In this document: one piece after another, positions 1 through 64,000 of the stretch | Layout: each line of letters starts with the position of its first letter | Numbering within the stretch: position 1 is the first letter of the stretch | Virus record (IMG/VR): IMGVR_UViG_3300037264_006630 | Location: 1-64,000 of that record | Direction: 5' to 3' (one strand) | DNA length: 64,000 nt | DNA from: a virus | Translations under genes and position numbers: made by a program | The notes under the pieces: generated by a model | Databases searched by the model: none | Told to the model about the DNA's origin: nothing | What the model saw: the letters and a program-made list of their open reading frames with translations, nothing else

Positions 1-252
1 CCGTACGCGGGCGCTCACTTCGCGACGATGCCGCCCGCGCTTGCCGAGCGATGCATCCTCGCAGGTAGCGCGATGGGCGACGAGGTGCTCGATCCGTTCC
101 TCGGGTCGGGTACCACCGGCATGGTCGCCGAGGCGCTCGGCAGGCGGTGGCACGGCGTCGAGCTGAGCCGCGAGTATGAGCCGCTGATCAAGGAGCGGAC
201 GGCGCAGGTCGGCCTGTTCGGGGGGGACCGCATGAGGACATCCTCCGCGTGA
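1..252 (+). CDS. DNA methyltransferase (N4/N6 type), C-terminal part, 5' truncated by window
   Basis: AHFATMPPALAERCI...VLDPFLGSGTTG...GVEL: SAM-binding motif I of beta-class MTases. Confidence 0.9.
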   Translation, partial: PYAGAHFATMPPALAERCILAGSAMGDEVLDPFLGSGTTGMVAEALGRRWHGVELSREYEPLIKERTAQVGLFGGDRMRTSSA

Positions 253-316
253 GCCTCTCGCCGATTCAGCGCCAGTAGCCCACACCGCGGCCCCAATCCG
301 GGGTACGCCCGGCCAC

Positions 317-847
317 ATGCTCTCCGCCTTCCTTCGCATCTTGCAGCTCGCCGCAGCCATCACCTCCGCGGAGGTGCCGCCGGAACGTGCGACCAGCGCT
401 GCGCTCGCGATCGTCTCCACCGCAGGTGAGTACCCCCCTGCCCTCGTCGCCGCGGTCGCGTTCGGGGAGTCGCGCTTCCAACCCGACGCCAAGTCAGCGC
501 CGGTGGTGAAGATGCGGTGCGACGCCAGCGGATGCCGCGAGGTCACCTATTGGGACTGCGGCCCCATGCAGGTCCGCACCAGTTCGCCGAGCCGGTGCCG
601 ACGTCTGCGCACCGACGCTCGATACGGGTACGCGGCCGGCGTCCAGCGGCTCCGCGATGCCCGCGACTTCTGCGAACGGCGAGGTGATGCGACGCTGGCC
701 TGCGCCATTGCTGGCTACCAGGGCGGGCCGGAGGGCGTGGCCGCGTATCGGCGCGGCGTTCGGTGGACGACCGAGAAGCGGCAGGCGTTGCTCGAGCGTG
801 CGGCTGAGATCCACGCGCGGGCCGGCTGGTCAGTCTCGGACGCTTGA
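317..847 (+). CDS. Lytic transglycosylase (SLT/lysozyme-like) with hydrophobic N-terminus
   Basis: Catalytic 'ES' (AFGESRF), GPMQ and AIAGYQGG motifs. Confidence 0.75.
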   Translation: MLSAFLRILQLAAAITSAEVPPERATSAALAIVSTAGEYPPALVAAVAFGESRFQPDAKSAPVVKMRCDASGCREVTYWDCGPMQVRTSSPSRCRRLRTDARYGYAAGVQRLRDARDFCERRGDATLACAIAGYQGGPEGVAAYRRGVRWTTEKRQALLERAAEIHARAGWSVSDA

Positions 848-888
848 CGCCCGGCCGCGTTCGTGCGTATGTTCAGGCGCATGAACGC
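844..888 (+). promoter_or_regulatory. Leaderless promoter + palindromic operator (site 1)
   Basis: TTGACG-18-TATGTT-7-ATG; TTCGTGCG-N10-CGCATGAA; -35 contains the upstream gene's TGA. Confidence 0.8.
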
Positions 889-3232
889 ACCGCAGGTCCC
901 CCCGGTCAACGCCCGCGTCGTGGACGCCGAGTTCGACGACGACGGCAGTCTCATCATCCGCGCCATCAGCGGCGCCAACGAACCAACCCCGGGCTGGGCG
1001 CTGCGCCTCCGCATGCACGCACCCCTGGTGCGCGGCCTCGGGTTGGCGCCGTCGGCCGCTGCCGCCGACTTGCGGTTGGGCGACGCGGTCTCCCGGAGCG
1101 GGCTCGCCAAGGGCGGCCGAGGCGTGGTCGACGAGGCGGTGCGCATCATCAGCGGGGCCAGGGCCGACATCGATGCGCTCGCCGCGATGAGCGCGCAGCT
1201 CGAGCGACTGGTCAAGTTCGTCGAGAGTGCCGACCTGCCGCCGTTGCCGTTCGAGGCCAGCCCTGCCGACATCGCGATCCAGACCATCGCCCGGATGCAG
1301 GCCGACCTGGACAGCCTGCGCTGCGCGCTCAAGGCGCACTACCTGGGCTACGCGACCGACCATAGGGAGGTGTGCAACTCGGTGATCGAGGTGATGGAAG
1401 CGCACCGCGACGCCAACGCCGCCATCAAGCCGCTCGTCGAAGCGAACATCCGCCTGTCCGACTACCTGGCCGTCCAGCACCGGACCGACTACCCCGACGT
1501 GACCGTGCCGCCCGGTGACGCGGCGATCGAGATCCTGCGCCGTCGGGACCTGTCGGCGCTCGACACCGACGCTGACATGCTCTGGAAGGCGATGGGCGGA
1601 CAAGGCAAACCGCCGATCGCCGAACGCACGGCGATGGCGCGCACGGCGCGGCAGGAAGTCGACGAGATGCGCCAGGAGTTCGTGGTGGCCAACCGCTTCC
1701 GCAAGTACGTCCAGACCGGCGCCGAGCTCCCCGATCGCGGGGGCGGACCGGGCTGGGACGATGTGCGGAAGGAGCACGACATCCTGGCTGCGTTCGCGCG
1801 CGACTACGGCTACATGGCGGGCCTGCCGCACAGCCGCCGCCGGCATCCCAAGGGCTACGGCCGCCCCATCGCGGCGGCCATGCGCGCGGCTGCGTTCCGC
1901 GTCACCGGCGTCAGGAACGCCTACGTCCTCGACGACGGGGTGAAGATCCTCATCGCCGTCACGATGTACGACGGCGTCGATGCTGCGGACGTGGTCGCCG
2001 CGGTCAAGACCAAGTGCTCGTCAGAGATGCCGGCCGGTCTGGCGCTCGAGGTCATCTCTTTCGACGGGGCGTGGACGGCGGTCACCGAGCCCAAGGTGAC
2101 CATCCACGTCGGGTCCGGAGTGCCGACCATCCACGAGCACGCGCGGTGCTCCATCGAAGAGAAGATCCGCGCGGTCGCCGGTGTCCACCCCCACCGTAGC
2201 CCGAGCGTCGTCCACGGCCTGGGGCGGGTGCTCGCGTTCATCGACGTGGCCGATGATGCGGAACGGGACACGGTGCGCTACGACGTGTTCCACGCGATCT
2301 GCGACGAGTACCCCGCCGCCAAGCTCCGGGTCCATACGTTCGACGAGGTCTGGGACATGACCCAATCCGCCCCGGTGACCGAGTCGACCCCGGAGGTGGA
2401 CGTGCCGCCGCCGCGCCGCTCGCCGGAGTGGGACCGCATCCTCTCGGCCGTCCAGCGCATGTACCCGGACGCGGCGATCGACGATAGCGGCGTGGTTCGC
2501 CTGCTCGTCGAGGGGAAGGCGGCGACCGAGAACCTGCGCGACGTGCAGGCGCTCCTGGCCGCCGCCCGGACCAAGATGCTGACCTCGCTCGGCAAGGACC
2601 CCGACGCGCCCGAGTACGCCAAGGTCCACTTCTTCAACCTGCTCGATCCGGCCTGCGACTCGGCCAAGGCGTGGTGCCTTGTGCGCGACGCGCTCGAGGT
2701 GGCGAACCCCGTGGAGCTCGTGCAGACCTACGCCAGGGCATGTACGGATCTCTCCGCCGCCAACGCGCAGACGGCCAAGGTGCTCGACGAGATCAGCATG
2801 GTCTACACCGAGCGCGCCCGCGTGGTGGCGGCGCTGGCTGGACTCGCCCTGTTCCTAGGCGAGCGTGTCGGCGTGCGCGAGCACGACCCGAACGACACCG
2901 AGTGGGACCCGGCCCACCGGATCATCGTCTTCATCGAGCTGCCCGACGGCAAGGGCGGCGTGTTCCAGGCGAGTTGGCACCTGCACGACAGCGAGCGCCA
3001 CCTGGTCGCGCACCTGCCACCGTACGAGCCCGAATGGGACGGCCACACCACCGCGCAGAAGTACGAGCGCATGGCGGCTGCGGCGGACCCGCGGACCTGG
3101 GAGATCGTCCGCGCCCATGTGGTTCGGCGAAAAGAGGGCGGTCCGCCGACCGTGCCCGAGGCGCGCCGCGATGCTTGGCACCTGCTCCTGGACGCCACGG
3201 TGCTCGACACCCGGCAGACGAGCGAGCCGTGA
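881..3232 (+). CDS. Large mosaic hypothetical protein with conserved phage C-terminal domain
   Basis: Long GC3-rich ORF; motif IELPDG..QASWHLHDSE..HLPPYEPEWDGHTTAQKYERM is typical of phage proteins; start placed at the operator ATG. Confidence 0.75.
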   Translation: MNAPQVPPVNARVVDAEFDDDGSLIIRAISGANEPTPGWALRLRMHAPLVRGLGLAPSAAAADLRLGDAVSRSGLAKGGRGVVDEAVRIISGARADIDALAAMSAQLERLVKFVESADLPPLPFEASPADIAIQTIARMQADLDSLRCALKAHYLGYATDHREVCNSVIEVMEAHRDANAAIKPLVEANIRLSDYLAVQHRTDYPDVTVPPGDAAIEILRRRDLSALDTDADMLWKAMGGQGKPPIAERTAMARTARQEVDEMRQEFVVANRFRKYVQTGAELPDRGGGPGWDDVRKEHDILAAFARDYGYMAGLPHSRRRHPKGYGRPIAAAMRAAAFRVTGVRNAYVLDDGVKILIAVTMYDGVDAADVVAAVKTKCSSEMPAGLALEVISFDGAWTAVTEPKVTIHVGSGVPTIHEHARCSIEEKIRAVAGVHPHRSPSVVHGLGRVLAFIDVADDAERDTVRYDVFHAICDEYPAAKLRVHTFDEVWDMTQSAPVTESTPEVDVPPPRRSPEWDRILSAVQRMYPDAAIDDSGVVRLLVEGKAATENLRDVQALLAAARTKMLTSLGKDPDAPEYAKVHFFNLLDPACDSAKAWCLVRDALEVANPVELVQTYARACTDLSAANAQTAKVLDEISMVYTERARVVAALAGLALFLGERVGVREHDPNDTEWDPAHRIIVFIELPDGKGGVFQASWHLHDSERHLVAHLPPYEPEWDGHTTAQKYERMAAAADPRTWEIVRAHVVRRKEGGPPTVPEARRDAWHLLLDATVLDTRQTSEP

Positions 3233-3576
3233 GCACGCCTTCGGTCGAGTGGCTGTGCGGGCAGTTCGCGGACGCCGCCGCCGGCCTGCCCCCGGCCGAG
3301 GCGATCGCGGCGATCGAGCTCCTCGTGCGAGACTTGCTCGACGCCACCGAGCAGACCGACGCGCTGGAGTCGGCGCTCATCCAGGCGCTGGGCGGCAACC
3401 CAGAGACGCCCACGGCGGCGCTCCACGCCGAGGTCGCAGCGCTGCGTCGGAAGCTCAAACACGTCACCGGCGTTGCCCGTGACCTCGAAGCCATCGCCCG
3501 GCGCCTCGACAACGAGGCCAGTGGCCGACAGCGCAACCAGATCGACATCACGGCCGCGGCGCTGGTGACTCCGTGA
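3229..3576 (+). CDS. Hypothetical helical protein
   Basis: GTGA overlap with upstream stop; high GC3. Confidence 0.7.
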   Translation: MSTPSVEWLCGQFADAAAGLPPAEAIAAIELLVRDLLDATEQTDALESALIQALGGNPETPTAALHAEVAALRRKLKHVTGVARDLEAIARRLDNEASGRQRNQIDITAAALVTP

Positions 3577-3719
3577 AGCACTGCCTCGCCATCTGGACAC
3601 TGCGCCTGCGCATCAAGGCCCTGGGGCTGGTGATGCGCGCGGTCGGCGCCGTGGCCGAGGCGCTCTCCGACGCGGACGACACCGCCGACTACGACCGCAA
3701 CCGCGACCGCTTGAACTGA
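3573..3719 (+). CDS. Small hypothetical protein (48 aa)
   Basis: GTGA overlap; MKHCLAIWTLRLRIK... Confidence 0.55.
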   Translation: MKHCLAIWTLRLRIKALGLVMRAVGAVAEALSDADDTADYDRNRDRLN

Positions 3720-3723
3720 CCCC

Positions 3724-3767
3724 TTGACACCACCGGGTCATCGTGCGCATCTGCGGTGTATGAAACG
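3724..3767 (+). promoter_or_regulatory. Promoter/operator (site 2) upstream of tRNA-Arg; starts 8-aa mini-ORF MKRARPLG (3760-3786)
   Basis: TTGACA...ATCGTGCG-N9-TGTATGAA. Confidence 0.65.
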
Positions 3768-3776
3768 CGCACGCCC

Positions 3777-3850
3777 GCTCGGGTAGCTCAGTTGGACAGA
3801 GCGGCGAGATCCTAACTCGCAGGCCGTCGGTTCGATCCCGGCTCCGAGCG
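3777..3850 (+). tRNA. tRNA-Arg(CCT)
   Basis: Cloverleaf GCTCGGG/TCCGAGC; anticodon arm GCGAG-ATCCTAA-CTCGC; TTCGATC loop; no encoded CCA. Confidence 0.9.
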
Positions 3851-3875
3851 CCGTCTTCACATCGTCACGAGGCAC

Positions 3876-4232
3876 ATGACCCTTCCCATCCTCATCGTCT
3901 ACGCAGCCGTCGCCGTGCTTGTCGGCCTCGCGTTCAGGTCCACCGCGCTCCCATCGCTCGACGCGTGGCGCAACCGGGCGCGCCGGCGCCGGATCGCAGA
4001 GAGGATGGACAGGGGCGAGGCGACGGACATCGAGGTGGCGTGGTTGCGGCGCACCGCTCCGACGGCGGCGGCCAAGCGCATCTCGCTGCTCCGGGCGCTC
4101 GCCTGCGGCGCGTGCTGGCCCGTGCTCGTGGCGGGCCTGGCGGTGCTCCTCCCCGTGGCCGCGAGCCTGCTTGTCCTCTACCTGGCTGGCGTCCTGACGC
4201 TCTCCGTTGCCGACGCACCGGAGGCGTGGTGA
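3876..4232 (+). CDS. Putative membrane protein
   Basis: Two hydrophobic segments. Confidence 0.7.
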   Translation: MTLPILIVYAAVAVLVGLAFRSTALPSLDAWRNRARRRRIAERMDRGEATDIEVAWLRRTAPTAAAKRISLLRALACGACWPVLVAGLAVLLPVAASLLVLYLAGVLTLSVADAPEAW

Positions 4233-4555
4233 GCCTCGAGATCGGCGCGCGCCGCACCGCGCCGGAGGAGTGCGAGGACGAGGCGATCGAGCTGACCGGC
4301 CTCGACGTCCTGCTCACCGAGCCCGAGGCCATCAAGCTCCGCGACGAGCTCACCGCGGCCATCGACAAGCCCCGGCTCGACGCCAGGCCCGAGGCCGAGG
4401 TCATTGACGCGGTGGGTCGCTACACCCTGCTCCAGACCAAGTACGAGTGGTGCGTGCGGGAGACCCTCAACCCCGACTACGCCGAGAGCGGCGGGGTGCC
4501 CGAGTACGTCCACCTACTGCGCCGGTTCCGGGCGCTCATCCCCGAGAAGCCATGA
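4229..4555 (+). CDS. Hypothetical protein
   Basis: Overlapping start/stop at both ends; high GC3. Confidence 0.7.
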   Translation: MSLEIGARRTAPEECEDEAIELTGLDVLLTEPEAIKLRDELTAAIDKPRLDARPEAEVIDAVGRYTLLQTKYEWCVRETLNPDYAESGGVPEYVHLLRRFRALIPEKP

Positions 4556-5724
4556 AGAAGAACACCCCGACTGCGAAGGAACGCATCCGCCACGCCCTCA
4601 GCGTGATCCGGCCGATCACGCGAACAGCCGAGCGCGTGGCCACGCTGGCTCTCCAGGCCAAGAGCCTCACTTCCCCGTTCGGCGTCATCGGCCTGATGTC
4701 GAGTGCGGCAAACGCACTCGGAGAGCAGTTCTCGGGGGAGGCACCCGCACCGTGCGAGACGGGGTTCCGCGTGCCGGTGTCGCACGCCTTCCTGGTGGCC
4801 GCGTACAAGGCGGCTGGCTGTACGGTGACGGTGGAGATCAAAGAGAAATCCAGCGGCGGAGCCGGAGCTATCACCGAGATATCCGACGGGGATCACAGCC
4901 TCAAGGTCTACATCGACGGGTCGGTGTCGGTGATCGGCGGGGCCAAACACGACGCTGCGGTCAGTCGTCTCACCGAGGTCTTGGACGCTCACCTCCCACC
5001 ATCGCTTCTGGTGCAGTGGCGTCCCGGCGAAGGCGGCTACCCGTGGGTCACTGAGGAGCGGAGGCTCACCGAGTACCGTTCTGATCAGGGGCGTGCCATC
5101 GCCGACTGCACCATCCCGATGCTCGACAAGGGAGGCCGCGTCATCCTCCTGAACGGCAAGCCTGGCGTGGGCAAGTCGACCATCGCCGAAGAGATCGCGC
5201 AGTACATCGGCGGGCGCGTCATCGTGTTGGGCGGCGGCATCTTCTCTCCCAAGGGGGAATACGACGCCCACACCACGACGTCTGGCTGCGACATCGAGCA
5301 GCTTGCGCTGCTCACGCCAACGGTCATCGTCATCGACGACGTGGACAAGATCCACATCCCGCTCGCCAGGCTCGAGAAGCTCCGCGCGATCGCGCGCCTG
5401 GTCATCATGACCGCGAACAACGGCGAGTACGACGACGTGCTAGACGGTGCGCTCGATCGGCCCGGCCGTACGGACGAGACCTTCGAGGTCATGCCCGACC
5501 GCGGCCTCACGCCCCAGCCCCCGTTCGACAAGCTCGACCGGGAGATCTGGACCAAGATCAAGGGCTGGCCCATCGCCCACCTGAACGAGCTCCGCCGGCG
5601 CATCGAGGAGCGGGGGACGTCGCCGGCTGCGCTCAACCTCACCGAGCTCGAGCGGCGGTTGAAGAAGGGGACGCGGAGCGGGTCGGTGCTCCACTCCCAC
5701 GGCGACGACGGCTTGACACGCTAG
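4552..5724 (+). CDS. AAA+ ATPase
   Basis: Walker A GKPGVGKS, Walker B IVIDDVD, sensor MTANN, Arg finger ALDRPGR. Confidence 0.9.
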   Translation: MKKNTPTAKERIRHALSVIRPITRTAERVATLALQAKSLTSPFGVIGLMSSAANALGEQFSGEAPAPCETGFRVPVSHAFLVAAYKAAGCTVTVEIKEKSSGGAGAITEISDGDHSLKVYIDGSVSVIGGAKHDAAVSRLTEVLDAHLPPSLLVQWRPGEGGYPWVTEERRLTEYRSDQGRAIADCTIPMLDKGGRVILLNGKPGVGKSTIAEEIAQYIGGRVIVLGGGIFSPKGEYDAHTTTSGCDIEQLALLTPTVIVIDDVDKIHIPLARLEKLRAIARLVIMTANNGEYDDVLDGALDRPGRTDETFEVMPDRGLTPQPPFDKLDREIWTKIKGWPIAHLNELRRRIEERGTSPAALNLTELERRLKKGTRSGSVLHSHGDDGLTR

Positions 5725-5756
5725 CGGTTCGCGCGTACGTTCGTGCGTATGAAACG
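5713..5756 (+). promoter_or_regulatory. Promoter/operator (site 3); starts 8-aa mini-ORF MKRSEAPP (5749-5775)
   Basis: TTGACA-17-TACGTT-7-ATG; TTCGCGCG-N10-CGTATGAA. Confidence 0.8.
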
Positions 5757-5771
5757 CAGCGAGGCGCCGCC

Positions 5772-6014
5772 GTGAAGACCAGCCGCGTGGACGGCGACCC
5801 CGTCCTGGTCGAGATCACGCACCGCGTGGTCAGCGCCGCTGGCACCGTCGTGAGCAACCACGACCGCCTGTCCGATGCGCAGTCCATGCGCGACCTGCTG
5901 GCCAAGCAGAAGAGGTCGGGGGTTCCGCTGTACGGCAAGGGGCTGCGCATCGAGGAGCGACGCGAGGGCTGGTGGCACGAGGTGTTCGAGCTCCATGCCC
6001 CGGGTGCGCCGTGA
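5772..6014 (+). CDS. Hypothetical protein
   Basis: GTG overlaps the mini-ORF stop. Confidence 0.7.
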   Translation: MKTSRVDGDPVLVEITHRVVSAAGTVVSNHDRLSDAQSMRDLLAKQKRSGVPLYGKGLRIEERREGWWHEVFELHAPGAP

Positions 6015-6541
6015 GCCGCGTTCTGCTCGGCGTCGCGCTCCAGTGCGACCAGTGCAAGCTCTTCTTCGGTAGCGACTCGCTCCACCTGCGGGCATCTCCC
6101 GATGGCCGTGGCTGGTCGAGCACGGAGGTGGCGCGCGCCCGCGCCAAGCAGTGCGGCTGGCTGGTGGCCGTCCGCAAGCAGCTCGGCCCGAGCGGCAAGG
6201 GCCAGCCGCGATACACCCTGGTCGACTTCTGCCCCGGGTGCAGCGCGACCCTCACCGCCACCGTGATCGACGGCGTCATCGAGCACGACCCGGGCGTACT
6301 GCCGGCCCTGCCCCACGTCCAGCGAGCGGTGCTTGCCGACCTGTGCCGTGCGCCCGCACGCCAGTGGCTCCGCACCCGGGACCTGGGCGGTGATCACGAC
6401 CAGCACGTCGCGGGCGCGCTCGCCGCCCTGACCGAGAAGAAGTGGGCCGATCGGCGGGAGCGGCCGGTACCCGGCCCACGGATGATGTACGAGTACCGCG
6501 CGACCAAGGCCGGTCGCGCGCGATCGAAGGCGGCGACGTGA
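6011..6541 (+). CDS. Hypothetical protein with CxxC pairs and possible C-terminal wHTH
   Basis: CDQC...CPGC; YEYRATKAG. Confidence 0.65.
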   Translation: MSRVLLGVALQCDQCKLFFGSDSLHLRASPDGRGWSSTEVARARAKQCGWLVAVRKQLGPSGKGQPRYTLVDFCPGCSATLTATVIDGVIEHDPGVLPALPHVQRAVLADLCRAPARQWLRTRDLGGDHDQHVAGALAALTEKKWADRRERPVPGPRMMYEYRATKAGRARSKAAT

Positions 6542-8610
6542 GCGCCGGGGACGTAGCCATCGTCCAGGCCGCCGAGGATGCTGGGCGGGCCGAGGTCGAC
6601 GCCAAAGAGGAGGCGGACACGGGGCCGGTGCTCAACGCTTGGTATTGGGTCAAGCCGCCCAAGGAGACCGGCAAGAAGCGCGGCCGGTCGGAGCTGGGCT
6701 GCGTGACCCACATCGGCTCGAACTACGCGCTCATCTCGTACGTCGGGAGGCACAGCCCGACCAGCCGCATCCATCTCGAACGCTTCCCCGAGCGCTGCGA
6801 ACGCGAGCCGGATCCCAAGACGTACATCGACCGGCAGGTAGGGCTCCACCGAGACCACGTGCGCGAGCTGATGGGCGAGGTCCGCGACCTGACTCAGCGG
6901 CTCGGCGTGGGTGCTTCGGTCGGCCTGCCCGCAGGCGCCGCCGAGACGGCCGCGCTCTCCACTGCCAGCGCCGACCTCGGCGCCTACAAGACCGCGCTCA
7001 TCAAGGCCATGGAGAAGACGCTCCCCGACCTCTTCAAGCAGATCGCGGAAGCGAACGAGCTGATGGCCGTCTGGATGATGGCCGAGGTGTTACCGGTGAA
7101 GGCCGAGGCCACCGTGTTGGAGCGCTCGATCAAGACGATCGAGACGCGGGTCGGCAACGTCGAGCTCTACGCCGGGCTGACCGAGGACATCGAGCTGATC
7201 GCCGACGGGGAACCCGCCGCCGTGGACGAGCCGGTCCGGCTGTTCCAGCGGCGCTGCTACATGGACGAGGAGTGCTTGGCCGCCTACGAGGCGGGCGGCA
7301 TGGACTACCAGAGCGTGGGCGAGTTCGCCGCATGGCTCGCCAAGCCCGCCAACCGCGACTGCATCCTGCCCTTCCCCCGCTGCGTCGTTGCCTTCCGCAT
7401 CCGTCGGCACGAGAAGGAGAGGCACGCCGACTCCCTCGCCGGGTTCATCGCGATCGCCAACGAGGCCAAGGCCGACCGCAAGACCTTCCTCTTCATCCGC
7501 AACGGCGAGCGCGTCTACATGTTGGCGACGGCGATCGAGTTCGACGAGAAGCTGTTCCCCGACATCGAGAACCAGAAGCTCCACGGCAAGCTCTGGGTCG
7601 AAGACCCTCGGTACGGCATCAAGACCATCATCACCGACGACCGGTACCAGGGCTTGCTTGAGGACTACGTGCGCGACAAGGCTGCGTGGGACGCGACGCC
7701 CAAGTCGGAGAAGCGAAAGAATCCATGGGATTCAGCTCCCCAGAGCCCGGAAGGTCACTGGACCGAGTACGACCGGCGCACGGTCTACTACGACGACATC
7801 GAGGCCCGTATCCAGAGCGACATGGCCAAGCACAATCGGCTGGTCCTGGTGCTCCAGGGTCTGCTCGATCGGTCGCTGGTGCTGCACCCGCACCCGCCCT
7901 ACAAGCTCTGGACGCCCGAGGGCTTCGCCGCCGCGCTGCGTCCGATCTACGAAGACGCCCACGGCATCACCTCCGGTGCCGCGCCGGAGTGGAGGGTCTA
8001 CCGGGAGCAACTCGCCAAGAGCATCCGGCCCGGGACCGTGGTCATCGGCCAGCATCGTGCTTGGTTGGAAGCCGAGGCCGAGAAGGAGAACGACCGCCGG
8101 GACCGCCGCGGCCGGTCGAGCAGCGGTCGCGACCTCGAGACGTACCAGCCCTACGGCAACCCCGGGCCCGGTCTGCTCGCTCGCGTGGTCAGCATGTCAC
8201 GCGACCGCAAGACGGCGACCTTCGAGTGGATGCGCAAGCGGCAGACCGGGCGGTGGGTCCCGAACCCGAAGAAGCCCGGCTGGCGCATGTGGGTGGTCGA
8301 TGGCGAGTTGAAGACGCGCTTCACTTGCCCGGTCGAGATCCTCTTCAACGTCGATGCCTACCAATCTGGCGACTTCCACCTGTTCTTCGACGATCCACGC
8401 ACCAGGGCGGACTATCTCCAGTGGGCGCGATTCCTCCTTGCGGCCGAGGACTACAAGGCCGGCAAGCGGAAGGTGCGCACCGACGAGCTCGACGAGGACG
8501 AGGACGACCCGGACACCGGCCCCATCAAGGCCGACGACGACTCCGATGCGAGCGCCGACACGGACGAGTCGGACGACGGCAACATCCTCGACGAAGACAA
8601 CGAGGACTGA
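6538..8610 (+). CDS. Large hypothetical protein with coiled region and very acidic C-terminal tail
   Basis: 690-aa GC3-rich ORF; D/E-rich tail. Confidence 0.85.
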   Translation: MSAGDVAIVQAAEDAGRAEVDAKEEADTGPVLNAWYWVKPPKETGKKRGRSELGCVTHIGSNYALISYVGRHSPTSRIHLERFPERCEREPDPKTYIDRQVGLHRDHVRELMGEVRDLTQRLGVGASVGLPAGAAETAALSTASADLGAYKTALIKAMEKTLPDLFKQIAEANELMAVWMMAEVLPVKAEATVLERSIKTIETRVGNVELYAGLTEDIELIADGEPAAVDEPVRLFQRRCYMDEECLAAYEAGGMDYQSVGEFAAWLAKPANRDCILPFPRCVVAFRIRRHEKERHADSLAGFIAIANEAKADRKTFLFIRNGERVYMLATAIEFDEKLFPDIENQKLHGKLWVEDPRYGIKTIITDDRYQGLLEDYVRDKAAWDATPKSEKRKNPWDSAPQSPEGHWTEYDRRTVYYDDIEARIQSDMAKHNRLVLVLQGLLDRSLVLHPHPPYKLWTPEGFAAALRPIYEDAHGITSGAAPEWRVYREQLAKSIRPGTVVIGQHRAWLEAEAEKENDRRDRRGRSSSGRDLETYQPYGNPGPGLLARVVSMSRDRKTATFEWMRKRQTGRWVPNPKKPGWRMWVVDGELKTRFTCPVEILFNVDAYQSGDFHLFFDDPRTRADYLQWARFLLAAEDYKAGKRKVRTDELDEDEDDPDTGPIKADDDSDASADTDESDDGNILDEDNED

Positions 8611-9374
8611 TGCACCCCTGCCTCTGCGGCTGCGCGCTCGAGGAGCACGGCCACGATCCGAAGTACCCGGGGTCGACGGCCTGCACCGGCTGCACGACCT
8701 GCATCGCCTACGAGGCCGACGAGGCCGAGCAAGGCGCCGCCGCGCCAAGCCCCGCGCCCAAGCCGCCGCGGCGCGCCACCGCCGCCGAGCGCGCAGCCCT
8801 GGCGCTCCTACGTGACAAGGGGCCGCAGCCAGCGGATGCGGTCGACCAGCACGTCTGGCCCAACGCTCCGGGGCGGCGCATCTCGTCCAACGGCGGCGGC
8901 ACCTACGCCAGCCAGATGCTCCTAGGCCGCATGCGCCAACAGGGCTGGGTCAGGGTCCAACACGGCGAAGGCTCGTCGATCTGGGAGATCCGCCCCGGCG
9001 GCCTGGACGCGCTCGCGGCGCCGCCGCCGATGAAGCTGACCCGGGTGCAAGCCCGCGCCATGGTCATCCTCATGCTCGGGGTGCAGCCATGGGAAGACGC
9101 GCTCCTTCCCGCCGCTACCGAGATCGAGGGCGGCTGCTTTGTCGGCGGGCTCAAGGGCTCGGGGCTCGACGGCATCGCCGAGTCGATGAACAACTGGCGC
9201 GACCTCACCAAGCCCGCCTTCACCGCCCGCTCCATCGCACGTCCGGTCGCCAAGCTGGTGGACCTCGGCATGGTGGCCCGGGTCTTTCCGCCGGACGAGC
9301 CCGAGGGCAGCGATCCGCTCTACGTCCCCACCGCGGCCGGCGCCGCCGAGCACCGCAGGAGGAACCCCCGATGA
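8610..9374 (+). CDS. Hypothetical protein with Cys cluster and two wHTH-like segments
   Basis: CLCGC..H...CTGCTTC; 'YVPTAAG'. Confidence 0.7.
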   Translation: MHPCLCGCALEEHGHDPKYPGSTACTGCTTCIAYEADEAEQGAAAPSPAPKPPRRATAAERAALALLRDKGPQPADAVDQHVWPNAPGRRISSNGGGTYASQMLLGRMRQQGWVRVQHGEGSSIWEIRPGGLDALAAPPPMKLTRVQARAMVILMLGVQPWEDALLPAATEIEGGCFVGGLKGSGLDGIAESMNNWRDLTKPAFTARSIARPVAKLVDLGMVARVFPPDEPEGSDPLYVPTAAGAAEHRRRNPR

Positions 9375-9571
9375 GATTCGACTTCGACAGGCCGCTCTGG
9401 GTGGAGGTGCTGATCACCGTCGGCATCCTCGCCATCATGGCGGTCTTCCTCATCGGCGGCATCCGCGACTACCTCGCGCGGTGCGCCTGCACCGACAAGG
9501 GCGGCACGGTCGACTGGACCGGCAGTGAGTCCTGGAAGTGCGCCGACCTGCCAGCGGAAGACCCGCGATGA
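9371..9571 (+). CDS. Small membrane protein
   Basis: One TM segment; ATGA overlaps. Confidence 0.65.
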   Translation: MRFDFDRPLWVEVLITVGILAIMAVFLIGGIRDYLARCACTDKGGTVDWTGSESWKCADLPAEDPR

Positions 9572-9759
9572 GCGAGCCGTTCATGACGGACCTGGTCGAG
9601 CTCCTGCGCAAGCACGGCGTGGAGAACGCCACCGAGCTCGCCCGGTTCATGTACGCCTCGCTGTCCCACCTGGTGACGACGATGCAGACCATCGCCGAGG
9701 TGAACAGGGCGCGCGCTGCGGCGGCCGTGGAGCCGAAGGAACCGCCGCCCTACGACTAG
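9568..9759 (+). CDS. Small hypothetical protein
   Basis: ATGA overlap; GC3 bias. Confidence 0.6.
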   Translation: MSEPFMTDLVELLRKHGVENATELARFMYASLSHLVTTMQTIAEVNRARAAAAVEPKEPPPYD

Positions 9760-9763
9760 CGGC

Positions 9764-9808
9764 TTGACGTCGCCCTATGTTCGTGCGTATTGTCAGGCGC
9801 ATGAAACG
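9764..9808 (+). promoter_or_regulatory. Promoter/operator (site 4)
   Basis: TTGACG-18-TATTGT-7-ATG; TTCGTGCG-N10-CGCATGAA. Confidence 0.85.
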
Positions 9809-10229
9809 CGACGAAGGCCCGGACCCGACCTACGTCTTCGGGGCGTGGAGCGAGGAGTCCGACCTCGGTCTACGCATTCGAGCAGCTCCTGGTGAACATC
9901 AGGAGCGGTGCGATGGCGAAGGCGATCCAAACTGGTCCGCCCACGCTCGCCGCATGGCGTTCGCCTACGCCGGCAAGTACCTGGCCGACGATCGTCCGAT
10001 GCCGGCCACCGACGACGACATCGCCGGGATGCTCATCGCCTGCACGGGTCGCGTCGAAGTCCGCTGGATTCCCGACGTCCACCAGGCGCTCGCGATGGCG
10101 CCTGCCGCGATGGCCTCCTTCGCAATCGCGCGGGCGGTTCACCGGATCGCATGCCTCAAGCCCCGGCCCGGCTACCCCACCTGCGGTTGCGGGCCCGGTC
10201 CCAACGCCTACGGCCCCTGGAGAACCTGA
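9801..10229 (+). CDS. Hypothetical protein (MKRDEG...)
   Basis: Starts at the operator ATG. Confidence 0.7.
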   Translation: MKRDEGPDPTYVFGAWSEESDLGLRIRAAPGEHQERCDGEGDPNWSAHARRMAFAYAGKYLADDRPMPATDDDIAGMLIACTGRVEVRWIPDVHQALAMAPAAMASFAIARAVHRIACLKPRPGYPTCGCGPGPNAYGPWRT

Positions 10230-10961
10230 TGGACGAACCCTATTCGATGGCCACCGAGATCGCGAGCTTGGTCGCCGAGGCCAAGGAGTGGTACGAGGCG
10301 GCCGATGCCGACTGGCGGCGTGAGGCCGAGCTCGTCCGCCGCACGGGATGGGCAAGCCCCAGCACGGCATGGGCCGCCATGATCGAGAGCGCCGCCCGCG
10401 TCATCGATCGGGCCCGTGGGTTCGATGGTGGGTCGCCCTCGCCGCGTCGCGAGGTCTCCGACCACCGGAAGATCGAGCGGGACGAGATGGTGGTCCGTGC
10501 TTCGGATGTCGCGGGCGCCGCCGCCGAGATCCACCGTCTCCGCGCCGAGCTCGCCCGCATGAAGGGCGACAGCCTGGAGTTGAGGGCCCGGATGCTCGAC
10601 AGCACGGCCAAGGCGCTCCCACCCGCGTTCATCGTGAGGCCGACGCCGCAGTACGTCGAGGACTGCGAGCCCGGCGATGTGGTCGAATGGACCGGGCCCG
10701 TCATCGTCGCGTGGAGCGACTCCCACGTTTTCACCGAGACGCGCACCGAGGCGATCGTCCCGGGCCATCCACCCCAGCGGCGGCCAGAAGTGGGGCGAGG
10801 GCCGGCTGGCGGAGGTCAGCTTCGCTGCGCCTGGCGTCTTCGAGTGGGAGTCCCGCCGTGCGCTGATCCGCCACGAGCAGCGGATCAAGTCGGTCCGCAA
10901 GTCGGTGGCCGGCCCCAACCTGCCCGCCGTCCTCGTTCCCGCCCCGGAGACCACCCGATGA
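10229..10961 (+). CDS. Hypothetical protein with apparent +1 frameshift near 10778
   Basis: Coding-like frame switches at the CCACCCC run; the second frame ends in a TGA overlapping the next ATG. Confidence 0.55.
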
Positions 10962-11623
10962 CCGAGCCCGCACTCCCCGCGTCCAACCACCCCGGCCTCA
11001 CCGACGACCAGCGCTTCACGCTCGACTGCTACGAGCGCAGCCGCTCGCAGTGGGTGCGCATCGCCGGCAAGGTGGGCGTGGGCGGCGCCACCACGATGCA
11101 CGCCGAGGCCGCCGCGCAGATCCGCGCGACTCGCTGGTACAAGACCCGCGGCGGCTACACCACCAACGCCGTCGAGGCGCTGCACCTGGTCGGCCACGTC
11201 GCCCGGGTCGCCGGGGGCTCGACGATCAACGGCGGCCCCTCCGCCGACGAGCGGATCACCGGCTGGCTCTGCTACCTGGTCCACCTGGGCGTGATGCTCG
11301 ACGAGTGGGGGCTCTCGATCGGGCCGCTCATCGAGCTGGCCGACCGCTGGTCCCAGGGCGAGGAGAACCAGCTCAACCTGGCCTCGTCGATGGTCGACCT
11401 GACCGTGATGTTCGCCGCGCCGGTGAGCGTCCGCGCCGTCCCGGCCAACGTCGCCGACGAGATGCGCCGGCCGGCGTTCGCCGCGCTCGGCATCCTGACC
11501 ACGGCCGTGATCGCCACGGCGAGGGCGCAGGTCAGCGGCCCGGTCGGGTCCTGGCCCGATGGTGTCACCGTCATCGGACAGTTCATCGCCGCGGTGGACT
11601 TCGTCTGCGGTAGCGTCCGGTGA
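10958..11623 (+). CDS. Hypothetical protein
   Basis: ATGA/GTGA overlaps; high GC3. Confidence 0.7.
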   Translation: MTEPALPASNHPGLTDDQRFTLDCYERSRSQWVRIAGKVGVGGATTMHAEAAAQIRATRWYKTRGGYTTNAVEALHLVGHVARVAGGSTINGGPSADERITGWLCYLVHLGVMLDEWGLSIGPLIELADRWSQGEENQLNLASSMVDLTVMFAAPVSVRAVPANVADEMRRPAFAALGILTTAVIATARAQVSGPVGSWPDGVTVIGQFIAAVDFVCGSVR

Positions 11624-11949
11624 TCGGTCGCTGCGAAGCCTGGGACCTCGTGCTGCCCGTTCCCGACGATGGGGGCGAGCCGGTCTACGTGCATTGCCCG
11701 AACAGCGGGCGCCGCATCCAGGAGACCGATCCACTCGGCCGCCCCCGCCATCGTACGGTCTGCGGGCCCCACGGCCTCGACACCGCACCGGCCACGGCCA
11801 AGGAGGTCGTCTTGGTCGGCGCGACTGACGCGGATGTCCATGTGCAGTTCCAGGCGTTCACCATGTCGCTGTGGGACCACGAGCGGCGCGAGACGCTGCG
11901 GCTCGATGGCGACCTGGTTGACGATCCCCACGCCGAGGGCGCACGGTGA
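11620..11949 (+). CDS. Hypothetical protein
   Basis: Overlap-coupled ORF. Confidence 0.65.
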   Translation: MIGRCEAWDLVLPVPDDGGEPVYVHCPNSGRRIQETDPLGRPRHRTVCGPHGLDTAPATAKEVVLVGATDADVHVQFQAFTMSLWDHERRETLRLDGDLVDDPHAEGAR

Positions 11950-12191
11950 CGCGTCGAACGGGACGTCGATGGACGAGGCGACGAGTTCGCCGCTATGCGT
12001 CCTGCCCAGACTGCAACGAGTGGAGCCTGCGCGTCGAGGAGAACGGGAAGTTCGCCCGGCATCACCCAGGGCTCGGCTACGTCGAGCGCTTCCCACCCGG
12101 CCACCGGTTCACGGCTGGTCCGATCTGCACGGGTAGCGGCAAGCCCTCGGGGATGCCGGACATCCGCCAGCCAGCGAAGGTGGCAGCGTGA
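11946..12191 (+). CDS. Small Zn-finger-like protein
   Basis: CPDC...H...CTGSG. Confidence 0.65.
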   Translation: MTRRTGRRWTRRRVRRYASCPDCNEWSLRVEENGKFARHHPGLGYVERFPPGHRFTAGPICTGSGKPSGMPDIRQPAKVAA

Positions 12192-13327
12192 CGTGGTTCA
12201 TCATCCACTTCCACCCTGGCGCCCCGCTGGGCGTGCCCGCGATGGCGTCTGGGCCTTGGGCCGACCGCGATCTCGGCTCGCTTCAAATGGACGAGTGGCG
12301 CGCCGCCGGCGAGGTGCGCGAGGTCACCGAGCAGGCCGAGCGCCCGGACCTGCCGGACGACTGCCTGTTGACGCACAGCAAGGCGGACGAGTACGCGCTG
12401 GCGCACAAGCTCGGCCGGCCGAAGATGGGGCGGCCCCCGCTCCCAACCGGCACGAGCAAGGACAACTTCCAGGTCCGCCTCACGCCGGATCAGCGTCAAC
12501 TGGTCGACCGCGCCGCCGAGCGCGTAGGCGTCAAGGTGACGGCATGGGCGCGCCGCGTGATGGTGAAAGCGGCCGAGGAGGTGCTGGCCGCAGCTCGTCG
12601 CGAGGCCGAGACGGAGTCGGACCTCCGGGAACTACTCGCCGATGGGCTGGTCGAGAAGACCAGCGCCCCTGGAGAGCCGGCGCTCTGGGCCCTGACGACC
12701 GCGGGCCGGGCCGTGGCGGATGCCGAGCTCGCGCGCGCGGCGCCGGCCGCGAAGCCAGAGCCAGGCCCGCCGACTCCCGCGCCACCGCCACCACCGCCAC
12801 CGCCGCCACCGCCACCACCGCCACCGCCGCCACCACCGCCACCCGCCCGTCCGCTTGCGGTCCAGCAGGCCGGCCGCTTCACCAAGGGCGACCGCATGCG
12901 GCTCACCCCGGAAGGGTTGCAGCGACTCGCGTCGGCGTCGCACACCCCGTTCCTCCGGGGCACCTTCGAGGGCTACTGCCGCGATGGGGCCTGCATGCGG
13001 ATCAAGCGGGACGACATCCTGAGCGTCCACACCTACGATGTCGCGTTCTGGGAGCTGGCCTCCGCGCCGCCGCCTGCACCCGCGCCGCCGGTCGCACTCC
13101 CGTCCACGCCACGGCCCGCGCTCGCGCCTCCGGCACCGACGCCACCTCCTCAGACTGATCGCGCTTTGTCGAGTGGTCGCAATCGGTTACCTCGTAAACG
13201 GCCCGTTCTTCCGATCACGAGTTCTTCTGTCGTCCCGGCCGCTCCTCCACTCCGGATTCGCCTCCTCCCCGCAACGGATGCACCTGCACCCCACGAGCCG
13301 ACCGCGGACGAGATCTTCACGTTCTGA
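12188..13327 (+). CDS. Ribbon-helix-helix-like DNA-binding protein with polyproline linker
   Basis: GRPP...FQVRLTPDQRQLVDRAAERVGVKVTAWARR; about 20 consecutive Pro. Confidence 0.7.
   Translation: MTWFIIHFHPGAPLGVPAMASGPWADRDLGSLQMDEWRAAGEVREVTEQAERPDLPDDCLLTHSKADEYALAHKLGRPKMGRPPLPTGTSKDNFQVRLTPDQRQLVDRAAERVGVKVTAWARRVMVKAAEEVLAAARREAETESDLRELLADGLVEKTSAPGEPALWALTTAGRAVADAELARAAPAAKPEPGPPTPAPPPPPPPPPPPPPPPPPPPPPARPLAVQQAGRFTKGDRMRLTPEGLQRLASASHTPFLRGTFEGYCRDGACMRIKRDDILSVHTYDVAFWELASAPPPAPAPPVALPSTPRPALAPPAPTPPPQTDRALSSGRNRLPRKRPVLPITSSSVVPAAPPLRIRLLPATDAPAPHEPTADEIFTF
12782..12844 (+). repeat. (CCA/CCG)n polyproline-coding repeat
   Basis: Seen directly in the sequence. Confidence 0.9.
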
Positions 13328-13348
13328 CCCCAAGGACCAAGGACCACC

Positions 13349-13570
13349 ATGCTCATCGTCAACTTCTACGAGTACGTCGGCCAGACCCCGCTCGCGCGCA
13401 TCACGGCCCTGAACGACGCATGCCACGTCCCCAGCGCCGGGGAGTCCGTGACCATCGCCATCGACGAGAACGTCCCCGCCATCGAGGGTCGCGTCCAGCG
13501 CGTCGAGTCCAGGTACGGCGCGCAGGGCTGCACCGTCTCCGTCCACCTCTCCGACTTGAGGAACGTGTGA
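13349..13570 (+). CDS. Small beta-rich hypothetical protein
   Basis: Clear SD-like AAGGA; GC3 bias. Confidence 0.7.
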   Translation: MLIVNFYEYVGQTPLARITALNDACHVPSAGESVTIAIDENVPAIEGRVQRVESRYGAQGCTVSVHLSDLRNV

Positions 13571-14427
13571 CCATGACCGACTCCGACACCGCGCCTCTCG
13601 GCGCCCCCGTCCCCTCTGGCCCCACCGGGGCCGCCGTCATCGTCACGGCTGGCGCTGGCGGGGTCGATGCCCACTTCGCCGCGTTCGCGTTCACGCGGAT
13701 GATCGAGGGCTACGCCCTGAAGCTCGGCTACTCGGTCTACGACGCCATCGAGGACAAGACGCCGGACGGTGGGGTCAAGACGGCCACCTTCGCCGTCGCC
13801 GGGGACGCCGCCTTCGAGCGGCTGGTCATGCTGTCCGGCGTCCACCGCCTCACCCGGTTCTCGCCGTCCGACCCGGAGGGGCGCCGGACGGCGAGCTACG
13901 CGCTCGTGACCGTTGCCCCGCTGGTGGCCTGGGGCTCGCTCCGCTACAGCTACGGCCTCGATCCCTACACCAAGGCTACCAACCACCAGACCGGCGCCAG
14001 CACGCCCGAGGTGGAGTCCGTCCTGGGCGGCAACCTGGACCTGCTCTTCGGGGCGGTGGAGCCGGAGCCCGAACCCGTCGAGGTGTCGACGGGCGTGCCG
14101 CCGAATCTCGACGCGCTGATCAAGGCGTACGGCAAGGCCGCCCACGATGTGGCCTACGCCATCGGCGACCGCGGCCAGGGCTTCGACGAGTTCACTCCCC
14201 TTGTCGAGGCCCGTGATGCCGCCCGCAAGGCACTCGACGACGCCCTCAAGACGTTCGTGCCAGCCACCCTCTCCGACCAGGATCGCGGCCACCTCGCCGA
14301 GATCCGCGGCACGCTCGAGCGCACGCTGGACGCGGCCGAGCACAACGGCAACCGCGGCTCGATGGCGTTCGACGACTACCCCGCTTGGATCGAGTTCCTC
14401 GCCAGGCTCGCCGGGAGCGGCCGGTGA
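13567..14427 (+). CDS. Release factor 2 (PCRF)-like protein lacking GGQ domain 3 and domain 1, fused to an unknown helical C-terminal domain
   Basis: AGAGGVDA...RM...GGVKTATFAVAGDAAFERL...SGVHRLTRFSPSDPEGRRTASYALVTVAP joined directly to VAWGSLRYSY..DPY.KATNHQTG...VLGGNLD; no GGQ. Confidence 0.85.
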   Translation: MTMTDSDTAPLGAPVPSGPTGAAVIVTAGAGGVDAHFAAFAFTRMIEGYALKLGYSVYDAIEDKTPDGGVKTATFAVAGDAAFERLVMLSGVHRLTRFSPSDPEGRRTASYALVTVAPLVAWGSLRYSYGLDPYTKATNHQTGASTPEVESVLGGNLDLLFGAVEPEPEPVEVSTGVPPNLDALIKAYGKAAHDVAYAIGDRGQGFDEFTPLVEARDAARKALDDALKTFVPATLSDQDRGHLAEIRGTLERTLDAAEHNGNRGSMAFDDYPAWIEFLARLAGSGR

Positions 14428-14744
14428 CCGACGCCGCACCCGCCAAGCCCATCCCGATCATCGACCTCATCGACAAGTACGGTGAGGCGTGCGTGGGCAA
14501 CGGCGCGAAGGGCGCCGGTCACGCGGAAGACCACGCGGTGCTCGTCGCCAAGACGAACCTCCACGACGCGCTCCAAGCGCTCGCCAAGCTGGTCGACGAC
14601 GCCTGCGCAGCCTCGTACTGGCACGGCAACCACCTCCGCTTGCCCGGCAACGAGCATCGCGAAGCCGAGGCGGGCCGTACCCGCAACGCCCTGTGCGCGG
14701 CCATCGGCATCAAGCCCGAGACGCCCTGGCCGGTGAAGCCGTGA
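14424..14744 (+). CDS. Hypothetical protein
   Basis: GTGA overlaps. Confidence 0.65.
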   Translation: MTDAAPAKPIPIIDLIDKYGEACVGNGAKGAGHAEDHAVLVAKTNLHDALQALAKLVDDACAASYWHGNHLRLPGNEHREAEAGRTRNALCAAIGIKPETPWPVKP

Positions 14745-14768
14745 CGACTCGACCCGACGGCTGGCCTC
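14741..14768 (+). pseudogene. 5' fragment (MTTRPDGWP) of a gene split by the transposon
   Basis: Removing the element plus one TSD copy gives MTTRPDGWPLCPKCGADE... Confidence 0.8.
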
Positions 14769-14800
14769 GGCTTTGCCCGCAAACCCTCCGGAGTGGCGGT

Positions 14801-14833
14801 GCTGACCGCAAAGGGGGAGGCGCTGACCGCAAA
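14801..14833 (+). repeat. Two subterminal GCTGACCGCAAA repeats, left end
   Basis: 14801-14812 and 14822-14833. Confidence 0.85.
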
Positions 14834-15075
14834 CCCGCGGGGATACGCGCCGGTCGGACGCCATCATCACGCAACCCAGAGCACGGTCGGCCGATAGAGG
14901 CGGTCGACAATGAGTGAGCGGGCACCAGTGATCCACGCGAGGGCTGAGGACGGCGGCCGGCCTTGTTCCTTAGCCTCCGGTGCGCTGACTGAAACCGAAG
15001 ACGTCACCGCAACACCCCAGCGGCAAGAGATCCCTTCGGTTGACGCGGATCCACGGTGTGGCTACAACGTGGCCC

Positions 15076-15279
15076 ATGGCGAAAACACGGGGGAAGACAA
15101 AGGCCAGGCGGCCGAAGCCGCTGAAGGACGACTTGATCCGCTTTCGGGTCACGTCCGAGGAGAAGACGGGGCTGGAGGGGGCCGCGACCAGGGAGGGGAT
15201 GGACCTCTCGACGTGGATCCGACGGCTGGCACTGCAAGCTGCCGGCTTGCTTCCTGGCGCCTCGGACATTCACCGATGA
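15076..15279 (+). CDS. RHH/DUF1778-like regulator (possible RM controller)
   Basis: IRFRVTSEEKTGLEGAATREGMDLSTWIRRLAL; promoter TTGACG-17-TACAAC upstream. Confidence 0.8.
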   Translation: MAKTRGKTKARRPKPLKDDLIRFRVTSEEKTGLEGAATREGMDLSTWIRRLALQAAGLLPGASDIHR

Positions 15280-17849
15280 GGGCGGTTTCGGAGGCGGAGA
15301 CCGTCATCAAGCGCATCCTTCCTTATCTGGCCCGTCGCGGGTACGACATCGAGAAGGATCTGAGCTTTGAAGACCCCGTTGGCATGACAGCCACCGCCAA
15401 GAGTGGCTTCATTGACATCACGGTTCATTGCCAGCGCACCAGCCCCATCTTTCTCATCGAGGCCAAGCGGGACGGCACGAAGATTACCGTGAAGCACAGA
15501 GAGCAGGCGCTGGAATACGGAAAAGGCATTGGCGTCTTACTCGTGGCCGTCACGAACGGAAAGTCTTTCGAGTTGCACAATGCGACGACGAGAAAGCCGC
15601 TGTTCCTCAATGGGGCCGCGATGGACCGCATTCCGTCACGCAAGGACCTGCTTAGCGAGGTGCTCAAGCAACTCAAGCGAGATCCCGCCATCGATCGAAT
15701 TACGATTAGTGCGGACCGCTCGTTGCCCTACCGGCCTGGACTGCCGCTCTCGAAGCTCAATCACCTCATCAAGCAGTGTCATAACTCGATCCGGAAGATT
15801 GAGAAGAACGAAGAACATGCCTTCGCTGACTTCAGCAAGTTCATGTTCTTGAAGCTGTTGGAAGAGAAGTGGGACCAAGAGCAGGAGGTGCCTCCATACA
15901 GTTTTACTTTCCACGAGCTGGCCGCGACGCCGAGTGGGAAAGGAGATCGCGTTCGGGCAGCCATTAAGAGCATGATCGGCACGATTCAGAGCATCACGCG
16001 CTACGGTGACGTTCTAGCCGACCCGATTAGGCTGACCAAGGATGCGTCCTACCAAAGCATCGTTCGTCTCATCGCATCCGTCTCGTTCACCGACTGCGAC
16101 CTGGACTCAAAGGGGGCGGCCTTTGAGTATTTCGTCAGGGCAACCCTCAAGGGGAAGAAGCTCGGCCAGTATTTCACACCCCGCCCGCTCGTGAAGTTGA
16201 TGCTCCATCTCGGCAGATGGGAGCAGATCGTCAATAGCCTGTCCACCGGCGGTGACTTCAAGGTTCTTGATCCAGCGTGTGGGACGTCGGGTTTCCTTGT
16301 TCTCGCGATGAATCACTGCTTGGATGAAATCGATCGTCGACTCGAAGCGAAGACTATCCACAAAAACACGGCGACCGCACTCAAGAAGCGTGTCCGAGAA
16401 GACGTGTTCTACGGAATCGACGCACATAACGGAGTTGCTTGCTCAGCCAAGATGAACATGATCGTCGCGGGGGATGGCTCTAACAACATTCGCTGTGCCG
16501 ACTCGCTCAATGAGCCACATCTGATCCCACCGTACAAGCGGCACGCCGACGGCAAGGAGTGCCCGGACGGCAAGGCGCATCTGATTCTAACAAATCCGCC
16601 GTTCGGGACATCTGAAGCTGAATCCTTGACGCCTGCCAGTGCGGCAACGTTCGCGATCCGTTCGGCGCGCGGCCAATCGCTCTTTATTCAGAAGATGATC
16701 CAATCAGCGCACGATGACAGCCTCATCGTGACTGTCATCGATGAGGGCGTGTTGAACACCGCGTCTTATCAGAGTTTGCGGGAACTAGTTCTGAAGTCCT
16801 GCCGCATCGAAATGGTGCTCCAGTTGCCGGGGACAACATTCAAGCCGAACAAGATCGACGTCCGATCGAGCGTCCTCGTGCTGCGGAAACGCGCAGAAAG
16901 TGACGAGGACGTCGCCGATGACTATCCGGTTACGTTCGCCGCCATCGACTCGATGGGCTACGAAGGATCGGGCGACGAAGTACGCGGCTTCGACTTGCAC
17001 CGCTTGATCGCAGAAATCAAGTCTATCGACGCCAGCAAGCTCACCGAGGCGCAGGTCACGACGGGCTACCACTGGGAAGCTTTCCGTACTAACTCGCAGA
17101 CGATCGCGACAGACAAGACGCGTCGCCTGGACGTGCGCTACTGGCACCCCAGCGTTCGTCTTCCGATCATGCAACTCCGCGGGCTCAAGGGCACGGTGTC
17201 GGTCAAGGAACTAAACAAGATCCCCACGCGCCGTGGCAAGAGCCCGCCATCGGCCGAGTACGTCACGCCACAAGAGGGACACGCGCTAGTCGTCAAAGCC
17301 GGTTCAAACATCTCGAAGACCGGCGAGTTGATCATCGGCGGTGACTACGTCGAGCGCCAAGTATACGAGGAGTATGCTATCGCTGGGCTCAACCTTGAGG
17401 ACGGCGATGTGCTCCTAGCGTCGACCGGTGAGTACGTGTTGGGTAAGTGCTGCGTCTTCCGCAACCAGATCGGAGATGGAGCGACACCAGGGATCGCCGA
17501 TGGTCACGTCGCAGTGATCCGAGTCGACCAAACGAAAGTTTATCCAGAGTACCTCTGCGACTACCTGCGGAGAGGGTTCGGTCACGATCAGATCGCCAGG
17601 ATCCTTACCGGGTCAACAGGGCTGATCGAGATCACTCCGGATGACGTTGACGGCGTGCTTGTTCCAAAATTGCCTTCGCTGGCCAAACAGAAAGCGCTTA
17701 GCGATAGCCTTCGGCACGGCGAACGCGTGGCGGCCGAGGTGATCGCGAAGGCCGCCGAAAAGCTGCGAGCGGACGAGCAACTGTTCCGCAACACCACCAT
17801 GCCGCCCGAGTTCAAGTTGCTAGGCTACCGCGTCATCGGCGGCGACTGA
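15276..17849 (+). CDS. Single-chain restriction-modification enzyme (HSDR_N nuclease + N6-adenine MTase + TRD; Type IIG/IIC-like)
   Basis: FIDI...LIEAKR nuclease motif; GQYFTPRP, VLDPACGTSGFL, TNPPFG; C-terminal HsdS-like TRD; lower GC than flanks. Confidence 0.9.
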   Translation: MRAVSEAETVIKRILPYLARRGYDIEKDLSFEDPVGMTATAKSGFIDITVHCQRTSPIFLIEAKRDGTKITVKHREQALEYGKGIGVLLVAVTNGKSFELHNATTRKPLFLNGAAMDRIPSRKDLLSEVLKQLKRDPAIDRITISADRSLPYRPGLPLSKLNHLIKQCHNSIRKIEKNEEHAFADFSKFMFLKLLEEKWDQEQEVPPYSFTFHELAATPSGKGDRVRAAIKSMIGTIQSITRYGDVLADPIRLTKDASYQSIVRLIASVSFTDCDLDSKGAAFEYFVRATLKGKKLGQYFTPRPLVKLMLHLGRWEQIVNSLSTGGDFKVLDPACGTSGFLVLAMNHCLDEIDRRLEAKTIHKNTATALKKRVREDVFYGIDAHNGVACSAKMNMIVAGDGSNNIRCADSLNEPHLIPPYKRHADGKECPDGKAHLILTNPPFGTSEAESLTPASAATFAIRSARGQSLFIQKMIQSAHDDSLIVTVIDEGVLNTASYQSLRELVLKSCRIEMVLQLPGTTFKPNKIDVRSSVLVLRKRAESDEDVADDYPVTFAAIDSMGYEGSGDEVRGFDLHRLIAEIKSIDASKLTEAQVTTGYHWEAFRTNSQTIATDKTRRLDVRYWHPSVRLPIMQLRGLKGTVSVKELNKIPTRRGKSPPSAEYVTPQEGHALVVKAGSNISKTGELIIGGDYVERQVYEEYAIAGLNLEDGDVLLASTGEYVLGKCCVFRNQIGDGATPGIADGHVAVIRVDQTKVYPEYLCDYLRRGFGHDQIARILTGSTGLIEITPDDVDGVLVPKLPSLAKQKALSDSLRHGERVAAEVIAKAAEKLRADEQLFRNTTMPPEFKLLGYRVIGGD

Positions 17850-17859
17850 CGCCGGAGAG

Positions 17860-18093
17860 CTACTCGTCGTTGGCTGCCTTCAATGCGCTCGCCAAGATCC
17901 AGCCTGACAGCCCGACCCCGGCCTTCTCGGCGGCGAAGCGGAGGATGGCCTTCTGCTCCGCGGTGACGCGGATGATGATGTGCTGGTCCTTGCGGACCGG
18001 CTTGCGGCGCACGATCTCGCGAACCTTGGTCGAGCGCGCCTCGGGGAAGTCGTCGGGCTTGGCGGGTGACTTGGTCTTGCGCGGGGTCGCCAT
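17860..18093 (-). CDS. RHH/DUF1778-like regulator divergent from the transposase
   Basis: IIIRVTAEQKAILRFAAEKAGVGLSGWILASAL. Confidence 0.8.
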   Translation of the reverse strand: MATPRKTKSPAKPDDFPEARSTKVREIVRRKPVRKDQHIIIRVTAEQKAILRFAAEKAGVGLSGWILASALKAANDE

Positions 18094-18176
18094 GTGTCCG
18101 GAGCGTATTAACAAAACGGCGAGCGCCCGTCAAAGACTCGGGTTGAACGTCAGACCGTGGTGTTAATACATCAGAC
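18094..18176. promoter_or_regulatory. Divergent promoters with inverted TATTAACA/TGTTAATA boxes
   Basis: 18106-18113 and 18161-18168; each overlaps a TAATAC -10. Confidence 0.65.
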
Positions 18177-19403
18177 ATGAACACGGCGACGATCACGGAT
18201 GCGCGGCAGGTTCGGGGGCTCGCGTTGGCGAAGGGGAAGGCGAAGAAGATCAAGCCGGTGGCCGGGTCGACGTGGCTGGTGCCGTCGGCCTCGGGCGGTG
18301 GTGGCGGGTACGTGGTCGACGTCGACAAGGGGACCTGCTCTTGCCCGGACGCGGAGGAGCGCGGGGTCCGCTGCAAGCACCAGTTCGCGGTTGCCTACGT
18401 CCGGGCTGAGATCGCGATGCCCGACGGCGCGGTGCTGGTGGCGGAGACGCGGGTCACGTACGCGCAGCCGTGCTGGTCCGCGTACCACAAGGCGCAGGTG
18501 ATGGAGAAAGACACGGTCGAGCTGCTCCTGCGCGGGCTGTGCGACGGCATCGTGGAGCCGCAGGCGAAGAAGACGGGGCGCCCGCCGATGCCGCTGGCGG
18601 CGCTGGTGTTCGCGGCGACCCTCAAGGTCTTCTCGACGATGAGCGGGCGCCGCGCGTCGAGCGACATCCGGGCGGCCAAGGAGCGCGGGCGCCTCGGGAC
18701 GGTGGCGCACTACAACACGATCTCGGAGCACCTCGCGCGCCCCGATCTGGCGCCGCTCCTCAAGGTGCTGGTGACCGAGTCGGCCCTGCCGCTCAAGGCG
18801 ATCGAGTCGCAGTTTGCCGTCGATGCCACCGGCTTCGCGACCAACACCTACGCGCGCTGGTACGACGAGAAGTACGGCGAGGAGAAGCGCGCGGCGCGGT
18901 GGATCAAGGCGCACGCGATGGTCGGGACGAAGACGCATGTGATCACCGCCGTCGAGGTGACGGAGTCGAACGTCCATGACTCGCCGATGCTGGCGCCCGT
19001 CCTCGCGACGACGGCGGCCAACTTCAACATGCGTGAGGTGTCGGCCGACAAGGCGTACCTCGCGAACGACAACCTGACGGCGATCGAAGCGGTCGGCGCT
19101 GTGCCCTACATCCCGTTCAAGATCAACTCGCAGGGCAACGGGTCCGAGGCGTGGCGCCGCCTCTGGCACCTCTACAGCCTCAACCGGGAGGACTTCCTCG
19201 GGCACTACCACCGGCGGTCGAACGTCGAGAGCGTGTTCTCGTCGGTCAAGCGCAAGTTTGGCGCGGCCGTGCGCGCGAAGCTGCCTACGGCGCAGGTCAA
19301 CGAAGTTCTCCTCAAGTGCATCGCCCACAACCTGTCTATGCTGGTCCACTCGATCCACGAGCTGGGCGTGGATCCGAAGTTCTGGCGCGGGGGTGGGCAG
19401 TGA
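18177..19403 (+). CDS. DDE transposase with N-terminal SWIM zinc finger
   Basis: CSCPD...CKH SWIM; FAVDATGF, HDSPML, SADKAY, YHRRSNVESVFSSVKRKFG. Confidence 0.92.
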   Translation: MNTATITDARQVRGLALAKGKAKKIKPVAGSTWLVPSASGGGGGYVVDVDKGTCSCPDAEERGVRCKHQFAVAYVRAEIAMPDGAVLVAETRVTYAQPCWSAYHKAQVMEKDTVELLLRGLCDGIVEPQAKKTGRPPMPLAALVFAATLKVFSTMSGRRASSDIRAAKERGRLGTVAHYNTISEHLARPDLAPLLKVLVTESALPLKAIESQFAVDATGFATNTYARWYDEKYGEEKRAARWIKAHAMVGTKTHVITAVEVTESNVHDSPMLAPVLATTAANFNMREVSADKAYLANDNLTAIEAVGAVPYIPFKINSQGNGSEAWRRLWHLYSLNREDFLGHYHRRSNVESVFSSVKRKFGAAVRAKLPTAQVNEVLLKCIAHNLSMLVHSIHELGVDPKFWRGGGQ

Positions 19404-19744
19404 GCGCGCGGCGGCGGCGGGACGAGCCGGGCCGCGTGGCCTACGCGGTGGGTTGCGACTCCGACCTGACCGCGGAGGAGCAAGCGCACGCGCGCACGGC
19501 GCTCCGGTTCCTGCGTTCGCGGTGCGGCACATGGGAAGCGGTGGCACGGGTGCTGCGCTTCAACGGCACGCACATCGTGGACGCCAACACGGGGCGCGCG
19601 TCGATCACCGCGAGCATGGCGGTGCGGATCGCGCGCGTGGTCAAGGCGCCGATCGACGACGTGCTGACCGGCCGCTTCCCGGCGCCGAACACCTGCCCGC
19701 ACTGCGGCCACGTCGGACCCACCGAGGAGATCGCAGCGTCGTGA
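19400..19744 (+). CDS. HTH (XRE-like) protein with C-terminal CPHC
   Basis: GTWEAVARVLRFNGTHI...ITASMAVRIARVVKAPIDDVL. Confidence 0.7.
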   Translation: MSARRRRDEPGRVAYAVGCDSDLTAEEQAHARTALRFLRSRCGTWEAVARVLRFNGTHIVDANTGRASITASMAVRIARVVKAPIDDVLTGRFPAPNTCPHCGHVGPTEEIAAS

Positions 19745-20819
19745 TCGTCGCCCTCCGCTTCCACGGGACGGGCTTGCCAGCGGTCGCGCTGTTGCCGGGG
19801 AAGCGCGTCTTCACCATCGGCTCGGGCACCGCCGATGTTGTCGTGCCGCGCATCGTCGCCAGCGAGGTTGCTGACGTTCACGCGATCGTCGAGCGGACCG
19901 CCGACGGGCTGCGGTTGACCGAGTCCGGGGGCAACGGCATCTACCGCAACGCGTGGACGCCCGCGGTGACCGAGTTGCTACTTCACGCGGGGCAGGTCGG
20001 GTGGGTCGGGTCCGTGGCCGTGCAGGCGCTTGACGATCGGCTCGTGACCCTACGGCCGCGCGTCGCGTGGAACCTCGGGCTCGACGCGCACGCCGCGGTC
20101 GACGACGCCCTGGCCGTGATCGCCACCCGGGCGCCGCTCCTCTTGCTCGGCCCGCGCGGCACCGAAGGCGAGAGGCTGGCCCGCGCCATTCACGAGGCCA
20201 CGGACGGGGCGCGCGCGTTCGTGGAGACCGACCGCCCGATCCCGCACCTTGAAGACGCGACCCTGTACGTGGACCTCGACGGCCTCACCCGGCTCCCAGC
20301 CTCGCGCGCCGCCGAGCTGCTCCGGCCGTGGCGCGACCTCCGGGTCATCTTCAACGCCACGTCCGAGCGGCATGCCAGCGGCCTCTTGGACAGCCACCTT
20401 GCCAGCATCCACACGCTCACCCTGCCGCCCTTGGCCACCCGCCGCGCCGAAGTCCCCCGACTCCTCGGCGCCCTCTGGCACCAGCTCGGCTCCGGTTGCG
20501 ACCCCGCCACCGACCTTTCCCCCGCTGCTCTCCTCAGCCTCACCGCCCACGACTGGCCCGGCAACCTCGCCAGCCTGCGCGACAACGCCCGCCGCATCCT
20601 TGCCTATCACCACGCCGGTGGGCTCCGGCCCGCTGCGCGTACCCTTGGCATCAAGCACCAGACCCTCGCAGGTCACTTCAACCGGATCGGGTTCCCCATG
20701 CTGGACGAGATCCAGAGAGAGGAGCGGCTCGACCGGAAGCACCGGGCGCCGCGCGCTGACCGCAAACCTCCGAGGCTGACCGCAAACCCACGGTCACTGC
20801 GGTGTTTGCGGGCAAAGCC
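19741..20819 (+). CDS. Degenerate FHA + sigma54-activator-like AAA + HTH protein; no stop inside the element
   Basis: FTIGSG..DVVV; LLLLGPRGTEGERLARAIH; HDWPGNLASLRD; AARTLGI. Confidence 0.75.
20755..20786 (+). repeat. Two subterminal GCTGACCGCAAA repeats, right end
   Basis: 20755-20766 and 20775-20786, same orientation as the left-end copies. Confidence 0.85.
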
Positions 20820-21558
20820 GCTGGCCTCTGTGCCCGAAGTGCGGCGCGGACGAGGCGTACTCGCTCGCCATCCCCGCCGACCCGGCGGTCGATCTGCGGT
20901 GCTACGTCTGCGGCCCCATCAAGGTCGGCGAGAGCATCGGCCTGTTCGGCAACTGGACCCACGGCAAGGTGCCCGAGCTCCTCCAGGCCATCGAGGCGTT
21001 CGGCTCGGCCCGGTACGCGTCCGGTCGAGCTCGCGGGACTGCGCGAGAGCCTGCGGGACAGCACCGACCCCGAAGACCGGAACACGGTCGACTTCGCGAC
21101 CATGGCGCTCTCCCCCAGCGAGTACACCGACGCGGATGGCAACCCGATCCGCTCGCCGCGAGGTGGCAGCAAGTTCCGGCGCTCCGAGTGCCGCGACTAC
21201 TGCGCCCGCGTCATCGCCCGCCGCGACGGGCTGCCCATGCCGCCGGACCAGAGCGGCCTCGCCATGGAGGTCTACTCGTACGGGCGGCTGGTCTGGTCGC
21301 GGTGGGACCGCCCACGTCTCCGACTGCGGCTGCGCGATCTGCGCCTCCGACCAGCTCGAGCGGGTCTGTCGCCGGGGCGCCAGCACTCCGGCCGACCAAC
21401 TCCCGCTCTTCAGCCTCGCAAACGACGCCGAAGCCTCGATCATCCACCGCCGCATGCGCGACCTCGCACCCGGCCGGGAGTACGGCGTCTGCGTCGCCTT
21501 TGGCGACACCGTGCAGGGGCTCTACCGGGACGGCGGCTTCATCGGACCGATGAAGTGA
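20820..21558 (+). pseudogene. 3' part of the interrupted Zn-finger gene; two apparent +1 frameshifts (~21010, ~21308)
   Basis: LCPKCG...CYVCG in frame with 14741; the coding signal then moves through the other two frames. Confidence 0.6.
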
Positions 21559-21649
21559 GCGCTGGCGTACGGTTGAACCAGCACCTCGCGCAGACCTCAC
21601 CCTCTGGGTACTAAATGCGGTCTACGAACCGACCGGAGACCGCCGCCCC

Positions 21650-21949
21650 ATGCAAGCCTCCCTGTCCGCCAGCGTCGCCGAGCTCGAGCAGTCCAACGTT
21701 CGACTCCAGGCCGAGCTCGCCGCCGAACGCGAGGAGAACGAGCGCCTGCGCGCGCTCATCGAGCCGTGTGACGAGTGCCCCGACGAGTTCGCCGACGCCA
21801 TCGCCACGGCCAGCGCCGTCGTCGACCGGCTATCCGACTCCCAGAGGGCCCGCCACATGACGGTTGAGGAGGCGCTGGAGCTGCTCGGGAAGGTGGTACC
21901 GCCGGACTCCGACAGCACAGGCGAACCGGGGCCGGATAGCACAGCGTGA
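21650..21949 (+). CDS. Coiled-coil hypothetical protein
   Basis: Heptad-like LEQSNVRLQAELAAEREENERLRAL. Confidence 0.65.
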   Translation: MQASLSASVAELEQSNVRLQAELAAEREENERLRALIEPCDECPDEFADAIATASAVVDRLSDSQRARHMTVEEALELLGKVVPPDSDSTGEPGPDSTA

Positions 21950-22087
21950 TGACACAGCAGATAGCACAGCGATACGTCCAACAAACACAAGCAGTGTCGA
22001 TGGCATACGAGATGTGCGTGAAGTCGGATAGCACAGCAAGCAGCACAGGCCGACAGCACAGCAAAATACCGGCCGGAGAGCACAGCC
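21911..22087 (+). repeat. Cluster of about 7 GA(T/C/G)AGCACAG direct repeats (iteron-like)
   Basis: Copies near 21911, 21935, 21951 (partial), 21960, 22027, 22040, 22052, 22077; A/C-rich intergenic DNA. Confidence 0.8.
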
Positions 22088-22088
22088 C

Positions 22089-22414
22089 ATGCGCGTGATC
22101 GGTTCCGACGTGAAGGTCGTCATGATGATCGCCGGACAGCCGGTCGAGTACCTCCCCCTGAGGTCCAACGGCTTGTCCGTGCCCAGGGGCATCCACGGGT
22201 CAAGAAGGGCGACGTGGATGCCGTGTTCGATGCGGTGGCTCGCTTCGCGAAGCGCGCGGAGCGCTGGCACGCCTCCCGGGGCTGGTGCTTCCCCCAGCGG
22301 GTGTGGCGCCACCGCCGGAACCAGCGAGCGGAAGCCGCTGCGGCGCGTCGGGCCGGGCATGCGCTCGCCCGCTCCGAGCGACGTTGCCAGCGGCACGGAA
22401 TGGAATCCGCATAA
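22089..22414 (+). CDS. Hypothetical protein, apparent -1 frameshift at GGG ~22199
   Basis: ...RGIHG|VKKGDVDAVFDAV... Confidence 0.4.
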
Positions 22415-22455
22415 AGAGACCGATCCGCCAATCGGTTGTTCGGTTCACTCGGACC

Positions 22456-22644
22456 GTGGCGTCTTACCTGCGGGTGACCCGAGAGCGCCCCGACTGCCTC
22501 CGAGCCAGCCTCTACACGGCCGCGCTCCTGGACGGCATCCTCACCGCGAACCACCGCCGCATCCTCGCCACCCACGTCGAGGCGTGCCGCCGGTGCAAGC
22601 GCGTGCTTCTCGTCTGCTGGTTCGAGAACCTGCTCACCACGTAG
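22456..22644 (+). CDS. zf-HC2 (anti-sigma-type zinc finger) small protein
   Basis: ALLDGILT...ILATHVEACRRC (HxxxCxxC). Confidence 0.65.
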   Translation: MASYLRVTRERPDCLRASLYTAALLDGILTANHRRILATHVEACRRCKRVLLVCWFENLLTT

Positions 22645-22677
22645 CCTCGCCCGCCGACCGCATGCGACAACGCCGGC

Positions 22678-22992
22678 ATGGCCGAGATCAAGACCGAGCC
22701 GCGGCGCCTGGTCGACCTGAACCCGCAGTGGATCCGGAACCACGGCACGGACGAGGTCCACGGCGTTGCCTTCGACTGCCCCTGCGGCGCCAAGGAGACC
22801 TGCCCAGTACGTGGCCGGTGCCTCGTCCCCACCAAGACCTGCCTGACCGGCGCGCCCGTCACCGCCGACAGCGCCGCCATGGGCTGGACGGTGACCGGGA
22901 CCAACTTCGACGACCTCACGCTCTCGCCGTCGGTCAACTACCGCGACCACTGGCACGGCCACGTCACGAACGGCGAGCTCACCTCGGTCTAA
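22678..22992 (+). CDS. DUF6527-like protein
   Basis: FDCPCG...WTVTG...LTLSPSVN...HWHGHVTNG. Confidence 0.7.
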   Translation: MAEIKTEPRRLVDLNPQWIRNHGTDEVHGVAFDCPCGAKETCPVRGRCLVPTKTCLTGAPVTADSAAMGWTVTGTNFDDLTLSPSVNYRDHWHGHVTNGELTSV

Positions 22993-23031
22993 GCGCTTGC
23001 TCCGGGCACCGCCCGTATGTGACAACGGCCC

Positions 23032-23496
23032 ATGGTCGACAGCGCCGCCCTCGTCTTGCCGCCCCAGCGCATCTGCATCATCGGCGGCCCTCACACCGGC
23101 AAGACCACGCTCGCCGCCCAACTCGGCGGTGGGGACCACGGCTACGCTCTCATCTCGGCAGACGACCACATCGGCATGGAGTGGAGCGCCGCCAGCCGGC
23201 ACATCGCCGACCTCATGCGGGACACCGAGCCGCCCTGGCTTGCCGAGGGCGTCGCCCTGGTCCGGGCCATCCGCAAGCGTCAGCGGGACGACAAGGACCC
23301 CAAGCCCTGCGACCTCGTCATCCTCCTACGCCAGGTCTGGACCCCTCTCACCCTGGACGGCCAGCGCTCGATGGCCGCCGGTCACAAGACCATCTGGGGG
23401 AGCATCGCCTGGGAGGTGGAGAAGAAGGCGGGCATCCCGGTGCTCCGAGACCCGACGCCCGAGCAGCTCGCCGCGGCGCTGCGACCGGCTGCTTGA
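23032..23496 (+). CDS. P-loop nucleotide-kinase-like protein
   Basis: ICIIGGPHTGKTT, ISADD, LAEG. Confidence 0.75.
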   Translation: MVDSAALVLPPQRICIIGGPHTGKTTLAAQLGGGDHGYALISADDHIGMEWSAASRHIADLMRDTEPPWLAEGVALVRAIRKRQRDDKDPKPCDLVILLRQVWTPLTLDGQRSMAAGHKTIWGSIAWEVEKKAGIPVLRDPTPEQLAAALRPAA

Positions 23497-23538
23497 CACC
23501 GGGCTCCACTTCGCGCATAGCTTCAAGCGCACGAACCG
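23493..23538 (+). promoter_or_regulatory. Promoter/operator (site 5) with ACG in place of ATG
   Basis: TTGACA...TTCGCGCA-N10-CGCACGAA. Confidence 0.7.
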
Positions 23539-23735
23539 AGAGCAGGACCAGCACGACGATGTGATTCCACGCCCAGGACACCGCGACCCGCAAGCGCTAC
23601 GTCACCCCACGTCCTGGAGTGCTTATGTCCCCGTCCTCTTGGTCTCCTAACCACAAGAGCAGCCTCGGGCTGCGTCCGGCCATCGCCACTGCTACGCCTC
23701 GGCTGCCCGCTAGCGCCGATTGGTGGTGTAGCCCG
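23531..23735. ncRNA. Candidate structured RNA
   Basis: Hairpins CCAGGAC/GTCCTGG, CTCTTG/CAAGAG, GCAGCC/GGCTGC, GCTACGCC/GGTGTAGC; poor coding signal. Confidence 0.4.
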
Positions 23736-24152
23736 CCCGTTACGCCGCCCGAGCCGGCCCACCTCGACTACGCTCGACGCCACCTCGACGCCTTGCTGGC
23801 TGCCCCGGTCGCCAACGGGGTTGAGGTCTCGAAGCGAGACCACTTGGTCCAGCGAGTGAGGGTCTGGATTGCCGCCGCCGAAAGCTTGCTCGAGGAGCGG
23901 ATGCACTCCATCACGGCCAGTCGGAACGAAGCGAACCTCCGCCGCGCGCTCCGGCTGGCCATCCGATCCTTGGTCGCCTCTGGTGACACGACGACCCTGG
24001 AGAAGATCGGCGGCGGTCACGTCACCCCAGCCTTCTACGCCATCGGTGGAGAGGACGGCTACTTCGGACGACTGACAACCTTGCGCGCTGATCCTCCGTG
24101 CCGACCAACCTCGCGGTTGGAAGCACAAACCATGCCCTATTGTACAGGGTAA
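23625..24152 (+). CDS. Hypothetical protein, start uncertain
   Basis: Helical coding-like region from ~23740. Confidence 0.45.
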   Translation: MSPSSWSPNHKSSLGLRPAIATATPRLPASADWWCSPPVTPPEPAHLDYARRHLDALLAAPVANGVEVSKRDHLVQRVRVWIAAAESLLEERMHSITASRNEANLRRALRLAIRSLVASGDTTTLEKIGGGHVTPAFYAIGGEDGYFGRLTTLRADPPCRPTSRLEAQTMPYCTG

Positions 24153-24158
24153 TTCTGG

Positions 24159-24241
24159 TTGACGCCCGACGGCCAATGTCTGAGAGTGGCCGCATGGAGC
24201 ACGACCTGAACGGCGTCGTCCGGACCCGCGTGCCGGAGTGA
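24159..24241 (+). promoter_or_regulatory. Promoter with 15-aa leader ORF (24194-24241) coupled to the next gene
   Basis: TTGACG 35 nt before ATG; MEHDLNGVVRTRVPE stop overlaps GTG. Confidence 0.45.
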
Positions 24242-24642
24242 GTATCACGCCATGGCTGGTCCATCGCCCTAACGACGTGCTCGAGGTCCCCGCCGCTACC
24301 ATCCGCGACGCGCTGCTCCACGCCGCAGACCTCGTCGCCAACGACGGCTGGGAGCCATGGCCTGGCGGGGTGGCGCTGGGCGGGCCGAGGAACCTGCACG
24401 TCCTCATCGGCGACGCCTGCCGCGCCTTCCAGGTGAAGGCCGGTGAGGTGCAGCTCTGGATGGCGGCTCACGCCGCGGTCAGCGCCATCATCAAGTCCGA
24501 CCTCGCGACCGACCCCGACGTCTTGCCGCGTTCGCTCGACGAGTTCGAGTGGCGGCATGACCGCACGGCCGAGGATATCGCCGAGCTTGTGCGCCGGGCG
24601 GCGCGGCTGGTCGACCCCTCGCCGCCGAGGGACGACGAATGA
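24238..24642 (+). CDS. Hypothetical protein
   Basis: Ends in EW.HDRTAEDIAELVRRAA motif common in phage proteins. Confidence 0.7.
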   Translation: MSITPWLVHRPNDVLEVPAATIRDALLHAADLVANDGWEPWPGGVALGGPRNLHVLIGDACRAFQVKAGEVQLWMAAHAAVSAIIKSDLATDPDVLPRSLDEFEWRHDRTAEDIAELVRRAARLVDPSPPRDDE

Positions 24643-24821
24643 GCCACTTTGGTCCCTGCGGAAAGGTGCTCTACGAGAGCAAGGGCGCCGCGGCCGAGGC
24701 GGCTCGGAAGTTGCGCCGCCAGCGGGGGCACCTGCACCTGGAGCCGCAGTCCTGCGTGAACGGCTGCACCGGCTGGCATCTGGGCCGGCCCGAGGAAGGG
24801 ATACGAGATGGCCGAAGGTGA
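24639..24821 (+). CDS. Small Zn-binding protein
   Basis: CGKVLY.SK..A...CVNGCTGWHL. Confidence 0.65.
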   Translation: MSHFGPCGKVLYESKGAAAEAARKLRRQRGHLHLEPQSCVNGCTGWHLGRPEEGIRDGRR

Positions 24822-25023
24822 TGTGCGTGGCAACTTCGTGTGGGGCTGGACCCAGGGCGTCATCCGCGGCGGCACGCTTGCGCTGGGCCCCGGCATCGCC
24901 GGGTACACCAAGGTCGCCGCGGTGTTCGGCACCAACTGCGACCGCCTCACCGCTCTCCACATCGCTACCGACTGGCTGCGTCGGGGCGGTGATCGGGTGC
25001 GACCGGACGCGGGGCCGTCGTGA
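24808..25023 (+). CDS. Small hypothetical protein
   Basis: Overlap-coupled. Confidence 0.55.
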   Translation: MAEGDVRGNFVWGWTQGVIRGGTLALGPGIAGYTKVAAVFGTNCDRLTALHIATDWLRRGGDRVRPDAGPS

Positions 25024-25325
25024 TCCAGGAACATCCGGTGACCATTCTGGCCGTCATCATCGCCGCGGCTCGCCGTATCGACGAGGTGCTGGAGGCGGCA
25101 ACCGGCCAGCGCACGAACGCCGTCACGCTGTCGCTTCGCCCGGCGGTCTACGCCCAGCTCCGCCAGCTCATCGAGGACAAGCAGGCGCCGTGCCTGGCGC
25201 GCATCGCTCGGGACCAACTCAACCACGAGTACCTGCTCCTGTTCGGAGAGACGCCCGTCTTCATCTACGGCCAGGAACCACCCGCGGCACCGCCGCTGCC
25301 ACGCCCTACCTTGAGGCTCGTATGA
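25020..25325 (+). CDS. Hypothetical protein
   Basis: Overlap-coupled. Confidence 0.65.
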   Translation: MIQEHPVTILAVIIAAARRIDEVLEAATGQRTNAVTLSLRPAVYAQLRQLIEDKQAPCLARIARDQLNHEYLLLFGETPVFIYGQEPPAAPPLPRPTLRLV

Positions 25326-26008
25326 CCACCGACCCCTCTGACTCCAGCGCCCTCATCGTGCTCGAGGGCATCGACGGCTCCGGCACCACGACCCAGGCTG
25401 CCCTTCTGGCCGACGCCCTCCAGGCTCGAGGCCATCGGGCTCACCTCACTCGGCAACCGAGCACGGGGCCGATCGGCCTGGTCATCCGCGAGATCATCCG
25501 GGGCGGCCACCGCCTGCCCGACGGCGACGCCCCGAGCGAGGGCACCATGGCCCTCCTCTTCGCCGCCGACCGCTCCGATCACATGGAGCGCGAGGTCATC
25601 CCGTCACTCGACGCCGGGTGGCTGGTCATCTCCGCTCGCTGGACTGCCAGCGCCTACGCCTACCAGACGGCCGGGCTACACCCGACGGTGGCCTACCCGC
25701 ACGAGCAGTGGCTGGCCGAGCTCGACCTCAACAGCGAGAAGCTCCCCCGGCCCGGCTTCGTGCCCGACTGCGAGATCTGGCTGCGCTGTCGGCCCGAGGT
25801 CGCCAACACTCGCCGCGTCGCCGCCGGCATGCGCATCGACCGCTACGACGACCTGGCGTTCCAGCACGAGTTGGCCGCCGCCTACGAGCGTGTGATGTCC
25901 CGAGGCGGTCGAGACGGGACCACGGTCGAAGTCGACGGGGAGGCGTCGGTCGGCGAGGTTCACCGGCGGGTACTGGAAGTAGTGCTCGAGCGGCTGAGGT
26001 CCCGGTGA
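25322..26008 (+). CDS. tmk: Thymidylate kinase
   Basis: IVLEGIDGSGTTTQ, TRQP, LLFAADR, AYQ. Confidence 0.9.
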   Translation: MTTDPSDSSALIVLEGIDGSGTTTQAALLADALQARGHRAHLTRQPSTGPIGLVIREIIRGGHRLPDGDAPSEGTMALLFAADRSDHMEREVIPSLDAGWLVISARWTASAYAYQTAGLHPTVAYPHEQWLAELDLNSEKLPRPGFVPDCEIWLRCRPEVANTRRVAAGMRIDRYDDLAFQHELAAAYERVMSRGGRDGTTVEVDGEASVGEVHRRVLEVVLERLRSR

Positions 26009-26373
26009 CGACGCCCGAGGTCATCAAGGCGTGCCCGTTCTACACGGCGTGGCCGACTCTCCACTTTCTGCGGTGCGAGCATCCCGGGTGCCCGTGCGGC
26101 ATCGAGTTCTGGATGGCTCGGGAAGGCGCCCTCTCCGACATCGGGACCCGCGCCACCCTGGTCAACCGGGTGTTGGCGGGTGCTGGGTGGCTCTGCCTGA
26201 TCGGTCGGCCGCCGGGTGGCGGGGCGAGCTCGACCTGGCTGTGCCCGGCGTGCGCTCGCGAAATGGTCGACCCGTACGAGGCGAAGGTGGTGGAGGCGCA
26301 AGAGTCGAGGGCACACATGTCGCGCATCGAGCTCTCGGCCGAGCGCGGGGCATGGTCGCAGCCGGCGCGCTGA
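26005..26373 (+). CDS. Cys-containing hypothetical protein
   Basis: CEHPGC...WLCPAC. Confidence 0.6.
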   Translation: MTTPEVIKACPFYTAWPTLHFLRCEHPGCPCGIEFWMAREGALSDIGTRATLVNRVLAGAGWLCLIGRPPGGGASSTWLCPACAREMVDPYEAKVVEAQESRAHMSRIELSAERGAWSQPAR

Positions 26374-26374
26374 C

Positions 26375-26419
26375 CTCGCCGGGTTGGTGGTTCGCGCGTA
26401 CTGTGGTGCGCATGAACCT
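26375..26419 (+). promoter_or_regulatory. Operator/promoter (site 6), weak -35
   Basis: TTCGCGCG-TACTGTGGTG-CGCATGAA. Confidence 0.75.
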
Positions 26420-27071
26420 CTACGAACGAGATCAAGAACACAGAGACCGTCTCACCGCCGCCGTTCAGGCGGCCTTCCCGCCCGGCCGCGCCAACACCGC
26501 CGGGTGCGATCACTGTGGGGTCGGTCGGGATGCGGACTGCCTGGAGGACGATGCGCTGCGTCTCCCCGAGGGCACTTGGTTCGCGGTCCAAGCGGGTCGG
26601 CTCTCGCTCGCCGAGGCCCAAGCCGAGCCGAAGCGCAACCCGCGCTGGATGATGCATCGGGAGCGCTACCTCGAGATGGAGGCGTACCGCAGCGAGCAGC
26701 TCGCGCTGATGACGGCGGCGGACGTCGCATCGGCTGCACGCTGGGACGAGATTGCCGAGCAGCACGCTCGTCTCGTCGCCTGCGACAACGAGGACTGCCG
26801 CGCTGACGTCGGACAACCTTGCAAGGCGGCAACCTGCGCGGTGCGCATCAAGGCCGGGTGGCGTCGCGCCTACCTGCTCGGCTGCGATGGCTCCCGCCGC
26901 CGAGGCACCGACGTGCCGCCCGACGAAGCGATCATCGCCGCCATCAACCGGCTCGAGGCCCGGCTCGAGGCCCAGGGTGCGACACTCGGCAACCTGCCGC
27001 TCGCGGTGGATGGACGCCTGGTCACCGCCGCCTATCGGGCCGTGGTACTGGCCCGCCACGCCCGCGCCTGA
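26412..27071 (+). CDS. Hypothetical protein with Cys motifs
   Basis: Starts at the operator ATG. Confidence 0.7.
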   Translation: MNLYERDQEHRDRLTAAVQAAFPPGRANTAGCDHCGVGRDADCLEDDALRLPEGTWFAVQAGRLSLAEAQAEPKRNPRWMMHRERYLEMEAYRSEQLALMTAADVASAARWDEIAEQHARLVACDNEDCRADVGQPCKAATCAVRIKAGWRRAYLLGCDGSRRRGTDVPPDEAIIAAINRLEARLEAQGATLGNLPLAVDGRLVTAAYRAVVLARHARA

Positions 27072-27133
27072 TAGCTGCATCCGAAGCGTTCGCTTCTCGA
27101 GGGCGGCGACGTCTCCAGGCGAGGAGCAGCAAC

Positions 27134-27661
27134 ATGGGGATCAGTCCAGACGACGTCGTCTTCCTGCGGGGCTCGTGGAACCTGCGGTCGCACCACATGT
27201 CCGACGGGCTGCCGTACTTCCAGTGGCGGCTGATCGACATGCCGCCCGGGGTCGAGATCGCGGCAACCCGCCAACCGGGATCCCTGCAACCCGGGCAGTC
27301 GGTCATCTTCATCAAGGCTGGGTTGGTCGATCAGGTCGCGTTCGTGATCCAGACGCACCCCGGGATCACGTTCCCGGACGGCATCATGGCCGGCAACACC
27401 AGGCCGTGGACGGCTGGTGCGTTGAACGGGGCCTCCTACGTCTTCGCCGCAGACAAGGTCGTCGTCGACCTGGCTGCGCTGGCCACTCCGCCGATGGCGG
27501 TCGCGATCGGTGAGCCGATCATCATCCTGGTTCACCAGCCGTTCTTCTCCAAGCGGACAGATCTGGTGAACTCCAGCGCCACCGACGAGTTCCTCAAGGA
27601 TATCGACATTCACGGCATGATCACGCTGGCATACGGCAGGCCCGGTGATGTCCTCCCCTGA
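27134..27661 (+). CDS. Hypothetical beta-rich protein
   Basis: SD GAGGAG; slightly lower GC3. Confidence 0.7.
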   Translation: MGISPDDVVFLRGSWNLRSHHMSDGLPYFQWRLIDMPPGVEIAATRQPGSLQPGQSVIFIKAGLVDQVAFVIQTHPGITFPDGIMAGNTRPWTAGALNGASYVFAADKVVVDLAALATPPMAVAIGEPIIILVHQPFFSKRTDLVNSSATDEFLKDIDIHGMITLAYGRPGDVLP

Positions 27662-27701
27662 CCTCGACGCCCGGCACGCAGTCGGTTGCGGAACTGACCG
27701 C

Positions 27702-27746
27702 TTGACGACTACCGGGTTTCGTGCGTACGATGATACGCATGAAAGC
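27702..27746 (+). promoter_or_regulatory. Promoter/operator (site 7)
   Basis: TTGACG-18-TACGAT-7-ATG; TTCGTGCG-N10-CGCATGAA. Confidence 0.85.
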
Positions 27747-28644
27747 AACGAACCCGACCGTCCTGGTGTTGGAGGATCTGGTGAAGTCGGTGAAGGACGG
27801 GGCGATGCTGCGCAAGACGGCGCTGTCGATCGCGCGCATCGCCTTCCCCGGCCTCGCGGGGCTGGAAGACCTCTTCCCTCTGACGCTCATGACGCCGGCC
27901 GAGGCGGCGCAGTCGCAGGGCTTCCCGCTGGTCGTGCCCGCGGTCCGGGGCGCGCGGGCAACCGTCGTCGACCCGCCCTACAGTGACGCGGTCGGTCCCG
28001 GCGGCATCGACCGGATGATCGTGGACAAGCTCACGCAGAAGGCGGCTCTCGCCCGAGAGTTCGACGAGGTGAAGGTCGTGAACCGCCGCGCCGAGGCCAC
28101 CCTCATCGACTGGTCGGTGACGGAAGCGGCGCTCGCCGACTTCAAGTCCACGGAGAAGCTGCGGGCCGAGAAGCGCGCCAAGGAGGTCGCGATCAACGCC
28201 CGGCTGGTGGTCTTGCAGGGCAAGGACGCGATCGGGAAGGTCGGGCACGCCAGCCTCGAGAAGCAGCGCGCGGAGGGCGCGCTCGAAGGCTGTCGCCTCG
28301 ATCTGCGCGATGGCCGCCCGCTCGCGACCTACTGGCCCTGGGTTCCGATCACCGAGGCCAACCAGGATCTCTGGTTCGTGGTCGACCTCGAGTCGACCCC
28401 GCCGACTGACGCCGCCCTCATCGCCGCCTACCAGGAAGCGCAGCGCGACGACGCGAAGGGCCTCGTCAGGATCGGCCGTGGTACGGACTGGATCCATGCC
28501 CTGATCGTCGGTGACCACGCCATCGACATCGACTTGGTGCGCGCCGCCTGGAGCCGTGGGCTCGCCGAGCGAACCACGGCCTCCGACCGTGCCCGCAAGT
28601 ACCGCATCACCTGCCAGGGCGATCACCCCCTGGACTACGACTGA
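27739..28644 (+). CDS. Hypothetical protein
   Basis: Starts at the operator ATG; high GC3. Confidence 0.8.
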   Translation: MKATNPTVLVLEDLVKSVKDGAMLRKTALSIARIAFPGLAGLEDLFPLTLMTPAEAAQSQGFPLVVPAVRGARATVVDPPYSDAVGPGGIDRMIVDKLTQKAALAREFDEVKVVNRRAEATLIDWSVTEAALADFKSTEKLRAEKRAKEVAINARLVVLQGKDAIGKVGHASLEKQRAEGALEGCRLDLRDGRPLATYWPWVPITEANQDLWFVVDLESTPPTDAALIAAYQEAQRDDAKGLVRIGRGTDWIHALIVGDHAIDIDLVRAAWSRGLAERTTASDRARKYRITCQGDHPLDYD

Positions 28645-28696
28645 TCGCAACGCCGCAACGCAACACCAGCAACCGCATCCAGAGGAAGACACCACC

Positions 28697-29266
28697 GTGC
28701 AGACCGCACCGACCGAGTTTCAGTCCCGCCAAGGCGACGTGTTCATCTACACCGCCGAGGTCCCCGACAACCTCAAGCCGGCGAAGAAGGAGGCCCTCGG
28801 TCTCGTCCTCGCCGCGGGCACGGCGACCGGGCATCACCACCGCATCGCGCCCAAGTTCAAGACCGCCACCCTCCTCCGCACCGAGGACGGCACCCGCACC
28901 TACCTGCGGGTCACGGCGCCGGCCAAGGCCACCGCCAAGCTCAAACCCGCCCTCGCGCAGGCCGCCGAGAAGGCGCGTGCGGTCGCGGCGCCTCTCCAGG
29001 TCCGCCTCGCCGAGCTCGACGCCAAGAACACCGGCCCCACGCCGTCCGACATCGACACCGAGATCGACGCGCTCGAGGCCGAGATCCACACCGCCCTCGA
29101 ACCCGACCGCATCTACCGCGCGGCGAAGCGCGAAGTCGACCTCGCCAACGGCGCCGTCCTGCTCACCCACGACGAGCACGACGAGGTGGTGATCCCGCCC
29201 GGCGACTACGAGGTCTACATCCAGCGCGAGTACCAGCCCGACGGCGTCCGCCAGGTGCAGGACTGA
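28697..29266 (+). CDS. Conserved phage 'RQGDV...GH.H...HxEH...QREY' protein with helical insertion
   Basis: Motifs typical of the small partner upstream of DUF6745 genes. Confidence 0.8.
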
Positions 29267-29274
29267 TCACCACC

Positions 29275-30717
29275 ATGGCCCCCATCAAGAAGCTCTACTC
29301 CTTCACCGACCATCCGGATCACGAGGCGCAGCTCGCCGAGTGGGCGAAGCGCTGGATCGACAACGCCTTCTCGACCAAGCCGATGGACGAGGACGACAAG
29401 GCCGCGATGGTCGTCGCCGTCAACGGCATGTACGCCGCCGCCGGCCTGCCCCCGCCCGAGGTCATCTCCTTCGCCGACGGCCCGGTCACTGGCCAGATCG
29501 CCGCCGGCGTCTCGGCCGGTATCTACTGGATCCGCGACAACCCCGACAAGCACGTCGAGATCTTCGGCCGCGTGGTCACCGAGGCCGAGACGAAGGCCGC
29601 TGCGGAGATCGCGACCAAGTACGCGACAGCGCATGCGCTCGGCCTCCCCGTCGAGCCTCTTCCGGCGGCCACCGAGAACGCCACCTGGAACGCCACCTGG
29701 AACGCCACCAGGAACGCCACCAAGAACGCCACCTGGAACGCCACCAGGAACGCCACCAAGAACGCCACCTGGAACGCCACCTGGAACGCCACCTGGAACG
29801 CCACCTGGAACGCCACCTGGAACGCCACCTGGAACGCCACCTGGAACGCCACCGAGAACGCCACCTGGAACGCCACCTGGAACGCCACCAGGAACGCCAC
29901 CAGGAACGCCACCGAAGGCGGCGATCTGCTCGCGATCGTTCGGTATCTCGTCATGTGTACGAACGGCGCGTGGTCGATGCGCGACGGCGGCAACCAGTGG
30001 TCGTACGACATCGCGTTCATGTCGTTCTTCCGGCACATCGCGAAGCTCGAGTTGCCCGAGTTCGAGGCGTTCAAGCACTACGAGAACGCGGCCGTCCACG
30101 GGAGCGTGCGGTGGATGCACCCCAAGTTCGTCATCGTGGCGGACCGGCCGCTTGAGCTGCACGTGGACGAGCGCAACCGGCCCCACCGGGTCGGCGGACC
30201 GTTCTGCCGCTGGTCGGACGGGATCGAGCTCTACTACGTGGCCGGGGTGCAGGTCCCGAAGAAGCTCGCGCTGGGGGACTTCACCGCACAGGAGGTGATG
30301 GACCAGAGCAACGCCGAGGTGCGCCGGATCATGGTCGACGTGTACGGCCGGGACCGCTGGCTTCGCGACCTCAACCCGACCGTGCTGCACGAGGACAAGG
30401 ACCAGTACGGCCGGCCACGGCGCCTGCTCCGGGTCGACCTGCGCGACGACGAGCCGGTGGTCGTCATCGAACTGGTCAACTCGACGCCCGAGCCGCGCGA
30501 GGAGGAGGGCAAGCACGCCGAGCTCTGGCGCGGTCGCTACCGCGGCGAGCGCAACCGGGGCTTCAAGGTGTACCGCCTCCGGGTGGACGCCGATCTGCGG
30601 CCCCTGCCTCGGGAGGGGCGTCCGACCGGGCGCGGTCAGGAGCTGACCTGCCACAACGCCGTCGCCTCGCTGCACGCCATGCGCGGCGCCGACTACCACC
30701 CCGTCATCGAGACCTGA
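29275..30717 (+). CDS. DUF6745-like protein with tetrapeptide repeats
   Basis: [38 protein letters not shown]; NAEVRRIM. Confidence 0.85.
29668..29916 (+). repeat. About 21 tandem 12-bp units AACGCCACC(TGG/AGG/AAG/GAG)
   Basis: Encodes (NATW/R/K/E)n. Confidence 0.97.
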
Positions 30718-30742
30718 CGGTCCGAAGGCGCCGCGCCCTCCC

Positions 30743-31123
30743 ATGCTGACTGGTCCCCTCGAGTACCGCATCCGCGTTCAGGTCCGGCTCACCTTGGACG
30801 AGGCCGCCGCCCTCAAAACCTGCGCTGACCACCACTACGACCACAAGGTCAAGGAGTCGGGACGGGAAGGCGCCATCGCGCGGCTGGCGAAGTACGCCAC
30901 CATGCGCGCCGAGCACCCGCCGCGAGACGGGGAGGATGACGACGGCTTCTTCTGCGCCCTCTCCACGTGCGAGATCGACACCATGATGAAGGCGCTCGAG
31001 CAGGCGCGTCACCACGACGCGACCACCGCCGAGATCGGCGCCGCGCTCAAGGACGAGTTGCGGGAAGCCTTCGGCCGCGCCACCGCCGAGTGGTGCCGCC
31101 TCTCCGGAGTGAAGACACCATGA
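30743..31123 (+). CDS. Hypothetical protein
   Basis: High GC3. Confidence 0.7.
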
Positions 31124-31482
31124 TCGGTCCGGTCCGACTTACCCTCGCTCGGCCCTGCGCCGACTGCCCCTTCCGCCGGAAGGGCGGCATCCCGCTCTGC
31201 CGGGAGCGGCTGGTCGAGATCGACAAGGCGGTGGCGCCAGCCGATGGCCAGGGCGGGAGCTTCGCCTGCCACCAGACCACCGGAGTCAAGGGCAACGCGC
31301 CCAAGACGCAGAGCCACTGCGCCGGGGCCCTGGTCTACGCCGAGAACCTCGGCCGCTCGACGCAGTACGTTCGCACCATCACGCGCCTGATGAACATCTC
31401 GGGTGAGTCGCCGCCCGAGATCGAGGGCCGCGGCGACATCGTCTCAACCCGCGCCGGGCTCATGAAGCTGGCGTTCCGGTGA
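31120..31482 (+). CDS. DUF6283-like Cys-rich protein
   Basis: PCADCPFR...FACHQT...HCAGAL. Confidence 0.7.
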   Translation: MIGPVRLTLARPCADCPFRRKGGIPLCRERLVEIDKAVAPADGQGGSFACHQTTGVKGNAPKTQSHCAGALVYAENLGRSTQYVRTITRLMNISGESPPEIEGRGDIVSTRAGLMKLAFR

Positions 31483-31495
31483 GACCCCACGTCTT

Positions 31496-31690
31496 GGAGG
31501 TGGCGGTAAGGCCGGTAGGTTCAGAGGATAGTCCGGACCCTGCTCACGCAACGGAAGGGCGGCTACGTCCGGCATCGCGCGGGAATCGGCTCAGGCCGTA
31601 GCCAGCGCCTGGCAGCCGGCAACGTCACAACGCCGCAGTTCGGTCCGTGTGGATCCCATTCGCCGAGTAACCCGTCCACCTCCGTCTTTT
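31496..31690 (+). ncRNA. Candidate ~190-nt structured ncRNA
   Basis: Closing stem GGAGGTGGCGG/CCGTCCACCTCC, then TCTTTT; internal GGCTACG/CGTAGCC and CCAG/CTGG. Confidence 0.5.
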
Positions 31691-31770
31691 CGCAATCACC
31701 GAGAGGAATCCAGTGAGCATCCTAGAAACAGCCCAAGCAGGCCCCGTCGTCAGATCCCTGTTGGCGTGCG

Positions 31771-32127
31771 ATGTCCAGTAGCGGCACCTGGAACGACGTC
31801 ACCTCACCGCACGAGTGCTGGTACACCGTCGGCAACGTGCTCCACGCTGGCGCGCCGCAGCTTGTCCAGTACGTCGGCCAGCACGCCGACGAGGGCGGTT
31901 GTTGGTGGCTCAAGGACACCGGGGTCGAAGCCAGCGGTGACGAGTGGCTGGTCATCCTGTCCGAGCTGATGGACGGCAAGCGCCGCACCATCGAGAAGCA
32001 CGGCGTGACGGTGGTGATCAACATGGCCGCGCTGGCGATCCTCGTCACCGAGGCCGCGGTGCAGATCGCCGCTTGGCGCACCGCCTGGGCGGCTCAGTCC
32101 ACCCCATCGCCGTCGGCCACCCCGTGA
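31771..32127 (+). CDS. Hypothetical protein
   Basis: GC3 bias. Confidence 0.6.
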   Translation: MSSSGTWNDVTSPHECWYTVGNVLHAGAPQLVQYVGQHADEGGCWWLKDTGVEASGDEWLVILSELMDGKRRTIEKHGVTVVINMAALAILVTEAAVQIAAWRTAWAAQSTPSPSATP

Positions 32128-32423
32128 GCATCGACCCGACTGTCCGCCGCATCTTCACCGGGACCGGCATCATCTCGCCCGAGATCCGCAAGCAGTACGC
32201 GCCCGCGCCTGGCACCCGTTGCAAGCGCTGCCACCGCACGGCGCCGCGCGCGGACGGCATCCCTTGCGCCCTGTGCGCGCCCAGCGACTACTCGCCCGAG
32301 GCCGCGGAGGAGCGACACCGCGAGACGGCGGCCTCGGTGGGTCGGGCGATGGGCGACCTGTTCGTCGGCGTCATGGTCCGCCACGTCCATCGCTCTGATG
32401 CGAACGACGGGTGGGGCCAGTGA
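32124..32423 (+). CDS. Hypothetical Zn-binding protein
   Basis: CKRC...CALC. Confidence 0.65.
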   Translation: MSIDPTVRRIFTGTGIISPEIRKQYAPAPGTRCKRCHRTAPRADGIPCALCAPSDYSPEAAEERHRETAASVGRAMGDLFVGVMVRHVHRSDANDGWGQ

Positions 32424-32731
32424 GCAACGACTTCCACCTGCGGTGCGCCACCTGCCATCCGTCCAGCGACTCGGAGCACGGCGTCGGATTCGACATGAAC
32501 TGGCAGGGGGACCAATTGCTCGCGCTGGTCCCGCAAATGCCTCTCTTCGCTGCGGTCGGAGGAGCCGGCTACGACATCGATCCGGAGAGCCTGAACCTGT
32601 GCGGCTCGAGCGCCCTGAAAGGGCTGGCGGCGTGGGCTCTGGCGCACCGAGGCCACGTGTTCGAGGTGTGGTCGGAGTACGGCGACCGGTGGACCGGGGA
32701 GGCGGACTACGCCCGGCAGAGGGGCTTATGA
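32420..32731 (+). CDS. Hypothetical protein
   Basis: CATC...HRGH..EVWSEYG. Confidence 0.65.
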   Translation: MSNDFHLRCATCHPSSDSEHGVGFDMNWQGDQLLALVPQMPLFAAVGGAGYDIDPESLNLCGSSALKGLAAWALAHRGHVFEVWSEYGDRWTGEADYARQRGL

Positions 32732-33081
32732 CCCGCCCTCGCGTCGAGAACCTCTCCTTGGCGCTTGTCTCGGCGCGCTGCGATCAGCCCCATCGGGGCA
32801 AGGGCGCCGGCGCGCGGATGCTCACCTGTCGGTCGATCGGTTCCGGCACGGCTGCGACGATGATGCATCAAGGTCGGTGGTCGTCTGAAAGCGTGATCGG
32901 CTCGGCGCTACCGGCGGCCGGCGGCGTCGGCAGTCACGTCCTGCCCAACGCCGCGCCAGCGGTCGGCACAGGGTTCGATTCGACAGCGGTTCAGATCGTC
33001 GACTTGTTTGCCACCTGGCAGACTGCCAACGCGGGCAACACGATCCAGTGTCACCAGTTCATTCTCGAGGCACTGAACTAG
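32728..33081 (+). CDS. Chimeric ORF ending in a virion-protein-like fragment
   Basis: GTGFDSTAVQIVDLFATWQTANAGNTIQCHQFILEALN; atypical codon use. Confidence 0.5.
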   Translation: MTRPRVENLSLALVSARCDQPHRGKGAGARMLTCRSIGSGTAATMMHQGRWSSESVIGSALPAAGGVGSHVLPNAAPAVGTGFDSTAVQIVDLFATWQTANAGNTIQCHQFILEALN

Positions 33082-33082
33082 C

Positions 33083-34490
33083 GTGACCGCACGGTTCCGG
33101 CGCGGGCCTGGCGGACCTATTTCGTTCGCGCGGACGCGGCGCGCCGGCACGGTCGATATCGTCGGATCGTCGTCGCCGACGTTGGGGCAGCTCACCACCC
33201 TAGGAGAGGGCACGGTGGATGTGGTTGGCCAGGGGGCGGTCACCCTGGGGCAGCTCACCTCGGCTGGCGCTGGCACGGTCGATGTCGTCGGATCGTCGGC
33301 GGGCACACTTGGCGTGCTGACCTCGAGCGCGACCGGCACAGTGGCGGTTGCTGGTGCGGCAGCGATCAACCTTGGGGTCCTGACCTCGAGTGGCGAGGGC
33401 GTGATCCCGTCGATCGGCGCTCATGGTCGCCCGCAAGCACGCGCGCCGCATCCTGGCGGCGCTGGGAGGTGGGTCGTGACGGCCGGCCGCGAGGTCTACT
33501 GGCGGAAGGACGGGGTCGAGATCGTGTGGTCCGTGAGCGACGACGAGACGAGCGCCGAGGCGCAGATGGGGGCGCTGCGGCTGGTGGTCCAGGAGGTCGT
33601 GGCCATCGGCTACGCCTGGCGCGTCTTCTGGATGAAGGAGGGCTCGTTCCCGACGCCCACTCCCATCGAGCTTCGCTACGACGTCGCCAAGGGCGTCATC
33701 ACCGCGGCAATGAACGAGGCTGCGACGTGGGCCGTGGCTCGCCTCGACGCGCTGGCCGCCTGGTTCAGTGTGAAGCCGCCGACCATCGCGCGCCGGCACC
33801 CCAGCCCACGTCGCGCTCTGGGACGCCGTCAACGCCTACATGATCGCCTGCGGTGGTCGGCATGAGGCAAGGTCGGGCGCCCGGATGAACGCGGTCGTGA
33901 AGGTCGAAGCCGCCGCGGTCGGCTACGCCACTGAGTTGGTTGAGGCCGCCTACCGCGACGTCGCTCCGAGCCGGTGTTCGCGCGCGGCCTGTGGCGTCGT
34001 CATCGAGCCGGGGGTGGCCGGCATCCACAAGGACACCGACCTGCCCTACTGCCCCGGCTGCACGCGCCGCATCAACGAGGCCAACGGCCAGGAGCTCGTG
34101 GTGCGAGAACGGCGTCGGCCGCCGACGGTCGACCGCATCGAGGGCGCCGCTGCCCCGCCGCCGCCGCCGCTCCTGGTCGGGGTTGCGCTGACCGACCCTC
34201 GCGTCTGGCCCGAGCGCACCCACGTCATCGAGTGGACGATCCCGGCAGGCGACACGCAGTGGCAGATCCGACTCGGCTCCGAAGGCGCGTCGGAAGGCCA
34301 GGTTCGCGTGATGCGCTGGGAGCCTGCCGCGAGACACCGCGAGGCCGGCTGGTACCGGATGTCCCAGGTGGACCTCGAAGCAGACGACTACCGCATGCCC
34401 TGCTACTTGGTGCCGCTCGAGGAGGCCAGCCTCTATCCGTCTACCCGAATCGCGCAGGCCGCGATCGTGGCCGAGGCCGACGAGGCGTAG
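33083..34490 (+). CDS. Mosaic protein: 21-aa beta repeats plus phage domains; apparent +1 frameshift near 33800
   Basis: 4x GTVDxVG.....LG.LT; later frame reads ALWDAVNAYMIACGG...ARMNAVVKVE. Confidence 0.5.
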
Positions 34491-34493
34491 GTT

Positions 34494-34757
34494 GTGGCGA
34501 CTCTGCTGACCCTCACTACCTGGCCGCACCTGATGCCGGCCCCGACGTGCATCCTCACGGCGAGGCTGGCGAGCGGAGGTGAAGCCATCGCCCGCACCGT
34601 CGCCAGCAACCTGCCGGGGTTCCGGTTCGAGGTCTCAAGCCTCGAGTACACCAGCGAGCCGACCGCCGAAGAGCGCGAGGGGTTCGAGCTGGCGGTGGCG
34701 CGGATGATGATCGGTGCCGACCCACTGCCGACCGGGTGGCCCGGCAACGGCGCTTGA
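34494..34757 (+). CDS. Hypothetical protein
   Basis: Stop lies inside the next -35. Confidence 0.6.
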   Translation: MATLLTLTTWPHLMPAPTCILTARLASGGEAIARTVASNLPGFRFEVSSLEYTSEPTAEEREGFELAVARMMIGADPLPTGWPGNGA

Positions 34758-34798
34758 CGGCACCCGGGCATCGTGCGTATCGTCAAGCGCATGAACCT
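34754..34798 (+). promoter_or_regulatory. Promoter/operator (site 8)
   Basis: TTGACG-18-TATCGT-7-ATG; ATCGTGCG-N10-CGCATGAA. Confidence 0.85.
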
Positions 34799-35159
34799 GC
34801 GCGGCACCATCCTGGCCACCGTCGAGCACATGCGGGCGGTCATCCGGGGCCCGCGCATCAACCGCGACACCCTCGAGTTGCTGGCGCAGGATCTCCAGGG
34901 TGTCGGCGACGCGATGGGCCTCACCGTTGGTGAGATCGTCGTCTCGGACGAGTTCCGCGCCGGCCGCGCGTTCAAGTTCACCTCGAGCTACGGCCACACC
35001 GTCGAGGTTCGCTGCACCGACGGCGTGGTCTACGCGCGGGGTGACCACGACGGCGAGCCCTGCCCGGTCGGCGGCGACTGCCACCTGTGGGCGCCGATCA
35101 GGCTCCTGCCGATCCTCGATCTCGACATGCCGGCCGCCTTCGTCACGGAGCACAAGTGA
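34791..35159 (+). CDS. Hypothetical protein
   Basis: Starts at the operator ATG. Confidence 0.7.
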   Translation: MNLRGTILATVEHMRAVIRGPRINRDTLELLAQDLQGVGDAMGLTVGEIVVSDEFRAGRAFKFTSSYGHTVEVRCTDGVVYARGDHDGEPCPVGGDCHLWAPIRLLPILDLDMPAAFVTEHK

Positions 35160-35650
35160 TGGTCCCTTGGTACATCGCCCAGGGCCGCCCGGTGCGGAAG
35201 AACCCGAACGGCCGGGCCGGCATCATCCAGAGCGATGTGCCGTCCGAGGCCGAGTACGTCGGCGTGCAGTGGAGCGACGGCCACGCCTCGATGCAGCCGG
35301 TCGGCGAACTCATCCGCTGGGAGCCGAACGTCGGCGACCTCGTGGTCACGCTCACCGGTAGTTGGGTCGACACCGTTCTCGAGGTCCAGGACGGTCGCTA
35401 CTACTTCGCCCGGGTCGCCTGGCCACGTTTCCTGCACGAGCTCCGGCCGCGAATGCAGGACGACGTGTGGTTCCCGGTCCCGGGCGAGCAGGTCCGCATC
35501 CGCGACACCGATCAGGTCGGCATCGTGCGCCCGCCCTGGCACGACAGCGAGCGCGGCCATCGCGTCGACCTGGGTGACGGCGGCGACCGCGGCGACCGCA
35601 AGTACCTCCCCTACCAACTCGCCCCGGTGGCGCCGATGCGGGAGGTCTGA
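35159..35650 (+). CDS. Hypothetical protein with SH3/KOW-like barrel segments
   Basis: GDLVVT, GEQVRIRDTDQVGIV patterns. Confidence 0.65.
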   Translation: MVPWYIAQGRPVRKNPNGRAGIIQSDVPSEAEYVGVQWSDGHASMQPVGELIRWEPNVGDLVVTLTGSWVDTVLEVQDGRYYFARVAWPRFLHELRPRMQDDVWFPVPGEQVRIRDTDQVGIVRPPWHDSERGHRVDLGDGGDRGDRKYLPYQLAPVAPMREV

Positions 35651-36078
35651 TGTCGGTCGTCGAGGAGTACGACGAGTACGGGCCGCGGCTCAAGCCCAAG
35701 CGGCTGTCGACCTACCGATGGCGGATGACGGCGCGGCGCATGCGCGACAGCCAGTGGTTGTTCATGGAGAGGGCGGTCGCACGCGGAACGCTGTGGTTCT
35801 GCACCTGGAATCGCAGCCGCCGCGAGGAGAAGCCCGACGAGATCCGGTGCAGCCTGATTGGGGGCGACACCTACAGCCAGTGGATCCGCTGCCACCCGGA
35901 CTGGTTCGTTGTCGGTGAGTGGGACCACGCGCGAGAGGCGTTCCCGGTCCAGGTGACGGATGCCGGCCGGGCCGCTCTTGCCGACCGCGCCCCGTACGAT
36001 CACGAACCGATTGAGGGCGGCATGGTCGATCCGGGGTGGGACGCGATCCCATTCCCTCCCCGCAAGCGGAGGAACTGA
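35650..36078 (+). CDS. Trp-rich hypothetical protein
   Basis: TGATG overlaps. Confidence 0.7.
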   Translation: MSVVEEYDEYGPRLKPKRLSTYRWRMTARRMRDSQWLFMERAVARGTLWFCTWNRSRREEKPDEIRCSLIGGDTYSQWIRCHPDWFVVGEWDHAREAFPVQVTDAGRAALADRAPYDHEPIEGGMVDPGWDAIPFPPRKRRN

Positions 36079-36356
36079 TGGCGCGCCAGCCGCTCACCCC
36101 AGGACTTCTGACCTGGGCCAAGTCCGAGAAGCGTCGCTGCCCGACCTGCAAACGCCTCGTCGGCTTCGTCGGTGGCGCCTTCGCGCCGCATCCGCGCGAC
36201 CAGGGCATGTGCCCGGTGAACGAGATCCTGGGCCTCGAGCGGAAGCCAGCGCCGAGACGCCGGCCAGTGCGCGCGGCGGCGCCCGTGGCTAAGCCCGTGC
36301 CCGACCGGGTCGCCATCATGCGCGCGCTCGGCGCGAGGAAGCGGCCGACCGGATGA
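36078..36356 (+). CDS. Small basic Zn-finger-like protein
   Basis: CPTC...H...C. Confidence 0.6.
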   Translation: MARQPLTPGLLTWAKSEKRRCPTCKRLVGFVGGAFAPHPRDQGMCPVNEILGLERKPAPRRRPVRAAAPVAKPVPDRVAIMRALGARKRPTG

Positions 36357-37165
36357 GCCTGCGGTCGGTCGGCGACTTGCTGCGGAAGGTTGCGGTGCGA
36401 GCTGGCGCCGATGCGCCGGTGCGTCCCGGCCGCAAGAGCCTGCCGCTCTCGATGACCATCGCTGAGGCGGTGTCGATCGCCGGCACGCTGGGCAAGCCCT
36501 CCAAGATGCCGGGCTACTCCTACGGGCTCGATGCCCGGCGGTGCCATCGCGGCTCGGTCATGCACAAGGTGCCCGGCTCGATCTGCGCCGGCTGCTACGC
36601 GCTGACCGACTTCTACTTGACGTGGCGCGCGGCGGAGCGCGGACGTGAGCGCCGGGAGTCGGGCCTTGAGCATCCGAGGTGGGTCGATGCGATGGTGCGG
36701 CAGATCAGCCACTACTGCGTCGGCGAGAACGACTACTTCCGCTGGCACGACTCCGGCGATCTCCACAGCGTGGAGCACCTCGAGCGGATCGTTGCGGTCT
36801 GCCGCCGCACTCCGCAGGTGAAGCACTGGCTGCCCACCCGCGAGTACGAGATGGTGAAGGAGTACCGGAGCCGGCACGGCGCGTTCCCCGCCAACCTGTG
36901 CGTGCGGCTGTCGGCTCTCATGATCGACGCCGAGCCGCCGGTGGCGCTACCCGGCCAGGTCGTGCCGCCCGGCGTCATCGTCATCCCGCCCGAGCTCTAC
37001 GATCTGCCGACTTCGACCGTCCACACCCCCGGCGCACCACCGCCGCTGCACGGGGTGAAGGGCGCGATCGTGTGCCGCGCGGTCGAGTTGCGCGACAACA
37101 GGTGCGGTAAGTGTCGAGCCTGCTGGTCAAACCGCGTCCGCTGTGTGTCCTACGGCCAGCACTAA
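36353..37165 (+). CDS. Phage GP88-like Fe-S/radical-SAM-related protein
   Basis: SKMPGYSYGL..C..GS...ICAGCYA; FRWHDSGD; HWLPTRE; NLCVRLS. Confidence 0.8.
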   Translation: MSLRSVGDLLRKVAVRAGADAPVRPGRKSLPLSMTIAEAVSIAGTLGKPSKMPGYSYGLDARRCHRGSVMHKVPGSICAGCYALTDFYLTWRAAERGRERRESGLEHPRWVDAMVRQISHYCVGENDYFRWHDSGDLHSVEHLERIVAVCRRTPQVKHWLPTREYEMVKEYRSRHGAFPANLCVRLSALMIDAEPPVALPGQVVPPGVIVIPPELYDLPTSTVHTPGAPPPLHGVKGAIVCRAVELRDNRCGKCRACWSNRVRCVSYGQH

Positions 37166-37174
37166 GGAGACCCC

Positions 37175-37372
37175 ATGCCCGCCCCCGGAAGCATCACGCC
37201 GCCCGATCCCTCAACCGAAGAACAACAGCGCATCATCGACGACCTGCTGAGACAGATTCCGCGCCGGTCGCGTCGAGATGAAGATCGCAAAGGGCCCTTC
37301 AAGCCGCCCGGGATCGACAACCCGTTCCGGCGGCCTGGAATCGATAACCCCTACTCGCCACCGCCCCTCTGA
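37175..37372 (+). CDS. Small Pro-rich protein with PGIDNP repeat
   Basis: SD AAGGAG. Confidence 0.55.
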   Translation: MPAPGSITPPDPSTEEQQRIIDDLLRQIPRRSRRDEDRKGPFKPPGIDNPFRRPGIDNPYSPPPL

Positions 37373-37382
37373 TCGGACCCCG

Positions 37383-37967
37383 ATGATCCTCTCCGACAGC
37401 GCCATCGACTTCGCCCGGCAAGCCGGCCGCATCGTCATCGAGCCCTACGACCCAGCCTGCCTGGGCGGCAACAGCTACGACGTCCACCTGAGCAAGCACC
37501 TGGCGACCTACGCCTTGCCGCTCGCCCACGCGCAGCCCGGCCAGCATGCGATGTTCGAGCCGGTCTACCTGGACGTGAAGAAGGAGCCGACGGTCTACCG
37601 GTTCGAGATCCCGGAAGACGGCTACCTCCTGCGGCCGGGCGTCCTCTACCTCGCCTCGACGGAGGAGTACACCGAGACGCTCGACCACGTCCCGTACCTG
37701 GACGGCCGCAGCTCGGTCGGCCGGTACGGCGTCTCCATCCACGTCACGGCTGGCCGCGGCGACGTCGGGTTCAAGGGCCACTGGACGATGGAGATCACCG
37801 TCGTCCACCCGATCAAGGTCTACGCCGGTATGCCGATCGGGCAGCTCACCTTCCACTCGGTCCTGGGCGATGTGCAGAGCCGCTACGACACCAAGCCCGG
37901 CGCCAAGTACGCCGAGCGCGACCCGCTCCCGCAGCCGTCGCGGATGTTCAAGAACTTCACGCCATGA
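37383..37967 (+). CDS. dcd: dCTP deaminase
   Basis: MILSD, SYDVHL, LASTEE, GRSSVGRYG, AGRGDVGFKG, IGQL. Confidence 0.93.
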   Translation: MILSDSAIDFARQAGRIVIEPYDPACLGGNSYDVHLSKHLATYALPLAHAQPGQHAMFEPVYLDVKKEPTVYRFEIPEDGYLLRPGVLYLASTEEYTETLDHVPYLDGRSSVGRYGVSIHVTAGRGDVGFKGHWTMEITVVHPIKVYAGMPIGQLTFHSVLGDVQSRYDTKPGAKYAERDPLPQPSRMFKNFTP

Positions 37968-38359
37968 CGCTCTCCCCGCCGACCCGCTCTAGCTGGTGGC
38001 GCCGCGGCCTGCGCCGCTTGGCGCAAGGCATCCGCCGTCGCCAGACGCCGCCCGTGCTGGGCCGGCTGCGGGCGCCCGAGCTCGTCATCCATCACGAGCG
38101 CGCGGACGACATCCGGGCCTGGGCCGCGCGCTACCTGCCGTGCTCCTTCACTGCGACCGACGGCTTCGTGCATGTCGTCACCCGCATCACGGTCACCGGC
38201 GACGCTACCGGCATCCGGGTCCGGCTCGACTTCGGCCGCTCGTGGTGGACCAACGCCGAAGACGAGCGCCTTGCGTGGAGCCTGGCGCAGCGGACGGCAC
38301 TGGCCATCGCGACGTGGATCGGGGCCTCCACCCTGTGGCAGTCGGAAGGGCAAGCCTGA
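37964..38359 (+). CDS. Hypothetical protein
   Basis: Overlap-coupled. Confidence 0.6.
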   Translation: MTLSPPTRSSWWRRGLRRLAQGIRRRQTPPVLGRLRAPELVIHHERADDIRAWAARYLPCSFTATDGFVHVVTRITVTGDATGIRVRLDFGRSWWTNAEDERLAWSLAQRTALAIATWIGASTLWQSEGQA

Positions 38360-38745
38360 TGGCGACCCGCACCAAGCGCCTGCGGCTGCTCGGCGAGGCC
38401 CTCGCCTCGATCCCCGAGGTCGAGTGCAAGGGTTTGTGCTGGGAGTCGTGCGGGCCGGTCCCGCTCTCGGGCGTCGAGGTGATGGCGATCGAGCAGTCGA
38501 CCGGCGCGTCCGCGGATCTCGATCCCGAGGGCCTGCCGGGAGCGAACCTGCTGGCGACCGGGGATGACCTCCGGTGCCGGTACCTGTCGGCCGACCACCG
38601 CTGCACGGTCTACGCGGTGAGGCCGCTCATCTGCCGGGTGTTCGGCGTCGCAGCCAAGCTGCCATGCCCGCACGGCTGCGTGCCCAAGGAGCCGATGCCG
38701 GAGCCAAATGTTCGCGCCTTGATCGATCGAGTTCGGAGGATCTGA
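38359..38745 (+). CDS. YkgJ/UPF0153-like Cys-cluster protein
   Basis: CKGLCWESCG...CRYL...CTVYAVRPLICR. Confidence 0.8.
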   Translation: MATRTKRLRLLGEALASIPEVECKGLCWESCGPVPLSGVEVMAIEQSTGASADLDPEGLPGANLLATGDDLRCRYLSADHRCTVYAVRPLICRVFGVAAKLPCPHGCVPKEPMPEPNVRALIDRVRRI

Positions 38746-40121
38746 TGCCCGTCATGAAGTTCGAGCGCCGCCAGTACGCCGAGAAGGCAATTACCTACCT
38801 GCGGGCGGCACTCGCCAAGCACAAGCGAGTGATCGCTGTCTCCCCGACCGGATCAGGCAAGACCGTGATCGTGTCGCAACTCGTGAAGCGCGAGACGCGC
38901 TGGCGTCGTGTGCTGTTCCTCGCCCACCGCTACGAGCTCGTCGATCAGGCGTATCGCACGCTGACCGCGCTCGGCCTGGACGTGGGCGTGATGATGGCGT
39001 CGGACCAGGAGCTCCACGGCAACGAGCGCGTCAACCCGAAGGCACGGGTCCAGGTGGGCAGCGTCCAGACGATCGCCGCCCGTGGCGTCCCGCCCGGTGT
39101 CGACCTAATCGTGTTCGACGAAGCCCACCGGACGATGGCCGATAGCTACCAGAGCATCGCCGACGCCTGTCCGAAGGCGCAGATCCTCGGAGTGACGGCG
39201 ACGCCATGCCGTCTGGACGGCAAGGGGCTGGGCGACTTCTACCGGGACATGTACGTCATCGCGAGGCCAAGCAAGCTCTACGAGGACGGCTACCTCGCCA
39301 AGCCACGAACGTACTCGGCGCCACCGGACGTGCTCGCCAGGCTTGCCAGCGAGTTGAAGGGCGCCAGGTCGCAGGCCGGTGACTTCGCGCCCAAGAGCTT
39401 GTCCGATGCCGTCGACAAGAAGTACCTCATCGGCCGTGTCGTCGAGGAGACATTGCGCCTAGCGCCTGGCGTTCCGAAGGTGGTGTTCGCCTGCAACGTG
39501 GCGCACTCGAAGCACCTGGCCCGTTCCTTCAAGCGCGCCGGTGTCGTTGCTGCGCACGTTGACGGAGCGACGCCAGCCGAGGAGCGTTCCGCTCTCCTCA
39601 CGGCGCTGCGGGAGCGGGATGTTGAGGTGGTCTGCAACGTGGACGTGCTCAGTGAGGGCTGGGATCTCCCAGCCCTTGGCGCCGTGGTTGTCGCGCGGCC
39701 GACCAAGAGCCTCGCCCGCTTTCTCCAGATGGTCGGCCGCGTCCAGCGCACCTTCCACGGGAAGAAGCCGATCATCATCGACCACGGTGCCAACGTGCAA
39801 CGTCTCGACTGTCTACCGGGCGAAGACCTCGACTGGTCGCTCGATGCCGGGGTGGACCGGGCCGACGGCGAGGGACAGTGGTCTCGGGTGAAGGTGTGCA
39901 AGCAGTGCCAGTCCTGCATCCCAGAGGGGTGTCGGATCTGCCCGGACTGCGATAGCGCGCAGCCCAAGACGGCACGCGAGGAACGCGAAGAAGTGGAGGC
40001 GCAACTGGTGGAAGTCACAGCAACGCGCATGGCCGAACGCCGCGCGCGTGTGGAGGCGCTGGCGAAGCAGAAGAACGCTCCTCCTGGCTGGGTAGACAAA
40101 GTGATAGCGGCGTTTCGGTGA
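38745..40121 (+). CDS. SF2 DEAD/DEAH helicase (RadD/YejH-like) with C-terminal Zn finger
   Basis: SPTGSGKT, DEAH, TATP, LSEGWD, QMVGR, CKQC..CPDC. Confidence 0.92.
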   Translation: MPVMKFERRQYAEKAITYLRAALAKHKRVIAVSPTGSGKTVIVSQLVKRETRWRRVLFLAHRYELVDQAYRTLTALGLDVGVMMASDQELHGNERVNPKARVQVGSVQTIAARGVPPGVDLIVFDEAHRTMADSYQSIADACPKAQILGVTATPCRLDGKGLGDFYRDMYVIARPSKLYEDGYLAKPRTYSAPPDVLARLASELKGARSQAGDFAPKSLSDAVDKKYLIGRVVEETLRLAPGVPKVVFACNVAHSKHLARSFKRAGVVAAHVDGATPAEERSALLTALRERDVEVVCNVDVLSEGWDLPALGAVVVARPTKSLARFLQMVGRVQRTFHGKKPIIIDHGANVQRLDCLPGEDLDWSLDAGVDRADGEGQWSRVKVCKQCQSCIPEGCRICPDCDSAQPKTAREEREEVEAQLVEVTATRMAERRARVEALAKQKNAPPGWVDKVIAAFR

Positions 40122-40125
40122 ATTG

Positions 40126-40521
40126 ATGGGCCGTCGACGTGAACCAAAGCCGTGCCTTTACTGCAAGTTGCTGTTCTGGCCAAAGAAACCAAACAACTGG
40201 TACGGGTTCGGCGCCAAGAAGTATTGCGGTTCCGAGTGCGCCATCGCTGCGCAGAAACAACGATTCGTTCCAATGGAAAAGAAGTGTCGAGGATGCGACA
40301 CCATTCTGGTGAGGACCCCACTCCAGGGAGAGGCATCATTTGGATATCGCAAGTATTGCTCTGTCGCATGTTCAGTCGCCAAGCAGCGGCGTGAGTTCTA
40401 CGAGACTGGCGGGTTCGTCTTGTTCGGTATCAGGTGTTCGGTAAAGGAGTTGGCGCTGGCCATCGGGGTGTCAGGCAACAAGGTGCGCACGGTGTGCGCT
40501 GCGATCGGATGTCCGCAGTGA
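40126..40521 (+). CDS. Protein with two treble-clef Zn-finger repeats and HTH-like tail
   Basis: CxxC...YCxxxC twice; FVLFG...ELALAIGVS. Confidence 0.65.
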   Translation: MGRRREPKPCLYCKLLFWPKKPNNWYGFGAKKYCGSECAIAAQKQRFVPMEKKCRGCDTILVRTPLQGEASFGYRKYCSVACSVAKQRREFYETGGFVLFGIRCSVKELALAIGVSGNKVRTVCAAIGCPQ

Positions 40522-41252
40522 AGACGAGGGATTGCCAGTATTGCGGCGATCTGGTCGTCGGACCCAATCGGAGTCGAGCCACCTACTGCAACAAGCGGTG
40601 CGCCGACCTCGCCAGGACCACCAAGGTCCGTGCTGGTCGCCGTTGCGGTACGTGCAAGAAGCTACTCGTGGCCAGACCTCGCGAGTTGACGTGCCGATTC
40701 GCGGTCCGCCGGTTCTGCGACAAGCACTGCCAGGGCCTTGCGGCTCGCAAGCACAAGATGACGCCAAAGAAGTGCCGGCAGTGCTCGAGGTGGATCAAGC
40801 CGCGGCCCGGCGGTTCCACCACCGAGTACGCCAAGCGCCGCTTCTGCGGCAAGCGATGCGCTGGCGACGCGCTAAAGATGGAGCTGCCCGTCTCCAAGCA
40901 GTGCCACCACTGCAAGGCAAAGATGAAGCGTCGAGTCGGCGAGCGGTCCGCGGGATGGGCGCGTCGCGTGTTCTGCGACGCCGACTGCTCCGGTGCGTCC
41001 CGCTCTGCATCAGCAGGGATGCCGGTGAGCAAGGTCTGTGCGGCTCCTGCCTGCGCAGCGACGATGACTCGCCGGCCGAACGAGGTGTCCCACCAATGGC
41101 GCAAGCGTCGTTTCTGCAACACCAAGTGCGCGGGATGGAACCATCAGATGCGCCTGTTCGGCGTGGTGGTCCCGCGTGATGAACTGGCCGAGGCGCTCGG
41201 GATAACGCCGACTGCGGCGACGTACCACGCCAGAAAGGCAGGTGGCCTGTGA
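40509..41252 (+). CDS. Protein with five treble-clef (FCS/MYM-like) Zn-finger repeats and HTH-like tail
   Basis: CxxC...RRFCxxxC x5; MRLFG...ELAEALGIT. Confidence 0.75.
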   Translation: MSAVKTRDCQYCGDLVVGPNRSRATYCNKRCADLARTTKVRAGRRCGTCKKLLVARPRELTCRFAVRRFCDKHCQGLAARKHKMTPKKCRQCSRWIKPRPGGSTTEYAKRRFCGKRCAGDALKMELPVSKQCHHCKAKMKRRVGERSAGWARRVFCDADCSGASRSASAGMPVSKVCAAPACAATMTRRPNEVSHQWRKRRFCNTKCAGWNHQMRLFGVVVPRDELAEALGITPTAATYHARKAGGL

Positions 41253-41806
41253 AGCTGCGCGCCGTCCACCAGCGCGGGATCAAGGGGAAGCCGGCCTGCG
41301 GCTACCACCGTTGGAGCTCGCAGACCTTCACGACCACCGACAACCCCGAGAAGGTAACCTGTCGGCGGAAGGGCTGCGTCACCCTCAAACCGCAGGAGTC
41401 GTTGGCCGAGGTCGACCGCGGCGGCTCCACCTTTGTGACCCTTCCGGCCGAGGTGGAGATCGAGACCTGGCCGTCGCTCGCCGGGAGCGGCGTCCGCGGC
41501 GGCTGGGTGTCGAAGGTGACCATCCGAACCAAGAACGTGGAGACCGGACACGACACGTACATCGGCTGCGAGTGGCCGCGCGCCACCAAACCCACCCCGG
41601 CCGAGCTCGCCGCGCAGGTGACCGCCGTGCTCGCGCACAAGGTCGCCGAGCAGCTCGGCCTCAACCCTCACGCCGTGAAGGCACCAGATGTTCAAGACGG
41701 ACGACCTACCGGGCAGGCTACGGCGGTTCCGCCGCCACGTCGCCGACCGCATGCACGACCGGTGGAACAGCCGAGAGAAGAGCCGCCGGCTGCACCTGGA
41801 GTTTGA
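41249..41806 (+). CDS. Hypothetical protein, 3' end uncertain
   Basis: Overlaps the next ORF by ~120 nt. Confidence 0.55.
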   Translation: MKLRAVHQRGIKGKPACGYHRWSSQTFTTTDNPEKVTCRRKGCVTLKPQESLAEVDRGGSTFVTLPAEVEIETWPSLAGSGVRGGWVSKVTIRTKNVETGHDTYIGCEWPRATKPTPAELAAQVTAVLAHKVAEQLGLNPHAVKAPDVQDGRPTGQATAVPPPRRRPHARPVEQPREEPPAAPGV

Positions 41807-42068
41807 GGCGGTCGAAGTCGCGATCCGCTGCCTCGACTCCCTGGCCCTGCCGCCCGTTCAGATCCTCCAGACGGCGGCCCGCGTCCTGCGGCGCAAGGCC
41901 GACTTCTTCCGCGACGAGTCCCGCTTCGAGGCCGTCGAGGCGACCGACGAGGAGCGTTCGATCGACTACGCGATCTGCGACATGTTCTACCTCGCCGAGG
42001 AGGTGATCCTCGAGAAGTTGAGCGAGATCGCCGCACCCCATCACACCGAGAAAGCACCGCCCCCATGA
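41688..42068 (+). CDS. Hypothetical protein
   Basis: High GC3. Confidence 0.7.
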   Translation: MFKTDDLPGRLRRFRRHVADRMHDRWNSREKSRRLHLEFEAVEVAIRCLDSLALPPVQILQTAARVLRRKADFFRDESRFEAVEATDEERSIDYAICDMFYLAEEVILEKLSEIAAPHHTEKAPPP

Positions 42069-42772
42069 GCACCGCCCAAGACCACGACGAGCCCGCGTTC
42101 CCGCCGCCCACGCCGCGTTGTCCGGACCCCGCGCCCCGCCACCTCGAGCTCGTCGGCTTCTGTCCGATGTGCTTCGCCAGCACCGACGACGCGTCGGGCG
42201 GCGGCGAGGTGATGACCGACGGCTGCACCAACTGCGGCGCGATGGGTGAGATCCCCATGCTGCGACGCGGCGATGTCGAGTGCATCCGCCGGTCGGCGTC
42301 CTGGGTTGGCCGGCGCCACTACCCGCAGGACGAGGACAAGGAGATCTTGGCCGAACGGCGCGCGCTCCTGTCGATGGTCACCGGGTTCCCGGGGCGGACC
42401 GCCGAGCCCGCAACGAACGGCGCGGACAAGCGCTGGCTGGTGCGGCAACAGATCAGCCCGACCAAGGCGATCTCGATCACGGTATCCGGCGTCACCACGG
42501 CGGCCAACGCGATCGCGGCCACGCGCTACTCGGTGCTGCCCTACGTCCCGGCGGCGATGCTCGAGCCCGACAACCCCACGGCGCCGGAGTTGATGAGCAC
42601 GGACGACCTGATGGGCGAAGTCGCCCGGCTCGTGGCGGCCAACGTCGCGGGCAAGGCCATCGACCAGGAGCGCTTCAAGGCCGTCATGGACGAGTCGGCG
42701 CGTCGCGGGATCAAGTGGGCCGTGGTGAAGGCGGGCGACAAGGCGCCGCCGCCGTCCGGTCCCGCGAACTGA
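42065..42772 (+). CDS. Hypothetical protein with Zn ribbon
   Basis: CPMC...CTNCG. Confidence 0.7.
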   Translation: MSTAQDHDEPAFPPPTPRCPDPAPRHLELVGFCPMCFASTDDASGGGEVMTDGCTNCGAMGEIPMLRRGDVECIRRSASWVGRRHYPQDEDKEILAERRALLSMVTGFPGRTAEPATNGADKRWLVRQQISPTKAISITVSGVTTAANAIAATRYSVLPYVPAAMLEPDNPTAPELMSTDDLMGEVARLVAANVAGKAIDQERFKAVMDESARRGIKWAVVKAGDKAPPPSGPAN

Positions 42773-42776
42773 CCCC

Positions 42777-42821
42777 TTGACGCTGTAGCAGCTTCGTGCG
42801 CATATGCGAGCGCATGAACGC
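42777..42821 (+). promoter_or_regulatory. Promoter/operator (site 9)
   Basis: TTGACG...TTCGTGCG-N10-CGCATGAA. Confidence 0.8.
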
Positions 42822-43668
42822 CGCGCGGTCCTGGGAGCCGTTGACCATCGTCAGCGGCGTCGAGCAGAAGGTGGACGCCACACCGCTGCGCTGGGACGCG
42901 CCCAAGCAGGTGACCGTCATCAGCGATCCGCCGGCGGGCTGCCACTGGAGCGACCTCGGGCTGGCTGCGATGTGGGGCGTGATGGCGCTCTGCCGCGACC
43001 ACACCTTCCAGATCGTCACCCGCGACATGACCCGGGCGTTGGCCTGGTGGCGCGACTACATGCAGTCGAGCCCGCGTGAGCGCCTGCTCCACGCCCTACA
43101 GCACGGCACGGAGCCCGTGGACACCGGCGAGCACCTGTTCCATTGGACCGACGACCGCTGGCCCCTGCCCAACGTCTGGGTGACCGTCGAGGTGTCGACC
43201 CAGGCGGATGTCACCGCGCAGTGCCACATGCTCGCCGCCTTCCCGGCGTCCGTCCGCGGCCTGCGCCTGACGGCGATGGAGAGCCAACTCGACATCGAGA
43301 ACCTGCTCTACGTGCCGGTCCGCTGCGACGACTGCGGCCACACCGAGGCGTTTTACGACACCAACCCGGACGGACTCCCGGCCATCAAGAACCGCGACGG
43401 CACCGACCTGACCTGCCTCATGGGCGTCCCGGTGACCGGCGAGCCCGGTGACACCCGCTGTCGCCGGTGCAAGAGCCGCTTGGTCGCCGAGTTGGCGCCG
43501 ATAGACTGGATCATCGCCAACTACGACGGCGCCAACCACGAGTGGCTGCGTCACCTCCGTGACCAAGCGGCAGAGGCGCGGGTTCCGTTCCGGTTGACCA
43601 GCTCGCAGGTGTCGACCCCGCGACTGGACGGCGAGCTCCACGACGGTCGCCCTGGAGATCACGCGTGA
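42814..43668 (+). CDS. Divergent DUF5131 (Gp37/Gp68)-like protein lacking the N-terminal Cys motif
   Basis: WGVMA...HTFQIVTR; WPLPNVWV; IDWII...WLRHLRDQAAEARVPF. Confidence 0.75.
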   Translation: MNAARSWEPLTIVSGVEQKVDATPLRWDAPKQVTVISDPPAGCHWSDLGLAAMWGVMALCRDHTFQIVTRDMTRALAWWRDYMQSSPRERLLHALQHGTEPVDTGEHLFHWTDDRWPLPNVWVTVEVSTQADVTAQCHMLAAFPASVRGLRLTAMESQLDIENLLYVPVRCDDCGHTEAFYDTNPDGLPAIKNRDGTDLTCLMGVPVTGEPGDTRCRRCKSRLVAELAPIDWIIANYDGANHEWLRHLRDQAAEARVPFRLTSSQVSTPRLDGELHDGRPGDHA

Positions 43669-43829
43669 TCCGCCGCAACCTGCACCACGTCTGCACCGCC
43701 TGCGCAGTCGCCCTCCTGCCAGCGACGGCCGCCAAGGTCGCCTGGCTGGCCGCCGCCCTGGTCCTGGTCGGCGTCACCGTGGGCGTCCTGGGCGTGGTGC
43801 TCAACCCGCAGTCATCGCCGCATCGATGA
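43665..43829 (+). CDS. Small membrane protein
   Basis: Hydrophobic; overlaps at both ends. Confidence 0.55.
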   Translation: MIRRNLHHVCTACAVALLPATAAKVAWLAAALVLVGVTVGVLGVVLNPQSSPHR

Positions 43830-44206
43830 CCCCGTCCGTGGGCGCGGTCCATGCGGTGCTGGCGCCGCTGGCCAAGATGACGATCTGTGGCGAGAAACCT
43901 CCGCGTGGTCTTGTCGTCGACCGGGACGACAAGGTGGCGCGGTTCCTGACGAGCATCGCGCGATGCGAGCGATGCCGATCCGGGCTGCACGCGCACCGCG
44001 CTCGCGTCAAGGCTGCGCATGAGAGCAACGAACGCAAGCTGGCCGCGGCGAGAGCGGCTCAACAGGCCGCCGCCGCACCGCCGATCTCTACTGGCCGCGA
44101 CGCCAGACGCGCCGAACAGGCGAAGGCCGCGCGGGAACGATCGGCTGCTCTGTACGCCGCGCGGACGCGGGCGCTCGTGTACCAGCCTCCGAAGAGAAGT
44201 CCATGA
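43826..44206 (+). CDS. Hypothetical protein
   Basis: Overlap-coupled. Confidence 0.6.
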   Translation: MTPSVGAVHAVLAPLAKMTICGEKPPRGLVVDRDDKVARFLTSIARCERCRSGLHAHRARVKAAHESNERKLAAARAAQQAAAAPPISTGRDARRAEQAKAARERSAALYAARTRALVYQPPKRSP

Positions 44207-44796
44207 CCCCTCCATCCCACATCATCGAGGCCGCCGTCCGCGCGGCGCGTCAGTCTCCCTGCGCCAAGAGCCAGCGGGGCGTGGTCGTCTACTCCCGGTC
44301 GAGCGGCATCGACATCGCCTCGGGATTCAACGGGCCGCCGGGCCGCGGCGTCTGCGCCAGGGACGACGCCTGCCGGGAAGCCTGCGGCAAGATCTGCGTT
44401 CACGCCGAGATGAGGGCGCTCCGCGCGGCGCGCGACATCCTCAAGCGGCCCGAGTTCAACGTCCTCTACATGGCCGAGTGCGATGCTGTCCACGTCAAGA
44501 TCGGCGGCGGGCCGGTGCGTGGCCTGGTCGACGGCGGCGGGCCCTCGTGCTGGCAGTGCTCGCGCGAGGTGGTAGACGTGGGGCTGGGCGGCTTCTGGCT
44601 GTACGAGACGGCACGCTGCGTCTGTCCGGCTGCCTGCGGCTCGCATCGTCACCCGGGCGAGGACGGCTGCACCTGTTCGATGCACGGCACCGGCGAGGGC
44701 GGCGCGCTCGCGCTGGGCCGGTGGCGCCGATACAACGGGATCGAGTTCCACGCCGCTACCCTCTTGGCCTGCGGCTTGCCGCCGCTGGTGGGCTGA
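44203..44796 (+). CDS. dCMP/cytidine-deaminase-family protein
   Basis: SPCAK..RG, GFNGPP, CVHAE, PSCWQC. Confidence 0.85.
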   Translation: MTPPSHIIEAAVRAARQSPCAKSQRGVVVYSRSSGIDIASGFNGPPGRGVCARDDACREACGKICVHAEMRALRAARDILKRPEFNVLYMAECDAVHVKIGGGPVRGLVDGGGPSCWQCSREVVDVGLGGFWLYETARCVCPAACGSHRHPGEDGCTCSMHGTGEGGALALGRWRRYNGIEFHAATLLACGLPPLVG

Positions 44797-44996
44797 TGGA
44801 GTTCGAGGCCACGCTGGCAACGCCCGTGCCCCGCCCGACCTGCGCCCGCTGCAAGCGCCCGGTCGATCGGTTCGCTGTCACGGTGGAATCGGCGTCGGTT
44901 AAGTTTGAGGCCGAGTGCCACGGCGCCTACGAGATGAACCGCATCTTCGAGCGCGATCAGGTCACCGGGATCCGGATGACCGAGGCGTTTCGATGA
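44796..44996 (+). CDS. Small hypothetical protein
   Basis: CARC...CHG. Confidence 0.6.
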   Translation: MEFEATLATPVPRPTCARCKRPVDRFAVTVESASVKFEAECHGAYEMNRIFERDQVTGIRMTEAFR

Positions 44997-45009
44997 TCAG
45001 GAGACCTGC

Positions 45010-45213
45010 ATGCTGACCACCGCCATCCTCGCCCTCGTCATCCTCTCCGCCGTCATGACCGGCCCGCCCGAGCCGGTGAAGGTCTACCGCAAGGAGGGCG
45101 ACTCGATCCCCACCGAGCTCAAGACCCCGGTGGTCCGCACCGTCTGCTGGGGCGCGTGCATCCTCGTCCCGTCCTTCGTGATCCTCGTGCTCGAGAAGGG
45201 CTGGCCGCAGTGA
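45010..45213 (+). CDS. Small membrane protein
   Basis: Two hydrophobic stretches; SD AGGAG. Confidence 0.65.
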   Translation: MLTTAILALVILSAVMTGPPEPVKVYRKEGDSIPTELKTPVVRTVCWGACILVPSFVILVLEKGWPQ

Positions 45214-46022
45214 GCGAGGTCGACGACCTGTCGGCCGAGATCGCTGCGCTCGCCTCGACGCGTGCTCGCTATGTCGGCATCATCACCGAAACCCAGGCTG
45301 AGTTGACCGCGCTCGAGGCGATGGACCTCGACGATGCCGACTACTACGCGAAACGGACCGAGTACGCCCGGACCATCGCCGGGCACCAAGCCGAGGTCGC
45401 CCGCATCAACGCGCAGCTCAAGGCGGCGAACATCGCGCGCGCCGACCGCCAGGTCGCCGACGCCGAGACGAAGCGGATCGAGCGGGCCGCACGCGCGGCC
45501 GAGAACGCGATCCCGAAGCGGCGGAAGCCGCATCTCGCGGTGCTGCCTCCGGTTCAGATCACGCAGGCGCCGCTGACCGTGCCGCTCGGCGAGCTGGCCG
45601 GCATCGCCAGGACGAAGCGCAAGGGGCCCTCCGATCTGGGTGCGGTGATCCTCCGCTTCGCTTACGGGCTGCGTCACGTCACCGGCATCCCGAGCAAGCC
45701 CGGCTCCTACTTGACAGCCTTCCTGGCCGAGCTCGACGCCTTCATCGCGAAGCACAAGGCCCACCTCCAGACACGCAACGAGCCGCCGGGGCCGGCACCA
45801 GCGATCGATGCGGGCTCGGTCATTCTGGAGGTCGATGCAGACGTGGTCATCCTGGAGAACGGAGTCCGGGTCGACGCCGAGGAGATGCGGCGCGCGTTCC
45901 AGGAGCGGACCGGCCTCTCCGTGGTGGATTGGCTGGTCGAGTGGCGAGCTGGCCGCCTCGCCACCAACGGCTCGACGATCACACTGTCGTACGAGGCGGC
46001 GCTCCTGGAGAAGCGGCCGTGA
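45210..46022 (+). CDS. Coiled-coil hypothetical protein
   Basis: GTGA overlaps. Confidence 0.7.
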   Translation: MSEVDDLSAEIAALASTRARYVGIITETQAELTALEAMDLDDADYYAKRTEYARTIAGHQAEVARINAQLKAANIARADRQVADAETKRIERAARAAENAIPKRRKPHLAVLPPVQITQAPLTVPLGELAGIARTKRKGPSDLGAVILRFAYGLRHVTGIPSKPGSYLTAFLAELDAFIAKHKAHLQTRNEPPGPAPAIDAGSVILEVDADVVILENGVRVDAEEMRRAFQERTGLSVVDWLVEWRAGRLATNGSTITLSYEAALLEKRP

Positions 46023-46492
46023 GCGACCACGGCTGCAAGAGCGAGTGGCCGCGCGGCTGCGCGCCGCACGGGGCGCACTTCGCGGACCGGCACCAGACCG
46101 TGATCTCCGACGAGGAGATGCGACTCGGGCGCCAGAGCATCTACCGGGAACCTAAGGACAACTGGCCCTCGTTCGTCATGTGGATGCACCACCACGCCGA
46201 CGGGACCTGGAGCCTCGCTAGGTGCGACGTCGATGGAGGCGAAGAGGACGATGGCTGGATGGTCAGTGGACGCATCGAATCGAACCATGAGCACAATCCG
46301 ACCACCGGGGACTACGACGAGTTTCACCGCCTGACCGTGCTGTACAGGGCCGATGTGGTTCCTGACCCAGACGACGATCTGCTAGCCAGCAAGCTGGTTG
46401 CCCGCGAACAACTCTGGCCCTACATCCCGCCTGAGGTCGACGTGGAAGCGATGCTCGCGGTTCTGCAAGGTCTGGTCACCAAGGAGTCCTGA
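46019..46492 (+). CDS. Hypothetical protein
   Basis: Overlap-coupled. Confidence 0.65.
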   Translation: MSDHGCKSEWPRGCAPHGAHFADRHQTVISDEEMRLGRQSIYREPKDNWPSFVMWMHHHADGTWSLARCDVDGGEEDDGWMVSGRIESNHEHNPTTGDYDEFHRLTVLYRADVVPDPDDDLLASKLVAREQLWPYIPPEVDVEAMLAVLQGLVTKES

Positions 46493-46800
46493 TGCAGCCG
46501 CTCGATCTCACCGACAACCAGAAGGCCGCGCTCATGGCGCTGGTCGAACACCGGGCGCTGGTGCGCAGCTCAGGTGGGCGCTGGGCGCCGCCGGGCATCA
46601 CGTCGCCGTCCTTCGGGACCAAGGTCATCTCCGCGCTCATGGAGATGGGTCTCGTAGTGAAGCAGCGCGGTCTCCGCGAGGAGCAGAGCTACCCGGAGGG
46701 CCAGCGCTTCACGCCGGTCTGCCTGGCCGATCACCTCAACCACACCACCCCGGCCGAGCGAGCGCTGGCGGTGGAGAAGCACATCAAGGGAGTTCCGTGA
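46492..46800 (+). CDS. Hypothetical protein, wHTH-like
   Basis: LTDNQKAAL...TKVISALMEMGLV. Confidence 0.65.
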   Translation: MQPLDLTDNQKAALMALVEHRALVRSSGGRWAPPGITSPSFGTKVISALMEMGLVVKQRGLREEQSYPEGQRFTPVCLADHLNHTTPAERALAVEKHIKGVP

Positions 46801-47471
46801 CCAAGCCGCACTCATCGCCCGGCGAAGCCGCCGACCCGCCCGCCGTAGTCGCGTGGGCTCGATGGGCCGAGGGCAACCTTGACCATCGCGAGGGCGCCTA
46901 CGACGACGTGCCGGGCGTGGGGCCTGAGCCGCCCGACGTGCGGGCGCTGATCGAGGCGTACGGGCGCGAGTGCCACCGGCTCGGCGAGATGCACCCGCAG
47001 ACCCGCGAGCGCGGCGAGAAGCGCGTGACCGCCGCGAAGGACGCGCTACTCCGCGCCCTCGAGATCGACGGGGCGGCCCCAGCGTCCGTCGGCCGCGACG
47101 GCGAGGGCAACCCGCTGCACATCCAGTTCGTCCACGAGACGCGCAACGTGATGGTCCCGGCGCGGCACCACGTCGATCGACTGCTCGAGGGCAACGTGAC
47201 CCCTGCGCAGCGCGACCGCCTGCTGGCGATCCGCCGGGCGGTTGTCCGCATGCTCGCGGCGGCGGAAGACGTGGCCAGCGGCGCCAGCGCCATCACCGAT
47301 CGGTCAGCGACCGACGCCCATGTCGAGCCGCTGTGTACCGGCCTCACCGCGCGCTGGTGTCCGCGCTGCGGGACCTGCGCCTGCCAGCCGGACCCGGCCG
47401 AGATGAGCAGTCCGCTGTGCCCGCTGCACGCGGCGACCAGCCAGCATGCCGAGGCTGGGGTGGCGCCATGA
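46797..47471 (+). CDS. Hypothetical protein
   Basis: C-terminal CTG..A.WCPRCGTC.C...CPLH motif. Confidence 0.65.
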   Translation: MTKPHSSPGEAADPPAVVAWARWAEGNLDHREGAYDDVPGVGPEPPDVRALIEAYGRECHRLGEMHPQTRERGEKRVTAAKDALLRALEIDGAAPASVGRDGEGNPLHIQFVHETRNVMVPARHHVDRLLEGNVTPAQRDRLLAIRRAVVRMLAAAEDVASGASAITDRSATDAHVEPLCTGLTARWCPRCGTCACQPDPAEMSSPLCPLHAATSQHAEAGVAP

Positions 47472-47962
47472 CTTCCCGGCTGATCCACACGGGAGATCTG
47501 ACCTACACGGGCGAGATCGGGTCCATGACCGAGACGCGCTGGATCGGTGCAAGCGACCCCGTTCCGCCCGAGATCGACTTCGACGATCTGATGGGGTTCG
47601 GCCCCGACGCCAAGGCGATGATCGCCAAGCGGCCCGGCTGGTACACGTCGACCGGCCACGACTACCGCCTGTGGGGCCCGCCCACCGCGCGCCGGTTGCG
47701 CACCCTATCGCGCAAGACGATCAAGCGGAAGATGCGGCGTGCCCACCGTCAGGGCCGGCACATCCACGCCTGCGACCTGGCGCACGAGGACACCAGCCGT
47801 CCGCGTGCGGACGCCGCGGCGGATCGCCGCCGAGGGCAAGCGCTGGCTCGCCAGGACCGCCGCCGCAAGCGGCGCATCCGTGCGTGGGTCCGCCGGGTCG
47901 GCCCGATCTCCGCGGTGCGGATGGAGTGGTGCCCGGACGACATCAAGCACATGTCCACCTGA
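47468..47962 (+). CDS. Basic hypothetical protein
   Basis: Overlap-coupled. Confidence 0.6.
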   Translation: MTSRLIHTGDLTYTGEIGSMTETRWIGASDPVPPEIDFDDLMGFGPDAKAMIAKRPGWYTSTGHDYRLWGPPTARRLRTLSRKTIKRKMRRAHRQGRHIHACDLAHEDTSRPRADAAADRRRGQALARQDRRRKRRIRAWVRRVGPISAVRMEWCPDDIKHMST

Positions 47963-48267
47963 TGGAAGACGAGCTCCTGCCCATCGACAGCGAGGGCGAG
48001 GCCACCAGCGTCTCGGCGCTGGGAGGCGAGGTCGTTGTCACCGCTACCGACGGCGAGGAGTCTGCGATGGTCATCGGCGCCCTGATCGATGGCGGCCGAG
48101 CGCTCATCGGCCTCTTCGCCGAGCGCTACTTCCGCTTCCGCAGCAACGGCAAGATGATGGCTTGGCGCTGCGCGAAGTGCGGCGAGTTCGGCCGGGTAGC
48201 CGCCCGCAACGGCCTGGGCGTTGTCCAGGAACATCGGCACCTGCCACCGACTCGGGAGGCTCTCTGA
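47962..48267 (+). CDS. Hypothetical protein
   Basis: TGATG overlaps. Confidence 0.6.
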   Translation: MEDELLPIDSEGEATSVSALGGEVVVTATDGEESAMVIGALIDGGRALIGLFAERYFRFRSNGKMMAWRCAKCGEFGRVAARNGLGVVQEHRHLPPTREAL

Positions 48268-48560
48268 TGCGAGACTTCATGCTGGACGGCCGGATTCACT
48301 GGCAGCTCGGGGGCAGGTCGCCATGCGGCGCCCAGCCAGCCCCCACACGCGAAACCAGCGGGCTTCATGCGATGCTTCATGCGCTCGGCCACCGGACGGC
48401 CAGTCCCGTCCCGGCCGATGCGAAAGCCGACGATCCGGTACAAGCGCCGTGCGAGGTGTGCGCCGAGAAGCGCACGGCGTACTTGGCGCTCCTGCGGAAC
48501 GGCGGCTCGATGCAGGGCTGGGACATCCGGCCCAACCTTCCTCGCGGTGAGGTGACCTGA
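48267..48560 (+). CDS. Hypothetical protein
   Basis: TGATG overlaps. Confidence 0.6.
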   Translation: MRDFMLDGRIHWQLGGRSPCGAQPAPTRETSGLHAMLHALGHRTASPVPADAKADDPVQAPCEVCAEKRTAYLALLRNGGSMQGWDIRPNLPRGEVT

Positions 48561-49009
48561 TGCGCATGCTCACCCTGCACCGGCCCTGGGCCTGGTGCGT
48601 CGTCTACGGCGGCAAGCTGGTGGAGAACCGCCCGATGAAGCCGCCGCCTGCCGTGCTCGGGAAGTGGATGGCGATCCACGCCGGCAAGACCTGGAGCGAC
48701 GCCGACGCCGAGCGCATCACCGCCGCCGGGATCGTCATGCCGCCGGAAGAAGACCAACCGGCGGGCGCCATCATCGGCGTCTGCCGCGTCATCGGCTACG
48801 CCACCCACGTCGATGAAGTGGTCCGCCGGCTGGGCGAGGAGCAGCGCCGGTGGTTCTTCGGCCCCTACGGCTGGCTCCTGGCCGACATGCATCCTCTGCC
48901 CAGGCCGGTCTTCGAGCGTGGCTTCCAGGGCGTCCCGCACATCCCGGAGTGGACGTTGTCCGCGGTCCGCGCTCAGGTGGAGCTCCCAGCGATTGCATGG
49001 GTTGCTTGA
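48560..49009 (+). CDS. ASCH domain protein
   Basis: LTLHRPWAW.V..GGKLVENR...IHAGK; GAIIG; FGPYGW. Confidence 0.88.
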   Translation: MRMLTLHRPWAWCVVYGGKLVENRPMKPPPAVLGKWMAIHAGKTWSDADAERITAAGIVMPPEEDQPAGAIIGVCRVIGYATHVDEVVRRLGEEQRRWFFGPYGWLLADMHPLPRPVFERGFQGVPHIPEWTLSAVRAQVELPAIAWVA

Positions 49010-49049
49010 CACCCTGACGTTTCGCGCGTAACAGTGAGCGCATGAAACA
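49006..49049 (+). promoter_or_regulatory. Promoter/operator (site 10)
   Basis: TTGACA...TTCGCGCG-N10-CGCATGAA. Confidence 0.8.
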
Positions 49050-49287
49050 CTGCGAAGCGACCGTGACCGTCACGGTCCCCGTTGAGGTGGTTGTCCGCCT
49101 CCGTGGGAGGGACGGCGCCGACTTGACGCCCGATGCCTGGGAGGTCTGCGACATCGTGCAGTTGTCGAGTCCGGATCCAGATCTCGTGGACCGGGCGATG
49201 CACGAGACCTACCGCGAGCTCGTCTCCGCGCAGGTCAGGACGTACTTGGCCAAGGGCGCCAAGGCCGGCGCCAGGAAGCGGAGGTAG
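49042..49287 (+). CDS. Hypothetical protein
   Basis: Starts at the operator ATG. Confidence 0.7.
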   Translation: MKHCEATVTVTVPVEVVVRLRGRDGADLTPDAWEVCDIVQLSSPDPDLVDRAMHETYRELVSAQVRTYLAKGAKAGARKRR

Positions 49288-49290
49288 CCC

Positions 49291-49641
49291 ATGGACCGGT
49301 TCGCGATCTACCTGATGAAGCAGAACGGCAGTCGCATGCGCGTCGTCGCGCGCGCGGTCGATGCCGTCGGCTACGCCTACGACCTGGAGCTCGACCTCGG
49401 CGGCGGGACCTGGGTTCCGTACGGCGAGCGGACCACCGAGCCGTTCGTTGGGGTCGACGCGCGCTTCCGCGCCATCACGTCCCTGGTCACCAGCGCGCTC
49501 GCGCTCGGCGTTCCGCCCCGCATGTGCGCCATGGAGGGCCTCGACGAGATGCCGGTCTGGGTCGTCCACGAGACGTCCACGCCGGCCCTGGTGCTGGCCA
49601 AGCTCCACGAGCGAGTGCAGCGGGCCGAGGCAGCGGCGTGA
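49291..49641 (+). CDS. Hypothetical protein
   Basis: SD GGAGG. Confidence 0.7.
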   Translation: MDRFAIYLMKQNGSRMRVVARAVDAVGYAYDLELDLGGGTWVPYGERTTEPFVGVDARFRAITSLVTSALALGVPPRMCAMEGLDEMPVWVVHETSTPALVLAKLHERVQRAEAAA

Positions 49642-50000
49642 TCACCATCGCGGGCGACCGCGACACCCACGCCCATCATCCGCACCCGCCCACCCCCGGC
49701 ACTCTGCGGTTCATCGGCGCCGCCGCGTACCGCGCCGCGCAGGCGGTGTGCTCGCGACCGAACCTGGCCGTCACTGCCACCCCGGTCGGCGTCTTCTCGG
49801 TCGAGGTCACGGTGCGCTACGACAACCCGGTCTTCGGCCGGTTCGGTTTCGTCCGGCTGTCGGTCCGCCGGGCCCGCCGAGCTGCGGCTCGGCTGCGCGA
49901 GATCGTGCTCAAGGCCGTCGCCGCCGCCACCAAGAACCTCGGGCTGCCCGGGGTGCGCGTTCACGTCGAGGTCAGCACCCGTCAGGGAGGAGCCTCGTAG
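49638..50000 (+). CDS. Hypothetical protein
   Basis: GTGA overlap. Confidence 0.6.
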   Translation: MITIAGDRDTHAHHPHPPTPGTLRFIGAAAYRAAQAVCSRPNLAVTATPVGVFSVEVTVRYDNPVFGRFGFVRLSVRRARRAAARLREIVLKAVAAATKNLGLPGVRVHVEVSTRQGGAS

Positions 50001-51137
50001 ATGCTCGCCATAATCCACAAGCGCCAGCGCTACCGCGTCTACCCGACGGCCGAGCAGGCTGTGCGGCTCGACGCGTGGACACACGCGCTGCGGTTCCTGT
50101 GGAACCTGGCGCACGAGCAGCGGTTGGAGTGGATGCGGAAGCCGCGCTGCGAGCGGCGGTATCCGACCAACTACGATCAGAGTAACCAAGTCACGCCGCT
50201 GCGAGCGGAGCTGCCTTGGTTGGCCGATGTGCCATCGCAACTCTGCTCGACTATTTTGGCTAGGTTGCATGTGGCCTGGCGGCAGTGTTTCGGCAAGATC
50301 TCAAGGGCGCCGCGTTGGAAGAAGCGTGGCGATGCGCTCTCCATGGGCACGTCATCTAGATGGCACCTCGTCGGCACCACGCTCCATTTCCCGAAGCTCG
50401 GCCCGATCCGAGCCGTGGTTCACCGGCCGCTCGAGGGCGTGGCGAAGTCCTGCACGCTCCTCCGGGATGGGGACCAGTGGTTCGCATCGATCGTCTGCGA
50501 GGTAACGATCCCGGCGCCAACGCCGCGAACCTCACCGGTGGTAGCGATCGACCGCGGGATCACCGTTCTCGCGGCGACGTCGGACGGGGAGCTCATCGCG
50601 AACCCACGGTTCGGGGAGCGGTCGGCGAGGCGGCTGGCACGAGCACAGCGGCGGGTCGCGCGGCGGAAGAAAGGCTCGGCGAACCGGGCCAAGGCGGCGC
50701 TCGCGGCAGAGAAGATCCACCGGAAAATCCGGCGCCAGCGGGCGCACCACCACCACGTTCTATCGACGAGGATCGCCAAGAGCCACGGCGTCGTCATCGT
50801 CGAGAAGTTGAACGTGGCGGGGTTGAAGCAGGGTTCGTTGGGTCGCGTGATCTCGGACGCCGGCTGGTCGCAACTTGCTTCGATGCTGCGGTACAAACTG
50901 GCGTGGACAGGTGGGATTCTCGTCGAGGTGCCAGCGGCATACTCGTCGCAGACCTGCTTCGCCTGCGGCGCCATCGACCGGGCCTCTCGCAAGGGGATCG
51001 TGTTCCGCTGCACGTCGTGTGGTCACGTTGACCACGCCGACCTGAACGCAGCGAAGGTATTGAAAAGCCGTGCGAATCGCTCGGCTCTGCCTGGGGAGGG
51101 TGCTGCTTGTGGGCGCCCCGTGAACCAGGAAATTTGA
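50001..51137 (+). CDS. tnpB: TnpB RNA-guided endonuclease (IS200/IS605 family)
   Basis: YRVYPTAEQ HTH; RuvC residues VAIDRG, IVEKL, ADLNAA; Zn ribbon CFACG/CTSCG. Confidence 0.95.
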   Translation: MLAIIHKRQRYRVYPTAEQAVRLDAWTHALRFLWNLAHEQRLEWMRKPRCERRYPTNYDQSNQVTPLRAELPWLADVPSQLCSTILARLHVAWRQCFGKISRAPRWKKRGDALSMGTSSRWHLVGTTLHFPKLGPIRAVVHRPLEGVAKSCTLLRDGDQWFASIVCEVTIPAPTPRTSPVVAIDRGITVLAATSDGELIANPRFGERSARRLARAQRRVARRKKGSANRAKAALAAEKIHRKIRRQRAHHHHVLSTRIAKSHGVVIVEKLNVAGLKQGSLGRVISDAGWSQLASMLRYKLAWTGGILVEVPAAYSSQTCFACGAIDRASRKGIVFRCTSCGHVDHADLNAAKVLKSRANRSALPGEGAACGRPVNQEI

Positions 51138-51167
51138 TTACCAATGGCCACGCAACGTTAATTTTCC

Positions 51168-51303
51168 GTGAAGCGCGGGCTGTGGTAGCCGAGCCGAGGC
51201 ATGCCTTCGGGCAATGTGCGGTGAACCCTCGAGAGAGGGGACGGGAGATCCCGGCACGAGGCGCGTTGTGTCCTCATGAATCACCCGCCGCTTCACCCTT
51301 TTT
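51168..51303 (+). ncRNA. Structured RNA downstream of tnpB (extended omega-RNA or independent sRNA)
   Basis: Closing stem GTGAAGCG-CGGG/CCCG-CGCTTCAC; UUCG and GAGA tetraloop hairpins; TTGATT-17-GTTAAT upstream; T5 tract downstream. Confidence 0.65.
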
Positions 51304-51335
51304 GTTCGATCACCTCACCTCTGAATGGACGCGCG

Positions 51336-51805
51336 ATGAGCCAAGACGACGACGATGCTTGCTCGGATCTGCAAGTCTCTCGGTTGAAGCGCGAGCGCGA
51401 CGATCTCGCGCGACGACTGGCCGAGATCGATCGGAGCCCGCCCTGGGACGTGAGCAGCGCGGACGTGCTGGCCATCCGCGACACGCTGTCCGAGGACTCG
51501 CCGCTCCGCGAGAAGTTCCTGCGGCTGGCGGCGGCGGCGCGATTCCGCCACGACGAGAAGTGCGCGATCATCGAGGACAACGCCCGGCGCTGGCGAGAGG
51601 AAGTGCAGACGTTGGCACGGCGGCTCGGTGCCGAGAAGCGTCCGGATGGGAGTGCCTTCGAGGGAGCCATCGACGCGATCATCCAGATCGAGACGATGGC
51701 CACCCCGCACTACGAGGAGAGCCTGCCGGCGGCGGTCAAGCGGGTCATCGGTGCGGTGTTCCGCGAGGGCGCCAGCGAGCCGCGGCGCGAAAGCTCCTGT
51801 CGTGA
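51336..51805 (+). CDS. Hypothetical protein, apparent -1 frameshift at GGG ~51767
   Basis: Alternate frame ends ...RKLLS with TGA overlapping the next GTG. Confidence 0.55.
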
Positions 51806-52494
51806 GCACCGCTCCTCACCGCTACAAGAGCCGGCCCGGCCGCGCCATCGACTCGTGCGAGCGCGAGGGCTGCGACGTCCAGCGCAAGCACGTCATGCGG
51901 CGCGGCCGGAAGACCCCCGTTGCCGTCTACCGGACCGGGGTCGGAGGGCTGTGGTCGGAGGCCCGCCCGCCCTGCATCAGCGTGGCGCCGGACGACGCGC
52001 TGCCCTACGTGCCGCCGCGCGGGCGCGACCCCATCCCGTTGGCGCCGATCGGGAGCCGCATCATCCACGTCGCGACGCTGGTGATCTACGGGGTCGGCGA
52101 AGCCGGCCATCACCACGGGCCCAAGGGCTCCTGCCTCTACTCGCTGCGGCCAGACAACGTGCTGCGCCCCGGCCTGTGGGAGCACCCCGGCGGCAAGGTC
52201 GAGAAGGGTGAGACGGTCGACGAGGCCGGTCTCCGCGAAGGCGTCGAGGAGCTCGGCGTCATCGTCCAGATCGACAGCACCCTCACCACGATCAGCATGG
52301 ATCTGGTGACCCACGTCATCGTCCTGACCGCGCTCGCCGCGCGCATCCAACCCAACGAACCGGCGCCGCAGCCGCTCACGTCGAAGAAGCTGCTCTGGCT
52401 TGAGCCGCAACAGGCGATCGACCACCTGCCCTGCTCGCCCGGTACCTACCCGATCCACCGCGCCGTGATGAACTGGATGGAGCGCCACCGATGA
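51802..52494 (+). CDS. Nudix hydrolase with N-terminal extension
   Basis: WEHPGGKVEKGETVDEAGLREGVEELG. Confidence 0.9.
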   Translation: MSTAPHRYKSRPGRAIDSCEREGCDVQRKHVMRRGRKTPVAVYRTGVGGLWSEARPPCISVAPDDALPYVPPRGRDPIPLAPIGSRIIHVATLVIYGVGEAGHHHGPKGSCLYSLRPDNVLRPGLWEHPGGKVEKGETVDEAGLREGVEELGVIVQIDSTLTTISMDLVTHVIVLTALAARIQPNEPAPQPLTSKKLLWLEPQQAIDHLPCSPGTYPIHRAVMNWMERHR

Positions 52495-54236
52495 CCAAGC
52501 CAGCTCGCCAGGATTCGGAGATCGTGCTCGGCATCCTGGCCGACGGAGGGCCGCTCCACCTCATCCTCCCCAAGCTCGTCGCCGCTCGCGTGCTGGTGAC
52601 AGCGACCAGCGGTGGCGGCAAGTCCTACGCGATCCGCAAGCTGCTCGAGGTCACCGCCAACCTCGTCGGTCCGCAGATCGTGATCGATCCGGAGGGTGAG
52701 TTCTACACGCTTCGCGATCGGTTCGAGCACCTGCTGGTCGGCCGTCCGGCGGGCCGGGCCGGCGACATCCCAGCATCGGTGAAGACGGCGGCGCTGCTTG
52801 CGCGCGAGCTGATGACCACCGGTGCGTCGGCCGTGATCGATCTCTCCGAGATGGACGAGGACGAGCAGCGGGAGTACGTGCGCGAGTTCGCCACTGCGCT
52901 GGTCGGCTTGCCGCGCGCGCTGTGGCGCCCAGCGCTGGTCGTGATCGACGAGGCGCAGATTTTCATCGCGGAGGGCGCCAAGGACGACGTGGCGATCGCC
53001 GTGCGGCGCCTCATGACGCGCGGGCGCAAGCGCGGGATCGCCACGGTCCTGGGCACGCAGCGGGTGAGCGCCATCGACAAGACGGCGGTCGCGCAGTGCG
53101 CCAACGTGCTGATCGGGCAGAACACCCTGGACATCGATGCCGACCGCTGCGCCAAGGCGCTCGGCATGCGCGCGGCCGACGCGCGTGACGTCCTGGCCGA
53201 CCTCGAGCCCGGCGAGTTCTTCGCGCGCGGCCCCGCGCTCACCAGGAAGGTGACGAAGTGTAAGATCGGCCTGGTCGCGACGCGGCACCCGGAGCCGGGC
53301 GAGGCGATGCCGACACCGCCTCCCGCGCCGGCCACGATGACCGCGCTGATCCAGAAGTTTGCGGCGATCCCGGCGGAGGCCGAGGTGGAGGCGCGGACTG
53401 TCGAGGAGCTGCGCGCGCAGGTGCGCGAGCTCGAGCACAAGCTCCGGGCCAAGCAGCCCACGGCCGCAGCGCCAGATCACGACGCGATCGAGCGCGCCGT
53501 CCGCGAGGCGAACACCCAGGCGCGCGACCACTTCCACGTCCAGATGCAGACCGTCCTGGACGCGGTCGAGAAGGAATCCATCGCAGTCGCCACCGTGTCG
53601 ATCGGGACCGCCATCAAGGCGGCGGTCGGGACGGTCCGCAACCTCTCGTTGCCGCCACCCCGTGCCAAGCGCAAGCCTGAGCCGTTCCGCGCAAGCGACA
53701 TCGAGCCTCCGCCCGCGGCGCCGAAGCCAGCGCCTCCGCGACGACGAGAACCGGCCGCCGGCATCACCGGCCCCGAGCAGCGGATCGTGGACGCGCTCGC
53801 CTGGTGGGAGCACTACAAGGTCTCACCGCCCACGCTACCGGCGCTCGCCTTCCGGGCCAGCTACAGCCCGAAGTCCAGCGGCTTCGTCAAGGCCCGCAGC
53901 CTGTGCCAGTCGAAGGGCCTCCTCACCTCCGAGGCTGGCGGTCGCACCCGCATCACCGACGCCGGGCGTGCGATCGCGAACGACACCGCGGGCGACCTGA
54001 TGACCCAGGTGTACGAGATGCTGGCCACTCCCGAGGAGCGCTTGCTTCGTGCGCTCGTGGCGCATCGCAGCGGCCTCACCGACGACCACTTGGCCGAGCT
54101 CGGCGGCTACAGCCCGAACACTTCGGGCTACGTGAAGGCACGAGGCCACCTCTGCTCGCTCGGCCTCGCGGTCCGCGTGCGGCCCGACTGGACCGAGCCG
54201 GCGCCGTTCCTGTTCGCCGAGGACCCGCCGCCGTGA
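52491..54236 (+). CDS. HerA/FtsK-like (DUF87) ATPase with two C-terminal wHTH-like repeats
   Basis: ATSGGGKS, IDPEGE, VIDEAQ, RGRKRG, GTQR; YSPKSSGFVKAR / YSPNTSGYVKAR. Confidence 0.88.
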   Translation: MTKPARQDSEIVLGILADGGPLHLILPKLVAARVLVTATSGGGKSYAIRKLLEVTANLVGPQIVIDPEGEFYTLRDRFEHLLVGRPAGRAGDIPASVKTAALLARELMTTGASAVIDLSEMDEDEQREYVREFATALVGLPRALWRPALVVIDEAQIFIAEGAKDDVAIAVRRLMTRGRKRGIATVLGTQRVSAIDKTAVAQCANVLIGQNTLDIDADRCAKALGMRAADARDVLADLEPGEFFARGPALTRKVTKCKIGLVATRHPEPGEAMPTPPPAPATMTALIQKFAAIPAEAEVEARTVEELRAQVRELEHKLRAKQPTAAAPDHDAIERAVREANTQARDHFHVQMQTVLDAVEKESIAVATVSIGTAIKAAVGTVRNLSLPPPRAKRKPEPFRASDIEPPPAAPKPAPPRRREPAAGITGPEQRIVDALAWWEHYKVSPPTLPALAFRASYSPKSSGFVKARSLCQSKGLLTSEAGGRTRITDAGRAIANDTAGDLMTQVYEMLATPEERLLRALVAHRSGLTDDHLAELGGYSPNTSGYVKARGHLCSLGLAVRVRPDWTEPAPFLFAEDPPP

Positions 54237-54490
54237 CGCAGTTGGATCTGAGCTACGCTCCGCCCCGCCGCGTCATCACGTTCACCGTGTTCGAGTCGGT
54301 GGTGACCGTAGCCGCCGATGGCACCGAGACCTGCGAGACGCGCATCCGCTGGACGGCCGAGCACGATGGCAGGTCCTACGGGGACGAGGTGGCTGTCCCT
54401 GGGCTGACCGCCGTCGGCTACGTGATGTGCCAGGCGCTCTACCGCGCCGAAGCGACCATGGCCGCCGCGCGCGGCGAGAAGGAGACCTGA
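54233..54490 (+). CDS. Hypothetical protein
   Basis: Overlap-coupled. Confidence 0.6.
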   Translation: MTQLDLSYAPPRRVITFTVFESVVTVAADGTETCETRIRWTAEHDGRSYGDEVAVPGLTAVGYVMCQALYRAEATMAAARGEKET

Positions 54491-54990
54491 TGACGAGCCA
54501 CACTCCGATCGAATACTTCACCGAAGACACCAAGGACGACGGACTACGAGCCAAGAGCCAGACCTGGCGGGCCGAGCACAACGGCAACCAGTACGGCGTC
54601 TGTATCGTCACGGCACTCGACGACGTGAAGGGCGCGCCGATCCCGGACGCCGCCGCGGCCCGCATGCTGGCCGCGGACCGCCTGGCGTTGGAACGGAACG
54701 CCGAGGCGACCATGGCGATCGTGTGGAACGTACGCCCGGAGGTACTGGATGCAGCGAACAGGTACCACGACGGCTACTGCATGAACCTCATGCTCGGTCG
54801 GTTGCTCGAGAAGGCGACGCTGGCAGATGTGCTGGAGCTCGTGAGGCTGACCGACCTCGTGGGCAACGAGGGTGTGCTCAATCTGTACGCTCGTGACGCG
54901 GTGCTTACCAGCGATCAGCAAGCACTCCGCATGCTGCGGCATGGCGAGCCGGAGGCTGAGTTCAAGGCGAAGCACGGCATCGCAACCTGA
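54490..54990 (+). CDS. Hypothetical protein
   Basis: SD AAGGAG. Confidence 0.65.
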   Translation: MTSHTPIEYFTEDTKDDGLRAKSQTWRAEHNGNQYGVCIVTALDDVKGAPIPDAAAARMLAADRLALERNAEATMAIVWNVRPEVLDAANRYHDGYCMNLMLGRLLEKATLADVLELVRLTDLVGNEGVLNLYARDAVLTSDQQALRMLRHGEPEAEFKAKHGIAT

Positions 54991-55040
54991 CGCGTGGCAT
55001 CGTGCGCCGCCTCCCCTCGACGAAGTAGAACGGATCCCCC

Positions 55041-55406
55041 ATGACGAAAGCCGTAGCCGTGACCGTGCCCCTTCACCGACGAGACGAAGACAAGGGGGAC
55101 GACGGAGAGGTGGCGTCAGCGGAGTCGCTCGCGGTCGAGCTCGAGAAGGCGACCGCGCCCATCCGAGCGCGACAGGAGAAGGCCGCGGCGGCGCGCGCCA
55201 AGATCCTGGCGCGTGAGCGCTTGGTTCCCGGCGCCGTCGTGATCATCGAGGTCGCCCATCCCGACGAGGGCGTGGGCGCCGGGCAACTCGGGCGCATCAC
55301 CAGCCTCCGCGGCGGCGATGCCGCTCTGGTGTCCACGAAGGGCGCCACCCGGACCGTCGAGGTTCTCTGTCCGCTCGATCGCCTCCACTGGATCTGGTCG
55401 GACTGA
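55041..55406 (+). CDS. Hypothetical protein with C-terminal SH3-like barrel
   Basis: GAVVII...GQLGRI. Confidence 0.6.
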   Translation: MTKAVAVTVPLHRRDEDKGDDGEVASAESLAVELEKATAPIRARQEKAAAARAKILARERLVPGAVVIIEVAHPDEGVGAGQLGRITSLRGGDAALVSTKGATRTVEVLCPLDRLHWIWSD

Positions 55407-55515
55407 CCGCGGGTCGAACCGGCAACCGGGCGGCGGTGGCGTGCAAGGTGCTGGAAGCAGGTGGGTACTGAACGGGCATGCAGCGATTTTGGCGTTGCGC
55501 GCCCTTCGATTCATC

Positions 55516-55559
55516 TTGCGCGCCCTCCAGTTCACACACACCATCGTGTGCATGAAGAA
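55516..55559 (+). promoter_or_regulatory. Divergent promoter/operator variant (site 11)
   Basis: TTGCGC-17-CACCAT-7-ATGAA; TTCACACA...TGCATGAA. Confidence 0.5.
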
Positions 55560-55944
55560 CACGACGCTCATCGCCGCCATCCTGACCGCCCTCGCCGCCT
55601 GCACCGAGCCGGCCGCCCCGCACTGGTACCCGACCGTGGTCTACCAGACCACCATGTCCGACGGGCGGCAGGCCACGCTCTACGGGGCGGAGATCACGGA
55701 CGTGTGCCTGGCCATCGCCGATGCCGCCTGCCAGGAGGACGTTCCGTGCAGCTACGACTTCTACGCCCACTGCAATCCGGGCCACGGGCAGGGCAGCAGC
55801 CAGATCATGGCCGGCTCGCTCATCGGCTGGGACGAGCTCTGGGTCGACTGCTTCGACGCGACGGCGGACCTGCCGCGCGACTACGCCGGCAAGACGACGA
55901 TCCACGGCTGCGAGAAGCTCACGCCGTACTGGACCGGGTCGTGA
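55552..55944 (+). CDS. Putative lipoprotein
   Basis: MKNTTLIAAILTALAAC lipobox. Confidence 0.75.
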   Translation: MKNTTLIAAILTALAACTEPAAPHWYPTVVYQTTMSDGRQATLYGAEITDVCLAIADAACQEDVPCSYDFYAHCNPGHGQGSSQIMAGSLIGWDELWVDCFDATADLPRDYAGKTTIHGCEKLTPYWTGS

Positions 55945-56105
55945 GCCTGGGCCACACCATCGTCGGCCGTCGCGCCGTCGCGCGGCGTAGCCCCGACCCC
56001 TGGCGGGTACTTCGCTGGTTCACGCTCCTGCCGGCCGCGGCGCGGCAAGCTCGGCCGGTCGTGCTCCTGGGGCCGGACACGCCGTTCTGGACGATCCCCC
56101 GTTGA
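55941..56105 (+). CDS. Small basic protein
   Basis: Stop lies inside the next -35. Confidence 0.45.
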   Translation: MSLGHTIVGRRAVARRSPDPWRVLRWFTLLPAAARQARPVVLLGPDTPFWTIPR

Positions 56106-56131
56106 CACCCGGTCGACGCCTGGACTAGGGT
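56102..56131 (+). promoter_or_regulatory. Promoter TTGACA-18-TAGGGT driving a non-coding transcript
   Basis: Shares TGGAC-TAG with the 61309 promoter. Confidence 0.65.
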
Positions 56132-56137
56132 CTGCGT

Positions 56138-56268
56138 GCTGGGTGACAGGGCCTCCGAGGGCAACTTCGGAGGCCATTCGCTTTTCGGAAGAAATCGACA
56201 TGGGGCGCGAGGGATTTCTGGAAACGCCGACATATGAGGAGGGAGCAGGGCGAGCGCACTACAACCCG
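56138..56268 (+). ncRNA. Candidate small structured RNA
   Basis: 11-bp GCAA-tetraloop hairpin 56150-56175; second stem 56183-56224. Confidence 0.55.
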
Positions 56269-56269
56269 A

Positions 56270-56314
56270 TGGACAGTCGCCGCACATCGCGCGTATGGTG
56301 AGGCGCATGAACAA
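56270..56314 (+). promoter_or_regulatory. Promoter/operator (site 12)
   Basis: TGGACA-18-TATGGT-7-ATG; ATCGCGCG-N10-CGCATGAA. Confidence 0.8.
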
Positions 56315-56537
56315 GAAGAAGAAGTGGTTCGGCAGGGAAGACGGCGTCAGCGTGCTGGCCAATCCGGACTGGAGCGGGGAGGCGACGATCCAGGCCACCG
56401 TCGATGGCTTCGTGCGGCGCTGGGTGGTCTTGGCCGATGAGCTCGTTGTCGGCCTCGCGTCCTCCGACGCGCCGCCATTCGTGCTGAGCCAAGCGACGGC
56501 GATCGCCGCAGCGGCCAAGGCGCGGGTGTCTGCGTGA
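56307..56537 (+). CDS. Hypothetical protein
   Basis: Starts at the operator ATG (MNKKKKW). Confidence 0.7.
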   Translation: MNKKKKWFGREDGVSVLANPDWSGEATIQATVDGFVRRWVVLADELVVGLASSDAPPFVLSQATAIAAAAKARVSA

Positions 56538-57160
56538 ACATCGTCGATGTGCCAACTCCTCCGTTCGAGGATCTGAGCACCGACCACATGCCGTTCTGGC
56601 GCGTGCGTCACGACAAGTTCGGTGCGCCGGTCGTCGTCTGCCTGCGCTGCAAGCAAGAGACGAACGTACCGATGACCTCCACGTTGGAGAACATGACGCG
56701 GGTGGCGGTGCGTCATCAGCAAGAGGCGCACGCCGCCGTCGTTCGACCTGTCGACTCCAAATACGAACAAGCGACGGCCGGACCGCACTACTTGGTCCGG
56801 GTCGTGGTCGCTCCGGGCGAAGACCTGCCGGTGTGGGTGGCCCACCGCCTGACGTTCGACTGCGTCTCGCAGGGCGACACCATCGAGCAGGCGCTCGAGG
56901 CCATCAACGAGGCGATGCAGATGGTGATCGAGGACGACACCGCTGCCGGCCTGGACCCGCGCGAGCGGTCGGCGCCGTCGGAATACTGGCAGTTCGCGCG
57001 AGAGGTCGCTGCGGCCTCCGAGATCACCGAGGGCGCAGCGGCGGGCTGGCCTCGCACGGAGGAGGGCGCGGCCGTGCTGGTGATGGACTACACCTTCCCG
57101 GCCAACGGATCGCCGCCTACCTTCCGGCGCTGGGCGAGAGCGCGTACTCTGCCCGAGTGA
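56534..57160 (+). CDS. Protein containing a HicB-like domain
   Basis: WVAHRLTFDCVSQGDTIEQALEAINEAMQM. Confidence 0.75.
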   Translation: MNIVDVPTPPFEDLSTDHMPFWRVRHDKFGAPVVVCLRCKQETNVPMTSTLENMTRVAVRHQQEAHAAVVRPVDSKYEQATAGPHYLVRVVVAPGEDLPVWVAHRLTFDCVSQGDTIEQALEAINEAMQMVIEDDTAAGLDPRERSAPSEYWQFAREVAAASEITEGAAAGWPRTEEGAAVLVMDYTFPANGSPPTFRRWARARTLPE

Positions 57161-57486
57161 GTTGCTCCGCGGGAACGATCACGATTCGCCAGGGCGACCG
57201 CTGGCCGGCGCTCGAGCTTCCCGTGGCCGCTGGTTGCGACGAGGTGTTCGCCGCCGCCGACTACACCGGCTGGACGCTCCTCCTCGTAGGCCCGGCGACG
57301 ATCACCGGGGCGATGACCTTCGACGGGGTGGAGATGGTCGCGGTCTACACCTGGGCCGCCGGGTCCACCGACGTGCCCGGGACCTACGTGGCGCTGGTCC
57401 AGGCCACGCACATCGCGTCCGGCACCACCCGCACCTTCCCCGCCTCCGGTGGGGCCGAGGTCATCATCGTGGCCCTGCCGTCGTGA
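57157..57486 (+). CDS. BppU-N-terminal-like small Ig-fold protein
   Basis: IRQGDRWPAL...YTWAAGSTDVPGTY...RTFP. Confidence 0.55.
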   Translation: MSCSAGTITIRQGDRWPALELPVAAGCDEVFAAADYTGWTLLLVGPATITGAMTFDGVEMVAVYTWAAGSTDVPGTYVALVQATHIASGTTRTFPASGGAEVIIVALPS

Positions 57487-57599
57487 AGCGCCTCGCCTTC
57501 CTCCTGCACAACCTGATCGGCCACCCGATCGCCGGCGTGCTGTGGTTCCTGGGCTTCGAGAGGGCCGGCAACGCCATCCACCGGCTGGGCGCGCCGTGA
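57483..57599 (+). CDS. Small hypothetical protein
   Basis: LHNLIGHP motif. Confidence 0.55.
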   Translation: MKRLAFLLHNLIGHPIAGVLWFLGFERAGNAIHRLGAP

Positions 57600-57958
57600 G
57601 CGATCCGCCCCTGCCCTTCGACCTGTCCGAGCCAGCCGAGCTGAAGCGCCCGCTCGTAGTCGAGATGCCGCCACCGCGGGTCGAGATCCGCCACGACGAG
57701 CGCGGCCCGCGGGCCGTGGTACTGCCTGACCCGCCCGACGACGAGGTTGCGGAATGCCGCCGCCGCCGCATCGTCGCCGCGCGTGAGGGGACGACCGAGT
57801 GGGGGGACCTGGTGAAGTGCAGCGGGTGCTCCGATCAGTTCTTCGTCACGGAGGGCATGCACGCCTTCCACCTCGCCGTTTGCCCCGGCTGCGGTGCGGT
57901 TGGTGCGGAACCCGTCGACACGAGCCCGCACCGCGAGCCACCGGAAGGACCACGATGA
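57596..57958 (+). CDS. Zn-ribbon hypothetical protein
   Basis: CSGC...CPGCG. Confidence 0.6.
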   Translation: MSDPPLPFDLSEPAELKRPLVVEMPPPRVEIRHDERGPRAVVLPDPPDDEVAECRRRRIVAAREGTTEWGDLVKCSGCSDQFFVTEGMHAFHLAVCPGCGAVGAEPVDTSPHREPPEGPR

Positions 57959-58296
57959 GCAACCCCGACGACGATCCCCCGGACGCGACCCAGGTGGAGA
58001 CCGAGCTCCCACGCGCGGCGCCGCCGGCGGGGATGGTGGTGCAGCTCGTGCCGCGACCGACGCCGGACACCAAGGGGCCGACCGTCCACGCGACCACCAT
58101 CGAGATCCTCGAGCTGATGCTGGCGCAGGCCCGCAAGGGCGAAGCGACCTGCATCGTCGCCGTCACCTGGCACCCCGGTGGCCCGCCGCAGATCCGCATG
58201 AGCACCGATGACAAGGTGCTGGCCCTGGGCGCGCTCCGCACGATGGAGCACTGCGTCGTCCGCGACTGGCTCGACGGCGGAGTGATCAGCAAGTGA
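57955..58296 (+). CDS. Hypothetical protein
   Basis: Overlap-coupled. Confidence 0.65.
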   Translation: MSNPDDDPPDATQVETELPRAAPPAGMVVQLVPRPTPDTKGPTVHATTIEILELMLAQARKGEATCIVAVTWHPGGPPQIRMSTDDKVLALGALRTMEHCVVRDWLDGGVISK

Positions 58297-58673
58297 CCGC
58301 CCCTGCCGCCGACATCCCCGGCATCATCGCCAGGATCCGGGACGAGCTCGCCCGGTACGCCTGCGCGGGCCCGATCCCCATCACCTTCGAGGTCAGCCGC
58401 CACCCGACCTACGAGCGGGTCGTCATCACAGCGGTCGCCTCCGTGCCCGACGTGGACATCCACCGCGCGACAGGCGAGATGGTGATGCGCACGGTCCGGC
58501 ACACGCGCGTGATGAGCCCGCACGACCTGACGGAGACGGGCGAGGTCGTCGCGCAACTGGTGCGAGTGGCCTTCTCGCACGAGGCGGCGGAGTGGCTGAC
58601 CCGCGATGGGGTCGTGATCGACGACCGCCACAGGGCGCACCCGGCGCAGAAGACACCGTCCCCAACCGCATGA
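58293..58673 (+). CDS. Hypothetical protein
   Basis: AFSHEAAEWL...G.VIDD.H motif. Confidence 0.7.
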   Translation: MTAPAADIPGIIARIRDELARYACAGPIPITFEVSRHPTYERVVITAVASVPDVDIHRATGEMVMRTVRHTRVMSPHDLTETGEVVAQLVRVAFSHEAAEWLTRDGVVIDDRHRAHPAQKTPSPTA

Positions 58674-59419
58674 CCGAGGTACCCATGACGACCGATCCGA
58701 ACCAGCCAACCTTCACCAACGTCGCCGCGTTCAAGTCGCTCTATGCCGACATCGGCCGCGACTTCTACGCCGTCTACTGCGCGAGCAGCGGCGGCAAGAA
58801 CTTCCAGGGCAATCCCTGTCCTGCCTGGGACGATCTACCGGAGGCCGTGCGGGGCCACTGGAGCGTGGTCGCCCACCGCGCCTTCGAGTGGGTCCACGAC
58901 GCGGTCAAGGTCCCGGCGGAGAGCCTGGATGGCCTGCCCGACCCGCTGGCGGCGCTGGCGACCTACCAGTCGTACGCGGGGCCGAGCGCGCCGGTCCCGG
59001 CCAAGGCCGCCGCTCGCGCGGCGATGAAGGAGAGGCTGCTGGCAGAGGCCGCGCTCGGGACCATGCGCTGCGGCCGACGCGATGAAGGCGGTCCGCCCTC
59101 GGACTCGCCGACCCCGGACCGCTGGCACGATCGCGACGGCCGCCTGGTCTGTTCGTACTGCGGCTCCGCGCGCCCGGAGGACTTCCTCGCTCGCGCCGCC
59201 GCTGGCGAGCCGGTGACGCCGACCGACAAGAACTACAAGGTGTACATCGGCAAGAACTACAAGGTGTACTTCCAGCACTTCGACACCGCGCAGCGCGACG
59301 AGCTCGTCCGGCTGGTCAACGCCGGGGAACTGGTCTTCGAGCACCCCGGCTTCTTCTACGTGACGCCGTTCTTCATGACCCGCGTGGAGCCGCCGCCCAC
59401 GGTGACGGTGACCCCATGA
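58670..59419 (+). CDS. Two-domain hypothetical protein
   Basis: CSYCGS...VTPTDKNYKVY...YFQHF. Confidence 0.7.
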   Translation: MTEVPMTTDPNQPTFTNVAAFKSLYADIGRDFYAVYCASSGGKNFQGNPCPAWDDLPEAVRGHWSVVAHRAFEWVHDAVKVPAESLDGLPDPLAALATYQSYAGPSAPVPAKAAARAAMKERLLAEAALGTMRCGRRDEGGPPSDSPTPDRWHDRDGRLVCSYCGSARPEDFLARAAAGEPVTPTDKNYKVYIGKNYKVYFQHFDTAQRDELVRLVNAGELVFEHPGFFYVTPFFMTRVEPPPTVTVTP

Positions 59420-59742
59420 GCGACGTCCCTACCCACCTGCGCGGCGCCACCATCATGACGCCCGGCGACCGCATCCGACACGAGATCGCCCGCGCCGACC
59501 GTCGTGCCGAGGAGAAACTGGCGGCGGCCTTCCCGACCGACGATGGACCGGTGACCGATGTGGAGGTCAGGTCGCTGCGGGAGTGGCTGGCCTCCTGGGG
59601 GTCGGGGCCGAATCGGTACGACGGCACGGGTGCAACGGTGCCGTTCGCCAAGGTCACCCTGATCCGCCTGCTCGACGAGATCGAGCGCCTCCGCGCGTCC
59701 ACGCCCGCGCCCGTCTGCGAGAACGGCGAGGACGGGGCCTGA
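59416..59742 (+). CDS. Hypothetical protein
   Basis: Overlap-coupled. Confidence 0.65.
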   Translation: MSDVPTHLRGATIMTPGDRIRHEIARADRRAEEKLAAAFPTDDGPVTDVEVRSLREWLASWGSGPNRYDGTGATVPFAKVTLIRLLDEIERLRASTPAPVCENGEDGA

Positions 59743-59749
59743 TCGGTTC

Positions 59750-59825
59750 TGGTACCACCTGCGGGACTCGAACCCGCACCACCCGGGTCTGAGCCGGGTA
59801 CCTCTACCAGTTGGGCTAAGGTGGC
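59750..59825 (-). tRNA. tRNA-Leu(CAG), short variable arm, CCA encoded
   Basis: CCCGG-CTCAGAC-CCGGG; TTCGAGT; A73. Confidence 0.9.
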
Positions 59826-59829
59826 GTCG

Positions 59830-59904
59830 TGTCGCGGGCGGGGGTCGAACCCGCACTGTCCGGTCCCTCAGACCGGTGCCTCCTGCCAATTGGGCTACCG
59901 CGAC
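59830..59904 (-). tRNA. tRNA-Leu(GAG), short variable arm
   Basis: CCGGT-CTGAGGG-ACCGG; TTCGACC. Confidence 0.88.
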
Positions 59905-59908
59905 GAGG

Positions 59909-59980
59909 TGCCGGCGAGTGGACTCGAACCACCAACTCGCGATTTTTGGGATCGCAGCCTCTGCCTTGGGCTACGCCGGC
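59909..59980 (-). tRNA. tRNA-Leu(CAA) with C33
   Basis: GCGAT-CCCAAAA-ATCGC; TTCGAGT. Confidence 0.85.
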
Positions 59981-60007
59981 CAGCTCGTCAGACGCACGAA
60001 CGACAAC

Positions 60008-60097
60008 TCACGCCGATAGGCGGAGAAGTCGAAGTCGTGCGGAGAGCAATCGGCGGGTCACGTCACCCTGGTAGCACCGCGGCGCCGCCGTCGTCAA
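60008..60097 (-). promoter_or_regulatory. Promoter plus 17-aa Leu/Arg-rich leader ORF (60008-60061) upstream of the tRNA-Leu trio
   Basis: TTGACG-18-TACCAG-6-GTG; MTRRLLSARLRLLRLSA. Confidence 0.45.
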
Positions 60098-60098
60098 G

Positions 60099-60181
60099 CG
60101 GAAGGTGTAGGACTCGAACCCGCCCCACGAGGGGGCCACCGAGCTAGCAACCCGGGTCGCGCCCATGCGCGCTCACCTTCC
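60099..60181 (-). tRNA. tRNA-Ser(GCT)-like, long variable arm, imperfect T-stem
   Basis: GGAAGGT/ACCTTCC; CCGGG-TTGCTAG-CTCGG; G73. Confidence 0.8.
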
Positions 60182-60186
60182 AGTCG

Positions 60187-60272
60187 CGGAGGCGTAGGGA
60201 GTCGAACCCGGCCCCTTGCGGGGCATCCTGTTTTCGGGACAGGCGTGGCCACCAACGGCCACCTCCACCTCC
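60187..60272 (-). tRNA. tRNA-Ser(CGA)-like with C33 and imperfect T-stem; 5' end could be 60266
   Basis: CCTGT-CCCGAAA-ACAGG; variable arm GCCCC-GCAA-GGGGC; G73. Confidence 0.78.
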
Positions 60273-60344
60273 ATGCAGTGCGAGCCCCGAGAGGGGCTTC
60301 AAGAGCGACTGGATGAAGACGAGCGGCGGGTCACGAGCCGGACC

Positions 60345-60587
60345 CTACTCGTCCGAGCTCGGCGGCGCAAGCGCGATCTTGCAGGTCGTGCAACGAGCAC
60401 GGACACCGCCCCAGGACTCGGCCTCGTGGCCGCACTCGAGCTGGACGTGGTCGGGTGAGAAGATGGTCCCGGACGGCCGGAGCACTGCGACCACGCGGCG
60501 GAGTGGCGCACCACGTTTCTTCTTGCCGAGTCCGCCCGGCCCGATCGATCCGCCCTGCCGCATGTGCCTGTTGCTGATCCAACCCAT
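60345..60587 (-). CDS. Small Zn-ribbon protein leading into the tRNA operon
   Basis: SD AGGAGG; LECGH...RCTTC. Confidence 0.7.
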   Translation of the reverse strand: MGWISNRHMRQGGSIGPGGLGKKKRGAPLRRVVAVLRPSGTIFSPDHVQLECGHEAESWGGVRARCTTCKIALAPPSSDE

Positions 60588-60641
60588 CGTGACCTCCTGT
60601 GGTGTAGACGGTGCGCGTTGCACTCGATCCACGTACCGGGC

Positions 60642-60822
60642 GTCTCACCCAGCGCTGGACATCGGTTGGGTGGCCTGATACGAAGGTCGGAGCTCGTCTG
60701 CCAACGGCAGAAGGAGTACCGGGGCCGTCACCGCAAGGCGGCGTCTCCGAACTAGGGTTGCTAGCCTCGTAGATTCTCGAGACGCCGCTGTAAACGGCGC
60801 GCCTTGGCCAGCGTGGTGAGAC
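60642..60822. ncRNA. Candidate multibranched structured RNA in a divergent intergenic region
   Basis: Closing GTCTCACC/GGTGAGAC plus CCAGCG/CGCTGG; inner perfect 10-bp GCGGCGTCTC/GAGACGCCGC; several hairpins. Confidence 0.6.
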
Positions 60823-60838
60823 TCCACGGCAACCCACG

Positions 60839-61087
60839 ATGAGCGCCCCTGTGATGTACCGCCAGTGCGAGCTGCGCCGCGAGACGGCGACGGGAGTGGA
60901 GCGCTACGTCGCCTGGCTGCCCGCCGAGTTCCGCACCGGACGCATCGTGCGCATCGACGGTGAGGACTGTGTCTGGAAGATCGCGAGCCAGGGAGAAGCG
61001 CGCCCGGCCGAGATCGTCGAAGCGTACGAATCCAACGGACGGCGGGGCCTACCGTCAGTCTCGGGACACGCGCAGGAGATGGCGTAG
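60839..61087 (+). CDS. Hypothetical protein
   Basis: YRQCELRR...AWLP. Confidence 0.65.
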   Translation: MSAPVMYRQCELRRETATGVERYVAWLPAEFRTGRIVRIDGEDCVWKIASQGEARPAEIVEAYESNGRRGLPSVSGHAQEMA

Positions 61088-61312
61088 GTGAGCGAGGACG
61101 GCGACCCGCCTGACGAGGTGGCGGCGATGCGCGCCCGGAAGCATCCCGTGCTGGAGGATGATCTCCCCGGTGTCCCGGGAAAATTCGTGCTGCGTCTGCC
61201 CGGCTGCAAGCCGAACTACGTCTCCTCGTTCCGCGAGGACATGCGACGGGCAGACGCCTTCGTGGAGTCGTTCATGCGCGACTTCAAGAAGCCGCCGCGC
61301 GATCGCGCTTGA
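61088..61312 (+). CDS. Hypothetical protein
   Basis: Stop lies inside the next -35. Confidence 0.55.
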   Translation: MSEDGDPPDEVAAMRARKHPVLEDDLPGVPGKFVLRLPGCKPNYVSSFREDMRRADAFVESFMRDFKKPPRDRA

Positions 61313-61340
61313 CTCCGGGCCCGGCCTTGGACTAGACAAT
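61309..61340 (+). promoter_or_regulatory. Promoter for tRNA-fMet
   Basis: TTGACT-18-TAGACA(AT); TGGAC-TAG shared with 56102. Confidence 0.55.
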
Positions 61341-61398
61341 GATTCCGGCCCGGCCGCCTGGGAGTCGCGCTCCAGGGGGCCGGGAACCACCGGGATGA

Positions 61399-61472
61399 TG
61401 CGGGGTAGAGCAGCCTGGTCGCTCATCGGGCCCATAACCCGAAGATCGGTGGTTCAAATCCACTCCCCGCAA
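61399..61472 (+). tRNA. Initiator-like tRNA-Met(CAT) with C33 and paired T1-A72
   Basis: TGCGGGG/CCCCGCA; TCGGG-CCCATAA-CCCGA (three G-C pairs); TTCAAAT. Confidence 0.9.
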
Positions 61473-61486
61473 CTTGCCAAATGAAA

Positions 61487-61523
61487 GGACCGACGGCTGA
61501 TCACCGTCGGTCCGCTGTGTTTT
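61487..61523 (+). terminator. Intrinsic terminator
   Basis: GGACCGACGG/CCGTCGGTCC followed by a T tract. Confidence 0.7.
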
Positions 61524-61535
61524 CGGCCCATGACG

Positions 61536-61580
61536 TTGTCGCCCGCGACCGTTCGCGCGTACGGTGCGGCGCATGAAGAT
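61536..61580 (+). promoter_or_regulatory. Promoter/operator (site 13)
   Basis: TTGTCG-18-TACGGT-7-ATG; TTCGCGCG-N10-CGCATGAA. Confidence 0.8.
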
Positions 61581-62001
61581 CACCCTGACCCTCGACATCC
61601 CGGGACTGCCGTCACCCGACGCGCCCCACTCCTACCAGCTCGACGCGGCGTGCTTCAAGCTGCACGACATCGCCGACCCGGACGCCAAGCCGATCTACGT
61701 GGCCGCCACCGACAAGGACTTCGGCACCAGCGCGGTCGTCAGTGGCGACCTCCTGGTGACCGGCGAGGGCCACGTGGTCGACGGGTGCTGCCCGACCGAG
61801 GACGAGGAGTGCTGCGGCAACAGCAACTACTACGACCTCCGGGGCGCGACCATCAGCATCAGCCACGGCGAGTGCATCACCTCGGACGGCCTGGTCGCCG
61901 CTCTCAAGGCGGGTATCGCGCGAGCGTCGGCCGACGGTGCGGTGCGGCCTCGCTCCGGCTTCGACCCGCTCGTCGACTTCGCCCCGCCCAAGGAGACCTG
62001 A
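61573..62001 (+). CDS. Acidic hypothetical protein
   Basis: Starts at the operator ATG. Confidence 0.75.
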   Translation: MKITLTLDIPGLPSPDAPHSYQLDAACFKLHDIADPDAKPIYVAATDKDFGTSAVVSGDLLVTGEGHVVDGCCPTEDEECCGNSNYYDLRGATISISHGECITSDGLVAALKAGIARASADGAVRPRSGFDPLVDFAPPKET

Positions 62002-62063
62002 TCGGGCTTGACGGTGGCGCGGGCGAGGTGCATGTTCAAGGCGTAGAGCCCTGTCAGCGCGAG

Positions 62064-62099
62064 GTGGCCCCGGATGATCTCCGGGGCCACTGGCCTTTT
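62064..62099 (+). terminator. Strong hairpin + T tract shortly after a TTGACG-17-CATGTT promoter (62008)
   Basis: GTGGCCCCGGA/TCCGGGGCCAC. Confidence 0.65.
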
Positions 62100-62131
62100 C
62101 GGCGTCACACCTGGGCGGTATCCTCACGGGC

Positions 62132-62602
62132 ATGCGGCTCATCGTCGCTGGCTCGCGGTGGATCCCGGAGGGGGTCGCGCTCCTGATCGTGGACGCGATG
62201 ATCCGGGTCCACGATCTGCGCCCGACGGTCATCCTGTGCGGCAAGGCCCGCGGCCCGGACACCGCCGGTGAGACCTGGGCCAAACAGCGCGGCGTGAAGG
62301 TGGGCTACTACCCGGCGCTCTGGGGGATGTACGGCAACGGCGCCGGGCCGGAGCGGAATGAGCGGATGGCGATCGACGGGACCGACATGGTGGCGCTCTG
62401 GGACGGTCATTCGACCGGCACCGCGGACATGATCACCCGCGCCCGCAAGCGCTACGGCGACCTCCACGTCCACATCGCCAGACTCGAGCCGAGCCCGGCG
62501 ACGGCCGCGCGGTTGGACGAGGAACGGCGGGCGAAGGCGCGAGCTCGCCGGAAGCCACGGCCGCGTGCGGCGGATCTCGCGGCGGCGCCGGCACCCGCGT
62601 AG
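62132..62602 (+). CDS. SLOG family (DUF2493/YspA-like) protein
   Basis: LIVAGSR, CGKARGPD, AGPERNERM, ALWDG.STGT.DM. Confidence 0.88.
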   Translation: MRLIVAGSRWIPEGVALLIVDAMIRVHDLRPTVILCGKARGPDTAGETWAKQRGVKVGYYPALWGMYGNGAGPERNERMAIDGTDMVALWDGHSTGTADMITRARKRYGDLHVHIARLEPSPATAARLDEERRAKARARRKPRPRAADLAAAPAPA

Positions 62603-62612
62603 CCTCCGGCGC

Positions 62613-63002
62613 ATGTCCTCCAACACCCAGCTCCGCACGGACTTCCTGGCGATCCACACCGCGGTCGCCACCTTGCCGGTCCCGACCGACGCTACCGGCG
62701 GCGTCGCCGTGCCGCCCGAGTGGACGAACGAGCGGGCGTCCTCGATCTTCCTGCGGTTCACGAAGGCCGCCGCCGCCATGTCACTGGCCGCAGTCCAGGT
62801 CGCGATCTTCATGGACGACGGCAACTGGTACCGGACCGGACCCATCCTGAACGGCGGCACCGCCATCGTCCTCACCGACGCCGGCTACGTCGTCGAGGTC
62901 CCCGTCATGCTCAAGTCAGCCAAGCGGATCTCGGTGGTGGGTACGCCGACCGGGGCCGGCACGTTCACGGTCGCCGCCGCCGTGGTCGCCACCCAATACT
63001 GA
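62613..63002 (+). CDS. Hypothetical beta-sandwich (virion-like) protein
   Basis: T/A/V/G-rich. Confidence 0.65.
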   Translation: MSSNTQLRTDFLAIHTAVATLPVPTDATGGVAVPPEWTNERASSIFLRFTKAAAAMSLAAVQVAIFMDDGNWYRTGPILNGGTAIVLTDAGYVVEVPVMLKSAKRISVVGTPTGAGTFTVAAAVVATQY

Positions 63003-63020
63003 CGGTCGGATGGGCACCCC

Positions 63021-63440
63021 TCAGGGGTACGTGATGGTGGCGGTGTAGTGGCTGTAGCAGTGACCACCCTCCTCCGGGGAGATGACCTCGGCCGTCTCCG
63101 CGTAGAAGTCGATCCGCATGAAGTCGTGCTCGCCGATCTTGGAACCGAAGACGTGCGGGCAGATCCAGGTGCAGGTGGGCGACGGCCAGTTGGGCACGCA
63201 CTGCCAGTAGCAGAACGGCACGCCCTCCCAGGCGCCCGGCCTCGGCTCGCCGACGATCTGCGGCGTGTCGGTGTCGAGGTCGACCACCTCGAGCTCGTAC
63301 TGGTAGGTCGCCGCCGAGTAGAGGCAGGTCGTGTAGTCGATGCCGAGATCGACCTCGGCGGTCGGGGGCCAGGCCGCCGCCGTTCCGGTGGTGAGAGTGA
63401 GGACTGCGAGGGCTGCGATGACGATTCGTGAGGTCTTCAT
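63021..63440 (-). CDS. Putative secreted protein
   Basis: Signal peptide MKTSRIVIAALAVLTLTTGTAAA; TTGACT 36 nt upstream of ATG. Confidence 0.75.
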   Translation of the reverse strand: MKTSRIVIAALAVLTLTTGTAAAWPPTAEVDLGIDYTTCLYSAATYQYELEVVDLDTDTPQIVGEPRPGAWEGVPFCYWQCVPNWPSPTCTWICPHVFGSKIGEHDFMRIDFYAETAEVISPEEGGHCYSHYTATITYP

Positions 63441-63543
63441 GGCTGACGCTTTCTCACCCGTAGGGGTGGGAGTCAAGAAGCCGCGAGCAACGTGTTCGCG
63501 ACCGCCATCAAGACGCTACCCACTCGCCCGAGCGAACAGCCGA

Positions 63544-63837
63544 TCAGCGCCGCTGGCGCTTGCCGGTGGCCTTGGACTCGGACTCGCGGGCCATCTCGAC
63601 GAACGCCTCATCCCAGGTCTTGCCGGCGAGGATGCGGCGCAACTGCTCCTCGTAGTACCGCGCGGTCTCGGACCGGGCGCTCAGGAGCTCGGCTCGGTCG
63701 TCTTCGACGTCGGCGGCCTGCCCATCCTCGTCGGCGTTGTCCTTGGCTTCCTTGGCCAACTTCGAGATCTGGTCGCGCAGCCAGGAGGGATCGTTGACGC
63801 GGACGGCGGGGTCGGTTGGGGCGGCGGGCTTGGCCAT
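63544..63837 (-). CDS. Helical hypothetical protein
   Basis: SD AGGAGG upstream. Confidence 0.7.
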   Translation of the reverse strand: MAKPAAPTDPAVRVNDPSWLRDQISKLAKEAKDNADEDGQAADVEDDRAELLSARSETARYYEEQLRRILAGKTWDEAFVEMARESESKATGKRQRR

Positions 63838-63839
63838 GG

Positions 63840-64000
63840 CTACACCTCCTCCGTGTCGGGCAGCGACCAGCCGGTGATCTCGATCGAGACGTTGTCGGGG
63901 CCGCCGGGCGTCACGTCCGAGTAGTAGGTCCCGCGGTGGTGCTTGAGGTTGATGGCGCGCGTGCCGAAGGCGCGGTGGAGCCGGTCGAGCGCGTCGAAGG
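63840..64000 (-). CDS. Hypothetical protein, 5' truncated by window
   Basis: Open frame ending ...IEITGWSLPDTEEV*. Confidence 0.55.
   Translation of the reverse strand, partial: FDALDRLHRAFGTRAINLKHHRGTYYSDVTPGGPDNVSIEITGWSLPDTEEV

What the first reader, a model, noticed from the sequence alone, without database searches (positions are those of the whole stretch)
13567..14427. Phage RF2 mimic with the catalytic GGQ domain cleanly deleted
SEEN: residues ~20-150 align with RF2 domain 2 (AGAGG..A, RM, GVK.AT, G.HRL.R.SP.D..GRR..S.A.V.V.P). They then join in frame, directly, to the RF2 domain-4 segment (WGS.R.SY..DPY.K..NH.TG...VL.G.LD). The ~110-aa GGQ-bearing domain 3 between them is missing, as is domain 1. 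The RF2 SPF stop-codon-reading tripeptide appears as SPS, and an unrelated helical domain follows. ESTABLISHED: domains 2/4 form the A-site decoding superdomain; GGQ hydrolyses peptidyl-tRNA; PrfH, ArfB and the RFs of recoded phages keep GGQ. INFERENCE: a junction at domain boundaries argues for a selected product rather than decay. It could be a catalytically dead A-site binder that stalls termination at UGA/UAA, a decoy for RF2-binding factors (ArfA, RF2-targeting defence toxins), or a shield against A-site nucleases. Most genes in this window end in TGA, the codon only RF2 reads.
Basis: partly seen in the sequence, partly recalled or inferred. Interest (0 to 1): 0.88.

Follow-up and report, generated by a model that had tools for sequence, protein, structure and literature searches.

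The report
Phage release factor 2 without catalytic domain
A 185-kb uncultured phage carries a real gene for the stop-codon-reading body of bacterial release factor 2 with the peptide-releasing (GGQ) domain removed; it is a divergent member of an apparently undescribed phage family that probably sits in the ribosome's A site without ending translation.

Summary
The gene (most likely 13573-14427, +) encodes RF2 domain 2 joined directly to domain 4. About 88 residues of domain 3 (GGQ) and all of domain 1 are absent, SPF reads SPS, and a 120-residue helical extension with no relatives follows. No GGQ domain exists anywhere in the complete 184,943-bp phage genome.

It is not a one-off. An exhaustive search found at least 25 distinct short proteins (112-250 aa) with the same domain-2/domain-4 join. 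Every context I read is a phage or phage-like contig. Two lineages show dN/dS of about 0.1, so the GGQ-less form is selected. None occurs in deposited phage genomes, and I found no paper on it. This scan met the family once before on other DNA (e1-3409941).

The window's copy is the most divergent member. It keeps 19 of 25 near-invariant RF2 positions and has lost the invariant Thr of RRxTSF and the Phe of SPF. It has no close relative, so its own selection cannot be measured.

The mechanism is inferred. I favour a non-catalytic occupant of the decoding centre whose codon specificity is probably no longer canonical UGA/UAA. A decoy for RF2 partners and a decaying remnant remain open.

The parts
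13559..13563 (+). Shine-Dalgarno-like GAGGA, 9 nt upstream of ATG 13573
   Evidence: Read directly from the sequence.
13573..14427 (+). Coding sequence of the GGQ-less RF2-like protein. It is 284 aa from ATG 13573. GTG 13567 gives 286 aa (P0001), and that numbering is used in this report.
   Evidence: The protein as called in public databases (P0002) starts at 13573. GC at codon positions 1/2/3 is .68/.54/.95 and .73/.47/.91 in the two halves. The frame switches at 13567.
13624..13923 (+). RF2 domain 2 (residues 20-119), including the GAGGVDA helix tip and the SPS loop
   Evidence: Pfam PCRF E 2.4e-16. It aligns to T. thermophilus RF2 106-209. pLDDT is about 95.
13861..13869 (+). SPS tripeptide in place of the RF2 SPF motif (residues 99-101)
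   Evidence: Alignments A1 and A4. At this position canonical RF2 has F 45, Y 7, H 1 of 53, and mini forms have F 16, Y 3, H 3, S 2, L 1 of 25.
13918..13935 (+). Junction P-L-V-A-W-G. The last strand of domain 2 runs straight into the switch-loop Trp-Gly that precedes domain 4, and RF2 residues 210-297 are missing.
   Evidence: (two stretches meeting at residues 118-120) and alignment A1.
13927..14061 (+). RF2 domain 4 segment (residues 121-165)
   Evidence: It aligns to RF2 298-345 and is a single continuous match to 21 short domain-2/4 proteins. pLDDT is 88-97.
14101..14415 (+). C-terminal extension (residues 179-283), predicted as four helices, with no detectable relatives
   Evidence: Only the protein itself was found in 5.8 billion proteins. 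pLDDT is 50-76. hhalign to RF2 gives probability 0.35%. The Atlas returns only generic helical bundles.
13349..13570 (+). Upstream 73-aa ORF of unknown function. Its TGA overlaps GTG 13567.
   Evidence: GC3 0.97. No Pfam, PHROG or PADLOC hit.
14424..14744 (+). Downstream 106-aa ORF of unknown function. Its GTG overlaps the target's TGA (GTGA).
   Evidence: GC3 0.92. Called as a gene on the Logan contig. No family hit.

Best explanation
This is a functional phage gene derived from bacterial release factor 2. It keeps only the decoding superdomain (domains 2 and 4), has lost domain 1 and the GGQ peptidyl-hydrolase domain, and has gained a private C-terminal helical domain. It belongs to a family of GGQ-less 'mini-RF2' proteins in uncultured phages for which I found no published description. 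Shown here: the architecture, the fold, the absence of any GGQ domain in the phage, the recurrence of the same join in many phages, and purifying selection on the family. Inferred: the protein docks in the 30S decoding centre / A site as RF2 domains 2 and 4 do, but cannot hydrolyse peptidyl-tRNA, so it acts by occupancy. Occupancy would exclude RF2, tRNA or A-site-acting factors and so hold or shield ribosomes. In this copy the codon-reading residues are changed (SPS for SPF, Ala for the invariant Thr of RRxTSF). Recognition is therefore probably not canonical UGA/UAA reading, and it may be codon-independent, as in the PrfH recognition domain or Balon. The extra helical domain would supply a second contact whose partner is unknown.
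For: - Architecture and fold.
- No PF00472 match in the complete 184,943-bp phage genome at E<=1, so domain 3 is not supplied by a split gene.
- The exhaustive search gives 21 short proteins that match residues ~22-165 in one stretch. Alignment shows a 0-20 residue linker in place of domain 3. Four more distinct forms occur in six IMG/VR loci.
- Every context I read is phage or phage-like: portal, terminase, integrase, SSB, DnaB, Dam.
- dN/dS is 0.12 and 0.10 at dS 0.45 and 0.56 in two lineages.
- The family keeps 19-25 of 25 near-invariant RF2 domain-2/4 positions, and the SP of SPF is almost always kept.
- The window's gene has a strong codon-position signal in both halves, a Shine-Dalgarno plus ATG, and overlapping stop/start codons with both neighbours.
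- Precedents for non-hydrolysing or codon-independent A-site factors of release-factor ancestry: Balon (PMC10901736) and the PrfH recognition domain, which does not contact mRNA (PMC9304027).
Against: - There is no experimental or structural evidence that a domain-2/4 module alone binds ribosomes.
- Without domains 1 and 3 the contacts to the L11 stalk and the peptidyl-transferase centre are gone (established RF2 structure, from memory), so affinity could be low.
- The window's copy has lost six of 25 near-invariant positions (E89L, T109A, F111Y, R127Y, D139N, R141Q) and has fewer Lys+Arg (11) than any canonical RF2 sampled (12-22).
- It has no close relative, so selection on this gene itself is unmeasured.
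- A general termination blocker would also hit the phage's own TGA-ended genes.
Confidence: 0.45

Rival explanations
1. It is an off-ribosome decoy. The protein imitates the domain-2/4 surface of host RF2 and soaks up something that binds RF2 there, such as an ArfA/BrfA-type rescue factor, a toxin or a defence sensor aimed at RF2. The C-terminal domain would add avidity or an effector.
For: The fold is that of RF2 domains 2 and 4, and the best structural matches include ArfA-RF2 and BrfA-RF2 complexes. Loss of the codon-reading Thr and of the Phe of SPF, with the fold retained, fits a role that no longer needs mRNA reading. The gene lies among accessory genes: an RHH/TacA-like protein, a methyltransferase and a transposase.
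Against: No partner is identified. No gene is conserved beside mini-RF2 genes in eight loci. There is no PADLOC hit. Most family members keep the residues that read stop codons and touch rRNA, which a pure decoy would not need. The similarity to ArfA-RF2 entries simply reflects the RF2 chain in those entries.
Confidence: 0.2
2. It is a sensor or shield of a particular ribosome state. Like the rRNA-recognition domain of PrfH, the diverged domain-2/4 module would recognise a vacant or damaged decoding centre rather than a stop codon. It would then protect that centre from A-site nucleases, or park ribosomes in the manner of a hibernation factor.
For: The PrfH domain-2/4 homologue binds damaged ribosomes without touching mRNA (PMC9304027). 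Balon occupies the A site independently of mRNA (PMC10901736). The window's copy has altered codon-reading residues.
Against: NCBIfam gives only prfB/prfA matches and none to a PrfH model. There is no RtcB in the phage. This reading overlaps the best explanation and differs only in what is recognised, and nothing here discriminates between them.
Confidence: 0.15
3. It is a decaying remnant of a captured prfB. The open frame survives only because stop codons are rare in 69% G+C DNA, and the product has no function.
For: It is a singleton: only the same sediment sample holds it. It sits on the longest class of branches in the tree (1.65). It ties for the lowest retention of invariant RF2 positions (19 of 25). 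Long spurious ORFs are common here, for example a 357-codon antisense ORF over the same region.
Against: GC3 of 0.95 and 0.91 with GC2 of 0.54 and 0.47 across both halves is the pattern of a maintained coding frame. The deletion is exactly at domain boundaries and matches a family under purifying selection. The gene has a Shine-Dalgarno plus ATG and overlapping stop/start codons with both neighbours. A 120-residue extension with the same coding signal has been added rather than lost.
Confidence: 0.12

Closest known systems
Bacterial class I release factor RF2 (PrfB; TIGR00020; Pfam PCRF PF03462 + RF-1 PF00472)
   Same: Domains 2 and 4 are homologous in sequence and fold. Identity is 46% over 147 columns to Myxococcota-type RF2, and rmsd is about 3 A to 4v67 RF2. 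The GAGG helix tip, GVHRL, the SP of SPF, RR and the switch-loop Trp-Gly are kept.
   Different: There is no domain 1 and no domain 3/GGQ. SPF reads SPS, and the invariant Thr of RRxTSF is Ala. A 120-residue helical C-terminal domain has been added. The gene is phage-borne. The prfB score is far under the cut-off (83.8 against 370 bits).
GGQ-less 'mini-RF2' proteins of uncultured phages
   Same: Domain 2 joins directly to domain 4 and domain 1 is absent. They sit in phage genomes as stand-alone accessory genes with no conserved neighbour.
   Different: Typical members are 112-200 aa and end after domain 4, and most keep SPF and RRHTSF. The window's protein is 284 aa, has a private C-terminal domain, has the shortest linker and is among the least conserved at invariant positions.
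PrfH (RF-H) of the rtcB2-prfH ribosome rescue/repair operon (PMC9304027)
   Same: It is an RF1/RF2 homologue without domain 1, and its diverged domain-2/4 module recognises the ribosome rather than a stop codon.
   Different: PrfH keeps a conserved, catalytically required GGQ domain and is paired with RtcB. Here there is no GGQ domain and no RtcB in the genome, and no PrfH model was matched.
Balon and Pelota/Dom34 (aeRF1 family; PMC10901736)
   Same: They work alike in concept: a release-factor relative without GGQ occupies the A site without releasing the peptide.
   Different: They have an unrelated fold and ancestry (aeRF1 type, three domains, delivered with EF-Tu or its homologues). They are cellular genes, not phage genes, and their middle domain is retained.
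ArfB/YaeJ and ICT1 (GGQ domain plus C-terminal tail)
   Same: They are truncated members of the class I release-factor superfamily that act on ribosomes.
   Different: The truncation is the opposite one. They keep domain 3 (GGQ) and lack domains 2 and 4, whereas this protein keeps domains 2 and 4 and lacks domain 3.

Membership tests
RF2 (PrfB) | PCRF region: codon-recognition domains 2 and 4 | tested here: met
   PF03462 E 2.4e-16. The two stretches align to RF2 106-209 and 298-345. Foldseek's top hits are RF2 chains.
RF2 (PrfB) | RF-1 domain with the GGQ motif (peptidyl-tRNA hydrolysis) | tested here: not met
   There is no PF00472 hit at E<=10 in the protein and none in the whole phage genome at E<=1. 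The alignment shows the whole domain missing.
RF2 (PrfB) | N-terminal helical domain 1 | tested here: not met
   The alignment starts at RF2 residue ~106, and only ~18 disordered residues precede it. The C-terminal extension is not a displaced domain 1 (hhalign probability 0.35%).
RF2 (PrfB) | SPF tripeptide and the Thr of RRxTSF that read the stop codon | tested here: not met
   The protein has SPS and RRTASY. The Thr is invariant in 53 of 53 canonical RF2 sampled. The assignment of these residues to codon reading comes from the published 70S-RF2 structures, recalled from memory.
RF2 (PrfB) | Score at or above the NCBIfam TIGR00020 cut-off (370 bits) | tested here: not met
   83.8 bits.
Phage GGQ-less mini-RF2 family (defined here by architecture) | Domain 2 joined to domain 4 through a linker of 0-20 residues, with no domain 1 and no domain 3 | tested here: met
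   The protein makes single-stretch matches to 21 such proteins. See also alignments A1 and A4.
Phage GGQ-less mini-RF2 family (defined here by architecture) | Encoded in a phage genome | tested here: met
   G000 is a virus record with direct terminal repeats that CheckV rates 100% complete. It encodes a major head protein, a tape measure protein and baseplate wedge proteins.
Phage GGQ-less mini-RF2 family (defined here by architecture) | Common descent with the other members (one clade) | tested here: inconclusive
   The tree is unresolved on 147 columns. The AU test does not reject one clade (p 0.30). The L013 form sits beside full-length RF2s, which hints at repeated origins.
Phage GGQ-less mini-RF2 family (defined here by architecture) | Purifying selection on the gene | tested here: inconclusive
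   The family shows dN/dS of 0.10-0.12 in two lineages. The window's gene has no close relative, so only the codon-position signal is available for it.
PrfH | Conserved GGQ domain, and pairing with RtcB | tested here: not met
   No PF00472 and no PF01139 in the genome. No PrfH model was matched.
Balon / Pelota (aeRF1 family) | aeRF1-type three-domain fold | tested here: not met
   Pfam gives only PCRF. All top structural matches are bacterial RF1/RF2.

The most novel reading that the evidence does not exclude
Phages have repeatedly kept (or made) a catalytically dead RF2 consisting only of the decoding module. It would be a viral factor that occupies the host ribosome's A site to stall, shield or re-programme termination. 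The window's copy would be a derived form with changed recognition residues and an added effector or partner-binding domain. That would be a new class of viral translation modulator acting at the termination step.
Probability: 0.35. Interest if true: 0.85.

Novelty: new variant of a known kind. Interest (0 to 1): 0.62.

Why it matters
Class I release factors are defined by two jobs, reading the stop codon and hydrolysing peptidyl-tRNA through GGQ. Every described bacterial relative I considered (RF1, RF2, PrfH, ArfB) keeps GGQ. A phage family that keeps only the reading module, under purifying selection, suggests that viruses use the decoding-centre binding activity on its own. If so, it would give a natural tool for separating stop-codon recognition from catalysis. 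It would also point to a possible new route of host take-over or counter-defence at the termination step. Finally, genome annotation currently labels such genes 'release factor 2' or 'protein subunit release factor B', and for a protein without GGQ that label is probably wrong.

Tried and rejected
1. Close relatives of the whole protein: none in 5.8 billion proteins apart from the protein itself, and none in IMG/VR by peptide patterns.
2. Relatives of the C-terminal extension alone: none.
3. Profile search with the mini-RF2 alignment: swamped by truncated canonical RF2 fragments, so it gave no census. The first IMG/VR scan with the wide alignment failed for lack of a conserved stretch.
4. Lak megaphage tblastn hits seemed to span the junction, but the Lak gene is a full 378-aa RF2 with GGQ. 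Rejected as a member.
5. Deposited phage genomes: only full-length RF2, no mini form.
6. Megablast of the surrounding 13 kb against plasmids and phages: no match.
7. C-terminal extension as a permuted RF2 domain 1: rejected (hhalign probability 0.35%). The Atlas gave only generic helical bundles, all under 0.8 by features.
8. Split gene supplying domain 3 in trans: no PF00472 in the genome.
9. PrfH-type pairing: no RtcB.
10. Conserved partner gene beside mini-RF2 genes: none in eight loci.
11. Homodimer of residues 168-286 (complex prediction): no answer, score 0.23 under the mark. This is not evidence either way.
12. Sequencing runs: no RNA holder is listed. Only the probable source sediment metagenome holds the stretch, and three runs hold small unlaid shares.
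13. Single versus multiple origin of the deletion: unresolved.
14. Net charge of the domain: within the range of the family, so not informative.
15. Promoter and terminator scan of 11500-15500: nothing.
16. Recoding: no suppressor tRNA among the phage's seven tRNAs.
17. Literature: six full-text searches found no description of GGQ-less RF2 domain-2/4 proteins.

Full report
**What is there.** The window is the first 64 kb of a 184,943-bp virus record with direct terminal repeats, rated 100% complete. It has 69% G+C. It encodes a major head protein, a tape-measure-like protein and baseplate wedge proteins, so it is a large tailed phage. Only one sediment metagenome holds it.

The finding's ORF lies in a run of + strand genes. 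Codon-position G+C shows that coding in this frame begins at about 13567. Upstream of that, the frame of a 73-codon gene (13349-13570) carries the signal. GAGGA sits 9 nt before ATG 13573, which is also the start used in public gene calls (P0002, 284 aa). The stop TGA (14425-14427) overlaps the GTG of a 106-codon gene, and the upstream gene's TGA overlaps GTG 13567. The three genes are therefore tightly packed. GC3 is 0.95 over the RF2-like half and 0.91 over the C-terminal half.

**Check of the observation.**
- Pfam finds PCRF over residues 21-114 (E 2.4e-16), covering only the second half of the model, and finds no RF-1 domain even at E<=10.
- NCBIfam prfB scores 83.8 bits against a cut-off of 370.
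- Against PDB sequences, residues 17-120 align to T. thermophilus RF2 106-209. Residues 118-165 align to RF2 298-345; that second stretch is weak alone (9.9 bits) but is confirmed by the family alignment and the model.
- About 88 residues of domain 3 and about 105 residues of domain 1 are therefore missing.
- AlphaFold2 with a 62-sequence alignment gives pLDDT of about 95 for residues 20-165 and four helices at 179-283 with pLDDT 50-76.
- Foldseek's best PDB hits are RF2 chains (4v67_AX E 3.5e-11, rmsd 3.0 A; 1gqe).
- The tripeptide at the SPF position is SPS.
- The phage genome has no PF00472 match at E<=1, so domain 3 is not supplied by a separate gene.

**Is the junction shared?** Word-based searches found only the protein itself plus ordinary RF2s. 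The best of those were Myxococcota-type RF2s, 48-53% identical over domain 2. The exhaustive search of 1.84 billion representatives gave a different picture. Among the best 150 hits, 21 proteins of 132-250 aa match residues ~22-165 in a single stretch. Aligned with canonical RF2, they all lack domain 1 and replace domain 3 with a linker of roughly 0-20 residues.

An IMG/VR scan added four more distinct forms of 112-197 aa, in six loci, among 27 loci. The other 21 loci carry full RF2 with GGQ. Every context I could read is a phage or phage-like contig:
- integrase, small terminase and portal (L009);
- SSB, AAA_24, DUF3799 and Dam (L010);
- DnaB, primase and SSB (L041);
- dense small ORFs (L008).

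No neighbouring gene is shared among eight loci. None of the 50,697 deposited phage records has the short form.

**Selection.** Two pairs of moderately diverged family members give dN/dS of 0.12 (dS 0.45) and 0.10 (dS 0.56). The GGQ-less form is therefore maintained by purifying selection.

Whether the deletion arose once or several times is open. On 147 columns the tree is unresolved. Mini forms are scattered, and the L013 form groups with a full-length phage RF2 on short branches. However, an AU test does not reject a single clade (p 0.30).

**How the window's copy differs.** Of 25 domain-2/4 columns that are at least 95% conserved in 53 canonical RF2s, family members keep 19-25. The window keeps 19, tied for lowest, with E89L, T109A, F111Y, R127Y, D139N and R141Q. 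T109 is the Thr of RRxTSF, invariant in all 53 canonical RF2s. The Phe of SPF is Ser.

By my recollection of the 70S-RF2 termination complexes, the SPF loop and that Thr contact the second and third stop-codon bases. Canonical UGA/UAA reading is therefore doubtful for this copy. The GGxD tip is normal, since canonical RF2 has E or D about equally.

The window also has the shortest linker and a 120-residue C-terminal extension. The extension has no relatives and no similarity to RF2 domain 1, and only generic helical-bundle look-alikes turned up. The protein sits on a long branch (1.65) and has no close relative, so its own dN/dS cannot be measured.

**Mechanism.** These points are shown: a well-folded RF2 decoding module, no catalytic domain, phage-borne, and a family under selection. 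The rest is inference.

I favour occupancy of the 30S decoding centre without hydrolysis. Depending on what is recognised, this would block RF2, hold ribosomes or shield the A site. Two precedents show that release-factor relatives can work this way:
- Balon is an aeRF1 relative without GGQ that occupies the A site independently of mRNA (PMC10901736).
- The domain-2/4 homologue of PrfH binds damaged ribosomes without touching mRNA (PMC9304027).

For canonical-looking members, competition with RF2 at UGA/UAA is the natural prediction. For this copy, altered or codon-independent recognition is more likely.

Three rivals remain: an off-ribosome decoy for RF2 partners, a state-specific sensor or shield, and a decaying remnant. 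The remnant reading is weakened by the coding signal in both halves, the clean domain boundaries, the gene packing and the added domain. It is not excluded, because long open frames are cheap in 69% G+C DNA.

**Comparison with the known.** The protein is not RF2, because it has no GGQ domain, no domain 1, no SPF, and a score under the cut-off. It is not PrfH, because there is no GGQ and no RtcB. It is not ArfB, which has the opposite truncation. It is not of the aeRF1 family.

It fits a GGQ-less domain-2/4 family of uncultured phages. I found no published description of that family in six full-text searches. An earlier report of this scan reached the same view on other DNA (e1-3409941). I checked that claim independently here.

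**Verdict.** This is a new architectural variant within the class I release-factor superfamily. It is a second sighting of the family in this scan, and this copy is an unusual, extended and divergent member. The function is untested. The TGA-usage argument carries no weight.

Noticed in passing
window 15276-17849 (+), with 18177-19403 (+): An 857-aa fused methyltransferase with a specificity region (PADLOC MTase_II PDLC03317, E 6e-231; Pfam HSDR_N_2, N6_Mtase, MmeI_Mtase) lies in a stretch of lower G+C (0.59-0.64 against 0.69). A DDE transposase gene follows directly. It looks like a recent insertion into the phage, 0.85 kb downstream of the RF2-like gene.
   Followed up: partly
window 12188-13327 (+): A 379-aa protein with a ribbon-helix-helix region (TacA1-like E 3e-5; NikA-like weak) and an uninterrupted run of about 28 prolines. 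It ends about 20 bp before the 73-aa ORF, which directly precedes the RF2-like gene.
   Followed up: partly
window 3777-3852, 59750-60181, 61399-61473; L006 9418-9490: The phage carries seven tRNA genes: Arg-CCU, Leu-CAG, Leu-GAG, Leu-CAA, Ser-GCU, Met-CAU and Val-UAC. None is a suppressor.
   Followed up: no
window 19741-21558 (+): A 605-aa protein whose residues 223-287 match the AAA+ lid of RtcR/PspF-type regulators (PADLOC RtcR_PspF2 E 4e-10; Pfam AAA_lid_14 weak). It is otherwise unknown.
   Followed up: no
L021 4977-5315: A 112-aa ultra-short GGQ-less form in a 54.9-kb, 65% G+C IMG/VR contig. It also lacks most of the alpha/beta insert of domain 2, yet keeps GVHRLVRVSPFD, RRHT and VRSYILDPY. 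It may be of the same kind as the 108-residue protein of the earlier report e1-3409941.
   Followed up: partly
L013 4026-4562 versus L022 158-1126: The 178-aa short form in L013 keeps all 25 near-invariant RF2 positions. It groups with a full-length phage RF2 (L022) and a bacterial RF2 (P0189) on short branches. It looks like a recent, separate deletion of domain 3, but the test of one origin was inconclusive.
   Followed up: partly
L007 11222-15991 (G000 175222-179991): A 1589-aa protein with strong matches to phage DNA helicase (phrog_62 E 1e-60) and primase / P-loop families. It is probably a fused primase-helicase, and its 'terminase large subunit' PHROG hits cover the same P-loop region.
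   Followed up: no
P0182 (215 aa) and P0270 (286 aa): Two metagenomic proteins keep part or all of domain 1 and domain 2 and then jump to domain 4. In P0270 the SPF loop is missing as well. They may be separate deletion products, broken genes or assembly artefacts. I left them out of the family count.
   Followed up: no

Follow-up and report, generated by a model that had tools for sequence, protein, structure and literature searches.

The window analysed here is a stretch of 64,000 nucleotides, positions 1 to 64,000 of the IMG/VR record IMGVR_UViG_3300037264_006630, and all coordinates given below are window positions. The full record, a metagenome assembly, is 184,943 bp in length and represents a complete virus genome of the DTR type that encodes a large terminase. 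Within the window, an element of 6,051 bp with six genes occupies positions 14769-20819 and splits a phage gene in two. The locus contains the following features, in order:

14741-14768, plus strand: 5′ piece of the split phage gene, 9 codons long, with a GTG start that overlaps (GTGA) the stop codon ending the upstream ORF
14760-14768: left target duplication (TSD), 9 bp, GCTGGCCTC, exact match to the right copy
14769-14784, plus strand: left TIR, 16 bp, GGCTTTGCCCGCAAAC
14803-14833, plus strand: left subterminal repeats, two copies of TGACCGCAAA (14803-12 and 14824-33), which copy the inner TIR motif in the orientation of the left TIR
14834-17889: variable cargo slot, unrelated at the DNA level to the closest relative, L006
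15040-15279, plus strand: RHH1, a NikA-like ribbon-helix-helix protein (Pfam NikA-like 32.2 bits, cut-off 27)
15276-17849, plus strand: R-M-S, a single chain of 857 aa (HSDR_N_2, N6_Mtase, S-subunit-like C-terminus)
17860-18114, minus strand: RHH2, the backbone ribbon-helix-helix protein (Pfam NikA-like 29.9 bits, cut-off 27; TacA1 22.4)
18177-19403, plus strand: transposase, 408 aa (Pfam SWIM 26.9 bits, DDE_Tnp_1 84.1 bits)
19400-19744, plus strand: XRE-type HTH protein with a C-terminal CxxC, GTGA-coupled to the transposase
19741-20819, plus strand: degenerate EBP-like gene, GTGA-coupled to the HTH gene
20757-20786, plus strand: right subterminal repeats, two copies of TGACCGCAAA, in the absolute orientation of the left pair
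20804-20819, minus strand: right TIR, the exact reverse complement of GGCTTTGCCCGCAAAC
20820-20828: right TSD copy, GCTGGCCTC
20829-21558, plus strand: remaining 3′ portion of the split phage gene, Zn-ribbon-like (CPKCG...CYVCG), with a coding signal that switches frame near 21025 and 21295

The intact element with perfect 16-bp TIRs and a 9-bp TSD that the first-pass annotation had described was borne out at these positions. In fact, GGCTTTGCCCGCAAAC has just two copies in the whole 184,943-bp record even with two mismatches allowed (a reversed control pattern gave none), and the chance probability of the 9-bp TSD match is about 4e-6. The four exact subterminal copies of TGACCGCAAA are confined to the ends of the element; the right pair has the same absolute orientation as the left one and is therefore inverted relative to the right TIR. 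This one-direction layout was found again in the relatives L006, L009, L004 and L011. There is one TIR pair, there are no flanking IS copies, and the transposase is the sole one of the SWIM-DDE kind in the whole phage. The exact 16-bp TIR also turns up elsewhere in public contigs, in 9 viral and at least 120 metagenome stretches; the 129 loci fetched from these stretches code for no protein of the element, so that the matches are attributable to chance. A scan of the element for sigma-70 promoters and terminators gave no signal over background.

The transposase and its regulatory backbone

All six genes of the element proved real, as first annotated, and only part of the original count of one transposase with five passengers stands: RHH1 and R-M-S alone fill the variable slot, and the other three supposed passengers (RHH2, the HTH gene and the EBP-like gene) belong to a conserved backbone that is either translationally coupled to the transposase or divergent from it. 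The backbone common to the relatives consists of RHH2, the transposase and the HTH gene, joined in closer relatives by the EBP-like gene.

The transposase combines an N-terminal SWIM finger (C54, C56, C66, H68) with an IS5-type DDE domain (D216, D291, E351) bearing the Y-R-E-K signature (Y344, R347, K358), and these residues are invariant or nearly so in 14 homologues. Its score against the NCBIfam model NF033579 (145.4 bits, cut-off 140) places it in the IS5 family. RHH2, 72% identical to its counterpart in L006, is divergent from the transposase across a 62-bp spacer. Among the 18 loci of relatives that were screened, 15 have the HTH gene behind the transposase. The HTH product has no Pfam match; the predicted structure (pLDDT 83, core above 90) models it as an XRE or lambda-repressor-like protein with a five-helix HTH fold, and the top Foldseek matches were ClgR, DdrO, C.BclI, C.AhdI and HigA, all with a probability of 1.0 and an E-value of only about 0.03.

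The last gene is of a different character. Its predicted product has a beta-rich N-terminus, an AAA+ remnant, a lid and a Fis-type HTH, and it matches Sigma54_activat at an E-value of only 0.045. The Walker A segment reads GPRGTEGE, lacking the Walker-A lysine, and the GAFTGA segment present in the genuine EBP of locus L036 is missing. Thus, the protein is derived from an EBP and, lacking the Walker A and GAFTGA features, is not itself a sigma-54 EBP. The FHA assignment (Yop-YscD_cpl, E 0.024) stays weak, since the predicted fold (mean pLDDT 56) is too poor for a structure search. A link to sigma-54 was considered and rejected, given that the contact loop is missing and that the GGCAC-N6-TGC core was found 5 times in the window against 4.5 expected. 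No stop codon ends the gene within the element, and the reading frame runs on uninterrupted to 21558; the gene is therefore possibly decaying or tolerated as a fusion.

Relatives of the element

Homologous transposases were found with ends of the same kind, as anticipated earlier, in six other independent insertions of 3.5-5.9 kb. All have GGCTTTG ends and exact 9-bp TSDs:

L006/L007: 3,837 bp
L004: 3,888 bp
L009 (= L030): 5,851 bp
L031: 5,379 bp
L042: 3,487 bp
L011: 4,338 bp

None of these six mapped relatives is a bare IS. Five lie in myxobacterial genomes or high-GC metagenome contigs and one, L011, in a metagenome contig at 51% GC. The closest transposases come from MAGs of Kofleriaceae, Polyangia and Myxococcales, and 13 of the 201 genomes of the class of these MAGs carry one or two copies each. 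The predicted copies with other cargo across genomes do exist, in that myxobacterial genomes carry elements whose ends are of this type and whose TSDs are likewise 9 bp. The slot of the closest relative, L006, holds a 206-aa HTH_3 gene instead of RHH1 and R-M-S.

The cargo recurs as well. The distant relative L011 has a transposase only 43% identical and an R-M enzyme 70% identical to those of the phage element. At locus L043, an IS1595 transposase, a NikA-like RHH protein, GmrSD and an R-M homologue occur together. This arrangement resembles the phage element in that an RHH protein of like kind (51% identical over 41 aa) and a member of the same R-M family lie beside an IS transposase; it differs in that its transposase family is unrelated and GmrSD is extra cargo. 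The R-M cargo therefore looks like a recurrent IS-borne cassette, to judge by L011 and by the IS1595 transposase locus L043.

Comparison with IS903 and transporter IS

IS903 generates a 9-bp target duplication. The description of the element as IS903-like holds for its GGCTTTG ends, its 9-bp TSD and its DDE type, and fails on size, on the single-gene layout and on transposase architecture. On the side of likeness, the transposase shares with those of IS903 and IS903B the DDE_Tnp_1 domain, the DDE triad and the Y-R-E-K signature; an IS903B copy that was fetched (1,057 bp, flanked by no TSD) begins with GGCTTTG at both ends; and the TSD is 9 bp, as in the IS903 group, and exact both here and in the six relatives. 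In contrast, members of the IS903 group are about 1 kb with the transposase as sole gene, whereas the present one has six genes in 6,051 bp. Likewise, the IS903 transposase has about 300-320 aa, as opposed to 408 aa here with an added N-terminal SWIM finger, and identity to the IS903B transposase amounts to 28% over 191 aa, in the catalytic DDE domain only (E 6e-14). The TIRs are unrelated to those of IS903 past the first 7 nt, and the subterminal repeats of the element are asymmetric.

The element also fits the transporter IS, or tIS (defined in PMC9330008), examples of which are ISKpn21, ISKpn65 and ISRel10 of the IS1202 group (PMC10132070). Like these, the element has an IS-type transposase and a single TIR pair around passenger genes, which makes it a tIS or unit transposon. 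The cited tIS, however, carry one additional ORF of unknown function, whereas the element has a multi-gene regulatory backbone and an exchangeable slot for defence cargo. It is thus best read from its sequence, with a probability of roughly 85%, as an intact unit transposon or "transporter IS" from a clade allied to the IS903 group, with a backbone and exchangeable R-M cargo, inserted in a phage gene.

By analogy with IS903, the element would move by DDE transposition, the target being cut with a 9-bp stagger. The probable binding site of the transposase is the inner TIR motif CCGCAAAC, of which each end has two further copies. The divergent RHH2 gene and the operon of transposase, XRE-type HTH and EBP-like genes form a backbone that probably regulates expression of the transposase or transposition itself, and the slot for exchangeable cargo lies between the left end and RHH2. 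The most likely origin is the chromosome of a myxobacterial host, which would imply transfer from host to phage.

The interrupted gene and the age of the insertion

Excision of the element was predicted to restore an interrupted phage gene, and this was confirmed in silico: removal yields MTTRPDGWPLCPKCG in frame. The element plus one TSD copy measures 6,060 bp, a multiple of 3, and therefore the GTG at 14741 reads MTTRPDGWP and then LCPKCG through the healed site. Immediately to the right of the element, GC3 in the healed frame is 0.93-1.0. The start codon, first placed at 14744, was corrected to 14741-14743. The insertion point lies behind codon 9 of what is probably a small and dispensable gene of the phage. 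Of course, the record is a metagenome assembly, and the insertion may therefore occupy only part of the phage population.

The 3′ part of the target gene contains two frame changes and has no stop in any frame from 20777 to 21551. Pervasive assembly indels were considered as their cause and rejected: frame-change events flagged in the 64 kb number 8 in all, 3 of them at the target locus, and the junctions in the target gene are not homopolymers.

No empty site or sister phage was found in IMG/VR, searched with the neighbouring genes and with pieces of the target gene, nor any related phage among GenBank phages, by DNA or by protein. A set of 5.8 billion proteins held no relatives of the target region, and the healed-site pattern at the codon level had no match in viral or metagenome contigs. 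A HMMER search with the last piece of the target gene returned a repeat-protein match, a 34-aa fragment that agrees with the query at 100% of its residues, and nothing else. Since neither an empty site nor a related phage was found, any statement on when the element jumped, and in which direction, stays tentative, and the earlier notion of a recent jump has just the intact ends to draw on. These do not date the insertion, because at the indel density of the target gene (2 per roughly 730 nt) only about 0.14 hits would be expected in the 50 nt of TIR and TSD. The unbroken 50 nt are at best a weak pointer to a recent jump, and longer residence fits equally well in view of the two frame changes, which mean that the insertion may be old or that the gene was already dead.

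Conceivably, then, the element could be an old, fixed resident, long present in the phage lineage and by now immobile and partly decayed or domesticated. The stop-free frame changes, the unrevealing ends and the EBP-like gene without a stop inside the element are all compatible with such a history. Nevertheless, the transposase, its catalytic residues and all the other genes are intact, and the GC content of the R-M-S gene is still foreign, at 57.5% against about 69% in its surroundings. Moreover, the missing stop is shared by the closest relative, L006, and is for that reason a feature of the lineage rather than a sign of decay. An old and immobile resident is therefore unlikely, if still worth weighing, and the intact transposon is the preferred reading.

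The restriction-modification cargo

The stop of RHH1 overlaps the start of R-M-S (ATGA coupling), and RHH1 is likely the controller of the R-M gene. The true start of R-M-S is the ATG at 15276; a 979-aa ORF from 14910 is too long for the gene, as the initial 122 codons lie over RHH1 in a different reading frame. The single chain combines an N-terminal PD-(D/E)XK nuclease motif of the HSDR_N_2 type (D47, E62, K64), a gamma-type N6-adenine methylase with motifs I and IV (NPPF, N440-F443) and a C-terminal specificity or target-recognition domain (NCBIfam MAD5, E 2.3e-5; PADLOC Specificity_I, E 1.7e-10). This layout marks it as a predicted type IIG-like restriction-modification enzyme, and the GC content of its gene, lower than in the surroundings, is foreign. 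The nuclease, gamma-class methylase and specificity region in one chain recall RM.BsaXI and the MmeI-type IIG/IIB enzymes; in fact, RM.BsaXI (8w0p) is the best PDB sequence match. However, only the methylase core aligns with it (E 4.9e-19), and the N-terminal nuclease of R-M-S is of the HSDR_N_2 type.

A narrower role for the cargo would be that of a DNA methyltransferase only, its nuclease inactive or otherwise employed, which shields the phage from host restriction. The best, nearly full-length PADLOC model (767 bits) is in fact labelled "Type II methyltransferase", which leaves the nuclease activity putative, and the homologues bear such source names as "N-6 DNA methylase" and "type I restriction enzyme M protein". 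Yet HSDR_N_2 is retained, and D47, E62 and K64 are invariant, together with NPPF, in 16 homologues of 48-72% identity, which is hard to account for without selection for catalysis. On mobile elements, moreover, the family occurs together with GmrSD and further defence genes. A pure methyltransferase is thus distinctly improbable, and a complete restriction-modification enzyme remains the favoured view. Such an enzyme in a phage could methylate the DNA of the phage and cleave unmodified DNA of competitors or of the host, and the gene probably helps to retain the transposon in any replicon that it enters.

A phage-borne transposon with a predicted defence gene

Metagenome assemblies can yield chimeras at repeats; even so, it is extremely improbable that an assembler joined a host-chromosome transposon to this phage contig, since a chimera would create no TSD and the exact 9-bp duplication is found at both junctions, excision heals the ORF in frame with matching codon bias on either side, and the element is single-copy in the contig.

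Insertion sequences are reported to be poorly tolerated by phages, and transposons in phages to be rare; the authors of PMC3429520 (2012) were aware of no transposon in an active phage. Because of this poor tolerance, a complete 6-kb R-M transposon in a complete 185-kb phage offers a concrete case of nested vehicles, with a defence gene inside a transposon inside a phage. It also sharpens the view of a widespread IS903-related family in which a regulatory backbone is conserved, the ends are asymmetric and a slot accommodates cargo, and the occurrence of the same R-M family on a second SWIM-DDE element and beside IS1595 transposases bears on how defence genes spread. No description of a SWIM-DDE transposon family was found in the literature searched. 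More tentatively, and with the odds somewhat against so broad a claim, the SWIM-DDE elements may form a large undescribed IS903-related family that never occurs as a bare IS, with its own regulatory module (RHH, XRE-HTH and EBP remnant), functionally distinct left and right ends and a slot through which type IIG cassettes are exchanged with other families of IS. Such elements could deliver these cassettes into complete phage genomes, giving the phage a self-marking weapon against competitors.

Phage-plasmids with resistance transposons have been described (PMC9600943), and these, too, are phage genomes that tolerate an IS or transposon.

Phage P1, for its part, carries IS1 and the EcoP1I res and mod genes, and so likewise encodes restriction-modification. 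In P1 the R-M genes lie outside the IS, whereas here the R-M gene is the cargo of the transposon, and the carrier is a 185-kb DTR phage with a probable myxobacterial host.

An intact transposon in a complete phage genome

The 6,051-bp element at 14769-20819 is a real, intact, IS903-related transposon that carries cargo within a complete phage. The virus record spans 184,943 bp, with direct terminal repeats and a completeness rating of 100%, and the window has a GC content of 68.6%. IS are reported to be poorly tolerated by phages, and in 2012 the authors of one paper were not aware of any active phage that carried a transposon (PMC3429520).

Insertion boundaries and phage marker
14769-14784, left terminal inverted repeat (TIR), 16 bp, GGCTTTGCCCGCAAAC, by sequence match
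20804-20819, right TIR, exact reverse complement of GGCTTTGCCCGCAAAC, by sequence match
14760-68 and 20820-28, exact 9-bp target-site duplication (TSD), GCTGGCCTC, flanking both element ends
52491-54236, large terminase encoded in the window

Both TIRs are the sole copies in the whole phage record, even with two mismatches permitted, and a reversed TIR control pattern gave 0 matches there. The element plus one TSD copy measures 6,060 bp, which is divisible by three, and the healed site translates as MTTRPDGWP and then LCPKCG from a GTG at 14741 that overlaps the upstream ORF's stop. Directly right of the element, GC3 in the healed-ORF frame is 0.93-1.0. The exact repeats and in-frame healed ORF bear out the TIRs, TSD and phage-gene insertion described in the first-pass annotation, although the gene starts three bases earlier than implied there.

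Age of the insertion

The target gene looks broken beyond the insertion itself, because its coding signal downstream (20829-21558) shifts frame near 21025 and again near 21295, with no stop in any frame over the roughly 770 nt between 20777 and 21551. Neither junction is a homopolymer, and the 3′ part is either a pseudogene or carries two indels. At this gene's indel density, the TIRs and TSD, 50 nt in all, would be expected to have taken only ~0.14 changes, so intact ends are no proof of a recent jump. The first-pass annotation, right in outline, therefore overstated recency, and the empty site it suggested seeking in related phages was not found, nor any sister phage, by any search route used.

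The coding signal also changes frame without a stop at 10425-10935 and 22080-22815; these may be phage genes, close to the insertion, that overlap or carry frameshifts.

Relatives of the element

Homologues of the transposase number in the thousands (at least 2,242 at E ≤ 0.001 among 8,000 candidates examined), the named ones coming from Kofleriaceae and Myxococcales MAGs. The transposase occurs in 13 of 201 sampled genomes of the class to which these MAGs belong, at one or two copies per genome. Six more independent insertions with GGCTTTG ends and exact 9-bp TSDs were mapped in fetched loci, and none of the six is a bare insertion sequence.

Mapped relatives, by locus
L006/L007, 3,837 bp, 16-bp TIR the same as the window element's, transposase 81% identical
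L004, 3,888 bp
L009 (= L030), 5,851 bp
L031, 5,379 bp
L042, 3,487 bp
L011, 4,338 bp

Two more elements (L032 109-5951 and L038 8145-12351) are flanked by 8-mers that match one base out of register, not by clean 9-bp TSDs; this reflects either a different placement of their ends or mutation of a flank.

Backbone and variable slot

Genes of the element
15040-15279, RHH1, NikA-like ribbon-helix-helix protein
start 15276, R-M-S gene, 857 aa, HSDR_N_2 nuclease, N6_Mtase and S-subunit-like C-terminus
17860-18114, minus strand, RHH2, paralogue of RHH1 (42% identical)
transposase, 408 aa, SWIM finger and IS5-type DDE domain

RHH2 and the transposase are divergent across a 62-bp spacer. In 14 transposase homologues the SWIM Cys/His residues, DDE triad and Y-R-E-K signature are invariant. 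The transposase gene runs by a GTGA stop/start overlap into a gene whose 114-aa product, without a Pfam match, is confidently predicted from its modelled fold to be an XRE-type HTH protein; a second GTGA overlap links the stop of this HTH gene to the start of the EBP-like gene. The EBP-like protein retains the AAA+ lid and Fis-type HTH and lacks the Walker-A lysine and the segment that holds the GAFTGA loop, features that mark it as an enhancer-binding-protein remnant, not a sigma-54 activator.

Of the 18 relative loci screened, 15 have an XRE-HTH gene after the transposase, and several have an RHH gene ahead of it. At one end, the window element and those of L006, L009 and L031 have a Fis-HTH or EBP-like gene that faces outward and whose stop is reached inside or past the TIR. 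DNA homology to L006 is limited to the left 65 bp and to 17890 through the right end, which places the variable slot at 14834-17889; it holds RHH1 and the R-M-S gene in the window and a 206-aa HTH_3 gene in L006, an instance of the relatives with other cargo that the first-pass annotation proposed to look for. The five passengers that it counted are all present, but on this mapping and the conservation of the backbone three of them are backbone.

The EBP-like frame (19741-21558) meets no stop within the element and continues for 245 codons in the adjoining phage DNA; the L006/L007 homologue likewise reads out across the identical TIR and on for 87 codons. Were the element ends joined directly, as they would be in a circular form or at a tandem junction, the frame would terminate at TGA codons in the left subterminal repeats, 11 codons on in the window and 14 in L006.

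End structure

Four exact copies of TGACCGCAAA occur in the window, all within the element's ends, two per end on the plus strand. Since they share one strand and repeat the inner TIR motif, one end has three tandem sites; at the opposite end, which has hairpin-forming potential (z = -3.25), two sites are oriented towards the terminal one. A one-direction subterminal layout with other motifs is also present in L006, L009, L004 and L011. These repeats would provide extra putative binding sites for the transposase or a backbone regulator, and would render the two ends functionally different.

Comparison with known elements

A fetched IS903B copy is 1,057 bp long and ends on both sides in GGCTTTGTTGAATAAATC; its transposase shares 28% identity (E 6e-14) with the catalytic domain of the window transposase. 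The element belongs to the IS5 family and has the GGCTTTG termini and 9-bp TSD of the IS903 group, but departs from that group in size, in having more than a single gene and in transposase architecture. It matches the published definition of transporter IS (PMC9330008; examples in PMC10132070). No description of SWIM-bearing IS5-type elements was found in the literature searched.

Cargo and its recurrence on mobile elements

The RHH1 stop and R-M start overlap as ATGA, so a 979-aa ORF from 14910 overstates the R-M gene. Across 16 R-M homologues (48-72% identity), nuclease D47, E62 and K64 and methylase NPPF are invariant. The protein gives a near full-length match (767 bits) to the model that PADLOC names Type II methyltransferase, and RM.BsaXI is its nearest solved relative by sequence. 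Its gene has a GC content of 57.5%, versus about 66-74% elsewhere in the element and 69% in the phage.

The R-M homologue of L011, from an organism of 51% GC, is 70% identical to the window gene, while the transposases are only 43% identical. Since the cargo is far more alike than the transposases, the R-M cassette appears, on these sequence comparisons, to have changed places by exchange or capture on more than one occasion. The L011 element (3417-7754; 17-bp TIR, TSD CAATCAGCC) is a minimal family member: besides its transposase and R-M genes it holds a 63-aa ORF and a 54-aa Zn-ribbon gene that abuts the start of the R-M gene. HNH and Mrr_cat genes lie next to the element. Other family elements carry regulators, a ClpP-like SDH protease or genes without assigned function.

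In L043, another fetched locus, an R-M homologue lies beside an IS1595 transposase, GmrSD and a NikA-like RHH 51% identical to RHH1 over 41 aa; IS1595 fragments adjoin two more R-M homologues. The L043 gene order (2842-8541: IS1595-type transposase, NikA-like RHH, GmrSD, R-M homologue) looks like that of a putative IS1595-family transposon carrying defence genes, and its R-M protein is present on 22 contigs.

Another mobile-element gene and a possible remnant in the phage

A second mobile-element gene, at 50001-51137 just upstream of the terminase region, encodes a TnpB-type protein with OrfB_IS605, Cas12f1-like TNB and HTH_OrfB_IS605 domains. Beyond the window, at about 66.4-67.4 kb of the record (L002 1108-2175), a 355-aa ORF without a Pfam match is weakly similar to the SWIM-DDE transposase (30-40% identity in two short stretches, E about 1e-7) and may be what is left of a further DDE element.
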